Assembly (NCBI GenBank): GCA_036676455.1
Contig: JAKFCW010000047.1
Location: 69,203-101,202 of the forward strand
Origin: Candidatus Sericytochromatia bacterium
GTDB lineage: Bacteria > Cyanobacteriota > Sericytochromatia > S15B-MN24 > UBA4093
DNA: 32,000 nucleotides
Direction: 5' to 3'
In this document: positions 1 to 32,000 of the stretch, piece after piece
Position numbering within the stretch: the first letter of the stretch is position 1
Layout of the letters: each line of letters opens with the position of its first letter
Program-made: the position numbers and the translations under genes
Notes under the pieces: generated by a model
What the model saw: only the letters and a program-made list of their open reading frames with translations
The model's database searches: none
What the model was told of the DNA's origin: nothing

Positions 1-107
1 GTGAGCAAGAGTATCAAGAGCCCCGCATAGAGCACGCCCCAGATCATGAGGGACGAGATCGAGCGCTGAAGGCTCTGGGTGATCAGCTGGGTTTCGGTGG
101 ACGACAT
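1..107 (-). CDS. Hypothetical membrane protein, N-terminal part only (runs off window)
   Basis: Reverse-strand reading from ATG at 107 gives MSSTETQLITQSLQRSISSLMIWGVLYAGLLILLL, open to the window edge, hydrophobic segment, purine-rich AAGGGAG upstream. Confidence 0.4.
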   Translation of the reverse strand, partial: MSSTETQLITQSLQRSISSLMIWGVLYAGLLILLL

Positions 108-373
108 CACGACTCCCTTGGAAATGACAGGCGAGCACTACCATTCTAGCAGACGGTCACAGGGATGCGGGCGGATAGTGGTGTTGATCGCGGGCATGGA
201 GGCCCGCGCCACAAACAGCTGCTTTAAGCACTCCAGTGGGGCGGGCCTCCGTGCCCGCCATGACCCTCATCACCTAATCACCAAAGATTGGGCTTGCATG
301 GAGGGCGGGAGGTGCTTGCGCCCGAGCCGATCAACGCGTAGCATGAGGCGCGATTGCGCTCAAGGAGGAACTC

Positions 374-979
374 ATGGCCCGTAAACCCCGTCACGCCCCC
401 CATTCCGATCCTGACTTCCTGCCGAAGCGGAAACGCTCGGCCATCGTGGGCGTGGGCGTCGGCATTCTCGCCGCGGGCCTCGTGCTCTCCTCGCTAGGCC
501 CCCTCGCGATGCTCTTCGAAGCTCCGCCGTCCCAGGAGTCGCCGCAAGATCATGCGGCTCACGCGGACGATGCCGCCGACCGCATCAAATCACTGGAAAC
601 CGCGGCCCAGGCCAATCCCCAGAACGCGGCGGGGCTCATTGCACTGGGCAACGCCTACTTCGACGCCGGCGAGTACCCGAAGGCCGGCGAGACGTATGCC
701 AAGGCCCTCGCGCTGGCGCCTTCGAACCCGGACGTGCGGGTGGACTTGGGCACCGCACTCTTTTACCAGGGCAAGGCGGACGAGGCGATCGCCGAGTACC
801 ACCGCGCGCTGCATGACGCCCCCCAGCATCTCAACGCCCACATGAACCTGGGCGTCGTCTACCGTGCCGCCGGGAACACGGCCGACGCGAAGGCCCACTG
901 GAACCAGGCGATGAGCCTGACGCAGGACCCCGAGGTCCAGAAGCGCCTCAAGGTGCTGCTCCAGTCGGTCGGCGGCTGA
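374..979 (+). CDS. TPR-repeat protein with N-terminal membrane anchor
   Basis: AAGGAGG upstream of ATG; TM segment AIVGVGVGILAAGLVLSSLG; TPR signatures NAAGLIALGNAYFDAGEYPKAGETYAKALALAPSNPDVRVDLGTALFYQGKADEAIAEYHRAL. Confidence 0.85.
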   Translation: MARKPRHAPHSDPDFLPKRKRSAIVGVGVGILAAGLVLSSLGPLAMLFEAPPSQESPQDHAAHADDAADRIKSLETAAQANPQNAAGLIALGNAYFDAGEYPKAGETYAKALALAPSNPDVRVDLGTALFYQGKADEAIAEYHRALHDAPQHLNAHMNLGVVYRAAGNTADAKAHWNQAMSLTQDPEVQKRLKVLLQSVGG

Positions 980-995
980 CGTTCTTCAAAACTCA

Positions 996-1039
996 AACGG
1001 TCCCTGCGAGCCGCCGAGGCGGGACTCGCAGGGACCGTT
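996..1039. terminator. Intrinsic terminator-like hairpin between convergent genes
   Basis: Perfect 15-bp arms AACGGTCCCTGCGAG (996-1010) and CTCGCAGGGACCGTT (1025-1039), just after the stop at 979. Confidence 0.65.
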
Positions 1040-1055
1040 CAGCTTGAAGGCGGGC

Positions 1056-1256
1056 TCAGGTCCGTTCCTGGGGAAGGACCACCCAGAGCACGAGGTAGAG
1101 CACCCACATCGGGCCGGGCAGCAGGCTCAGCAGCAGCCAGAGCACCCGCGCCAGCACCGGCGAGATGCCCATCCTGGCGGCGAGGCCGCCGCAGACTCCG
1201 GCGAGGACCTTGTGGTTACTCGATCGGACGAGACGACGCGTCGACGGTTGGCTCAT
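1056..1256 (-). CDS. Small PspC-domain membrane protein
   Basis: RRLVRSSNHKVLAGVCGGLAARMGISPVLARVLWLLLSLL...LYLVLWVVLP matches the PspC domain pattern. Confidence 0.8.
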   Translation of the reverse strand: MSQPSTRRLVRSSNHKVLAGVCGGLAARMGISPVLARVLWLLLSLLPGPMWVLYLVLWVVLPQERT

Positions 1257-1704
1257 TCGTTTCTCCCGGGGGAAGGATCAGGGGGGCGGCGGGGTCGAGC
1301 GGCATGACCACCCAGGCGACCAGATACGCCAGGACAGCGGCGCCCCAGGTGAAGATGACCGCGGCCACCGCGGCCAGGCGGATCAGCGCCGGATCCACCT
1401 TGAAGGTCTCGGCGAGGCCGCCGCAGACTCCAGCGACCATGCGATCCGTCGTGGAGCGGTGAAGCCGGCTGACCGGTTTCGCGGCGACTCCGGCTTGGGC
1501 CGGGTTTTCGGGCACCAGGACCCACGCGGCCAGGTAGACCAGCACGAAGAGCCCACTGGTCAGGACGGCCAGCGTGACGAAGAGGATGCGAATCCAGACG
1601 GCATCCACCTTCAGGTACTCGGCCAGACCGGCGGCGACCCCGGCGATCATGCGATCGTTGATGGAGCGATAGAGACGACGAACGGGAAGGGGGGACGGGT
1701 TCAT
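1216..1704 (-). CDS. Protein with two tandem PspC domains
   Basis: Two copies of the PspC pattern: RRLYRSINDRMIAGVAAGLAEYLKVDAVWIRILFV...VYLAAWVLVP and SRLHRSTTDRMVAGVCGGLAETFKVDPALIRLAAV...AYLVAWVVMP. Confidence 0.82.
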   Translation of the reverse strand: MNPSPLPVRRLYRSINDRMIAGVAAGLAEYLKVDAVWIRILFVTLAVLTSGLFVLVYLAAWVLVPENPAQAGVAAKPVSRLHRSTTDRMVAGVCGGLAETFKVDPALIRLAAVAAVIFTWGAAVLAYLVAWVVMPLDPAAPLILPPGETNEPTVDASSRPIE

Positions 1705-1789
1705 GGCAACCTCCTGGGACGGCCTGCCGGAGCGGGCGAGACTCCCCTCGTGACGCCCCGATTCTAGCCCCGATCGCTTACAAAGACAA

Positions 1790-1823
1790 GGCGGCCGCGA
1801 CCCGTTCGCAGGTCGCGGCCGCC
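1790..1823 (-). terminator. Terminator-like hairpin downstream of Tad locus 1
   Basis: Perfect 13-bp arms GGCGGCCGCGACC (1790-1802) and GGTCGCGGCCGCC (1811-1823); on the minus strand it is followed by T-rich TTGTCTTTGT. Confidence 0.65.
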
Positions 1824-1836
1824 GCAGACGGCACGC

Positions 1837-2628
1837 CTAGAGGATGCCGATGGCGATCGCCATGCCGATGCCCGTTGCCAGGATCGCGAGGAATCGCCAG
1901 CCATCCCGGGAGCGCTTCTGGGCGAGAGCGCCACCTTGAAGCTCCAGGGCACAGGCGTGAAGGCTGCGCGCCAGCCCTTCGCGGTCGTCAGGCGCGGCCA
2001 TCACCGCCCCGATCACGCGGTGCATCTCCTGCGAGTCGCAGCGGCGCGCCAGCGAGACCAGGGCCTCGTTTCGGCCGCTCCCCAGGCGCGTGTCCTGGAG
2101 GTAGCGAAACCACTCGTCCTTGAGCTCTTTGCCCGAACGAATCCGGGCGCGGATGGCCATGCCGACCGCCGATTCGAACGGCATGCCGACCCAGAGGTAG
2201 CACGAGACCGTATCCACCCAGTCGGGCAATGCGCGGGAGATCCGGTCGCGACGACGCCTCGCCGCCCCTTCCAGGATGCTGCCGCCTAGCAGCCATGCCA
2301 GCGACGCGAGCGCCGTGCCGCCGACCATGCCCCAGAGCGCGCCCGAGCGATCGGCGATCCAGCCCGCGTAGGTCACCCCGAATACCCCCGCGCCGAGCAC
2401 GATGACCACCGACACCGGGCTGGGCCCCTTGGCGGCACCCAGTGCCCTCACGGCGTCGAGCAGCCAGAGCGAGGCGCCGGACCAGCCTCCCGACATCTGC
2501 AAGCTCTCCACCTCGCTGAGCATGGATAGCCGCCGGGCCACCGCCCGCCTCTTTCTCAGCGCCCCGACGCGCAGCATCATCAAGAGGACGAGGGTGCCGA
2601 GGACTCCCAATCCCAAAAGGACCGCCAT
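1837..2628 (-). CDS. tadC: Type II secretion F-domain protein, TadC-like (Tad locus 1)
   Basis: Multiple TM segments with T2SSF-like core SRALPDWVDTVSCYLWVGMPFESAVGMAIR...GLARSLHACALELQ; C-terminal TM segment; directly follows the TadB-like gene. Confidence 0.7.
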   Translation of the reverse strand: MAVLLGLGVLGTLVLLMMLRVGALRKRRAVARRLSMLSEVESLQMSGGWSGASLWLLDAVRALGAAKGPSPVSVVIVLGAGVFGVTYAGWIADRSGALWGMVGGTALASLAWLLGGSILEGAARRRRDRISRALPDWVDTVSCYLWVGMPFESAVGMAIRARIRSGKELKDEWFRYLQDTRLGSGRNEALVSLARRCDSQEMHRVIGAVMAAPDDREGLARSLHACALELQGGALAQKRSRDGWRFLAILATGIGMAIAIGIL

Positions 2629-2629
2629 C

Positions 2630-3325
2630 CTAGCCTCCTCCCCATGCGCCGTCCAGGACGCCTATCAAGCGACGCCGTCCATCCAGCAGCTCGGCGATCT
2701 GATCCAGGGCCGAAGCCAGGCGCTGGCCCTTTTGTGGATGGTACGCGATGGCCTTCGCCAGCATCTCCGTCTCGAGGATCGGAATCCGCGTCGCGAAGCG
2801 CTCCAGGGCTTGCTCCTCGGGAACGCCCCGCGCGACGTCCTGGCGCACGCGGCCGAACTGAGCCGCCACCGGCTGCATGCCGGATCGCTCGACGGCTTCG
2901 AGGGCCGTGAAGAACGAGTTGGTCGCTCTCAGCCGCTCGGCGAGAATCCGGACGGCCGCCGGAAGCTGCCTGCGGACCATGCGCATGCTCCAGCCTTTCC
3001 AGAGCAGGTCCCCGGTCCCGAGCACGAGCACGAAGCCTGAGACGGCGACGACCGCCGGCAGGAAGCCCCATGCGACCCAGGTCGGAACCAGCAGCAGGGC
3101 TCCCATCGTGGCGAGCCGGACGGCCTGCGGAACCCGTAGCTGGCGCTTGCGCGTGCGGGGCTTTCGCGCCCGCTTCTTGGGTTCCTCGACGGGAACCAGC
3201 GCTCCGCCGACGGTTTCCAGGCTATCGAGCCGGGACTTGACTCCCGACTTGCCGCGCGCGGGCCAGACGGCCAGGATGCCCAAGGCCACGCCCGTCACGG
3301 CGAGAAATAACAGCAAATAGGTCAT
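2630..3325 (-). CDS. tadB: Type II secretion F-domain-like protein, TadB-like (Tad locus 1)
   Basis: N-terminal TM segments, then RQLPAAVRILAERLRATNSFFTALEAVERSGMQPVAAQFGRVRQDVARGVPEEQALERFATRI; synteny with TadC and TadZ-like genes. Confidence 0.7.
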   Translation of the reverse strand: MTYLLLFLAVTGVALGILAVWPARGKSGVKSRLDSLETVGGALVPVEEPKKRARKPRTRKRQLRVPQAVRLATMGALLLVPTWVAWGFLPAVVAVSGFVLVLGTGDLLWKGWSMRMVRRQLPAAVRILAERLRATNSFFTALEAVERSGMQPVAAQFGRVRQDVARGVPEEQALERFATRIPILETEMLAKAIAYHPQKGQRLASALDQIAELLDGRRRLIGVLDGAWGGG

Positions 3326-3337
3326 GGCTAATCCCCG

Positions 3338-4480
3338 CTAGGCCCCGAAGCCGTTGGGGGCGGGGCCCCGGCGCAGCCAGTTGAGGAAGCCCTGCAAGGG
3401 CTGGGGCTGCAGGGTCATCAGAGCCATGGTCTGGCGGGACTCCCCCATGGCAGCCACCATGCGGGAAAGCTCGCGCGCCAGCGGTCCCCGGGGATCGGAC
3501 TGCAAGATCGGGATGCCCTGGTTGACGGCCGCGCGGACGCGCCCCGGATCGTGAGGCAGGGTGTAGTCGATCGGGCGCTTCAGGGTACGGGCGGCATCCT
3601 CGCGTGAGACCTCGGAGCGCTCGGCCCAGGCCACGAACTCGAAGCGCGAGGTGTCGATCCCTTGCTCTCTCAAGGAGGCCAGGTCCCGCTGGATGGCCCG
3701 CAGGTGGCTGAGATCCAGGTTGAGGGGAACGAAGACGCGATCGGCCTCGCGCAGCAGCGTCCGGTTGAGCTCGGTTTGCGACGGATGGGTGTCCGCGACG
3801 ATCCAGGCATCGCGCTGCTGCAGCCAGCCCAGGAGCTGCGCGAGGCGCTCGGGGGTCGTTGGAGCCTCGGAGGGCGTTGGCGCCATGAGCCGCACCCCGG
3901 TCGGGTGGGTGGCCAGGCAGGCGTCCAGGCGGTGTGGCGTGGTGACGCTCGAGAAGCCTTGCGGCTGGAGGTTGAGGAAGAGGTCCTGCTCGCCATGGGC
4001 CATGGCGGCGTCGAGGACGATCGTCTCGCGGGAGGTGCTGCGGGAGAGGGCGATCGCCAGGTTGGTCGCCAGCTGCGAGCGGCCGGAGCCTCCCTTGGGG
4101 CCGTAGACGACGATGAGCTTGCCCGAGCGGGGGCGCTCCGGCGGCTTCCGGGTCATCTCGGCGAGGATCCGCTCGAGCGACGTGTCGAGGTCAGCGAGGC
4201 TCGTCACCCCGTCTTTGCCCTCGGGGCCGTCCACCAGGAGCACGCGGGCCTCGGGGCATGCGGCCCGCAGGCCCTCCATCAAGGCGTCGGAACGCGCGCT
4301 CCAGGCCACGATCAGGAGATCGGGACGGCTCAGCGAGGCAAAGCCGATGGCCTCCTCGCCGAGGGCCTCACCGATCAGCGAAAAGCCGGAATGAGACCTG
4401 AGGCGAGGGCCCACGCTGCTCCAATCAGCCTGGTCGACGGGCGCCTGAGGGGAAGAGACCAGCAAGGTACGTAACATCAT
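3338..4480 (-). CDS. TadZ/CpaE-like ParA/MinD-family ATPase (Tad locus 1)
   Basis: Receiver-like N terminus then VVYGPKGGSGRSQLATNLAIALSRS (deviant Walker A), DAAMAHGEQDLFLNLQP, IVADTHPSQTELNRTLLREADRVFVPLNLDLSHLRAIQRDL. Start taken at MMLRTLL (4480), overlapping the preceding stop. Confidence 0.8.
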   Translation of the reverse strand: MMLRTLLVSSPQAPVDQADWSSVGPRLRSHSGFSLIGEALGEEAIGFASLSRPDLLIVAWSARSDALMEGLRAACPEARVLLVDGPEGKDGVTSLADLDTSLERILAEMTRKPPERPRSGKLIVVYGPKGGSGRSQLATNLAIALSRSTSRETIVLDAAMAHGEQDLFLNLQPQGFSSVTTPHRLDACLATHPTGVRLMAPTPSEAPTTPERLAQLLGWLQQRDAWIVADTHPSQTELNRTLLREADRVFVPLNLDLSHLRAIQRDLASLREQGIDTSRFEFVAWAERSEVSREDAARTLKRPIDYTLPHDPGRVRAAVNQGIPILQSDPRGPLARELSRMVAAMGESRQTMALMTLQPQPLQGFLNWLRRGPAPNGFGA

Positions 4481-4818
4481 GATGCCGACGCTCCTTTTGA
4501 CGATTTGGCAGGGGCGGCGTCGATGATCTCGACCTTCAGGTCGGGCCCGTCCCATGAGAAGACGATCTGGCCGGGGCGGTCATGCGTGACCACCACGCGG
4601 CGCACGCTGCGGGGCGCCCCCGCAGGCAACACCTCCTGGCCCGGCAGGGGGGCCGCGACGGCCGGCAGGATCAGGGTCGCGGGATCCATTGCGGAGGAGG
4701 GTGCCGGGGGCTGCTGCTGGGTGGCGTAGAGGGCGCCGGTGGCGAGCAGGCCGCAGCACGCGGCGATCACGATCCGTTGCGGCGTGAGGTTACTGGTGAG
4801 GTTTCGCATGGCACTCAT
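4477..4818 (-). CDS. Small membrane-anchored hypothetical protein leading Tad locus 1
   Basis: GGGAGG upstream of ATG; N-terminal hydrophobic segment IVIAACCGLLATGALYA, Pro-rich linker, short C-terminal domain; 4-bp overlap with the next gene. Confidence 0.65.
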   Translation of the reverse strand: MSAMRNLTSNLTPQRIVIAACCGLLATGALYATQQQPPAPSSAMDPATLILPAVAAPLPGQEVLPAGAPRSVRRVVVTHDRPGQIVFSWDGPDLKVEIIDAAPAKSSKGASAS

Positions 4819-4993
4819 GGGGGGACCTCCCTTCGTTGCACGTATCTCCTTTATCCCGCCAGGGGCTTAAGGCGAGCTGTCGCGCATGTTTCGCGCAGAT
4901 GAATCCGTTGCTTGAGAGCGCGCTTCATACCCGAGTAACACCCGGGCCATTCGACCTCAACACCCCCTGGCTAAGCTGGAGGCGCCCTTTTGT

Positions 4994-5001
4994 AAAGGAG
5001 G
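4994..5001 (+). promoter_or_regulatory. Strong Shine-Dalgarno sequence
   Basis: AAAGGAGG 4 nt before ATG at 5006. Confidence 0.7.
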
Positions 5002-5005
5002 ACCC

Positions 5006-6115
5006 ATGACCATCCGCAGTCGAGTCGCCCTGGCGTTCGCGCTCCTCACCCCCCTGAGCGGCTGCTTCATGTGGCCCAGCACGAACGTGCAGCCGCCGGA
5101 CTGGGTCGAGCCCCCGGTCCAGGGCAGCACCTACACTCCGGGGCAACCCTCCCAGAACCCCGAGATCGAGATGTCCCGGCCCGGCTTGCAGGGCGGCACC
5201 TTCGCGGGCAGCGGAACCTCCGGCGCGGCCGACGGCGGCGCCACCGAGGCCCAGTTCCGCGAGCCCGAGGGACTCGTCATCGGCCCGGATGGCAGCCTCT
5301 ACGTCGCGGAGCCCTATGCCTACCGGATTCGCAAGGTCACGCCGGACGGCCGCGTCACCACGCTGGCCGGTGGCACGCTCGGCCGCGGTGACGGCAAGGG
5401 CGCCGGAGCCCAGTTCTTCGGGCCCAAGGACCTCGCTGTCGCGGCGAATGGCAACCTCTACGTCGTCGACTTCGATACGATCCGTCAGGTCACCCCGGAC
5501 GGCACCGTCACGACACTTAGCTTCCAGACCGCCGACGGCCCCTGGGATCCCGTCGAGCTGCTGGGAATCGCCCGCGCCACGGATGGCACCATGTACGTCT
5601 CCACGACCACCGGCATCGACCGGATCCAGGGCACCATGGCGAGCCGCTGGGTGGGCGCGGACGCCAAGGGGTTCCGCGACGGCAGCGGCACGGCGGCCTA
5701 CTTCAACCTTCCGCGCAAGCTGAGCCTCGACAGCCAGAACAACCTCTACGTCGCCGATTTCGGCAACCTGCGCATCCGCAAGGTCACCCCCTCGCGGCAG
5801 GTCACCACCGTCGCCGGCAACGGCATCCTGGGCTTCACCGACGGTGTGAGCAGCAAGTCGCGGTTGAACTTCCCGACGGGCCTCACGGTGGATAGCCAGG
5901 GCAACGTGCTCGTGGCCGACACCTACAATCACGCGATCCGGATGCTCTCGCCCGATGGCCATGTCACGACGCTGGCCGGCAACAACTACCCCGGCTTCGT
6001 GGAGGGTCCCGCGTCCTCGGTGCAGTTCAACCACCCGACCGACGTGGCCGTGGGAGGCGACGGTCGGATCTACGTGGCCGATCTCCAGAACCACCGGATC
6101 CGGGTTCTCCGCTAG
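5006..6115 (+). CDS. NHL-repeat lipoprotein
   Basis: Signal peptide and lipobox LTPLSGC; repeated units such as IRKVTPDGRVTTLAGG...GSLYVAEPYAYRIRKV, NLYVADFGNLRIRKV, VLVADTYNHAIRML, IYVADLQNHRIRVL. Confidence 0.9.
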   Translation: MTIRSRVALAFALLTPLSGCFMWPSTNVQPPDWVEPPVQGSTYTPGQPSQNPEIEMSRPGLQGGTFAGSGTSGAADGGATEAQFREPEGLVIGPDGSLYVAEPYAYRIRKVTPDGRVTTLAGGTLGRGDGKGAGAQFFGPKDLAVAANGNLYVVDFDTIRQVTPDGTVTTLSFQTADGPWDPVELLGIARATDGTMYVSTTTGIDRIQGTMASRWVGADAKGFRDGSGTAAYFNLPRKLSLDSQNNLYVADFGNLRIRKVTPSRQVTTVAGNGILGFTDGVSSKSRLNFPTGLTVDSQGNVLVADTYNHAIRMLSPDGHVTTLAGNNYPGFVEGPASSVQFNHPTDVAVGGDGRIYVADLQNHRIRVLR

Positions 6116-6128
6116 CAAAGGAGTCGTC

Positions 6129-7304
6129 ATGCCGATCCGCAGCCTTTTCCTGGCCCTGTCGCTGACCCTGGTCGCCTGCAGCTCTCCGCCCTCGACGCCG
6201 GCTCCCACCCCGTCGGCCCCGGTGGCGACTCCGCCGGTCGTGAAGCCCGTCACGACGCCTCCGCCCGGCACGACTCCCGTCACCGCGAGCGATCCGTACG
6301 TCTGGACGGTCGCGGGCAACGGAACGGCCGGCTTCCTCGATGCCGAGGAAGGCCACCTGGGCATGCTCCATGCGCCGACCGGCATGGTCGTCATTCGGGG
6401 CGACACCTACATCGCGGACTCCGCCAACCACAAGATTCGCCGCCTGACCTACGACGGTGTGCTCGAGACCGCGGTGGGCACGGGAGAGCGCGGCAACAAC
6501 GGGGATGGCACGAACGGTCCCATGCTCAAGCTCGATACGCCGTTCAAGGTGACGGCCGACGAGGCCACCGGCAACGTCTTCTTCAGCGAGCTGGGCGGCA
6601 ACCTGATCCGCTGCATCGACATCTCCCGGCGGATCATCACGATCGCCGGCGGCGGCGATTACCTGCCCGATGCCGGCACGTCCATGCGTGGCGTCTACGT
6701 GCAGCTCTCGGAACCGGCGGGACTTTCCTTCGATTCGGCCGGCGAACTCTACGTCGCCGAGCGAGGCGGCCACCGGATCCTGCGGATTTCCACCGACTGG
6801 ATGGTGACGGTGGTGGCCGGCAACGGCGTCCCGGGCTTCGCGGGCGACGACGGCCAGGCGCTGGACGCCGAGTTCCGGCAGCCCACGGACGTCTTCGTGG
6901 ACGATCAGGACAACCTCTACGTGGCCGACACTGGCAACCATCGGATCCGCCGCATCGGCTCGGACGGCACGGTCACGACCGTGGCGGGCACGGGCGTCGC
7001 GGGGGGCGAGGGGGATGGGGGGCTCGCCACGGAGGCCCAGCTGAACCACCCGACCGGAGTCACGATCGACGCCTTCGGCAACCTCTACATCGCGGACTCG
7101 GGCAACCACCGGATCCGGCAGGTGCAGCCCGACGGGACCATCGTCACGATCGCGGGCTCCATCTTCGGCGGGTACGGCGGAGACGGGGAATTGCCGTCCC
7201 AGGCGCAGTTCAACATCCCCTACGGCGTGGCCGTGGCTCCGGGCGGGGTGCTGCTGGTGGCCGATCGCGACAACCACCGCCTGCGGCAGTTCATGCTACC
7301 CTAG
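6129..7304 (+). CDS. NHL-repeat lipoprotein, paralogue of the preceding gene
   Basis: Start MPIRSLFLALSLTLVACSS with lipobox LVAC; NHL units TYIADSANHKIRRL, LYVADTGNHRIRRIGSDGTVTTVAGTG, LYIADSGNHRIRQVQPDGTIVTIAGS. Confidence 0.9.
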   Translation: MPIRSLFLALSLTLVACSSPPSTPAPTPSAPVATPPVVKPVTTPPPGTTPVTASDPYVWTVAGNGTAGFLDAEEGHLGMLHAPTGMVVIRGDTYIADSANHKIRRLTYDGVLETAVGTGERGNNGDGTNGPMLKLDTPFKVTADEATGNVFFSELGGNLIRCIDISRRIITIAGGGDYLPDAGTSMRGVYVQLSEPAGLSFDSAGELYVAERGGHRILRISTDWMVTVVAGNGVPGFAGDDGQALDAEFRQPTDVFVDDQDNLYVADTGNHRIRRIGSDGTVTTVAGTGVAGGEGDGGLATEAQLNHPTGVTIDAFGNLYIADSGNHRIRQVQPDGTIVTIAGSIFGGYGGDGELPSQAQFNIPYGVAVAPGGVLLVADRDNHRLRQFMLP

Positions 7305-7311
7305 CCAAGCC

Positions 7312-7358
7312 CCTCAAGCGAAAGCCCCGCTCGTGATGAGCGGGGCTTTCGCTTGAGG
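7312..7358. terminator. Strong terminator hairpin shared by convergent genes
   Basis: Perfect 21-bp arms CCTCAAGCGAAAGCCCCGCTC (7312-7332) and GAGCGGGGCTTTCGCTTGAGG (7338-7358), 5-nt loop GTGAT. Confidence 0.85.
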
Positions 7359-7390
7359 ACGAGCGCTGAGGCTCGCTTGGAAGCACCAGG

Positions 7391-8422
7391 TTAGTTGATG
7401 GTGATCTTGTACTCGGTAAGCGGGTCCAGCTCCGTCACGCCGAGATCCGGAAAGACCTGACCATCGTACGAGTTGAAGTCCACGTTCGCCGTGGTGGGAC
7501 CCGCCAGATCAACCGTGACGTTGCGCACCTGGCCATTGACCAGGGTGATCGCTTGCTCGATACGGTTCGCCGCGGTACCGGCGGCGTCCTTCGTGACGAT
7601 ATGCAGCTTCCAGGTGCCCGCGTGCACGGGGCCGATCGTTTGAACCTGGCCACCAGCCAGGTTGAGCATGAGGGGGGAGGCAGGATCATCCACCCAGGCA
7701 TCGAACTTGTATCCGGTCGGCAACCCATTGAGCCTCAAGCTCACCCGTCCCCAAGGCTTCACGTAGTTGACGGATTCCGCCGGAATGGCGCCGCCATTCG
7801 CCCGCATGTACTGGCCGATCTTGACTCCGTCCACCAAGCTCGGATGCATGGCCAGCGGTCCCGTGACGGTGACGCCCCACAAGATCATGTCGTTCACCAG
7901 CTTCTGCACCTGGCTGACATTCGTACTGATGGCCATCGCCGCGTTCCCGTTCTCGAGCATGTTCGTGTACACCTCGGACGTGGCAGTGGTGGTCCACGAC
8001 AAGTCGACCTCGTTGGCACCGGGCTCGATGGTCTTCACCGCGCCCACCACCGCTCCGGAGACCTCCGAGTCATCGGTCCTCAGGGCAAAGGCCTTGAAAA
8101 CGCGGTTAGGGCCCATCGGGACGTTGAACTGGACAGAGCCCGTTCCGGCGGCGATGGAAATCGTCTCGGAGAGGGGCGTCACCATCCCGGGGCCCGTGAC
8201 CTCAACGCGGGCCTTGGTGATTTCATAGGTCGGAACCGTCTGGACGCCGAAGCTGGAACTCGTGATCTTCGGAGTGAAGGCGCCCAAGGAGATCGTGACC
8301 GGCGCCGTCTTGGTAGCCACCTGAGGCACCGAGCCCTGGTCGAGAGCCGTTGGAGCGAAAGGCTGGCATGCCGAGACCGACATGGCCGCTGCTGCCGCCA
8401 GGCTGAGTATGATGCGCTTCAT
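7391..8422 (-). CDS. Hypothetical lipoprotein with beta-rich domains
   Basis: MKRIILSLAAAAAMSVSACQPFAP (signal peptide II, lipobox SVSAC); two beta-rich regions ending in GQVRNVTVDLAG...LTEYKITIN. Confidence 0.75.
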   Translation of the reverse strand: MKRIILSLAAAAAMSVSACQPFAPTALDQGSVPQVATKTAPVTISLGAFTPKITSSSFGVQTVPTYEITKARVEVTGPGMVTPLSETISIAAGTGSVQFNVPMGPNRVFKAFALRTDDSEVSGAVVGAVKTIEPGANEVDLSWTTTATSEVYTNMLENGNAAMAISTNVSQVQKLVNDMILWGVTVTGPLAMHPSLVDGVKIGQYMRANGGAIPAESVNYVKPWGRVSLRLNGLPTGYKFDAWVDDPASPLMLNLAGGQVQTIGPVHAGTWKLHIVTKDAAGTAANRIEQAITLVNGQVRNVTVDLAGPTTANVDFNSYDGQVFPDLGVTELDPLTEYKITIN

Positions 8423-8523
8423 TGAGTACCCCCTTCCCCGGCTCGACCTGCGGTTCGACTTTGGCCGGGATTTTGCGATGTCGATGCTACGTAGTTATCT
8501 AGTTAACCTTACCATTGCTTGCT

Positions 8524-9294
8524 TCAAACGGCTCCACCATGAGCAAGAAGTCGCTCGGTATCGGCGTAAATTGCCAGGTAATACGGAACCGTCAGCCGCT
8601 TTTGATCCTCGCACTCGAGCACCCATCCCAGGGGATGCGATACCAATACCCGTCCGTACAGGTTGCCCAGGCGCAAGCCCTCTCCAGGCCTGACCTTTTT
8701 CAAGCCCCTTCCCAAGACGAGGCTGGACAGGAGCAAACCGGTGGGGACAGCGAGGAGCGCCGAGACCCAAGGGGCCCAGGTAGCAAGGACGCTGAGTTCC
8801 AGGGTGGCCGCCAGGGTCGAAAGCCCGAATTGCGCGGATAGCAAGGCCGTCGCGATGCAGAGGGGAGGAAGGGCGATCGCCCCTTGCGGAACGATCCGCA
8901 TCTGGCGCTCCAGCTTCCGTTGCGCCGCGTCCTCGAGCTTGGCGAGCAACTCCGCGAGCACCGCTGCCACCGTTTCGGGATCGTCAGTCTGATCGAGAGT
9001 TTGCGTGAGACTTCCCCACGGGTCCCCATCCGATGGCTCAACGGGTTCGATGAGTGGCTTGCCTCTGGTCAGGAAATCGAAGAGGCGAACCCTGGATCGG
9101 ACGCTGGCATCCGGATCCGAGACAGCATCGGGAAAAACGTAGGGATTCGGACGTGGAGCGAGCTCCGGCGCTTCCACCTTGAAGACGTAGGGACTTCGAC
9201 GCGGTAGGCCCTTGATCGTGTTCAGGTCGATGACGTTAGCCATGGGACGTGCCGCAGGCGGTAGATCGGAAGTTCGCTGAGGGACGGACATCAC
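8524..9294 (-). CDS. Uncharacterised membrane protein, last gene of motor-like cluster
   Basis: AAGGAGG before ATG at 9294/9291; two to three hydrophobic segments (GAIALPPLCIATALLSAQFGL, WAPWVSALLAVPTGLLLSSLV) then a C-terminal beta-rich segment GEGLRLGNLYGRVLVSHPLGWVLECEDQKRLTVPYYLAIY. Confidence 0.7.
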   Translation of the reverse strand: MMSVPQRTSDLPPAARPMANVIDLNTIKGLPRRSPYVFKVEAPELAPRPNPYVFPDAVSDPDASVRSRVRLFDFLTRGKPLIEPVEPSDGDPWGSLTQTLDQTDDPETVAAVLAELLAKLEDAAQRKLERQMRIVPQGAIALPPLCIATALLSAQFGLSTLAATLELSVLATWAPWVSALLAVPTGLLLSSLVLGRGLKKVRPGEGLRLGNLYGRVLVSHPLGWVLECEDQKRLTVPYYLAIYADTERLLAHGGAV

Positions 9295-10025
9295 GGGGCC
9301 TCCTTCGGTTCGACCACGGGAATGGTTGCCGGGCGAGACTCGGGATAGAGCCGGATCACGATCCTGCGGTTGCGCGCCTGATTCTCCGGAATCGGCTTGC
9401 CCGCAGCGTCACGGTTGGGAACCTTCGGGTGGATATCCGAGTAGCCTGCGGCCTTGAGGCGCGATTGCTCCACGTCGGCCTCCAGCATGAAGCGGATGAC
9501 GTTCGTGGCCCGCCGCGCGGAGAGCTCCCAGTTGGAGGGAAATTCGGCGGTGCGAATCGGGTTATCGTCCGTATGCCCCTCCACCTCGATGGTGTAGGAA
9601 CGGTAGGTTTCGTTCTTCAACTCCTCGGCGATCTCGGTGAAGGTAGGCTTGATCGTCGGCAACAGCTCGGCCTTGCCGCTGTTGAAGAGGATGTTGGACG
9701 AGAATTCGACTACCACGCCCTTCTTGTCCTGGCTGACCTCGACCTGCTTTTCAAGGCCCTTGCTCTCGACGATCCGCTCGATCTGCTGCTTGATCTCCGA
9801 AATCGGACGTGCCGTTTCCTTACCGGTAAAGTCCTTTTGAAGCTGGGCGGAGACCTGCTCGAAGGCGCTGATGTCGACCGTTGAGACCGCCAGCATCATG
9901 ATGAAGAGCGCCATCAGGTTGGTGATGGTGTCGGCGTACGTGATCAGCCAGCCCTCGTCCTCCTGAAGTCCGCTGGAGCGGTGGGATCCGAAGGGATTGC
10001 GGTTCTGGCCGAAAGGACTTGCCAT
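9291..10025 (-). CDS. motB: MotB-like stator protein with C-terminal OmpA peptidoglycan-binding domain
   Basis: EDEGWLITYADTITNLMALFIMMLAVSTVD aligns with the MotB plug/TM region (Asp at residue 32); OmpA-like YTIEVEGHTDDNPI...NWELSARRATNVIRFML...KAAGYSDIHPKVPN...NRRIVIRL. Confidence 0.85.
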   Translation of the reverse strand: MASPFGQNRNPFGSHRSSGLQEDEGWLITYADTITNLMALFIMMLAVSTVDISAFEQVSAQLQKDFTGKETARPISEIKQQIERIVESKGLEKQVEVSQDKKGVVVEFSSNILFNSGKAELLPTIKPTFTEIAEELKNETYRSYTIEVEGHTDDNPIRTAEFPSNWELSARRATNVIRFMLEADVEQSRLKAAGYSDIHPKVPNRDAAGKPIPENQARNRRIVIRLYPESRPATIPVVEPKEAP

Positions 10026-10846
10026 CAGGTCCTCGCGGGGGTCTTAGCCCCCTTCGATGCCGCGAAGTGGTCGTAGTGGAAGGCGGGATCCATCAGCGCG
10101 TTCAAGCGATCCTGGACGTACAGGGGCGCCTTCTTCTGCGCGATGAGGACGATGCCCTCGAGTTGCATGTAGCGGCGGTGGCGCTGGATTTCCAGGATCT
10201 GCTGGGTCTTGGAGGCCGCCGGGATGAAGAGCAGGCGGGCCGCCATGACGCCATAGAGGGTGGCCAGGAGCGCCACGGCCATCGCGGGACCGATCTTGGA
10301 GGGGTCGGATCCCATGTTGGCCATCATGATGACCAGACCGATCAAGGTCCCCACCATCCCGAAGGCCGGCGCATGGCCACCCATCTGGTGAAGGATGGTG
10401 GCGGGAACCATGCGTCGCTGATGCTCCGACTCGATGAAGTCCCCCAGGAACAAGCGCAGGTCGGGCTCCTTGTAGCCGTTCATGAGCAGGGTCAGGGCGT
10501 ACTTCAAGAAGCCATCGAGCTTCTTTTTGGCGACCTCATCCTCGAGGGGACCGAGGCTCTGCTGGGTCGCGTAAGACCACTCGACCATCTGCTTGATGTC
10601 TGAGCGCAGGGTGCTGGGCTGGATCGGCTGCATGACGAAGATGCGGCCGAGCGTGACGAGCGCGCGCCAGACGTAGCGACTCCGCGCCCCGATCATCGCC
10701 GCGGCCACGGTGCCGCCGAAGATGATGGCAAACGGCTCCAAGCTCCAGAACATCGCGATGCTGCCGGAGTGCGCGACGATCGCCCAGCCGGTCAGGCCGA
10801 AGCCCAGGATGATTCCGAGGACGGTGGAGATCGAGATCATCGGCAT
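10025..10846 (-). CDS. motA: MotA-like stator protein
   Basis: Four hydrophobic segments; hallmark motifs GGHAPAFGMVGTLIGLVIMM and GPAMAVALLATLYGVMAARLLFIPAASK; N-terminal GIILGFGLTGWAIV...EPFAIIFGGTVAAAMI. Confidence 0.87.
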   Translation of the reverse strand: MPMISISTVLGIILGFGLTGWAIVAHSGSIAMFWSLEPFAIIFGGTVAAAMIGARSRYVWRALVTLGRIFVMQPIQPSTLRSDIKQMVEWSYATQQSLGPLEDEVAKKKLDGFLKYALTLLMNGYKEPDLRLFLGDFIESEHQRRMVPATILHQMGGHAPAFGMVGTLIGLVIMMANMGSDPSKIGPAMAVALLATLYGVMAARLLFIPAASKTQQILEIQRHRRYMQLEGIVLIAQKKAPLYVQDRLNALMDPAFHYDHFAASKGAKTPART

Positions 10847-10855
10847 TTCAACCTC

Positions 10856-12013
10856 CTATCGGAACGACATGCCGATGGTGGCATGGTAGCTCATCCCGCC
10901 GTACGTCATCGAATTCGCATAGCCGCTGCCGGCTGGGGCCAGGCTGACGTCCTGCTGCGGCACGTAGGTGAGCCCGAGGTTCATGAAGAGGTCCGGCGTG
11001 AAGCGGATCAAGAAGCCTCCCTTTGCGGTGGAGGGCTGGCGCAACGCGTCTGCGAGCGAGATCGCGAAGCCCGGCCCTGCGTACAGGTTGACCACGCCGA
11101 GGTTGTCCTTGCCCCCGAAGAGCGGGTCGAGACGCATGAACAGCAAGGGGGAGACGTTGACCAGGCCGTGATAGAGCGAGAAGTCGACGCCGCCGCCCTG
11201 GATGTACTCGGCATCGATACCGACCGCGAGATTCTCCCAGAAGTAGGTGTTGCGGAGCGCCATCACGCCAGCGCTCAGCGAGAGATCCGCATGACGCGCG
11301 GGAACTCCGGCCGTGGACGAGACCCGGTCGGCGGCGAAGCCCGTCACGCCGGAATAAAGGTAGACGCCATTGTCCCGGGTCTTCCGCTCGAGTTCGGCGC
11401 GCTTGGCGGCCTCGGCCTTGCGGGCTTCTTCCTCCGCCTTGGCGCGCATGGCGGCGCCCTGCCGAACGGCGTTGAAGTCGTAGGCATAGCGATGCGTCCA
11501 GACGATCTCGCCATCCGAGGCGCGCACCAGCTTGAGATGAACCATGACCACCTCGTTGGTCACGAAGGGCGCGTACATGAGCACGGCATCCGCCCCGACG
11601 TTTCCGGCCAGATCGCGCAGGCGATCCAGCGACTCGATGGTCGTGCTGACCTGGAGCTCGGTAGGCGTCGAGACGATCTTGCGGACCTTAGACTCGCGCG
11701 ACTCCACCACCTTGAAGCGACGAAGCGGCAGCAAGAGCTCGTGAAGGCGGTTCTCGACGAGGAGATCCAGCTTGTCGGTCTCGGGGCGGCGGCGCTCATT
11801 GAAAAGAAAGATCCGCAATAGCGTGGGATCGATCTTGGTGATCTCCTCGGGAAGCGCCGGGATGATCTGCTCGGCAGCCTGACTGTAGTTCAAGAGATCC
11901 GTGACGAGGGGATGCAGGGCAGGCGGCTCGACCTCGGCCATTGCCGGCGACGCGACGCTAGTCAAGGCGAGCGAAAGCGCGATTCCTCCAGATAGTAGCC
12001 ACTTGGCGCTCAC
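10856..12013 (-). CDS. Exported protein with FlgO/CsgG-like domain plus C-terminal outer-membrane beta-barrel-like region
   Basis: Signal peptide ending SPAMAEV; RLHELLLPLRRFKVVES...DRLRDLAGNVGADAVLMYAPFV...VHLKLVRASDGEIVWTHRYAYDF; coiled region RAKAEEEARKAEAAKRAELERK; then alternating beta-strand C terminus ending in aromatic GMSFR. Confidence 0.7.
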   Translation of the reverse strand: MSAKWLLSGGIALSLALTSVASPAMAEVEPPALHPLVTDLLNYSQAAEQIIPALPEEITKIDPTLLRIFLFNERRRPETDKLDLLVENRLHELLLPLRRFKVVESRESKVRKIVSTPTELQVSTTIESLDRLRDLAGNVGADAVLMYAPFVTNEVVMVHLKLVRASDGEIVWTHRYAYDFNAVRQGAAMRAKAEEEARKAEAAKRAELERKTRDNGVYLYSGVTGFAADRVSSTAGVPARHADLSLSAGVMALRNTYFWENLAVGIDAEYIQGGGVDFSLYHGLVNVSPLLFMRLDPLFGGKDNLGVVNLYAGPGFAISLADALRQPSTAKGGFLIRFTPDLFMNLGLTYVPQQDVSLAPAGSGYANSMTYGGMSYHATIGMSFR

Positions 12014-12016
12014 CGA

Positions 12017-12766
12017 TTACCTCCTCCGATTCCGAATCCAGTCAAGCGCTTGCTGCGCGTCCGAGAGCCGTGGGTCCAACTCGAGGGCCCGGACCCACCC
12101 TTCCTCCGCCTGGCGCTCCCGACCAAGCTTGAAGCAAATCGATCCCCGCATGGCATGCAGGTGCGCCACCTGGTCGTCCACGCCCAGCGCGGCATCGACG
12201 ACCTCCAGGGCACTCTGGTAGCGGCCCTGCTGGGCCAGGCGCGGAGCACGGTAGAGCGCGTCGGCGACGATCTGCAGGCGTTCCGAGCCCAGCTCACGCG
12301 ACGCCGGTATCGCCGGAGCCTTGGCAGCGGCCGGCATCGGCAGCTCCGCATTCTTCGGGGTGGGAGTGGGGGAGGCCTGCGCCTGCAACTCCTCTTCCGC
12401 ATACTGCAGCCATTCGTAGGGCACATGGCTGGCGCTGGGGGAAGGCATCGGCTCGGGAAGGGCGCTGGTGGCCGACTCCTTGGCGTCGGTGCTCGAGGCT
12501 TCAGGGGTCGGCGAGGCCGCGGGAATCGCCCCCGGCGCGGGAGATTTGTCCATCTCGATGCGCAGGAAGAAATCAGGTTGATTGGTATCCAAGAGGGAAT
12601 CCACGTCAACCGTTTCCAGCCCGCGCTTCAGGTGGATGACTCCCTCGCGCTGGCCGGAAACCGGCGACGTCAGGCCCTGCTGGATGAGGACGAGGGGAAG
12701 CGTGGCGACGATGGTCAGGCCGTAGGCGATCGCCCAGACGCGCCGACGGTTCGGCAGATTTGCCAT
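12017..12766 (-). CDS. Membrane-anchored protein with C-terminal TPR-like repeats
   Basis: N-terminal TM VWAIAYGLTIVATLPLVLIQQG; Pro/Ser/Ala-rich linker; QQGRYQSALEVVDAALGVDDQVAHLHAMRGSICFKLGRERQAEEGWVRALELDPRLSDAQQAL. Confidence 0.7.
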   Translation of the reverse strand: MANLPNRRRVWAIAYGLTIVATLPLVLIQQGLTSPVSGQREGVIHLKRGLETVDVDSLLDTNQPDFFLRIEMDKSPAPGAIPAASPTPEASSTDAKESATSALPEPMPSPSASHVPYEWLQYAEEELQAQASPTPTPKNAELPMPAAAKAPAIPASRELGSERLQIVADALYRAPRLAQQGRYQSALEVVDAALGVDDQVAHLHAMRGSICFKLGRERQAEEGWVRALELDPRLSDAQQALDWIRNRRR

Positions 12767-12768
12767 GG

Positions 12769-14613
12769 TTAGTTTCCTCCGGCTTGCGGAATCACCAGCA
12801 CGCGGGTGGTCTGGCGAATCCGGCTAAGCAAATCACGGCGCATGGCCTCCCGGGCCTCCGGGTTGGCATCCAGCAGAGACGGGCCCTTGAGGGCCTCCTC
12901 GACGACCATGCGGCCGCGCTCGTTGAGCGCACCAACGAGCGCGTTGAGCACGTCGGCCGGCGCATCGCGCAGCACCTCGGCGAGTTGCTCCTTGGGGAAA
13001 TCGCGGACCGCATCGCGCAGCACGTCCTTGGGGAGCTTCGGCAAGTCGTCGAATGCCACGTAGCTTTGCTTGACCTGCTTGAGCACCTGGGGGTTCTGGG
13101 TCGACAGCTCCTGCATGATGCGCCGCTCCATCTCCCGGTCGGAGTGGTCCAACAGGCCCACCAGCACGCCGATGCCGTTGGTGACGCCCGTCGAGAAGCG
13201 CGGCGCCTCCGACGCCTTGCTTGCAAGGTGAAGCGCGATGTCGTTGAAGGTCTCGAGGGGAATCTCGGAAAGCGCGCCCATGGCTGCGGTGACGGTTCCC
13301 AGCTCCCCGGGACTCAGCAGGTGCATCAGGCCGATCGCCCGCTGGGGAGGCAGCTGGGAGAAGGCCAGCGCCTGGACGCGTGGGGACTCGTCCTGGAGGA
13401 TGTAAATGATTTGCGAGTCGTCGAGCGTCTGAAGAAAGGCGAAAGGCTCGTTACGGCGCGTGCTCGTCCGAGAACCGGCCGTGTGGCGATCGCGCACGAT
13501 GGCGCGAATGGCCTCGCTGAGGGCCTGTTGCAACTCCTCGGCGGGAACGTCGGCACGCTCGAACTGCTTGAGCTCGATCGCCCGCCAGATTTCCTCCGAG
13601 ACGCCTGCGAAGAGGCGACGGCTCACGCCCGCCCCGAGGGTACGGGTCAGCAGCGAGGCCCGCTCCATGCCAAGTTCTTGACCGAGCAGCTGGTGCATGT
13701 AGCGCTCGGCAAGCTCGGGCTCGCTCAGGATCAGCATCGTCAACTCGTGGCGCAGCGGCTCGAGGTTGGGCCCCTGAGGCTCGGCCGGCGTGCTCTTGAG
13801 AGCCGAAGCCGCGTGTGCGGCCTGCGGTGCGAGGGAAGGCGCATCCGGACGACGGCGCGAACGCGTGAGCAGCCACCCCAAGCCCAGTCCGGCGCCGGCA
13901 GCCAGGACGGCCCACGCCCACGGCGGAAGGAGCGGAGAATCAGCCGTGCCGGCGGGAGTCGACGGGAAGTCGCGGCGCGTGATCTCGACGATCAGGTCCC
14001 GGGCGTAGGCATGATCCACCTTCTGGGCGACCATGTTGCGAATGAAGTCCTCATCCTGGCTCGTCAGGGAGGTGGGCAGCACGACAGAAACTTTCAAACG
14101 ATCGATCGACTGGGTTGGAGCCGGATCGTTCGGAGGAGCCACGGGCGCCGGATTCGGCAGATAGGGCATCGCCATGGAGGAAGGCGGCTCGAGCGTCTCA
14201 TCCTCACGCTGTCCCCCGAAGAGGCCCGGAAGGATCGGCGGCTCGTCGGCGCCACGTGTCGACAGAGCCGAGGGCCGCTGCGTCGGAAGCTGGGGCAGCA
14301 TCTGAGGCGCTTGCTGAGGGAGCGGCTGTTGCACGTAAGCGGGCCGCGAGCCGCGCTCTCCGCCCTCCTTGAGGATCGCCTTCACCTGCACGATGAAGCG
14401 GTCGGCGCCGAGGTAGGCGCTCAGGCCACGATCCAGGCTCTCCTCGAGGTAGCGCTCGTAGCTCAGCACTCCCAGCTCAGACTCCGATCGGGGAACTTCC
14501 GGCGGATTGAGCTGCGCGCTGGCGGCCATGGGAACGAGGGTCCCCGCCAGCAGCGCTCCAATAATGACGGCTTTTCGATTCTTCAACGGTACGCAACCTC
14601 GCAATTGGTTCAA
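12769..14613 (-). CDS. FliF(C-terminal)-FliG-like fusion protein
   Basis: N-terminal signal-like sequence; YERYLEESLDRGLSAYLGADRFIVQVKAIL and IDRLKVSVVLPTSLTSQDEDFIRNMVAQKVDHAYARDLIVEITRRDF resemble FliF periplasmic C-terminal segments; TM PWAWAVLAAGAGLGLGWLLTR; then FliG-like FAFLQTLDDSQIIYILQDESPRVQALAFSQLPPQRAIGLMHLLSPGE and FDDLPKLPKDVLRDAVRDFPKEQLAEVLRDAPADVLNALVGALNERGRMVVEEALKG. Track start is TTG; an in-frame TTG at 14586 gives MKNRKAVIIGALLAGTLVPMAASA. Confidence 0.8.
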   Translation of the reverse strand: MNQLRGCVPLKNRKAVIIGALLAGTLVPMAASAQLNPPEVPRSESELGVLSYERYLEESLDRGLSAYLGADRFIVQVKAILKEGGERGSRPAYVQQPLPQQAPQMLPQLPTQRPSALSTRGADEPPILPGLFGGQREDETLEPPSSMAMPYLPNPAPVAPPNDPAPTQSIDRLKVSVVLPTSLTSQDEDFIRNMVAQKVDHAYARDLIVEITRRDFPSTPAGTADSPLLPPWAWAVLAAGAGLGLGWLLTRSRRRPDAPSLAPQAAHAASALKSTPAEPQGPNLEPLRHELTMLILSEPELAERYMHQLLGQELGMERASLLTRTLGAGVSRRLFAGVSEEIWRAIELKQFERADVPAEELQQALSEAIRAIVRDRHTAGSRTSTRRNEPFAFLQTLDDSQIIYILQDESPRVQALAFSQLPPQRAIGLMHLLSPGELGTVTAAMGALSEIPLETFNDIALHLASKASEAPRFSTGVTNGIGVLVGLLDHSDREMERRIMQELSTQNPQVLKQVKQSYVAFDDLPKLPKDVLRDAVRDFPKEQLAEVLRDAPADVLNALVGALNERGRMVVEEALKGPSLLDANPEAREAMRRDLLSRIRQTTRVLVIPQAGGN

Positions 14614-14711
14614 CTCTTTCCCCAGGATAGCGCTCGGCGCGCGATTCAGCGGTGACCCTCGTCATAGCCGGGTGCGGTATGATAACACCAGATAGTTCGG
14701 AGGCCATTCTC

Positions 14712-15227
14712 ATGCTTGTCACTCGCCCCCTCTGGGGACTTATCTGCGGTACGCTCTTGCTGAGCGGATTCAACTCTCCGGCCTGGGCCCAGGCGGCTCG
14801 GAACGCTGAGCGATCCCCCATCGAGTTCCGTCTTCACCACCCCGAGGCCACGGCATCGACGGACGTGGATATCTGGGCGCCGGCCGATCCCCGCGTGCTT
14901 CACGACACCCAGCAGGATCTCGCGGCCATCCAGCAGTCGGTCTCGCCGTCCCGAGACTCGCGCCCATCCTTCACCGACGCGCTCCTCACGGGGATGGCCA
15001 CGCTCCCGGTCATCGGCCAGTTCGCCAACCACGACTGGATGAAGGGCCTCGTCACCTTGGGCACCGCCGCCGGCCTCACGACCGCCATCGTGATCGGCAA
15101 CGACCGGAACGACCCGCAGCTCGTGCGGCTGGGAACCCTGGGCCTCTACCCCCTGGCGGTTTTCGGAACCGTGGACGCCCTCGTCACCCGCCAGAAACGG
15201 GAAGCCAAGCCTTCGGTTCACCCATAA
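14712..15227 (+). CDS. Hypothetical exported/membrane protein
   Basis: GGAGG upstream; MLVTRPLWGLICGTLLLSGFNSPAWAQA signal peptide; two C-terminal hydrophobic segments. Start chosen over the track start at 14652. Confidence 0.55.
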   Translation: MLVTRPLWGLICGTLLLSGFNSPAWAQAARNAERSPIEFRLHHPEATASTDVDIWAPADPRVLHDTQQDLAAIQQSVSPSRDSRPSFTDALLTGMATLPVIGQFANHDWMKGLVTLGTAAGLTTAIVIGNDRNDPQLVRLGTLGLYPLAVFGTVDALVTRQKREAKPSVHP

Positions 15228-15242
15228 ACCACCGGTCACGAC

Positions 15243-16001
15243 TTAGATCTTCACCTGGGTCAGCACTGCCTCCGCACGCAACCCTGCGACCGTGAACTGG
15301 GCCTTGACGAGCCCCACCCCGGGAGCGAACCAGGCCTCGGTCGGTTCGCCATGGTCCTCGACGTAAAGCACCTTCCAGCACCCGGGAAACGTCGCCACCT
15401 CCGTCTCGACGCGTTCCAATCCGATCAGACGCGCCTTTCCGTTGATTGACGGCCAGTACATGCCCGGCGTCGCACGTTGCGGCATCATGGGCTTGCCGTC
15501 GACCTGGATCCAATCCTCGTCAACGCGGGCCTTCCATGCTTGATTCCCCGAAAGCCACCCCACCGTGAAGCGCGATTCCACCTCCAGCTCGAAACCCTGG
15601 TTCTTCGGCTCAAACCTCTGCACTGTCAGCTCCATGCGGCCTTGGGGAAACCAGCCATCGATAGCACTTAGGCGGTAATTCAAGACCGTGTTCGCACTGA
15701 AAACCATGGGCCCCTGGACGAACGTCCGTTGCACGGCCTCCGACGTCCCCCCTGCAGCCCCCTCTCCGGGAGTCGAGGGTTCTGCAACGGGAGCGTCTTT
15801 GGCTCGGTCGCTGGTGGCCCCGTCTTCTTTCCGCTTTTCCGGCTTGTCTGCCAGGGGATCAACACTCCATTCCGCCGGAGGCTGAAGCATCGTTCCCGTC
15901 TCCTGCCATTCGGCAGGCAAGCCTACACCCGAACTTGGGCATCCTGCGAGGGGCCAAGCGATCAGAAAGGCGATGGCAAACCGCGCGACCGTCCAATTCA
16001 T
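15243..16001 (-). CDS. Hypothetical lipoprotein
   Basis: MNWTVARFAIAFLIAWPLAGCPSSG lipobox; low-complexity linker; beta-rich C-terminal domain with EAWFAPGVGLVKAQF. Confidence 0.7.
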   Translation of the reverse strand: MNWTVARFAIAFLIAWPLAGCPSSGVGLPAEWQETGTMLQPPAEWSVDPLADKPEKRKEDGATSDRAKDAPVAEPSTPGEGAAGGTSEAVQRTFVQGPMVFSANTVLNYRLSAIDGWFPQGRMELTVQRFEPKNQGFELEVESRFTVGWLSGNQAWKARVDEDWIQVDGKPMMPQRATPGMYWPSINGKARLIGLERVETEVATFPGCWKVLYVEDHGEPTEAWFAPGVGLVKAQFTVAGLRAEAVLTQVKI

Positions 16002-17173
16002 GGGGTGGATTGGCCATCCGTTGGCACGATGAAAGGAATCAGGGCTGTGCGCCCAAACGCGTTCGCGCCACCATACGACCCGGATCCCTCCCAGTACTTG
16101 AGCACGTAGTAACGAGTCCCCGGATGGACCGTTTCGTCGAGCGTGAACGAGACCCGGGTCGTCATGGTCTCGGGGTCATGGGCCGAAGTCTCGTAACGCT
16201 GCAAGGGGACCAGACTCGAATTCGACTCCCTGACCGCGGAATCATAGATCTCGATGGCGTACTTCGGATCCGTCAGCCCGGTCTTGGCCGGAAACTCGAA
16301 AGTCACCTCCCGGGACTCCAGCACCGAATTCATCGCGGGAGTGGCTGCCGAGAGATCCCAACTCAAATCGAATTCGACCTCCGGGACCTCCGTTTGCGTC
16401 GCCGAAACCTGGACGGGCTCGGAGATGGCAAACTGGGGTCGGCGAGGCATGGCCGTGGCCACTGAGATCGTGCCCTCGAAGCCGGAATAGCCGGAGTAAG
16501 TGGGATACGAGCTGTGGTATCCCAGGTGGTAGGCCCCATCGCTCAGGTTGAAAAAGTTTGCGGCCCCCGCCGGGGTCACCTGGGTCGATCCGTAACTGTA
16601 AAAGTAGAACGGCGTGACACCCTCGCGCCGGAACACGCCCATCGAGAGCTGCTCACCAGTGGCTTCTCCGCCGATCACGCGACCGTAAAGCTGACTGCCC
16701 AGGACGTTTTGATCCACCAATGGAGTCAAAGGGCTGTATGGCATCACCGTGCTCTTGCCGGGGGTGTCGAGCAGGATGTGAAGCGAGGCGTAGCTGCGCC
16801 GTCCAGGCATGAGCATGGCCATGGTGTAGCCGTACCCAACGACCTCTCCGGATGCGAGCATGGCGCTGACCTTGATCGAGGCTTCCCCGGAAGGCAACCC
16901 TGAGAGGTCGATATAGTTGCTCTCAGCTTTCGGCAGGGTGCGCGTCTCCGTCCGACCATCCTCGAGCGTCAACTCGACTTTCAACTCGGCAAGATCCTCG
17001 GCGATGACCTGAGCCTTCCTCCCGAAGTCGACGCTCATGCGCAACGATGCGCCCTGGTGCTGGGACGAAACCAATGAAGGCATGGCTGCCGGGGCGCAGC
17101 CAGTTAGCCAAAGCGATGCCGCCACTGCGAGGGCGAAGGCCCGGGACGTGTGGTTTATCGTCATGTCAATCAT
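15998..17173 (-). CDS. Hypothetical lipoprotein, Ig/fibronectin-like C-terminal region
   Basis: SD-like GGGGGAGGGG before ATG 17173; AFALAVAASLWLTGCAPAA lipobox; C-terminal VHPGTRYYVLKYWEGSGSYGGANAFGRTALIPF. Confidence 0.68.
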   Translation of the reverse strand: MIDMTINHTSRAFALAVAASLWLTGCAPAAMPSLVSSQHQGASLRMSVDFGRKAQVIAEDLAELKVELTLEDGRTETRTLPKAESNYIDLSGLPSGEASIKVSAMLASGEVVGYGYTMAMLMPGRRSYASLHILLDTPGKSTVMPYSPLTPLVDQNVLGSQLYGRVIGGEATGEQLSMGVFRREGVTPFYFYSYGSTQVTPAGAANFFNLSDGAYHLGYHSSYPTYSGYSGFEGTISVATAMPRRPQFAISEPVQVSATQTEVPEVEFDLSWDLSAATPAMNSVLESREVTFEFPAKTGLTDPKYAIEIYDSAVRESNSSLVPLQRYETSAHDPETMTTRVSFTLDETVHPGTRYYVLKYWEGSGSYGGANAFGRTALIPFIVPTDGQSTP

Positions 17174-18074
17174 TCGCGACCACCCCTCCCCCTTCAAATA
17201 CGACCCCTTCCCGCATCAACGTCGAAACCACTCCGTTCTCGTCGCTGATGACTTCCTTGAGAAGGCCTTCCGATGCCCCGTACCAGCGATCCACGGTCAC
17301 CTCTGTCCATGTCTGCGCGTCGCCGGGATACTGGTTTGTCCAGCGATAATGGCGGACCTTGGTGCTCGGCGCTAGCAACTCGGAGTCCACGTAAACCGCG
17401 TGAGTCGGGATGGCGGTCCAGGAATCCGTCGGGTAAGATTCCGACACTCCTGCTCCAATTCGACGATAAACCGTCGAATACTGCACCTGAAAGGTCACCG
17501 CGACCCGCTGGGAGTCACGCGTAAGCCAGAAGAGCAATTGCTGCTGGTTCGGATAATACGCGGCAAAATCCGAATCGAATCCGTCTGCATGGCTCAGACG
17601 GCGGTAATCAAGCAGGCGTTGCCCAAAGCTGACACCAAGATCGAGTGCCGGCTTACCCCCGTGGAGTAGGCTGAAACTGACAGGTGTCTCCTCGCCCGGC
17701 AAGAGGACGACGGCCATTTGCTGCCTATCGTGCATCGCGTGGGTCTCGGCGTCGCGCGCCGTCACGGTTACCGTGACGGGACCGGGCACGAGATTCGCGA
17801 TTACAGTCGGTTCGTCGAGTTGAAGGACCCGGGGTTCAACCACGACATTGCGATACTCCCAGCCCGAGTACGCAACTTCGAGGAGCACCTCGATGCCTGC
17901 GGTGCTCTGGAGCTGGCGAGGCACAGAGACAATCGCTCTCATGCGACTCGTCTCGGCACTGGCGATCTCGGTCGCAGGTTGCAGAGTCGTCCCCGTCGTG
18001 GTCACGCCCTCGCAGCCCAGAAGGAACATGGTGGGCAGGGCCAAGAGCAGACCCCATCGATTCATCTTGCGCAT
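17166..18074 (-). CDS. Hypothetical lipoprotein
   Basis: MRKMNRWGLLLALPTMFLLGCEGV lipobox; beta-rich IVSVPRQLQSTAGIEVLLEVAYSG; C-terminal DRWYGASEGLLKEVI. Start at 18074 rather than the track start at 18116. Confidence 0.68.
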   Translation of the reverse strand: MRKMNRWGLLLALPTMFLLGCEGVTTTGTTLQPATEIASAETSRMRAIVSVPRQLQSTAGIEVLLEVAYSGWEYRNVVVEPRVLQLDEPTVIANLVPGPVTVTVTARDAETHAMHDRQQMAVVLLPGEETPVSFSLLHGGKPALDLGVSFGQRLLDYRRLSHADGFDSDFAAYYPNQQQLLFWLTRDSQRVAVTFQVQYSTVYRRIGAGVSESYPTDSWTAIPTHAVYVDSELLAPSTKVRHYRWTNQYPGDAQTWTEVTVDRWYGASEGLLKEVISDENGVVSTLMREGVVFEGGGVVAND

Positions 18075-18078
18075 TACC

Positions 18079-19566
18079 CTACCCTTCCTCGGACGGTGCG
18101 GCCGGCGTGAAGTCAATCAACTCGTAGGTGGTCACCTGGCGCTGGCGAGGGAGGGGGTCCCGTTTGCCTTCGTGGGAATAGTGGTATCCACCGACGCGAG
18201 TCTCCACGGAGCGCACGACGCCCACGCCCTCGACCAGCCAAACCTCACGGGTGACTCCGGATTCGGGGCTGGTGAAATAGTGCTTCGCCAGTCGTTGACC
18301 GAGGGCCGGAACGTTGAGCGTCACCTCAGGCAAGGTCTGGATGCCGTTAGTGGAACTCAAGCGAAAGATCGGACTCAGCTCGGAAGCGGACCCGTTCGCC
18401 AAGTCGAACGCCCGCAAGGTCGAGTAGCTGTAGGACTCATATTGCCCGCGCCCGTCGTCATCGAGCATCTCCACCCGCATCGTGCGGCTCCAGGACGACG
18501 TGCCCCCTCCCTGAGACTGCGGATAAGTGTAAGTTGTGCTCACAAGGTAGTTCCAGCGCGTACCGGCGGCCAGGGGGAGTGCCTCGAAAGGCGGCTTCCA
18601 AAGGTCCTGCCCCACCCAGCGAGTGGGGTTCTGGGGTGGGGCATCCGGAACCTCGATGAGTTCCACGTCTAGCGAGGCGGTGGCCTGCGTGGGCATCGAG
18701 AAGTCGATACTACGTGACGTGACGCCGTCCACCATGACCATGAACTTCGGCTGGAGCTTGTCGGGCTTGGTGAAGTAATCGGCAAAACCGGAGAGCAGGT
18801 CATGGGGGACCGTCAGGGTGAGTTGCGTGTCGGAATCGACGGTGACGGCGGTTTCCGGAAGCGACCTGCGCATCATTCCAAACCCTCCTGATGGCACTGG
18901 CATCGGGAAGATGAGGTTTGAATAAGGCAGGTACTGGTAATTCAGCCCCACGTAAGCCAGGGTTTTCCAGTTCTTGGACTTGCCAAAGCCAGAGCCGGCG
19001 ACGATGATCCGGTCTCCAACCCGCCAGTCGCTCTTGGACAGCGAGGTGATCACCGGCGCGTCAACGGCCACGAGCTCCATGCCGACCGTCGCGAAGAGGC
19101 CAGGCACGACGTCGATGCGCTTCTCGTCCGAAGCCACGACCTGATTCTGAGCGTCACGAACTTCTGCCTGAATGAGCAGATCCGCCTGGACCGGAAGGTC
19201 CCATCTCAAGGAACCGTAAGTGTTGAACCCGGCGGGGTAAGGGCCGTAGTAATAGGGATCCGCCTGGCGGTAGATCTCCACGGGGGCGATCGCCTTTCCC
19301 GACGAATCAATCGCCTGCGATCCATCCGCGCGCGTCAGCGTAACGACCGCCTTGATCGCCCGGTTGGGAATCGCCTGGAGGGAGGAACCGGAATCCGGCC
19401 AGCGAATGCCCAGCCCCAGGCCGCCGACTCCAGCCTGTGTGTGCGCCTCCGTTTGCCCCGTGCCGATCGCATTCGAGGTCCACTGAGTGCCAACAGGAAC
19501 CGTGCAACCCAACAGGGCTGAAACGAGGCCGAAGGCGATCCACGTCTTGAAATCTCGCTGTCTCAT
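18079..19566 (-). CDS. Hypothetical lipoprotein with IPT/TIG-like domain
   Basis: MRQRDFKTWIAFGLVSALLGCTVP lipobox; IPT/TIG-like PVITSLSKSDWRVGDRIIVAGSGFGKS...LTLTVPHDL; C-terminal EVWLVEGVGVVRSVE. Confidence 0.7.
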   Translation of the reverse strand: MRQRDFKTWIAFGLVSALLGCTVPVGTQWTSNAIGTGQTEAHTQAGVGGLGLGIRWPDSGSSLQAIPNRAIKAVVTLTRADGSQAIDSSGKAIAPVEIYRQADPYYYGPYPAGFNTYGSLRWDLPVQADLLIQAEVRDAQNQVVASDEKRIDVVPGLFATVGMELVAVDAPVITSLSKSDWRVGDRIIVAGSGFGKSKNWKTLAYVGLNYQYLPYSNLIFPMPVPSGGFGMMRRSLPETAVTVDSDTQLTLTVPHDLLSGFADYFTKPDKLQPKFMVMVDGVTSRSIDFSMPTQATASLDVELIEVPDAPPQNPTRWVGQDLWKPPFEALPLAAGTRWNYLVSTTYTYPQSQGGGTSSWSRTMRVEMLDDDGRGQYESYSYSTLRAFDLANGSASELSPIFRLSSTNGIQTLPEVTLNVPALGQRLAKHYFTSPESGVTREVWLVEGVGVVRSVETRVGGYHYSHEGKRDPLPRQRQVTTYELIDFTPAAPSEEG

Positions 19567-19576
19567 GCTTCGTCCC

Positions 19577-21301
19577 CTAGTAGATGTAGACATTCAAGCC
19601 ACCACTGGTCCTGTTCGTGAAGAGGCCAGGAGTCAGGTGGATGCGGGTTCCAGGCGTACCGCCCGCGCCGTCCATCAGGACCAGGTAGGGCCACGTCTCG
19701 TTCTTGGAAACATTCAGGCCGCCCCGTTCATCGAAGGGAGCGTCGTAATCGATCCGTCCGATCACGGTCCTGCTGGGGATGTCAACGAAGCGTGCCTCGA
19801 CGACGAGTCGCAGCGGCTCGGAATCCAGCGTCACCGTTCCTTCGAGGCGAAGATTCTCCATTTCGTCATCGAGCACGAAACTCAGGACGCCTCCCGTGAT
19901 CATCGAGCGCTCGCCCACCTTCTCGATCCGCACCGAGGCGTCGGCTTTGGCGAGGAATACCGAGCGAACTCCCGCCTTGTCGCGAGGCGCGAGGCGAAGC
20001 GTGACGCTTCCGCTCGTGAAATCGGGATTCAAAGCAGCGGACAACGCAGCATGTAACGAAGGGAATTCCAGGCTTGCCTCACCCTTGGTGGGAAAGCGGG
20101 TCAATGAATTTACTGCGACGCCATAATAAGCGTATGGGAAGTAAACGTACCCGTTCGGATTGGCGTCCCGAATCGCGGCGAGCAGCGGGGACGTCGCTGT
20201 TTCCCTAACCTCATTGAGTTCTAGGGCCGCCTTGAAGCGACTCGCCACCTGCCCCTGCGGAACGATTTCACCGCTGAGACGCAGCGCGCTGATGGTTTCA
20301 GGAACCGGGCGTTCCCCTCCAAAAAGGTCGAAGGCCCGAGCGCCCGTGGTTTCCGATTGCGGATTGACGCCCGCAAACGAGCCCCGCAGTTGTGGCTCTG
20401 CCACCCAGGAGGATGTCACATCCGCCGACAGGGTCGCCCTGGTCTGATCACCACTCGGGGAACTCGGATTCAAGGCGAGATCGAGGCGTCGCTGCAAGGG
20501 GCCAGACGTGAAGGCCTGGGAAATCTGATAGCCAGGCCAGAATGCTTTGAGGATCGCGCGATCGCGCAGCTCCAGGCCAAGTATGGATTGGCCCGGCAGG
20601 TGCCAGGTCTCAACTGTACCAGGGGCGCCCTCGATGAGCGTGCCGTTCGCGCCAAGGCTCATGGCATGGAAGAGGTGTTGGCCGTTCGAATTAAACGAAT
20701 CCACCACCTGGCGAACGGCAGCTTCCATGGTCAGCACCTCGGGGAAAGTCCGAGGGTTCACCCAGTTATCGAAACGATCGGCGTAATGATAGAGGTCTTT
20801 CAGGAGGGTGATCTGACGAGAGATCCGGATCGTCAGTGAGGCCTCGTTGTCCAGGGTGATGACGACGCCCGTCGACGTGTTGTCACGAATCGGCACGTCC
20901 GCTTGCCCGCCTTGGGCTAGGATCTTGCCGCCCCCCCGGACAACGACCTCCACGTTCACCGTTTCGTGAGCGGGCGAGATCTGGAAAGAAAAGGTGGAGA
21001 CAGGCGATTCCCCGGCAGGGCGATCGATCGTCTTGCTGACCAGGAGCTGATTGGACTTCGAACGGACCGAGACTTCGATGGTTTCGGCTTCGAGCGGAAT
21101 GGCCTGGGTCGCGAGGGGACGCGCGGGCCACTGGATGCGCATGACCAGGTTGCCTTGGTGGGCAGGTTGCTCCATGGCGTCCAGCCCCGCGTCCCCGGAG
21201 GAAACCTTGGGCGTGTCGGCGACGTTGGGCACTCCCACCGTACAACCCACGAGTCCGATGGCGACGACGAGGCCCCAGCGGGCGATGACTTTCGACTTCA
21301 C
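19577..21301 (-). CDS. Large hypothetical lipoprotein
   Basis: MKSKVIARWGLVVAIGLVGCTVGVP lipobox; N-terminal MRIQWPARPLATQAIPLEAETIEVSVRSKSN; long beta-rich body. Confidence 0.7.
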   Translation of the reverse strand: MKSKVIARWGLVVAIGLVGCTVGVPNVADTPKVSSGDAGLDAMEQPAHQGNLVMRIQWPARPLATQAIPLEAETIEVSVRSKSNQLLVSKTIDRPAGESPVSTFSFQISPAHETVNVEVVVRGGGKILAQGGQADVPIRDNTSTGVVITLDNEASLTIRISRQITLLKDLYHYADRFDNWVNPRTFPEVLTMEAAVRQVVDSFNSNGQHLFHAMSLGANGTLIEGAPGTVETWHLPGQSILGLELRDRAILKAFWPGYQISQAFTSGPLQRRLDLALNPSSPSGDQTRATLSADVTSSWVAEPQLRGSFAGVNPQSETTGARAFDLFGGERPVPETISALRLSGEIVPQGQVASRFKAALELNEVRETATSPLLAAIRDANPNGYVYFPYAYYGVAVNSLTRFPTKGEASLEFPSLHAALSAALNPDFTSGSVTLRLAPRDKAGVRSVFLAKADASVRIEKVGERSMITGGVLSFVLDDEMENLRLEGTVTLDSEPLRLVVEARFVDIPSRTVIGRIDYDAPFDERGGLNVSKNETWPYLVLMDGAGGTPGTRIHLTPGLFTNRTSGGLNVYIY

Positions 21302-21315
21302 GGCTGTTACCTCGG

Positions 21316-22863
21316 CTACTTGACGTCGATCGCGATCGCCGCGTCCCGGCGAACCGGAATCGGGATCTCGAGCGTGATGGGAGGCTGGGTCTTGGTCGAG
21401 AGCTCCACGCTGGCGGTTCCTTCCGCGCTACCGGGTTTGACGCTCACTCGTCCCCAGGCGTCAACCAGGACCATGTGGGGAGTCCCGCTCCGCCATTCCA
21501 ATAGGCTGGCATCCTCGGGAGAGTGGGTGATCGCCCGATCGTTCCACGTCAGCTCCCAGGCGAGTTGCAAGTCGGTCGGATGGCCCAAGTTATTGTCACC
21601 GAGCGAGGAACCATCGGCGGGAACGTAGAGGGCCGGCGTCTGCGAGGGGACCTTCAACTTACCCGAGAGGATGCGGCGCGGAGTCTCGACGATGCGCATG
21701 GTCAGATCGGCGTACTTGTCGGCATTCGCGAGCGCGGTGGCTCGGATCGTGACGTCTCCGGGGGCCGCTCCGGAGAGCAGGCTGATACGGCCACCCTCGA
21801 GGGAGACTTTGCCGGCCTGGGCCCCGGAGACGATCGACCAATCGGCTATCGGCAGCTCGGTGCCGTCCGTGAGCACCGTGAGTGCCCGGACGAGGTGCGT
21901 CTGGGGGTAGGCGGGATCGGTCGCGCCGTTATCGAAGGGAAGGTAGACCTTTTCGGGTGCCGGAAGCAGTTCGAAACGCTGGATGGTGGTCGGGGGCTTG
22001 GAAACCACAGGGGCCACCACGGGCGGAGCCGGTGGAGTGGCAGGCGGATTGGCGGAGGGAACACCGCCCTCCTCCAGGCTATTCGTGGGATCGACGCTGC
22101 CTTGCGCTTCGGAGAGGGCATCGATGGGATCGGGCAAGGCAGCCAGAGCGGGATCCAGTTGCTTGACGAGCGACAAGGCCTGCATGGCCTTGCCCACCGC
22201 CTCGGGATCGGTGGTGTCGGTGTCCATGACCACCGCGGTGAAGGCCTCGGGCTTGGCCTTGAGCACCTCGAGCGTGCTCTTCACGGCCGCCTGGACCTTT
22301 GCCATGTCGAGGGTCGGCAGCGAGGCCTGGTCACGGCCCTTGGTGATGGACTCGGCGACCAGGGTGCTGGCGAAATCAAGAGGTTGAGTCGGAGGATTGG
22401 CCTTGTCCTTCTCGGTGACCTTGGCGAACGTACGGAACGTGCGGGGCACTCCCGCGGGGTCCTTGAAGGCGGCGACGATCGTGTAGACCTTGTTGATGTC
22501 CAGGCGCAGGATCACGCGTCCAGTGGCATCGGTGGTGCCGATGACCGTGAGGCCGCCAGTGGTGGGAATCGCCCGAACCTCGGCTCCAGGAACCGGGGTG
22601 TCGAAGGAAATGGCCGGATCGCTGAGCACGTGGAAGCCCGCAATCCGGAAAGCCGAGACCGACTTCAAGGCGGGAGCGAGAACCTGAATCGGAGTATCGA
22701 GCTTGAAGGCATCGGTCGGAACCGGCGCCGCCGGCCCCGCAGGCACGAGTTGGTGCCCGGGACACGCGCTCAAAAGCGCGCTCACCGTTCCGAGGCTGGC
22801 GACAAGCAGTCCGGCTCTCACGAGGCGGGCGAGCGGTCGCGAGGAGAAAGATGAGTTGAACAT
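21316..22863 (-). CDS. Hypothetical lipoprotein with Ig-like regions
   Basis: Start MFNSSFSS at 22863 with AGGAGA upstream; LLVASLGTVSALLSACPG lipobox; DGTELPIADWSIVSGAQAGKVSLEGGRISLLSGAAPGDVTIRATA and DAWGRVSVKPGSAEGTASVELST are bacterial Ig-like in pattern. Confidence 0.72.
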   Translation of the reverse strand: MFNSSFSSRPLARLVRAGLLVASLGTVSALLSACPGHQLVPAGPAAPVPTDAFKLDTPIQVLAPALKSVSAFRIAGFHVLSDPAISFDTPVPGAEVRAIPTTGGLTVIGTTDATGRVILRLDINKVYTIVAAFKDPAGVPRTFRTFAKVTEKDKANPPTQPLDFASTLVAESITKGRDQASLPTLDMAKVQAAVKSTLEVLKAKPEAFTAVVMDTDTTDPEAVGKAMQALSLVKQLDPALAALPDPIDALSEAQGSVDPTNSLEEGGVPSANPPATPPAPPVVAPVVSKPPTTIQRFELLPAPEKVYLPFDNGATDPAYPQTHLVRALTVLTDGTELPIADWSIVSGAQAGKVSLEGGRISLLSGAAPGDVTIRATALANADKYADLTMRIVETPRRILSGKLKVPSQTPALYVPADGSSLGDNNLGHPTDLQLAWELTWNDRAITHSPEDASLLEWRSGTPHMVLVDAWGRVSVKPGSAEGTASVELSTKTQPPITLEIPIPVRRDAAIAIDVK

Positions 22864-22916
22864 GGTGTCGCGCGGTCTCCTGCTACATCGAAATGCGATC
22901 AATTGCACGTCTTGCG

Positions 22917-22945
22917 AGCATAACGCATTGGAAATGACCGATCAA
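22917..22945 (-). promoter_or_regulatory. Candidate sigma70-type promoter for the 22863 gene
   Basis: Minus strand TTGATC (22945-22940), 17-nt spacer, TATGCT (22922-22917), roughly 50 nt upstream of ATG 22863. Confidence 0.4.
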
Positions 22946-23096
22946 TGTGCAAGCGTCTGCAAATCTAGCGAAAATCTGCTTACCTGGAAGATTTCCGCAA
23001 CAATTCGATGCATTCAGGCGACTTCTCGCCATTCCCGCGAAGGCAGCGACGCCGAAACATCGGAGCCGCTGGCCGGGGACGTATATGCGAAAGACG

Positions 23097-24389
23097 TTAG
23101 AACTTGAAGGTGTTGGAGAGCGTGTAAGAGGCGCCCCGGGCGTTGCCGCCCACGCCATTGAGGGCCGCCATGGCAAAGTCCAGGCGGAAGAGGGGCATGT
23201 CCAGCCCCAGGCCGGTGGCGAACGTCAGGCCACGATCTCCCCCCAGGGCGATACCCCCGCGGACCGGGAGCCAGTCGAGCAGGCGCAGCTCGGAGCCGAC
23301 CCGCAGTTCCGGCGTGCGCGAAACGCCGAAGCCATCGCCGTAGCCGAGTTGCAGCTCGCCGCTCAGCGTGAACGGATCCCAGGGCTTGAAGGCCGCTGCG
23401 AGGCGCAGGTAGGGCGGTAGGACGATCTCCGAGGGGCCTTCCTGAGTCCGGGATTCCTTGAGGGCATCGCGGGTGACGGCCCCGAAGTCGGTCACGGAGC
23501 CCGAGGCGTCCACGACCGAGAAAGGCTCCACCTTGAGGGTGTAGGTGGTGACGTCGCGCCGGCTCCAGCTCATGACCCCGACGTTGCCAAGGATGGCGCC
23601 CCAGCGCAGGCGATCGCCCACCCTCCCGGCAGCTCCGAAGTCGGCCGCGATGCCGTTCCCACCCGTGGCCCATTCGGTCGATAGCCGCGCGTCGGCCGAG
23701 TACCGGCCGGACTCATCAACGGCCAGCAGCGTCCCGCGGGCCTCGCGGACACGGCCGTAGGCCAGTCCCCGCAGGTAACGCAGGTTCATGCCCAGGCTCG
23801 ATGTCTCACCCATCGGAAAGGCGAACGAGGAGCCGAGAGAGGCGACTGCCGTCGCCGTTGCCCCGCCCAGCGCATCGATCCCGACGTTGGGGACGGAGGC
23901 GTTGCCGTTGAGCGCAAGGGCGATCAGGTCCCGAGGCAGATCGAGCCCCTTGGTGTCCGCCACCGCATCCAGGAAGACGCCCGTTCGCGCGCTCGGCATG
24001 GACAGGGCCATCGAGGTGCCTCCGTCGAACAGGAAGCGCCATCCGGTCGGCGGCAAGGCCTCGAGCACACCGGCGACGTTGGTGGGCTCGATCGCCTGGG
24101 TCGAGATCAAGCCGGCAAGCTCGCCGAAGGACAAGACGTTGTTCCCGAGGGCCAGGTTCAGGTTGGGCAGCAGCGTGAGCGAGAGGCGATCGCGACGCGA
24201 CTCGAGCCCCAGCAGGGCCGGGTTCACGATCATGGCGTCGGCGTCCATGGCGATCGCCGCGTTGGCCCCGGCCATACCCGCACTCCGGGCGTTGCCATAG
24301 GCGTACGCAGGGAGCGCGGGAGCAAGGCTCGTCAGCATGGCGGAGATAGCGGCCAGGGTGCCGCGCGACCGGAAACGGGAAAGGCTCAC
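23097..24389 (-). CDS. Outer-membrane beta-barrel protein, FadL/PorV/TraF-like
   Basis: Signal peptide ending PAYAYG; GNARSAGMAGANAAIAMDADAMIVNPALLGLESRRDRLSLTLLP signature, amphipathic strand pattern, C-terminal aromatic NTFKF. Confidence 0.7.
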   Translation of the reverse strand: MSLSRFRSRGTLAAISAMLTSLAPALPAYAYGNARSAGMAGANAAIAMDADAMIVNPALLGLESRRDRLSLTLLPNLNLALGNNVLSFGELAGLISTQAIEPTNVAGVLEALPPTGWRFLFDGGTSMALSMPSARTGVFLDAVADTKGLDLPRDLIALALNGNASVPNVGIDALGGATATAVASLGSSFAFPMGETSSLGMNLRYLRGLAYGRVREARGTLLAVDESGRYSADARLSTEWATGGNGIAADFGAAGRVGDRLRWGAILGNVGVMSWSRRDVTTYTLKVEPFSVVDASGSVTDFGAVTRDALKESRTQEGPSEIVLPPYLRLAAAFKPWDPFTLSGELQLGYGDGFGVSRTPELRVGSELRLLDWLPVRGGIALGGDRGLTFATGLGLDMPLFRLDFAMAALNGVGGNARGASYTLSNTFKF

Positions 24390-26500
24390 TTCGACTCCTG
24401 CCTGGAGGAGACGTTGGCCTTGAACTCGACGGCCAGATTCACCCGGAAGCCGGATCCCCGGAACAAGGTCACGGGAACCGACGAGCCCGGCGAGCGCACC
24501 CGTAGGCCGAGCTTGGAGGCCTTTCGGAAGCGATCCAATGCCTCTCCCTCGAGCGTCAGGTGATTGGTCACACGGTAGCCTGCCGCCTGGTTGCCCAGTG
24601 AAAGCGTCTGAACGAAGGCCTCGGAATCCGTGAACGGATCACTCGAGGTGGAAAAGAGCAGATCGAGATCGAGCGGAATGCTCCAGCCGTTGTCGATGGT
24701 CAGCTTGAGCACGGCACGCTCCACCCGGTTCAGCATGTCTCGATTCTCCGACGTGAAGCTCAACGCCGTCGGCGGACGAACGTCGATGGCCGGCTTCGGC
24801 GCGCTTCCCCCGAAGGGTTCGAGCGTGAACGAGAGCGGAATCTCGACGCCGAGGCGGCCTTCCAGGACGTCGGACGCCGAGAGACGAACGGGCTGTCCCT
24901 TGGAGTCGATCACGACCTTGCCGCCGACGCTCAGGGAGGTGGGCTTGGCGTTGAGAAGGTCGAGCAAGTTGGAGTTCTGGGCGTTGACCTGCAGCTCATT
25001 GACCTGATTGCCCGCGATCGGCAGGCGCAAGGGCTGGCCGCTCTTGTCCCGCAAGGGCACATCCCCCGTTCCGGGAATGCTGGCCCTGACGTCCAGGTCG
25101 AGGGTGCCAGCGAGGGCGCTCGCGTTCTGAAGCTCCAGGCGCAGGACGACGTCCTGGAGGTTGATGCCCTGATTGGAAATCAGGTCAGGAAGCTGGATGG
25201 GCATGGAGGAGGCCGGGAGGGCGATCTCGCGGGTCACAGGAACTTCGATCGCCCGGAATCGGAGCGGGGCCCGGAGGAGGACCCGTCCCGACATGGACGG
25301 CGAGCCGTCCATGGCCAAGAGGGCGCCGGAGGGCCCGGTATCCTTGGTGGTGGCGCGCGCCGTCACCGCGATCTGGCCGTTCTCGGGGCGGATGGTGACG
25401 CCGGTGAGCGGAACCTCGATGGTTCGGGACTCGCCTGCCTTCAGCTCGTAGACGGCGGTCATCGGGGCGGTTTGACCGGGCCGGAAAAAGTGCGAGAAGC
25501 CCAGGTCCAGGGTAGCCGCAACCGGGAAGCCGTTTCGCAGCGTGAGCTCCAGGGTGCCCTCCTCGACCTCGAGGCTGCGGACGGTTTCGGTCGCGTACGC
25601 CGGGTCGTCGAGCCCGAAGTCGAGCGTCTGAGAGGGGATCTGGATGGATTTGGTGGCGATCTCGACGCGAAGGTGGCTGATGGTCTTGGTCACGAGCACG
25701 ACGTTCGAGAGCGTCACATGGGAGACCGGGGCCTGCGCCAGTTGCCCGCCAGGAATGAAGACGTCGATCTTCAGCGAGAGATCGGGCGTGAGGGTCGCCC
25801 CGGCCTGCAGCGGAACGGTCAATCTGCGGGACTGCCCCGGGTCGAGGGGAACCGCGGCCTGGGTACGTCCCACTTCCCGGGTGGCTCCGCCCTGGGTGGC
25901 GTAAAGCTTCACCGTCGGTGAGAAGCGGACCCCCAGCTGATTCTCCACCGTGAACTCCAGATGCCCCGACGGCGTCCCGACCCGAGCCTCGGTGAAGTTG
26001 GACTCTCCGGCGGGAACCGCGAGCTTCTGATCGACCGTGTAGGTCAAGTTGAAGGGAACGGGCACCCCGGGGGAAAGTCCCCCTCCCACGATCGTGTCCG
26101 CGCGCAAGGGGAGATCGGGGAACTGGATGTCCGGCAGTGAGGCGTCGACGCCGGGAAGTGACTGCTGGGGCAAATCGATCGCCAAGGGGTCGTTCAGCGT
26201 GAGGTTCTCGGCGAACCGGATGGGCTCGAGTTCCTGTGAAGCCGGCATGAGGTGAAGCCGCTCGTCGTTGCCGGGCTGGACCGCGAGGTCTCCGAAGAGG
26301 GATCGCGCCACCCCGGGGTCATCCAGGGAGAGGGAGAGCGAGCCCAGGGGCAAGGCGATATCCACGGGCCATGCGTACTGGATCCCCTCGGAATTGGAAG
26401 CCGTCGACAGCTTCTGCAAGGGGCTCAGAAGTTCAAGCCCACAGCCTGCGAGGAGCATGGTGATCAGTAAGACGCCAAAGCGCGGTATCATGGCCTTCAT
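24386..26500 (-). CDS. Large lipoprotein of repeated beta-sandwich-like modules
   Basis: Start MKAMIPRFGVLLITMLLAGCGLE (lipobox LAGC); several similar modules, e.g. LEFTVENQLGVRFSPTVKLYA..., LELTLRNGFPVAATLDLGFSH..., LRLELQNASALAGTLDLDVRA..., LKLTIDNGWSIPLDLDLLFS.... 4-bp overlap with the barrel gene. Confidence 0.72.
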   Translation of the reverse strand: MKAMIPRFGVLLITMLLAGCGLELLSPLQKLSTASNSEGIQYAWPVDIALPLGSLSLSLDDPGVARSLFGDLAVQPGNDERLHLMPASQELEPIRFAENLTLNDPLAIDLPQQSLPGVDASLPDIQFPDLPLRADTIVGGGLSPGVPVPFNLTYTVDQKLAVPAGESNFTEARVGTPSGHLEFTVENQLGVRFSPTVKLYATQGGATREVGRTQAAVPLDPGQSRRLTVPLQAGATLTPDLSLKIDVFIPGGQLAQAPVSHVTLSNVVLVTKTISHLRVEIATKSIQIPSQTLDFGLDDPAYATETVRSLEVEEGTLELTLRNGFPVAATLDLGFSHFFRPGQTAPMTAVYELKAGESRTIEVPLTGVTIRPENGQIAVTARATTKDTGPSGALLAMDGSPSMSGRVLLRAPLRFRAIEVPVTREIALPASSMPIQLPDLISNQGINLQDVVLRLELQNASALAGTLDLDVRASIPGTGDVPLRDKSGQPLRLPIAGNQVNELQVNAQNSNLLDLLNAKPTSLSVGGKVVIDSKGQPVRLSASDVLEGRLGVEIPLSFTLEPFGGSAPKPAIDVRPPTALSFTSENRDMLNRVERAVLKLTIDNGWSIPLDLDLLFSTSSDPFTDSEAFVQTLSLGNQAAGYRVTNHLTLEGEALDRFRKASKLGLRVRSPGSSVPVTLFRGSGFRVNLAVEFKANVSSRQESK

Positions 26501-26552
26501 GCGCGGGAAATCTCCGACGTGAACCTGGGGACGGCCTCGGCCGCGTGGGAGC

Positions 26553-26579
26553 ATCATACCAAACAAGCATGTTTTCTAA
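26553..26579 (-). promoter_or_regulatory. Candidate extended -10 promoter for the 26500 gene
   Basis: Minus strand TTAGAA-15 nt-TATGAT with TGG immediately before TATGAT, in the divergent gap between genes starting at 26500(-) and 26612(+). Confidence 0.3.
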
Positions 26580-26611
26580 TCTGTGATGAAAGGCAGGAAG
26601 CCGTGGAAGAG

Positions 26612-27043
26612 ATGCGGACTTCGACGACGCAACGCCCCAGCCTGGAGGCGATTTACATGCGCCTGGCGGGGATGCTGTCACTGCGCAGCACCTGCTCGCG
26701 CCTGCAGGTGGGAGCCGTGGTGGCCTCTCCGGACATGCGCGAGATCTTCGCCGTGGGCTACAACGGGGGGCCGGTGGGCGGCTTCAACGATTGCCTGAGC
26801 GAGGAAGCGGGCCGCTGCGGGCATGCCCATGCCGAGGACAACGCCTGCAACTTCGCCCCGGCGCGGGTGCCCAAGATCATGCTGGTGACGCATTTCCCCT
26901 GCCCGGCGTGCTGCGTGCGGATCGTCAACAAGCTCGGCTTCGAGCGCGTGTACTACCAGCAGGTCTACCGGGACATGGCGGGCCTGGAGATCCTCGAGCG
27001 GGCGGGCATCACCGTCGCGCAGCTCGACCCCAGCCTCGACTGA
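26612..27043 (+). CDS. dCMP/cytidine deaminase-family protein
   Basis: Zinc-binding motif HAEDN and PCPACC (HAE...PCxxC pattern), MRLAGMLSLRSTCSRLQVGAVVASPDMREIFAVGYNGGP, DMAGLEILERAGITV. Start at 26612 preferred over GTG at 26519. Confidence 0.88.
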   Translation: MRTSTTQRPSLEAIYMRLAGMLSLRSTCSRLQVGAVVASPDMREIFAVGYNGGPVGGFNDCLSEEAGRCGHAHAEDNACNFAPARVPKIMLVTHFPCPACCVRIVNKLGFERVYYQQVYRDMAGLEILERAGITVAQLDPSLD

Positions 27044-27067
27044 TCAAGCACTCCCGCATGCCGCCTC

Positions 27068-27123
27068 CGTCACTCCCGCACAAGCGGGAGTCCAGCTGGA
27101 TTCCCGCCTGCGCGGGAATGACG
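27068..27123. repeat. REP/MITE-like palindromic intergenic repeat
   Basis: CGTCACTCCCGCACAAGCGGGAGTCCAGCTGGATTCCCGCCTGCGCGGGAATGACG: near-perfect dyad centred on CCAGCTGG with two internal small hairpins. Confidence 0.65.
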
Positions 27124-27238
27124 CTTCCAGGGGCTTCGCGCCCGCCAACACCCGCTTGACGCTTGCCAGGGGAGGTACGATCCCGACTAGGGCTCCCTAG
27201 AGCAGGGAGCGAGCAAGAATCGGGAGGAGGGTCAGCGC

Positions 27239-27919
27239 GTGAAACGAGCAGCCTTGAGCCCCGCCATCAGAATTGCGGCCGGGATCGCGGTGGGCACGGC
27301 CTGCCTGGGTCTGGCGCCGCCGGCCGTCGCTCACGCCGCGAGCGGCGCCTGTCCCGACTGCGAGATGCGCATGATGCGCCCCGGCGGCGGCGGGGGCATG
27401 GACGACGACGACATGCGCATGATGCAGGCCCATCGCGCCAGCGGCGGGCACAAGCACTTCAACCTGGTGGTTCAGCCCTACTGGAACATGAACCAGGACG
27501 CCATCTACACGCTCCTCGGCATGGAGATGCTCAAGCAGGATTCGCTCGGCTGGAAGGGCGGATTTGGCATGTACGGCGGCATGAACTTCGGCGTCACCAG
27601 CCAGACCAACACCTTCCATTACGGTGGCGCCATCATGGGCAAGGACTTCTCGGCCGGCCCGCTCACCCTGGGCATCGGCGCCCTGCTGGGCTTCGGCAAG
27701 ACCGCCAACGTCCTGCCCGCGGTCCTGCCGGCCGGCATCACCAACTACTACATGTTCGGGGTCGGCGCGCCGCGCATCGGCCTCGCATGGACGCTCTACG
27801 ATCGCATGGAAATCGGCCTCGACGCCTCGTACCTGTTCACGACCAACCCCACTATCGGGAACAGCCCCGCCGTCAGCCTGCGGCTCTCCACCATCTCCTG
27901 GGGCAAACACGGGAACTAG
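27239..27919 (+). CDS. Exported protein, probable small outer-membrane beta-barrel
   Basis: Signal peptide ending PPAVAHAAS; CPDCEMRMMRPGGGGGMDDDDMRMMQ segment; alternating strands GGMNFGVTSQTNTFHYGG...MEIGLDASYLFTTN...VSLRLSTISW. Confidence 0.65.
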   Translation: MKRAALSPAIRIAAGIAVGTACLGLAPPAVAHAASGACPDCEMRMMRPGGGGGMDDDDMRMMQAHRASGGHKHFNLVVQPYWNMNQDAIYTLLGMEMLKQDSLGWKGGFGMYGGMNFGVTSQTNTFHYGGAIMGKDFSAGPLTLGIGALLGFGKTANVLPAVLPAGITNYYMFGVGAPRIGLAWTLYDRMEIGLDASYLFTTNPTIGNSPAVSLRLSTISWGKHGN

Positions 27920-27930
27920 CGTGCTCGTGA

Positions 27931-27962
27931 CGAAGCGGGGTCCCGATCGGGACCCCGCTTCG
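27931..27962. terminator. Palindromic terminator-like hairpin between convergent genes
   Basis: CGAAGCGGGGTCCCGA followed immediately by its exact reverse complement TCGGGACCCCGCTTCG. Confidence 0.7.
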
Positions 27963-27979
27963 CGCTTGGAGAGGGGTGG

Positions 27980-28954
27980 TTAGGGAGTCGTCTTGGCGAA
28001 GGTGTCGATCACCCGCAGCACGGCCGGCCCCAGCGTCACGACGAACATCGCCGGGAAGATGAAGAAGACCAGCGGGAAGAGCATCTTGATCGGAGCCTTC
28101 ATCGCGGCTTCCTGCGCCCGCTGCCGGCGGCGGGTCCGCAGGTGCACGCTCTGGGTCCGGAGGACGATGCCGATGCCGACGCCCAGCTGATCCGCCTGGA
28201 TCAGGGCGGCGACCACGCCTTCGAGGTCCGCGACCCCGCAGCGCATGCTCATCTCGCGCAGGGCCTCCGCGCGGGGGCGGCCCATGCGGATGTCGCTGAG
28301 GTAGCGCGCGAACTCCTCGCGCAGCTCGCGCCCCGCGTCGTTATCCTTGCCCGTGATGCGCATCAGCGCCGCGTCGAAGCTGATACCCGCCTCCACGCAC
28401 GAGGTGATCAGGTCAAGCGCATCCGGCAGCGCCCGCACGATGGCGTCCCGGCGCGCCGCGATCATCTTCGTCAGCAAAATGCCCGGCCCCGCGAGGCCCA
28501 AGATGCCGATCAGCGCCGCGGCGATCAAGGCCGCGCCGGGGTTGAACGGTGTCAGCAGCCACCAAACCAGCGGAGCCAGCGCCACGCCCAGGAGGCGCAG
28601 GGCCAGCATCCCTTGCAACGCGATGGGAGCGTAGACTCCCGCCTGGTGCAGCCGGTCCGAGAGCACGGTAATCTGGGAGCGCGGAGTCAACCGCTCGCCC
28701 ATCTTGCCCAGAACGCCGATGGCCGGGGCGATCACCCGCTGGACGAAGGGCTGATCCAGCAGCTGCTGGCGAGGCATGTAGCCGCCGGTGGCTCCCTGAA
28801 CCGCCACCAGGGAGGCAATCCGACGGTTGACGTCCCGCTCGCGCGAGGTGGACAGGCCGAAGCCCACCATCGTGGCCGACGTGACGGCCACGAAGCAGGC
28901 GGCCGCCATCACGACCGGATCTGCCGCCAGAATCATAGGTGCAACAAGCATCAT
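27980..28954 (-). CDS. tadC: TadC-like type II secretion F-domain protein (Tad locus 2)
   Basis: LPDALDLITSCVEAGISFDAALMRITGKD...GRPRAEALREMSMRCGVADLEGVVAALIQADQLGVGIGIVLRTQSVHLRTRRRQRAQEAAMKAPIKMLFPLVFFIFPAMFVVTLGPA. Confidence 0.92.
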   Translation of the reverse strand: MMLVAPMILAADPVVMAAACFVAVTSATMVGFGLSTSRERDVNRRIASLVAVQGATGGYMPRQQLLDQPFVQRVIAPAIGVLGKMGERLTPRSQITVLSDRLHQAGVYAPIALQGMLALRLLGVALAPLVWWLLTPFNPGAALIAAALIGILGLAGPGILLTKMIAARRDAIVRALPDALDLITSCVEAGISFDAALMRITGKDNDAGRELREEFARYLSDIRMGRPRAEALREMSMRCGVADLEGVVAALIQADQLGVGIGIVLRTQSVHLRTRRRQRAQEAAMKAPIKMLFPLVFFIFPAMFVVTLGPAVLRVIDTFAKTTP

Positions 28955-28955
28955 G

Positions 28956-29894
28956 CTAGTACCTCACGTCCACGATCTTCATGATCAGCATCACGCCCAG
29001 GATCTCCGAGACGACGCCCCCGGCCACGAGCATCTGGCCGCGCGGGTCCGTGAAGAGGCCCATGATGTAGCTGGGGCTGATCAGGAAGAAGAGGGCGCCG
29101 ATGCCCACCGGCAAGCCGGCCAGGACCCATCCCGACAGCCGGCCCTGCGCGGTGAGGGCCTGGACCTCGCCGGAGATGCGGATCCGGTCGCGGATGGTGT
29201 CATGGATGTTGCCCAGGATCTCGCTCAGGTTGCCGCCGGTCTCGCGCTGGATGACCATGGCCTGGACCATCAGGTCCACGTCGGTGGTGCCGACCCGGTC
29301 GCGCAGGTTGCGCAGTGCCGTCTCAGTGGGCACGCCGAAGTTGATCTCGGCGACGGCGGTGCCGAACTCGGTCGAGATGGGGGCGCTCATCTGGCGGGAT
29401 ACCATCTGGATGGCCTGCAGGAAGGAGTTACCCGCCTTCAAGGCATTGATGACGAGCATGAGCGCGTCAGGAAGCTGCTCGCTGAAGGCCTTGAGGGTCT
29501 TGGTGCGACGCTGCCGGAGCTGGAAGGTCGGGCCTAGCGAGCCCACGGCCGCCACGGCCAGAGCGATCAAGGGGTTCTGGAAGAGGAAGAAGGCCATGGC
29601 GCCGCAAGCGAGGCCCAGGAGGGCACCGGCCAGCATGAACTCGCCAGGCGTCCATGCCCAACCCACCTGGTAGAGCTGGCGATCGAGGCGTTTGGCGATC
29701 GCCAGCCCCTTCACCAGCGGATCCACCATCGCGCCCAGCCGGTTGAAGAGCTTGGGCTTCACCGCCGGCGCGTGCGGCTGCTCCAGCTGGCTGATGCGGC
29801 CGTCGATGGCGGCCTCCTGGGGGTTGCCCATCATGCCCCCCAGGGCGAAGACGACCCCCGTGATGCCGATGGCGAGAATCAGGAACGTGATCAT
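28956..29894 (-). CDS. tadB: TadB-like type II secretion F-domain protein (Tad locus 2)
   Basis: Start MITFLILAIG at 29894; LPDALMLVINALKAGNSFLQAIQMVSRQMSAPISTEFGTAVAEINFGVPTETALRNLRDRV...QRETGGNLSEILGNIHDTIRDRIRI. Confidence 0.92.
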   Translation of the reverse strand: MITFLILAIGITGVVFALGGMMGNPQEAAIDGRISQLEQPHAPAVKPKLFNRLGAMVDPLVKGLAIAKRLDRQLYQVGWAWTPGEFMLAGALLGLACGAMAFFLFQNPLIALAVAAVGSLGPTFQLRQRRTKTLKAFSEQLPDALMLVINALKAGNSFLQAIQMVSRQMSAPISTEFGTAVAEINFGVPTETALRNLRDRVGTTDVDLMVQAMVIQRETGGNLSEILGNIHDTIRDRIRISGEVQALTAQGRLSGWVLAGLPVGIGALFFLISPSYIMGLFTDPRGQMLVAGGVVSEILGVMLIMKIVDVRY

Positions 29895-31339
29895 GCCCAC
29901 CCTCCGATCTGGAAGAGGTCGACCGGCAGCGGAATGCCCTTGAGCTTGAGCTGGTCGGCGCACTTGGGACGGATGCCCGTGGGGCGGTGCTCGCCCACGA
30001 TCCGGCCGTTCTCGTCCACGCCCTGGCGGACGAAGGTGTAGATGTCCTGAAGCTGGAGGATGTCTCCTTCCATGCCGACCACCTCGGTGATCGACGTGAC
30101 CCGGCGGGCGCCATCGGTCGAGCGCTCGATCTGGAGGATCAGGTTGATGGCCGAGGCCGTCTGCTCGCGGATGGCGCGCAGCGGCAGGTCCATGCCGGCC
30201 ATCAGGACCATGGTCTCGAGGCGGGCCAGCGCGTCGCGCGTGGTGTTCGCGTGAATGGTCGCCAGGGATCCCTCGTGGCCGGTGTTCATGGCCTGAAGCA
30301 TCGCCAGGGCCTCGCCGCCGCGGATCTCACCCAGGATGATGCGGTCGGGGCGCATACGCAGCGAGTTCTTGACCAGCTCGGACTGGTCGATGCGGCCGGC
30401 CCCTTCGACGTTGGCAGGCCGGGTCTCCAGGCGGATGACGTGATCCTGCTGCAGCTGCAGCTCGGCGGCGTCCTCGATGGTGATCAGGCGCTCGTGCTCC
30501 GGGATGAACGAGGAGAGCACGTTCAAGAGCGTCGTCTTACCGGATCCGGTTCCTCCCGAGATGAGGACGTTGAGGCGGGCCTCGACGCAGCCCTTGAGGA
30601 ACTGGGCCATGGGATCGGTGAGGGACTTGTACTCGACAAGGCTATCGACCTTGAGGGGATCCTTGCGGAACTTACGGATCGTGAGGGCGGCCCCGTCGAT
30701 GGCCAGGGGGGGGATGATGGCGTTGACGCGCGAGCCGTCCGGCAGACGCGCGTCGCACATCGGGCTCGACTCGTCGATCCGGCGGCCGACCCGGCTCACG
30801 ATCCGGTCGATCACCCGCAGGAGGTGGGCGCCGTCGCTGAAGGTCACGTCCGTCTTCTCGATGCGGCCGCTGCGCTCGATGTAGACCGAGCGAGGTCCGT
30901 TGACCATGACCTCCGAGATCGAGTCGTCGGACAGGAGAGGCTCGATGGGGCCCAGGCCCATCATGTCGTGGAAGAGCTCCTCGGCCATGCGATCGCGCTC
31001 GATCCGGCTCACGAGGCGGTTGTCCTCAGCCAGCACCTGATCGATGCCGTGCCGGATGGCCTCCTTGATGGCGTCCGGTTTGCTGGTCTCGTCGAGGTTC
31101 TGGGAGCGCATGTTCTCGACGAGCAGGCGATGGACCTTGTTCTTGAGCTCGGTATGCGGATCCACCGGGGGGCGCGGGCGAGCGGCAGCGGGCTTCGGCG
31201 CCGCCTTGGCCTCTGCCGGGCGCGTGGAGATCGTCACCGCCTCCGGGTGCTCCGCCATGCTCGGAGCGGCCGGGACCGCGCCGGAGGGAGCTGATTCGGT
31301 CGCCGAGGGCGCACCCTTAAGCCGATTGCGTAGGAACAT
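29891..31339 (-). CDS. tadA: TadA/CpaF-family secretion ATPase (Tad locus 2)
   Basis: Walker A ISGGTGSGKTTLLN; GPIEPLLSDDSISEVMVNG; RLPDGSRVNAIIPPLAIDGAALTIRKF; MRPDRIILGEIRGGEALAMLQAMNTGHEGSLATIHANTTRDALARLETM. Start at MFLRNRL (31339). Confidence 0.96.
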   Translation of the reverse strand: MFLRNRLKGAPSATESAPSGAVPAAPSMAEHPEAVTISTRPAEAKAAPKPAAARPRPPVDPHTELKNKVHRLLVENMRSQNLDETSKPDAIKEAIRHGIDQVLAEDNRLVSRIERDRMAEELFHDMMGLGPIEPLLSDDSISEVMVNGPRSVYIERSGRIEKTDVTFSDGAHLLRVIDRIVSRVGRRIDESSPMCDARLPDGSRVNAIIPPLAIDGAALTIRKFRKDPLKVDSLVEYKSLTDPMAQFLKGCVEARLNVLISGGTGSGKTTLLNVLSSFIPEHERLITIEDAAELQLQQDHVIRLETRPANVEGAGRIDQSELVKNSLRMRPDRIILGEIRGGEALAMLQAMNTGHEGSLATIHANTTRDALARLETMVLMAGMDLPLRAIREQTASAINLILQIERSTDGARRVTSITEVVGMEGDILQLQDIYTFVRQGVDENGRIVGEHRPTGIRPKCADQLKLKGIPLPVDLFQIGGWA

Positions 31340-32000
31340 CCAACAACCTCCTGACCGTGCGCCAGATCTGCGACAGCGGGTTCGATGCCACGGGGACGAC
31401 GGCGACCGTCTCGCGTGACTTGGGCTTGGCATAGGACTGGGCAATTTCCTTGACTGACTTGGCGAATGCTCCGTTGGGCTCGGAGATCAACAACGGCTCA
31501 CCAGCGTTCACCGCCGACAGGGCCTGCTCGGCTTGCCAGCCGAGCCGATGTGACAAGGGCCGCTGGATCACCCGTTGCGCCGCCTCGGCATTGATCTCGC
31601 TCGGCTGCTCGTAGCCGGCCACCTTGACCTTGTCCAGGTCGAGGCCCAGCTCGCCCCAGAGCCTGAGGCTCTGCTGCAGCGCCCGAAGCGCGGCCATGTC
31701 CATGGTGAGCGGAACCAGCACGGTATCCGCCAGCTCCATGGCCCGCAGGATGGGCTCGGTCAGCTGCGCACCGGTATCGATGACCGTCCAGGCGGAGCGG
31801 GACTTGAGCGTAGTGACGGTCCAGTCGACGGTCTGGGCGGTGACCAGCTCCGCATCCTCCGGGGTGGTCGCGGCGGGAAGGACCCGGACTCCGGACTTGG
31901 TATGCGTGAGAAGCGCCTGCTCGAGGGCCTCTCCGTCCGCCTTGGAGCCGAGCCGCGCGACGTCCGAAAGCGAGGGGCCGGGCTTGAGGTTGAAGAAGAG
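31317..32000 (-). CDS. TadZ/CpaE-like ATPase, C-terminal part (gene continues past window)
   Basis: Reverse reading is open to the edge: LFFNLKPGPSLSDVARLGSKADGEALEQALLTHTKSGVRVLPAATTPEDAELVTAQTVDWTVTTLKSRSAWTVIDTGAQLTEPILRAMELADTVLVPLTMDMAALRALQQSL; adjacent to tadA. Confidence 0.82.
   Translation of the reverse strand, partial: LFFNLKPGPSLSDVARLGSKADGEALEQALLTHTKSGVRVLPAATTPEDAELVTAQTVDWTVTTLKSRSAWTVIDTGAQLTEPILRAMELADTVLVPLTMDMAALRALQQSLRLWGELGLDLDKVKVAGYEQPSEINAEAAQRVIQRPLSHRLGWQAEQALSAVNAGEPLLISEPNGAFAKSVKEIAQSYAKPKSRETVAVVPVASNPLSQIWRTVRRLLDVPTQSA

Follow-up and report, generated by a model that had tools for sequence, protein, structure and literature searches.

Gene layout of the locus

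The window (the whole 32,000-nucleotide stretch that was analysed) originates from a bacterium of a non-photosynthetic group related to the cyanobacteria. Six tightly packed open reading frames (ORFs), described in an earlier note on this DNA, were all found between positions 8524 and 14613 of the minus strand with the coordinates and spacings claimed for them. In transcription order, these encode:

12769..14613, minus strand: fusion rotor protein, with a signal peptide, a FliF S-ring-type domain (RBM3 and collar insertion), one transmembrane helix and a full-length FliG
12017..12766, minus strand: TPR protein, a periplasmic adaptor (Pfam TPR_2, hydropathy, alignment of eight orthologues)
10856..12013, minus strand: outer-membrane protein (AF2, Foldseek, orthologues)
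10025..10846, minus strand: MotA-type stator subunit, which has four transmembrane helices plus a torque-generating domain in the cytoplasm (Pfam, NCBIfam and PDB matches)
9291..10025, minus strand: MotB-type stator subunit, with a transmembrane helix carrying Asp32 (codon 9930-9932), a plug region and an OmpA-like peptidoglycan-binding domain
8524..9294, minus strand: lineage-specific protein with two hydrophobic helices (homologue at locus L001 only)

The genes are separated by gaps of 2, 3 and 9 nucleotides and then overlap by 1 and 4 nucleotides, with a GGAGG-type Shine-Dalgarno sequence at every junction, located within the 3' end of the preceding gene. The gene preceding the first one is transcribed divergently (14712-15227, plus strand) and the cluster therefore begins its own transcription unit. 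The ORFs are real genes rather than chance ORFs of GC-rich sequence, as homologues of all six products were found in public data and relatives preserve the order of the first five. The six had been proposed to form one cluster; five of them are conserved as a unit, but the sixth lies outside it, as it is kept in the closest lineage only, and the conserved five are referred to below as the cassette. Protein 6 gave no family match in Pfam or NCBIfam and, among the cassettes compared, its one homologue was that of L001 (30% identity, E 2e-9); its gene is translationally coupled to motB but is probably not a core part. Pfam and NCBIfam scans of the larger ORFs of the window detected no flagellar switch, export, rod, hook or filament families, which bears out, for these ORFs, the claim that FliM, FliN, export, rod, hook and flagellin genes are absent.

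Rotor and stator proteins

The fusion protein starts either at 14613 (TTG, 614 residues) or at 14586 (605 residues, as given by public gene callers). The following features were delineated on the minus strand, using the 605-residue numbering:

13975..14469, minus strand: periplasmic ring-building domain, residues 40-204 (AF2, alignment, hhalign)
14221..14232, minus strand: LPGL motif within the insertion of this domain, residues 119-122 (family conservation, hhalign)
13867..13923, minus strand: membrane helix, residues 222-240, connecting the ring domain in the periplasm with FliG in the cytoplasm (AF2 helix)
12793..13761, minus strand: cytoplasmic region resembling FliG, residues 276-598, made up of N-like, middle and C domains (Foldseek, phmmer)
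12886..12921, minus strand: FliG_C torque helix, residues 556-567 (alignment to T. maritima FliG)

The 614-residue protein matched Pfam FliG_M (E 2.4e-7) and FliG_C (E 1.8e-9), and its cytoplasmic region matched PDB FliG in phmmer (E 3.8e-14). Foldseek aligned this part with full-length FliG 3hjl over 315 columns (E 3.7e-8) and also matched it to 8umx, 9n49 and 1lkv. Within the torque helix, R557 is the counterpart of E. coli FliG R281, being invariant in the clade and Arg or Lys in 56 of the 59 diverse fusion-family members compared, and E564 is the counterpart of D288; the equivalents of FliG D289 and R297 are not conserved, and the FliM-binding EHPQR motif is replaced by ESPR. In the AF2 model, which was of moderate quality (pLDDT 68), a single ring-building unit is present as opposed to the three of FliF, RBM1 and RBM2 being absent, and its elements run alpha-beta, a disordered Pro/Gln-rich insertion of ~85 residues, then beta-alpha-beta. 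No other periplasmic feature of the family is as well conserved as the LPGL motif (L in 57, P in 58 and G in 57 of the same 59 members), which hhalign aligned with the 'IPGY' collar motif of FliF. In the comparison with canonical FliF (hhalign probability 93%, E 3e-7), the ring domain fell on FliF residues 243-406. Pfam YscJ_FliF_C was matched by 20/59 family members (best E 7e-8) and by 4/17 close relatives. No direct Pfam FliF match was obtained for the window's own protein and its Foldseek matches to FliF MS-rings were weak (E 0.4-1.5, with one model at 5.5e-4), so that its link to FliF is made through family-level homology together with these weak matches. The call of a FliF/FliG-like fusion was upheld on these combined grounds.

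An exhaustive search found this architecture to be common to the long representatives of the family, 130 of 133 of which contain the internal transmembrane helix, and to encompass at least 130 protein clusters at 50% identity. Fusion of FliF to FliG is compatible with motor function in Salmonella. The engineered or mutant fusions of Salmonella and Vibrio (e.g. PDB 8z4d) resemble the cassette protein in being one covalent chain compatible with ring assembly; however, they are laboratory constructs that retain full-length FliF inside a complete flagellum, whereas the cassette fusion is natural, comprises the S-ring half of FliF only and lies outside flagellar loci.

Both stator subunits are of the flagellar type, consistent with their earlier designation as MotA-like and MotB/OmpA-like. 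Protein 4 matched Pfam MotA_ExbB (E 5.7e-21), MotA/PomA of the PDB over its full length (E about 1e-28) and the MotA/PomA models of NCBIfam (E 1e-43 to 1e-34, compared with about 1e-3 for TolQ/ExbB), and protein 5 matched Pfam MotB_plug (E 1.7e-15) and OmpA (E 9.8e-18) as well as PDB MotB, likewise over its full length (E 2e-30). The proton-binding Asp of MotB (D32) is conserved in 7/7 cassettes examined. MotA E102, the counterpart of the FliG-facing acidic residue E96 of PomA, and P160 and P209, the counterparts of E. coli P173 and P222, are kept in every one. The basic position equivalent to E. coli R90 / PomA R88 is occupied by Gln in the window's MotA and, given also the unconserved equivalents of FliG D289 and R297, the rotor-stator interface is only partly canonical. 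Cassette MotAs scored 148-239 bits among themselves versus 88-116 bits to flagellar PomA/MotA, which points to a dedicated stator lineage.

The MotB-like protein also matched ZorB models in PADLOC (E 4e-24), as would be expected of a Zorya-type anti-phage defence system using a MotAB-like channel as envelope sensor. However, MotA gave no ZorA match, neither a ZorA-like long tail nor a ZorC/ZorD-type nuclease or helicase is present at the locus, and the other four proteins gave no defence-model match save a weak, chance-level DrmC match for protein 6. The ZorB matches are attributable to common MotB ancestry and the defence reading is close to refuted.

Envelope proteins and neighbouring genes

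Genes 2 and 3 had been described as encoding a membrane-anchored TPR protein and a FlgO/CsgG-like protein with a barrel, and both descriptions held. Hydropathy placed a membrane anchor at the N terminus of protein 2, followed by the short conserved motif G.I.LRR.G...D.D and a Pro-rich linker, and Pfam identified a TPR unit of two repeats at the C terminus; of the eight aligned orthologues, which come from other cassettes, some are lipoproteins. Protein 3 comprises a signal peptide, an alpha/beta domain of FlgO/TolB-N/LpoB/PelC type (~60-180), a long helix (180-211) and a small, predicted 8-strand beta-barrel (216-384; AF2 pLDDT 77). Foldseek matched it to OmpA/OmpW/Ail barrels and to TolB, LpoB, PelC and GNA1162, the Pfam FlgO match was weak (E 0.056), and orthologues were identified in Aliivibrio fischeri (hhalign 94.7%) and at L014, L016 and L017.

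An outer-membrane protein of FlgO/FlgP/LpoB fold and a periplasmic TPR protein beside stators recall the FlgO/FlgP/FlgT H-ring and basal disc and the PflA/PflB scaffolds of Vibrio and Campylobacter/Helicobacter motors, an analogy that suggests a stator-positioning or envelope-bridging role for proteins 2 and 3. The likeness is one of fold only, however, with the FlgO-like domain fused here to its own barrel, and the TPR protein is small, its two repeats being likened to PflA/PflB without demonstrated homology.

The same two proteins bear on a rather unlikely explanation, that of force transmission without a spinning ring, in the manner of Tol-Pal or TonB, in which MotAB would energise a FliG-like transducer and the TPR and outer-membrane proteins would relay the work to outer-membrane maintenance, transport or vesicle release. 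Parallels to Tol-Pal are offered by the MotA/TolQ-family channel and its MotB/TolR-type partner with an OmpA/Pal-like domain, by the TolB-N-like domain of protein 3 (one source labels a homologue 'TolB-like') and by a TPR protein comparable to CpoB. The cluster also encodes neither an axle nor any other obvious rotary output. TolQR-Pal, ExbBD-TonB, GldLM, AglRQS and ZorAB all use a channel of the MotA/MotB family to turn ion flow into envelope-crossing work, but none of them has a FliG/FliF-type rotor ring. The cassette has a stator on the flagellar rather than the TolQ/ExbB branch, with a full cytoplasmic torque domain, and has no equivalent of TolA, TonB, GldM or the ZorA tail. The retention of both the torque helix and the ring-building domain by the fusion fits a ring pushed from the cytoplasmic side.

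The following genes lie elsewhere in the window:

23097..24389, minus strand: FadL/TraF_2-like outer-membrane barrel (Pfam DUF5723, E 1.1e-11)
29891-31444: CpaF-type ATPase, Tad-like (Pfam/NCBIfam scans of the window)
27980-29963: TadB/TadC-like genes (same scans)
2630-4555, on the other side of the cassette: ParA/MinD-like gene and T2SSF-like gene, Tad-like

The DUF5723 barrel gene adjoins the cassette at L001, L003, L004 and L008; it is a recurrent neighbour within this bacterial class and may be an accessory, though its membership is uncertain. At L017 a related TraF_2/PorP_SprF barrel adjoins the fusion gene. Barrels of FadL/TraF_2/PorP type or Ig-repeat proteins adjoin the cassette in three lineages, though not in all; these neighbours hint at a surface-related output, and the PorP/SprF- or FadL-like barrels and Ig-repeat proteins among them recall gliding/type IX secretion. 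As the cassette is flanked by two Tad-like gene groups, an arrangement suggested also for CBMW_12 locus L001 by the length and order of its ORFs, it might serve as the motor module of a neighbouring Tad-type pilus, acting in pilus rotation, extension or retraction. This is very improbable: the ~10 kb on either side of the cassette contain no Tad genes at L003 and L008, which are the more distant relatives, or at the Vibrio, L014 and L015 cassettes, and Tad pili are powered by a dedicated ATPase of their own.

Distribution and interpretation of the cassette

The same five genes were found in the same order in Sericytochromatia relatives down to 41% identity, with four of the five seen at L008 before the contig ends. 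All five families, in another order, are present in Aliivibrio fischeri, Vibrio sp. SCSIO 43136 and the metagenomic contig L014. The TPR, fusion, MotA and MotB genes are present at L015, where the candidate third-gene counterpart gave no BLASTP match. At L016 and L017 the fusion gene is accompanied by TPR and barrel genes but has no MotAB next to it, which weighs against the engine reading given below. Further genomes, of the Saccharospirillaceae and the Fibrobacteraceae, yielded just the fusion protein; the Fibrobacteraceae are not known to be flagellated, in line with a role apart from the flagellum.

The A. fischeri cassette stator was assigned by primer matches to motA2B2 (VF_A0186/VF_A0187). 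The fusion encoded at this locus aligns with that of the window along its entire length (E 6e-32) and the two MotAs share 34% identity, but the order is barrel, TPR, fusion, MotA, MotB, and the sixth gene and the DUF5723 and Tad neighbours are missing. Mutants of motA2 and motB2 show normal soft-agar motility, i.e. the genes are dispensable, and FlrA, the master regulator of the flagellum, does not activate motA2B2 (Brennan et al. 2013, PMC3948606). In the searchable literature only motA2B2 was found to be named, as paralogues without a motility phenotype, and no paper was found that treats the cassette, or the fusion, TPR and barrel genes lying upstream, as a system.

Alternatively, the genome may encode a true flagellum at another site, with this cluster contributing substitute or auxiliary parts to it, either as a second rotor/stator set or as the periplasmic scaffold of a specialised (sheathed, high-torque) motor. 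Counterparts of each of the five proteins are known from flagella (FliF, FliG, MotA, MotB, FlgO/FlgP and the TPR proteins PflA/PflB), the carrier A. fischeri is flagellated, and its motA2B2 fell, as did some flagellar genes, under one condition that induces biofilm (PMC10804989). We nevertheless regard this explanation as unlikely, given the A. fischeri phenotypes and FlrA independence, the separate stator lineage and the spread of the cassette between phyla as one block, outside flagellar loci. Moreover, without EHPQR and without RBM1/RBM2, which surround the export gate in FliF, the fusion could not substitute for FliF/FliG in a normal basal body.

The non-flagellar reading of the earlier note gained support from the same dispensability, FlrA independence and missing fusion elements, and we consider it probable that the five conserved genes form a self-contained, ion-driven rotor-stator engine, apart from any flagellum. 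Such an engine would share with the flagellar motor core a homologous FliF RBM3/S-ring domain with its collar motif, a full-length FliG with its torque helix, and a MotA5B2-family stator with plug, Asp32 and peptidoglycan-binding domain. It differs in that FliF and FliG are one polypeptide, in the absence of FliM/FliN, export gate, rod, hook and filament genes from the locus, and in having, in A. fischeri, a stator unneeded for swimming and outside the flagellar regulon.

The engine is probably free-standing, envelope-spanning and unidirectional. By means of its ring-building domain, the fusion would assemble into a ring in the membrane and, as each subunit has its own FliG, separate FliF-FliG docking would be unneeded. 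MotA5B2-type units, held to the peptidoglycan by MotB, would conduct ions and push the FliG ring, causing it to turn, probably one way only, since the FliM-binding motif is lost and the locus has no switch genes. The TPR and FlgO/LpoB-like barrel proteins would couple this ring with the outer membrane. These two may constitute a stator scaffold, similar to the motor accessories FlgO/FlgP and PflA/PflB in Vibrio and Campylobacter, or may alternatively take up torque via the invariant LPGL motif. With low confidence, the output is taken to be mechanical work at the outer membrane or surface, e.g. the shifting or tensioning of surface proteins held by FadL/PorP barrels. Given a locus without axle, export and switch genes and the presence of the cassette in other phyla, it looks like an undescribed ion-driven machine of the envelope.

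Cluster layout and the putative rotor protein

Six minus-strand open reading frames (ORFs) were confirmed from their coordinates at positions 8524-14613, where the earlier note had placed them, and the spacings it reported were recovered unchanged (gaps of 2, 3 and 9 nt, then overlaps of 1 and 4 nt). In transcription order, genes 1-6 encode a FliF-FliG fusion, a TPR protein, a barrel protein, MotA, MotB and a lineage-specific protein, and a GGAGG-type ribosome-binding site was found at every junction, within the 3' end of the preceding gene. Since the gene upstream of gene 1 (14712-15227, plus strand) is divergent, the cluster opens its own transcription unit. Gene 1 starts at one of two TTG codons, 14613 or 14586, the latter being chosen by public gene callers and yielding a protein of 605 aa. 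The base composition of the cluster is that of its flanks, and scanning the cluster for consensus promoters and terminators was uninformative for a GC-rich organism. The description of a six-gene unit stood only in part: all six genes are present, in an order common to Candidatus Sericytochromatia CBMW_12, the closest named relative (61% identity), but a homologue of gene 6 was found in the CBMW_12 locus (L001) only among the loci compared, and gene 6 was therefore rejected as a core part. The term cassette is used here for genes 1-5.

FliG_M and FliG_C domains were identified in the product of gene 1 using Pfam, and residues 389-613 were aligned with Thermotoga FliG at an E value of 3.8e-14 (phmmer against PDB sequences). 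An AlphaFold2 (AF2) model of the fusion was built on 17 homologues and was of moderate quality (pLDDT 68). The model displays a signal-like N-terminus, followed by a periplasmic part in which a helix-strand, approximately 85 disordered Pro/Gln-rich residues and a strand-helix-strand make up one ring-building motif, a membrane helix encompassing residues 222-240 and a helical cytoplasmic region encompassing residues 276-598. Using Foldseek, the cytoplasmic region was aligned with full-length FliG (PDB ID: 3hjl) over 315 of 321 columns (E 3.7e-8), indicating that N-like, middle and C domains are all contained in the fusion; FliG chains of the Salmonella C-ring were also matched by this region.

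The FliF half was assessed mainly through the family. Structures of the FliF MS-ring and S-ring were matched weakly by the fusion in Foldseek (E 0.4-1.5, probability 0.8-0.9), with one FliF model reaching an E value of 5.5e-4, and a search of PDB sequences with a profile of the ring domain in the periplasmic part returned nothing meaningful. The Pfam family YscJ_FliF_C was matched weakly by 4 of 17 close relatives and was found in 20 of 59 diverse family members, with a best E value of 7e-8, above the gathering score, and with the match in one homologue (P0053) spanning the entire model. The 59-member alignment was compared with canonical Aneurinibacillus FliF using hhalign, yielding a probability of 93% and an E value of 3e-7 across FliF residues 243-406, which correspond to RBM3 and the collar insertion. 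A nearly invariant LPGL(P) motif (57-58 of the 59 members) aligns with the 'IPGY' motif of FliF, and the window fusion and its Aliivibrio fischeri counterpart were aligned end to end, including the FliF-like region, with an E value of 6e-32. The initial call of a FliF/FliG-like fusion was thereby upheld, for FliG by Pfam, phmmer and Foldseek and for FliF by YscJ_FliF_C at the family level together with hhalign. These profile comparisons make the FliF link firm for the family, and the putative assignment of the window protein itself is made by family transfer.

The fusion does not display the arrangement of FliF, with three RBMs between two membrane helices: the AF2 model contains a single alpha-beta-beta-alpha-beta unit, indicating that RBM1 and RBM2 are absent, and the periplasmic part comprises approximately 190 residues as compared to approximately 400 in FliF. 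The position of the FliM-binding EHPQR motif reads ESPR or EGPR, with only the Glu being kept (53 of 59 members). In agreement with the earlier note, no FliM, FliN, export gate, rod, hook or filament genes were found among the scanned ORFs of the 32-kb window, and the gene tables of eight related loci likewise contained no member of the FliM or FliN families.

Stator lineage and envelope proteins

Genes 4 and 5 proved to be MotA-like and MotB/OmpA-like, as had been proposed. Alignments to solved MotA and PomA cover the entire MotA protein (E about 1e-28), and MotB matched solved MotB with an E value of 2e-30, as well as the Pfam families MotB_plug and OmpA. Features of flagellar-type stators are found in both proteins, namely four membrane helices, a large cytoplasmic torque domain and conserved prolines in MotA, and a plug, an OmpA-like domain and the channel residue Asp32 within 'TYAD' in MotB. 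Residues E102 (E. coli E98 and PomA E96), P160 and P209 of MotA are invariant across eight cassettes, as is the MotB Asp in all seven cassettes examined for it. Among NCBIfam models, those of flagellar stators were matched by MotA at an E value of 1e-43, as compared to 7e-4 to 2e-2 for TolQ/ExbB models, and the cut-offs of the flagellar stator equivalogs were reached neither by MotA (best model PRK09109, 146 bits versus 237) nor by MotB (best model MotD, 166 bits, below the cut-off of 283).

On the stator side of the interface, the equivalent of E. coli R90 (PomA R88) is Gln in the window clade and Arg in the cassettes of Vibrio and of a metagenomic contig (L014). On the rotor side, R557 of the fusion, equivalent to E. 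coli R281, is the same residue throughout the clade, and 56 of 59 family members have a basic residue there; the D288 position carries an acidic residue in the clade, and the equivalents of D289 and R297 are not conserved. Judged from these residues, a contact of the E98-R281 type appears to be kept and one of the R90-D289 type appears to be lost, and the stator-rotor interface would consequently be partly canonical. It is possible that the cassette is instead a Tol-like, non-rotary transducer; however, this is hard to reconcile with the retained torque helix and the ring-building domain, and no family of the TolA/TonB transducer type was found in the cluster using Pfam and NCBIfam. Zorya defence was excluded, as PADLOC gave ZorB-type hits for MotB only, with no ZorA or effector hit.

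The cassette MotA proteins score 148-239 bits to one another versus 88-116 bits to flagellar PomA/MotA, and they cluster together, not with PomA or MotA; A. fischeri MotA2 is nearer to Sericytochromatia MotA than to Vibrio PomA. The primers used for disruption of motA2 and motB2 (Brennan et al. 2013) match the MotA and MotB genes of the A. fischeri cassette (L010), with 1 and 3 mismatches in what is another strain, and the locus tags of V. fischeri motA2 and motB2 were given as VF_A0186 and VF_A0187 in a later paper. Mutants of V. fischeri in motA2 and motB2 show normal soft-agar motility, and FlrA, the flagellar master regulator, activates motA1B1 and not motA2B2 (PMC3948606). An interpretation of the cassette as accessory flagellar parts is disfavoured by these genetics, by the separate stator lineage and by the lack of RBM1/RBM2 and of the FliM-binding motif in the fusion. 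A description of the fusion, TPR and barrel genes, or of the cassette as a unit, was not found in the literature searched, and a recent survey of MotAB diversity makes no mention of the cassette.

The AF2 model of protein 3 (pLDDT 77) comprises, after a signal peptide, an alpha/beta domain that is followed by a long helix and then by a small barrel. Foldseek paired the barrel with OmpA, OmpW and Ail and the domain with TolB-N, LpoB, PelC and GNA1162, in keeping with the earlier description of this protein as FlgO/CsgG-like with a barrel. The domain belongs to the same fold class as FlgO and FlgP, several members of which form rings beneath the outer membrane. The gathering score of Pfam FlgO was not reached by protein 3 (13.7 bits versus 22.6), and a precomputed FlgO hit is present in some of its orthologues. 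Protein 2, described earlier as a transmembrane TPR protein, does carry an anchor at its N-terminus, followed by a short conserved motif, a linker that varies and a TPR unit of two repeats that contains invariant residues; as some orthologues are lipoproteins, the protein is placed in the periplasm.

Spread and genomic setting of the cassette

A word-indexed homologue search identified 22 close relatives of the fusion. The tiny family suggested by this result was rejected once a profile had been run exhaustively against 1.84 billion representatives; this exposed the sensitivity limit of the first search and identified 94 clusters at E <= 1e-30. The best 150 matches listed include 149 new proteins, 133 of them with at least 480 aa; among these long proteins, an internal membrane helix precedes approximately 300 FliG-like residues in 130 of 133, and an LPG-type motif lies ahead of the membrane helix in 123. 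Beyond the Sericytochromatia, the non-photosynthetic sister lineage of cyanobacteria in which the CBMW_12 match places the window, carriers of the fusion family include Aliivibrio fischeri, A. finisterrensis, Vibrio nigripulchritudo, V. penaeicida and V. agarivorans, as well as metagenome-assembled genomes (MAGs) of Saccharospirillaceae/Pseudomonadales, of Pseudomonadota and of one Fibrobacteraceae.

All five families occur together in the window, in L001, in a more distant relative (L003), in A. fischeri (L010), in Vibrio sp. SCSIO 43136 (L013) and in L014; in the last three loci, the barrel proteins were verified as homologues of the gene 3 product using hhalign (94.7%) and BLASTP. The exact gene order, the conservation of which had been raised in the earlier note, is kept for genes 1-5 down to 41% identity (L003) but differs in the Vibrio and L014 loci, where L010, L013 and L014 read barrel, TPR, fusion, MotA, MotB. 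The first four genes are present in L008, another distant relative, where the contig ends. Locus L015 carries the TPR, fusion, MotA and MotB genes, and its 372-aa candidate barrel protein gave no BLASTP match to the gene 3 family. An extra 532-aa protein adjoins these genes (L015 5291-6889), with a YscJ_FliF_C match (E 1e-7) and a C-terminal TPR, and looks, from its domains, like a hybrid of ring domain and adaptor.

The proposition that every member of the fusion family adjoins MotAB was rejected, as L012, L016 and L017 have no adjacent MotAB. L016 contains fusion, TPR and barrel genes in the order of the window, with two proteins of approximately 255 aa in the place of MotA and MotB (7523-9076) that, with their signal peptides and terminal F, look like outer-membrane barrels. 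Near the fusion of L017 lie a barrel of the PorP/TraF_2 type and Ig-repeat proteins. In L012 (8001-11709), the gene after that of a more distant fusion-family member of 771 aa encodes a P-loop NTPase of the KAP family, indicating that membrane-anchored FliG-like proteins have at least one other kind of partner. Eight soluble proteins of approximately 310 aa (P0072, P0083, P0089, P0154, P0162, P0163, P0166 and P0182), one cluster of which is from Candidatus Marinimicrobia, outscore many of the listed fusions against the fusion-family profile and may represent an unfused form of the cassette FliG. The MAGs encoding P0018 and P0019, one of which is GCA_036704125.1, bear the NCBI names of photosynthetic cyanobacteria, Pantanalinema and Stenomitos; identity between their cassette proteins and those of the Sericytochromatia type is 41-44%, the loci have a DUF5723 neighbour in common, and the labels may need checking.

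Genes surrounding the cassette (window positions unless a locus is named)
2630-4555, minus strand: Tad/Flp-type group on the other side, with a ParA/MinD-like (TadZ-like) protein and a short T2SSF protein
5006-7304, plus strand: two adjacent NHL-repeat beta-propeller genes (Pfam NHL, E about 1e-35), just downstream of the cluster
7391-8422, minus strand: predicted lipoprotein of 343 aa, no family match, own ribosome-binding site
15243-22908, minus strand: six consecutive genes of 252-574 aa, no Pfam or NCBIfam match
23097-26566, minus strand (L001 5745-9362): DUF5723/TraF_2/FadL-like barrel and a 726-776-aa protein
L003 8410-9735 and L008 8436-9737: DUF5723/TraF_2/FadL-like barrel region
27980-31444, minus strand: Tad/Flp-type group, with a CpaF-type ATPase (T2SSE, E 9e-65) and two TadB/TadC-like T2SSF proteins

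An outer-membrane barrel of approximately 430 aa (DUF5723) lies beside the cassette in all Sericytochromatia-type loci seen. It is preceded in the window and L001 by the 726-776-aa protein, which has no family match, and it is divergent in L003 and L008, with a gene of approximately 131-135 aa alongside. The six genes at 15243-22908 stand between barrel and cassette in the window, and the barrel lies directly upstream in CBMW_12; by eye, several of the six products carry lipoprotein-type signal peptides, and one gene shows weak CarboxypepD_reg and Big_2 matches. NCBIfam scans yielded no names for the neighbouring window genes. The NHL-repeat proteins of the window have lipoprotein-like N-termini, as examined by eye, and an NHL protein is also found at the edge of L003. 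The gene for the 343-aa lipoprotein follows the cluster after a gap of 101 nt and occupies the equal position in the near-identical contig L007.

The length and order of ORFs alone suggest that the Tad layout of CBMW_12 is that of the window. However, coupling to a Tad pilus was rejected as a general explanation of the cassette because this adjacency is confined to two close lineages. Surface-type neighbours, either barrels of the FadL/TraF_2/PorP type or Ig-repeat proteins, were found in three lineages: Sericytochromatia have the DUF5723 barrel, with its 726-776-aa partner in the window and L001, Vibrio sp. SCSIO 43136 has a surface Ig-like protein of 781 aa, and L017 has a TraF_2/PorP_SprF barrel together with a PKD/Big_9 protein. 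No output component is evident from the genes of the cassette. Such neighbours, which are not universal, hint at work on surface proteins as the output of the cassette.

A proposed rotor-stator engine outside the flagellum

The cassette is most simply read as a rotor-stator engine working independently of the flagellum. Subunits of the fusion would form a ring, with the S-ring-type domain outside and FliG inside, and this ring would be driven by peptidoglycan-anchored MotAB units, probably turning one way only, as there is no switch complex. The TPR protein and the outer-membrane FlgO/LpoB-like protein would connect the ring to the outer membrane, with this pair either scaffolding the stator or receiving the torque. 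In its full form, to which we assign somewhat less than an even chance, the proposal is that of a free-standing rotary engine, lacking both secretion system and axle, in which a FliF-FliG ring is spun by a MotAB lineage of its own and which powers an as yet unseen envelope activity in several phyla; the engine would be an ancient sister of the flagellar motor or else an early offshoot of it. If true, it would be the first known non-flagellar machine with a FliG/FliF rotor; an ancient sister would have preserved a role of the rotor-stator pair predating the type III secretion system, and an offshoot would represent a new use.

To our knowledge, all known uses of the FliF/FliG rotor lie within a flagellum, and the non-flagellar relatives of MotAB that we know of (Tol, Ton, Gld, Agl and Zorya) are all without such a rotor; a conserved cassette reduced to rotor, stator and two envelope proteins would therefore constitute a new class of ion-driven machine. 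It also bears on the long-standing question of how a rotary motor could have arisen and what a rotor-stator pair might have done without a filament. The idea is directly testable because A. fischeri, in which motA2B2 has been a puzzle since 2013, carries the cassette, is genetically tractable and has been imaged by cryo-ET. It would also assign a function to more than 100 protein clusters that are named 'FliG C-terminal domain-containing protein' or mis-labelled as flagellar switch protein.

Follow-up and report, generated by a model that had tools for sequence, protein, structure and literature searches.

A probable natural FliF-FliG fusion that retains the C-terminal half of FliF, encoded beside motAB in a Sericytochromatia genome

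INTRODUCTION

Outside the full flagellum, the flagellar rotor, built from FliF and FliG, and its stator are almost unknown. Could a rotor and a stator also be maintained as a module of their own? This question is raised by the 32,000-nucleotide stretch of Candidatus Sericytochromatia bacterium DNA analyzed here, which we refer to as the window. A first-pass annotation, made from the sequence alone, had read one of its ORFs as a C-terminal segment of FliF joined to FliG in a single polypeptide and proposed that it represents a stripped rotor. Here, we evaluate the homology of the two halves of this protein, the genes that accompany it, the family to which it belongs, and the machine in which it may function.

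RESULTS AND DISCUSSION

A single gene with FliG-like and FliF-like regions

The minus-strand ORF at positions 12769 to 14613 is intact and uninterrupted, confirming the single 614-aa protein of the first-pass annotation. Its true start is likely TTG 14586, nine codons further in, which yields a protein of 605 aa: a GAGG lies approximately 10 nt upstream of this codon, whereas the ribosome-binding-site-like run at TTG 14613 directly abuts the start, and gene callers on identical metagenome contigs choose TTG 14586 (P0001, 100% identity). Residue numbers follow the 605-aa protein unless the 614-aa numbering is given. A frame error that merges two separate ORFs is ruled out, because the same single-chain architecture recurs in approximately 35 sequence clusters from several phyla. 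The plus strand carries an ORF of 631 aa (positions 12760 to 14655) that fully overlaps the fusion gene, in a stretch of 67% G+C. All family matches belong to the minus-strand ORF, the only one of the two that was scanned. The features of the fusion protein and of its neighbors are listed in Table 1.

Table 1. Features of the fusion gene and the adjoining genes in the window
Feature	Position	Strand	Basis
FliF'(C-terminal half)-FliG fusion gene	12769..14586	-	605 aa from likely TTG start
Signal-peptide-like N terminus (aa 1-24, ...PMAASA/Q), in place of FliF TM1	14515..14586	-	Sequence reading; AF2 helix 4-16
RBM3a-like helix and strand (aa 38-72)	14371..14475	-	AF2 H38-59/E65-72; hhalign
Pro/Gln-rich insert (aa 73-159), at the FliF beta-collar/variable-loop position	14110..14370	-	pLDDT <50; end-to-end hhalign
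RBM3b-like strand-helix-strand (aa 160-207)	13966..14109	-	AF2 E161-170/H176-189/E198-204; hhalign
Single TM helix (aa 222-242), then RSRRR (positive-inside); FliF TM2 equivalent	13861..13923	-	Sequence; AF2
Pair of short helices (aa 276-304), homologous with the very end of FliF (FliG_N-binding helix)	13675..13761	-	hhalign
FliG N-terminal domain (aa ~305-375)	13462..13674	-	Profile alignment to 3HJL; Pfam
FliG middle domain (aa 391-461)	13204..13416	-	FliG_M 31.3 bits, cut-off 25
FliG C-terminal (torque) domain (aa 493-592)	12811..13110	-	FliG_C 38.3 bits, cut-off 23.3
TPR partner: N-terminal TM anchor, Pro-rich linker, C-terminal TPR repeats	12017..12766	-	Pfam TPR_2
Partner X: signal peptide, FlgO-like alpha/beta domain, coiled-coil linker, C-terminal outer-membrane beta-barrel ending ...GMSFR	10856..12013	-	Pfam FlgO
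MotA, flagellar-stator type, PomA/MotP-like full-length match	10025..10846	-	Pfam MotA_ExbB; NCBIfam
MotB with plug and OmpA-like peptidoglycan-binding domain	9291..10025	-	Pfam; NCBIfam
Pair of genes further downstream, for a 256-aa protein and a 343-aa putative lipoprotein	7391..9294	-	

Profile comparisons place all three FliG domains (N, M, and C) in the cytoplasmic part of the protein. A profile of the family retrieved FliG from the PDB (1LKV, E = 9e-18), aligned query residues 281 to 590 to residues 17 to 320 of the chain of full-length Aquifex FliG (3HJL), and matched the FliG part of 8Z4D. The Pfam FliG_N score is 24.3 bits in the window protein (cut-off 25) and 40.2, 34.4, and 32.1 bits in its relatives P0145, P0147, and P0150, respectively. 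The helices resembling the FliG middle and C-terminal domains that the first-pass annotation had located at residues ~390 to 603 correspond to Pfam FliG_M at 400 to 470 and FliG_C at 502 to 601 (614-aa numbering). A generic helical repeat of the MgtE_N type is ruled out, as MgtE_N reaches only 23.4 bits, below its cut-off, compared to approximately 1e-17 for FliG structures. Residues ~285 to 380 (614-aa numbering), which had been passed over, are derived from FliF and FliG too, comprising the FliF C-terminal helix and then FliG_N.

The FliG half has diverged from the canonical protein. It scores 45.8 bits against the FliG equivalog TIGR00207 and does not reach the cut-off of 226.7. The FliM-binding EHPQR motif is lost, EHPQ being replaced by ESPR in the window protein and by EEGI/EEEI in P0145/P0147. 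Along the torque helix of the window protein, E. coli K264 corresponds to R, R281 to R, R287 to E, D288 to E, and D289 to A, while R297 is not conserved; in gammaproteobacterial members, the charged residues of this helix are poorly conserved.

The other half of the protein was assigned by its resemblance to FliF. The export-like N terminus noted by the first-pass annotation consists of a K/R-rich n-region, a hydrophobic core, and ASA/Q, and its two periplasmic segments emerged as a helix plus strand at residues ~47 to 81 and a strand-helix-strand at ~170 to 213 (614-aa numbering). A TM helix expected at residues ~230 to 250 was found at ~231 to 251, followed by RSRRR (614-aa numbering), so that all listed features lie close to where they had been placed. 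Profile-profile alignment matched the periplasmic domain end to end to E. coli FliF 237 to 429 (E = 2.5e-5). Within it, the RBM3a-like part aligns to FliF 237 to 267 (E = 3.8e-4; 3.3e-5 for A1 against the FliF alignment) and the RBM3b-like part to FliF 373 to 429 (E = 2.8e-5), while reversed-sequence controls gave E values of 0.17 to 0.53. A search of 1.84 billion proteins with the periplasmic-domain profile retrieved two bona fide FliFs (P0177 and P0179; whole-library E = 4e-4 and 1e-3), which match exactly over the YscJ_FliF_C region, and the family member P0154 matches PF08345 (YscJ_FliF_C) with an E value of 1.5e-3. Most family members carry the FliF-type "...RGD..h.V....F" signature in RBM3b, which reads RDL in the window clade. 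A fragment of the Vibrio nigripulchritudo cluster is called "M-ring protein FliF/YscJ" by its JGI source.

This similarity operates at the level of remote homology. Pfam YscJ_FliF_C produced no match in the window protein at E <= 1, and the periplasmic-domain profile retrieved nothing from the PDB sequences even at E <= 10. Foldseek against the PDB ranked FliF MS-ring entries first, weakly (best E = 6.6e-3, none <= 1e-3), with the generic ferredoxin-like C-terminal domains of MamB and YiiP interleaved at similar scores; the alpha-beta-beta-alpha-beta fold itself is generic. An earlier hhalign comparison of a shallow 15-sequence domain alignment with Firmicute FliFs aligned RBM3a alone (E = 0.021, probability 2%). 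The match became convincing only once the family alignment was broadened and the FliF set took in E. coli FliF, P0177, and P0179. Remote homology thus identifies a predicted RBM3/YscJ_FliF_C region in the fusion protein, in agreement with the earlier description of its periplasmic part as FliF C-terminal-like.

The first-pass annotation was also correct that the N-terminal TM helix and the first ring-building motifs of FliF are missing: PF01514 (YscJ_FliF, RBM1/2) gave no match, TM1 is absent, and the signal peptide alone precedes RBM3a. It had further recognized the flanks of the FliF beta-collar. The flanks are right, but any collar between them would be hypothetical, because this region is a low-complexity insert, a Pro/Gln-rich stretch of approximately 85 aa between the two periplasmic parts that is modeled with low confidence in the AF2 monomer, a type of model that cannot reveal a barrel formed between subunits. 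The insert contains an invariant LPGL motif (P117, L119, P120, G121, and L122 are invariant in the family alignment). Past the TM helix, the two short helices align to the last 30 residues of E. coli FliF (522 to 550; E = 2e-4, compared to 0.17 for the reversed control), by which we identify a predicted FliG_N-binding-type helix from the FliF C terminus. AF2 models the local domains of the full fusion protein well, but with a pTM of 0.27, a value that renders the inter-domain geometry meaningless.

A conserved module across phyla

The fusion gene belongs to a conserved five-gene module that also encodes a FlgO-like outer-membrane protein (X), a membrane-anchored TPR protein, MotA, and MotB. 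In the window, 3 nt separate the fusion stop codon from the start of the TPR gene. The fusion, TPR, and X genes occur together in 8 of 10 loci, and TPR homologs adjoin the fusion gene in every examined locus except L011. MotAB adjoins in 7 of the 10, representing Sericytochromatia-like metagenome-assembled genomes (MAGs), gammaproteobacterial MAGs, and V. nigripulchritudo, whereas no MotAB lies within 10 kb in L011 or L013, two loci with long flanks. The V. nigripulchritudo locus, L015, lies at about 3.07 Mb in AP027045.1. X is homologous across phyla, and its FlgO score is weak in most members (31.1 bits in the L007 ortholog, with a cut-off of 22.6; E = 0.056 in the window protein). The 256-aa and 343-aa genes downstream are possibly clade-specific accessories, and the 343-aa one has a conserved counterpart behind motB in L009.

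The location of the fusion gene just upstream of motA and motB had been missed by the first-pass annotation. Full-length NCBIfam models identify these products as flagellar MotA/PomA (about 1e-43; 8e-43) and MotB/MotD (1e-48). An Exb/Tol-type stator is ruled out by the ExbB/TolQ value of approximately 1e-3 against 8e-43 for flagellar MotA. The stator of the module scores below the equivalog cut-offs, with MotA at 146 bits compared to 237. The proton-binding Asp of MotB (E. coli D32) and the equivalent of MotA E98 are conserved, and the equivalent of MotA R90 is Gln in the window. The plug and OmpA domains of MotB are hallmarks of flagellar-clade (FIT) stators (PMC12505986). By profile scores and domain content, which for this clade include an extended cytoplasmic interface in MotA and a linker in MotB, we classify the predicted MotAB of the module as a flagellar-clade stator.

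No export-gate, rod, hook, filament, or FliM/FliN genes are present in the 32-kb window, and none were found at distances of up to 10 kb from the fusion gene in nine related loci, of which L005 was inspected for the module genes alone.

An exhaustive profile search resolved the fusion family into approximately 35 clusters at 50% identity, hosted by Sericytochromatia-like MAGs, gammaproteobacterial MAGs, and cultured V. nigripulchritudo. An initial picture of a tiny Sericytochromatia or "cyanobacterial" family, based on 22 relatives from a word-indexed search, was corrected by this result. FliG regions score 106 to 310 bits within the family compared to 16 to 86 bits against canonical FliG, which identifies the family, at the sequence level, as a distinct clade apart from canonical FliG and conserved across phyla. 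This distinctness, together with many invariant positions, indicates that the family is neither a pseudogene nor an assembly artifact. Databases label its members as FliG, and our literature search, which extended to natural FliF-FliG fusions and to V. nigripulchritudo, found no paper on this module.

A proposed rotary machine and its alternatives

We estimate a probability of roughly 60% that the protein naturally joins the C-terminal half of FliF (RBM3, TM2, and the FliG-binding tail) to a complete FliG, with a cleavable signal peptide in place of TM1, and that it forms a filament-less ring rotor turned by MotAB. The FliF'-FliG parts of the stripped rotor proposed by the first-pass annotation are borne out, and it is from these parts and the gene context that we infer its function. 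RBM3 domains would oligomerize into a periplasmic ring, each subunit contributing one TM helix within the inner membrane and one FliG beneath it. The title of PDB entry 8FTF describes a 33-mer ring of RBM3, from which we take it that RBM1/2 are dispensable for ring building by RBM3. Peptidoglycan-anchored MotA5B2 would couple ion flow through the MotB Asp to a push on the FliG C-domain helix, turning the ring, probably in one direction only since switch proteins are absent. The TPR and FlgO-like barrel proteins would probably be scaffold or output partners in the periplasm and the outer membrane, and they may contact the conserved LPGL motif of the Pro-rich insert. The module as a whole suggests a small, undescribed rotary machine. 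That it is a free-standing, filament-less, ion-driven motor, coupled through the TPR and FlgO-like barrel proteins to work other than swimming, for example surface movement, secretion, or an envelope function, is a more tentative proposal, to which we give less than an even chance.

The same parts could alternatively build a trans-envelope force transducer that energizes the envelope in the manner of Tol-Pal or TonB, in which the fusion acts as a TolA/TonB-like arm, MotAB engages FliG, and the Pro-rich periplasmic segment reaches X and the TPR protein, with no need for a closed ring. The parts list parallels that of Tol-Pal, whose TolQR, TolA, TolB/Pal, and TPR protein CpoB we presume to have counterparts in the module. 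The long Pro-rich periplasmic insert with its invariant short motif would suit such an arm, as would the architecture of X, which joins a periplasmic domain to an outer-membrane barrel. A Sel1+SPOR protein adjoins the module in L010 and a homologous Sel1-repeat protein, with no SPOR match listed, does so in L013, which also fits. However, the known Tol/Ton arms engage the stator by way of a TM helix and not by way of FliG, the stator here, with its plug and OmpA domains, belongs to the flagellar clade rather than to the Exb/Tol type, and the periplasmic domain shares homology with a ring-building motif. We consider a force transducer unlikely.

We regard as clearly improbable a motor that serves the adjoining Tad-like pilus or secretion apparatus, for instance by rotating or repositioning it to support surface motility or secretion in this lineage. 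Its appeal lies in the neighborhood: Tad-like genes flank the module both in the window (CpaF/TadB/TadC at positions 27980 to 31444; CpaE-like and TadB-like at 2630 to 4555) and in L009, and a PorV-like/DUF5723 barrel gene adjoins it in the window, L007, and L009. In the gammaproteobacterial and V. nigripulchritudo loci, however, the module occurs without Tad genes and is surrounded by polysaccharide export, AsmA-like, or housekeeping genes, and we know of no Tad or type IV pilus system that uses FliG or MotAB. Least credible is an accessory or regulatory part of an ordinary flagellum, such as a second type of rotor subunit or a stator sink, or else the decaying remnant of a flagellar cluster that was lost, for which the FliG label in databases and the presumed flagellation of V. 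nigripulchritudo, a Vibrio that presumably carries ordinary flagellar genes too, could be cited, but the module has its own MotAB and non-flagellar partners apart from flagellar genes, the FliM-binding EHPQ is lost, and a distinct clade conserved across phyla with many invariant positions does not resemble a pseudogene or an assembly artifact.

Relationship to known systems

The proposed rotor shares RBM3, TM2, the FliF tail, FliG N/M/C, and a 1:1 FliF:FliG logic with flagellar FliF and FliG, which operate with MotA5B2, and its MotAB resembles flagellar MotAB in clade, plug, OmpA domain, and conserved Asp. The torque-helix charges of FliG are kept at some positions in the window protein. It differs from the flagellar core in being one polypeptide instead of two, in having a signal peptide for TM1 and a Pro-rich insert for the collar, and in lacking RBM1/RBM2 and EHPQR; its loci are without FliM/FliN, export gate, rod, hook, and filament. 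X has a FlgO-like domain in common with Vibrio FlgO, an outer-membrane flagellar protein, but adds a C-terminal beta-barrel. We liken the TPR protein of the module, and the Sel1 proteins adjoining it in two loci, to MotX, PflA/PflB, and FlcA, which we take to be periplasmic TPR/Sel1 stator scaffolds.

As precedents, a truncated FliF-FliG fusion in chlamydiae and fusions obtained in the laboratory come closest. Like the present family, the fusion of Chlamydiaceae is a natural single chain with a reduced periplasmic region and no full flagellum. It is approximately 330 aa in length, comprises TM1, an RBM2-like domain, one unassigned RBM, and a FliG-M-like region only, and has been discussed in connection with the injectisome (Bergeron 2016, PMC4768692). 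That description sets it apart from the present family, which has RBM3, TM2, the FliF tail, all FliG domains, and MotAB. Laboratory FliF-FliG fusions (Salmonella deletion fusions; Vibrio FliFG, 8Z4D/8Z4G) indicate that a covalent link is compatible with ring assembly, but they contain full-length FliF, are engineered or spontaneous mutants in or from complete flagellar systems, and do not constitute a natural family. SpoIIIAG and other RBM ring proteins share the alpha-beta/insert/beta-alpha-beta arrangement of the RBM, and the similarity between FliF RBM3 and SpoIIIAG has been noted (Bergeron 2016, PMC4768692). In contrast to SpoIIIAG, the sequence affinity of the present family is specifically with FliF (the RGD of RBM3b and the tail), and there is no sporulation context.

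The module, in which just RBM3-TM2-FliG and MotAB are retained, would bear on how the rotor and stator arose and on whether they can function without an export gate, rod, and switch complex. As a conserved unit, it would be a minimal system for torque generation and ring assembly, and these ideas are directly testable because the module occurs in cultured, sequenced V. nigripulchritudo. It would add a data point for flagellar evolution and would probably reveal a new use of a flagellar-type motor. If the module is indeed a free-standing motor, it would represent a flagellar motor in radically reduced form or else a relative, surviving to the present, of a rotor-stator core that existed apart from the type III export apparatus.

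The fusion gene and its predicted topology

The fusion gene is a single unbroken ORF of 614 aa with a TTG start, which upholds the first-pass annotation in treating it as one polypeptide. Gene calls on identical metagenome contigs start nine codons later, giving 605 aa (protein P0001, 100% identity). We favor this later start because TTG 14586 is preceded at about 10 nt by a GAGG, whereas an RBS-like run directly abuts TTG 14613, and residues are numbered here in the 605-aa form (add 9 for first-pass numbering). A mechanical ORF list of this 67% G+C DNA also contains a 631-aa plus-strand ORF spanning the entire gene antisense. Of these two overlapping ORFs, the family scan covered the minus-strand one, to which every family and structure match belongs. 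Long antisense ORFs of this kind are found throughout the high-G+C window. Directly upstream lies a small divergent gene (191-aa ORF, called as 171 aa), whose product lacks a family match and is kept at the same place in related loci L005 and L009 at 42 to 47% identity.

The N terminus, MKNRKAVIIGALLAGTLVPMAASA/Q, resembles a standard signal peptide. With 22 homologues as input, an AlphaFold model has a mean pLDDT of 68 (75 to 90 in the domains), and modeling the periplasmic part separately returned the same elements. A cleaved signal peptide and a positive-inside TM helix would place aa 25 to 221 in the periplasm and aa 243 to 605 in the cytoplasm, a predicted topology that is that of the FliF C-terminal half. 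As first proposed, the N-terminal FliF parts, TM1 and ring-building motifs RBM1/RBM2, are missing. The overall architecture is very probably FliF(RBM3a-insert-RBM3b-TM2-C-tail) directly joined to FliG(N-M-C).

Features of the fusion protein, the window, and related loci
Feature	Position	Strand	Remarks
Helix + strand	aa 38-59 + 65-72		AlphaFold model
Pro/Gln-rich stretch	aa 75-157		pLDDT <50, AlphaFold model
Strand, helix, strand	aa 161-170, 176-189, 198-204		AlphaFold model
TM helix, then RSRRR	aa 222-242		AlphaFold model
Disordered linker	between TM helix and aa 276		AlphaFold model
All-helical region	aa 276-595		AlphaFold model
RBM3a	aa 42-72 (family)		E. coli FliF 237-267, E=3.8e-4
RBM3b	aa 160-207 (family)		E. 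coli FliF 373-429, E=2.8e-5
Extreme C-terminal FliG-binding helix	aa 276-304 (family)		E. coli FliF 522-550, E=2e-4
Short T2SSF-like protein	2630-3325	-	Far side of module, beside CpaE-like ATPase
ParA/MipZ (CpaE-like) ATPase	3338-4555	-	Far side of module
NHL-repeat beta-propeller	5955-7304	+
MotB	9291-10025	-
MotA	10025-10846	-
X, 385-aa secreted protein	10856-12013	-
TM-anchored TPR protein	12017-12766	-
Fusion gene	12769-14613	-
Antisense ORF	12760-14655	+
Insert with PxLPGL	14110-14370	-
Divergent gene	14652-15227	+
Six-gene block	15243-22908	-
DUF5723 barrel	23097-24389	-
726-aa protein	24386-26566	-
Two TadB/TadC-like T2SSF proteins	within 27980-31444	-	Same side as CpaF-type ATPase
CpaF-type ATPase	29891-31444	-	Tad-like, one side of module
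Sel1-repeat protein, L010	5191-6663
Sel1-repeat protein, L013	12340-13746
Split RBM3-like protein, L013	8725-9993

The cytoplasmic part is a divergent FliG

The FliG middle- and C-terminal-like helices noted at first pass are confirmed: Pfam FliG_M and FliG_C both exceed their gathering cut-offs, and among solved FliG structures the family profile matches Thermotoga FliG-MC (1LKV) at E=9e-18. FliG_N reaches 24.3 bits against a cut-off of 25 in the fusion protein and 32 to 40 bits in relatives. Full-length Aquifex FliG (3HJL) aligns from chain residue 17 (17-320 with query 281-590), so the N domain is present as well, and the cytoplasmic part amounts to a complete FliG (N, M, C).

Orthology to the flagellar switch protein FliG was ruled out. 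The fusion protein scores 45.8 bits with TIGR00207 (cut-off, 226.7) and carries ESPR in place of the FliM-binding EHPQ motif. FliG regions within the family score 106 to 310 bits mutually but only 16 to 86 bits with the FliGs of E. coli and Aneurinibacillus, which score 190 bits with each other in the same comparison. Of the E. coli torque-helix residues, K264 and R281 correspond to Arg in the window protein, R287 and D288 to Glu, and D289 to Ala; fewer of these charges are kept in gammaproteobacterial members.

The periplasmic part and post-TM helices match FliF

Pfam YscJ_FliF_C did not match the window protein, nor did the periplasmic-domain profile match any PDB sequence. FliF MS-ring entries rank first in Foldseek (9A67, 8ZDS, 8T8P, 8FTF, 6SD3, and others), only at E=0.007-0.1 and interspersed with C-terminal domains of MamB/YiiP, which share this generic fold. 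In a search of 1.84 billion representative proteins, the profile gave 38 matches, most of them 560 to 780 aa long with the periplasmic domain at the N terminus; FliG domains lie at the C terminus in all seven checked with Pfam. Among the 38, P0177 and P0179 are conventional FliFs that carry both YscJ_FliF and YscJ_FliF_C, and the match to each falls precisely on its YscJ_FliF_C region (E=4e-4 and 1e-3 for the whole library). Family member P0154 matches Pfam YscJ_FliF_C directly (E=1.5e-3), and a fragment of the Vibrio cluster is named "M-ring protein FliF/YscJ" by its JGI source.

Profile-profile alignment of 37 family members with 24 FliFs, including that of E. coli, yielded three separate collinear matches (see table). 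The whole periplasmic region matched FliF end to end at E=2.5e-5, and the same queries gave E=0.17-0.53 against reversed FliF. With the full family, hhalign recovered RBM3a at E=3.3e-5, and most members carry a FliF-like "RGD..l.I....F" signature within RBM3b. Direct tests were thus negative or weak, and it is the reciprocal search and profile-profile matches that bear out the initial view of FliF-like periplasmic segments; by sequence comparison, the periplasmic part and post-TM helices are FliF.

The low-complexity Pro/Gln-rich insert occupies the position of the FliF beta-collar and variable loop. It is variable apart from an invariant PxLPGL at its middle (columns ~165-172 of family alignment A1), where most of the distant members have LPGLP; hhalign places the LPGL motif opposite a "dvPxYPG" stretch of Firmicute FliF. 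The TPR partner could dock at this motif.

RBM3-like domains also occur without FliG. A 422-aa protein in L013 has only a split RBM3-like domain and a TM helix and adjoins a full fusion gene, and in P0156, a putative lipoprotein, three tandem RBM3-like units precede TPR repeats.

A proposed MotAB-driven rotor

Genes for a TPR protein, X, MotA, and MotB directly follow the fusion gene on the same strand and complete a conserved module of five genes, which we read as a MotAB-driven ring rotor built from the FliF'-FliG fusion (probability roughly 0.6). Flagellar stator models match the full length of MotA and MotB (1e-43 and 1e-48), with ExbB/TolQ at ~1e-3; a nonrotating, Tol/Ton-like force arm is unlikely. 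The plug and OmpA domains present in this MotB are marks of the flagellar stator clade (PMC12505986). The channel Asp, D32 in E. coli MotB, is conserved, as is the equivalent of MotA E98; that of MotA R90 is Gln in the window and Arg in gammaproteobacterial members. X combines a FlgO-like domain (L007 orthologue, 31.1 bits against a cut-off of 22.6; weaker in the window copy) with a C-terminal half that resembles an outer-membrane barrel and has an aromatic last residue.

In the proposed rotor, RBM3, the S-ring-building part of FliF, would assemble the fusion into a ring to which each subunit contributes one TM helix and one FliG. This proposal draws on the title of PDB 8FTF, a 33-mer ring of RBM3, from which we read RBM3 as able to form a ring without RBM1/2. 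Peptidoglycan-anchored MotA5B2 units would turn the ring by pushing on the FliG C-domain, probably in one direction because switch proteins are absent. Elaborated flagellar motors have TPR/Sel1 scaffolds and FlgO, and by analogy the TPR protein may serve as stator scaffold and X as outer-membrane partner.

Recurrence and variable neighbors

The module genes adjoin the fusion gene, in varying order, in Candidatus Sericytochromatia CBMW_12 (L005), Sericytochromatia-like or "cyanobacterial"-labeled MAG contigs (L007, L009, and L014), gammaproteobacterial contigs (L010 and L012), and the complete genome of Vibrio nigripulchritudo (L015). MotAB is adjacent at 7 of 10 loci and was not found within 10 kb of the fusion gene on long contigs L011 and L013. 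Tad-pilus-like genes surround the module in the window and, similarly, in L009; the module neighbors are a polysaccharide export cluster in L010 and a GGDEF regulator and AsmA-like protein in V. nigripulchritudo. A motor dedicated to the Tad system is improbable. No FliM/FliN, export-gate, rod, hook, or filament genes occur at the loci examined (module genes only for L005), and a flagellar accessory or relic is the least probable reading.

The L007 relatives P0018 and P0019 (41 to 44% identical) carry the NCBI labels Pantanalinema and Stenomitos, two filamentous cyanobacteria. A Sericytochromatia MAG is the closest genome match, and photosynthesis genes are absent among the L007 neighbors; the bins are possibly misassigned, or true cyanobacteria may carry the module as well.

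Other neighbors recur in part. A gene for a DUF5723 outer-membrane barrel (PorV/PorQ-like N terminus), which lies beside that of a 726-aa protein without family match, also adjoins the module, in variable orientation, in both L007 and L009. Between it and the module are six consecutive genes (252 to 574 aa) nearly without family matches, one having weak Big_2/CarboxypepD_reg matches; the block is absent from that position in L009 and therefore looks like a lineage-specific insertion. Homologous Sel1-repeat proteins of ~470 to 490 aa are encoded next to the module in the gammaproteobacterial loci L010 and L013 (30% identity), the former with an additional weak SPOR match. The NHL-repeat gene is overlapped by long antisense ORFs, and L007 and L009 also have NHL proteins close to the module.

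Relation to known fusions

One natural FliF-FliG fusion has been reported previously, in Chlamydiaceae (PMC4768692). It comprises TM1, an RBM2-like domain, one RBM, TM2, and FliG-M only, without a stator link, and thus differs from the present family. All other fusions that the literature search turned up contain full-length FliF and arose in the laboratory, either engineered or spontaneously. That search found nothing on the family or module, whose fusion proteins are named "FliG C-terminal domain-containing protein" or "hypothetical" in databases. What is new here is the conserved minimal combination of flagellar-motor-derived parts. The module bears on the origins of flagella and on how minimal a FliG/MotAB motor can be, and the existence of a cultured host adds to its value.
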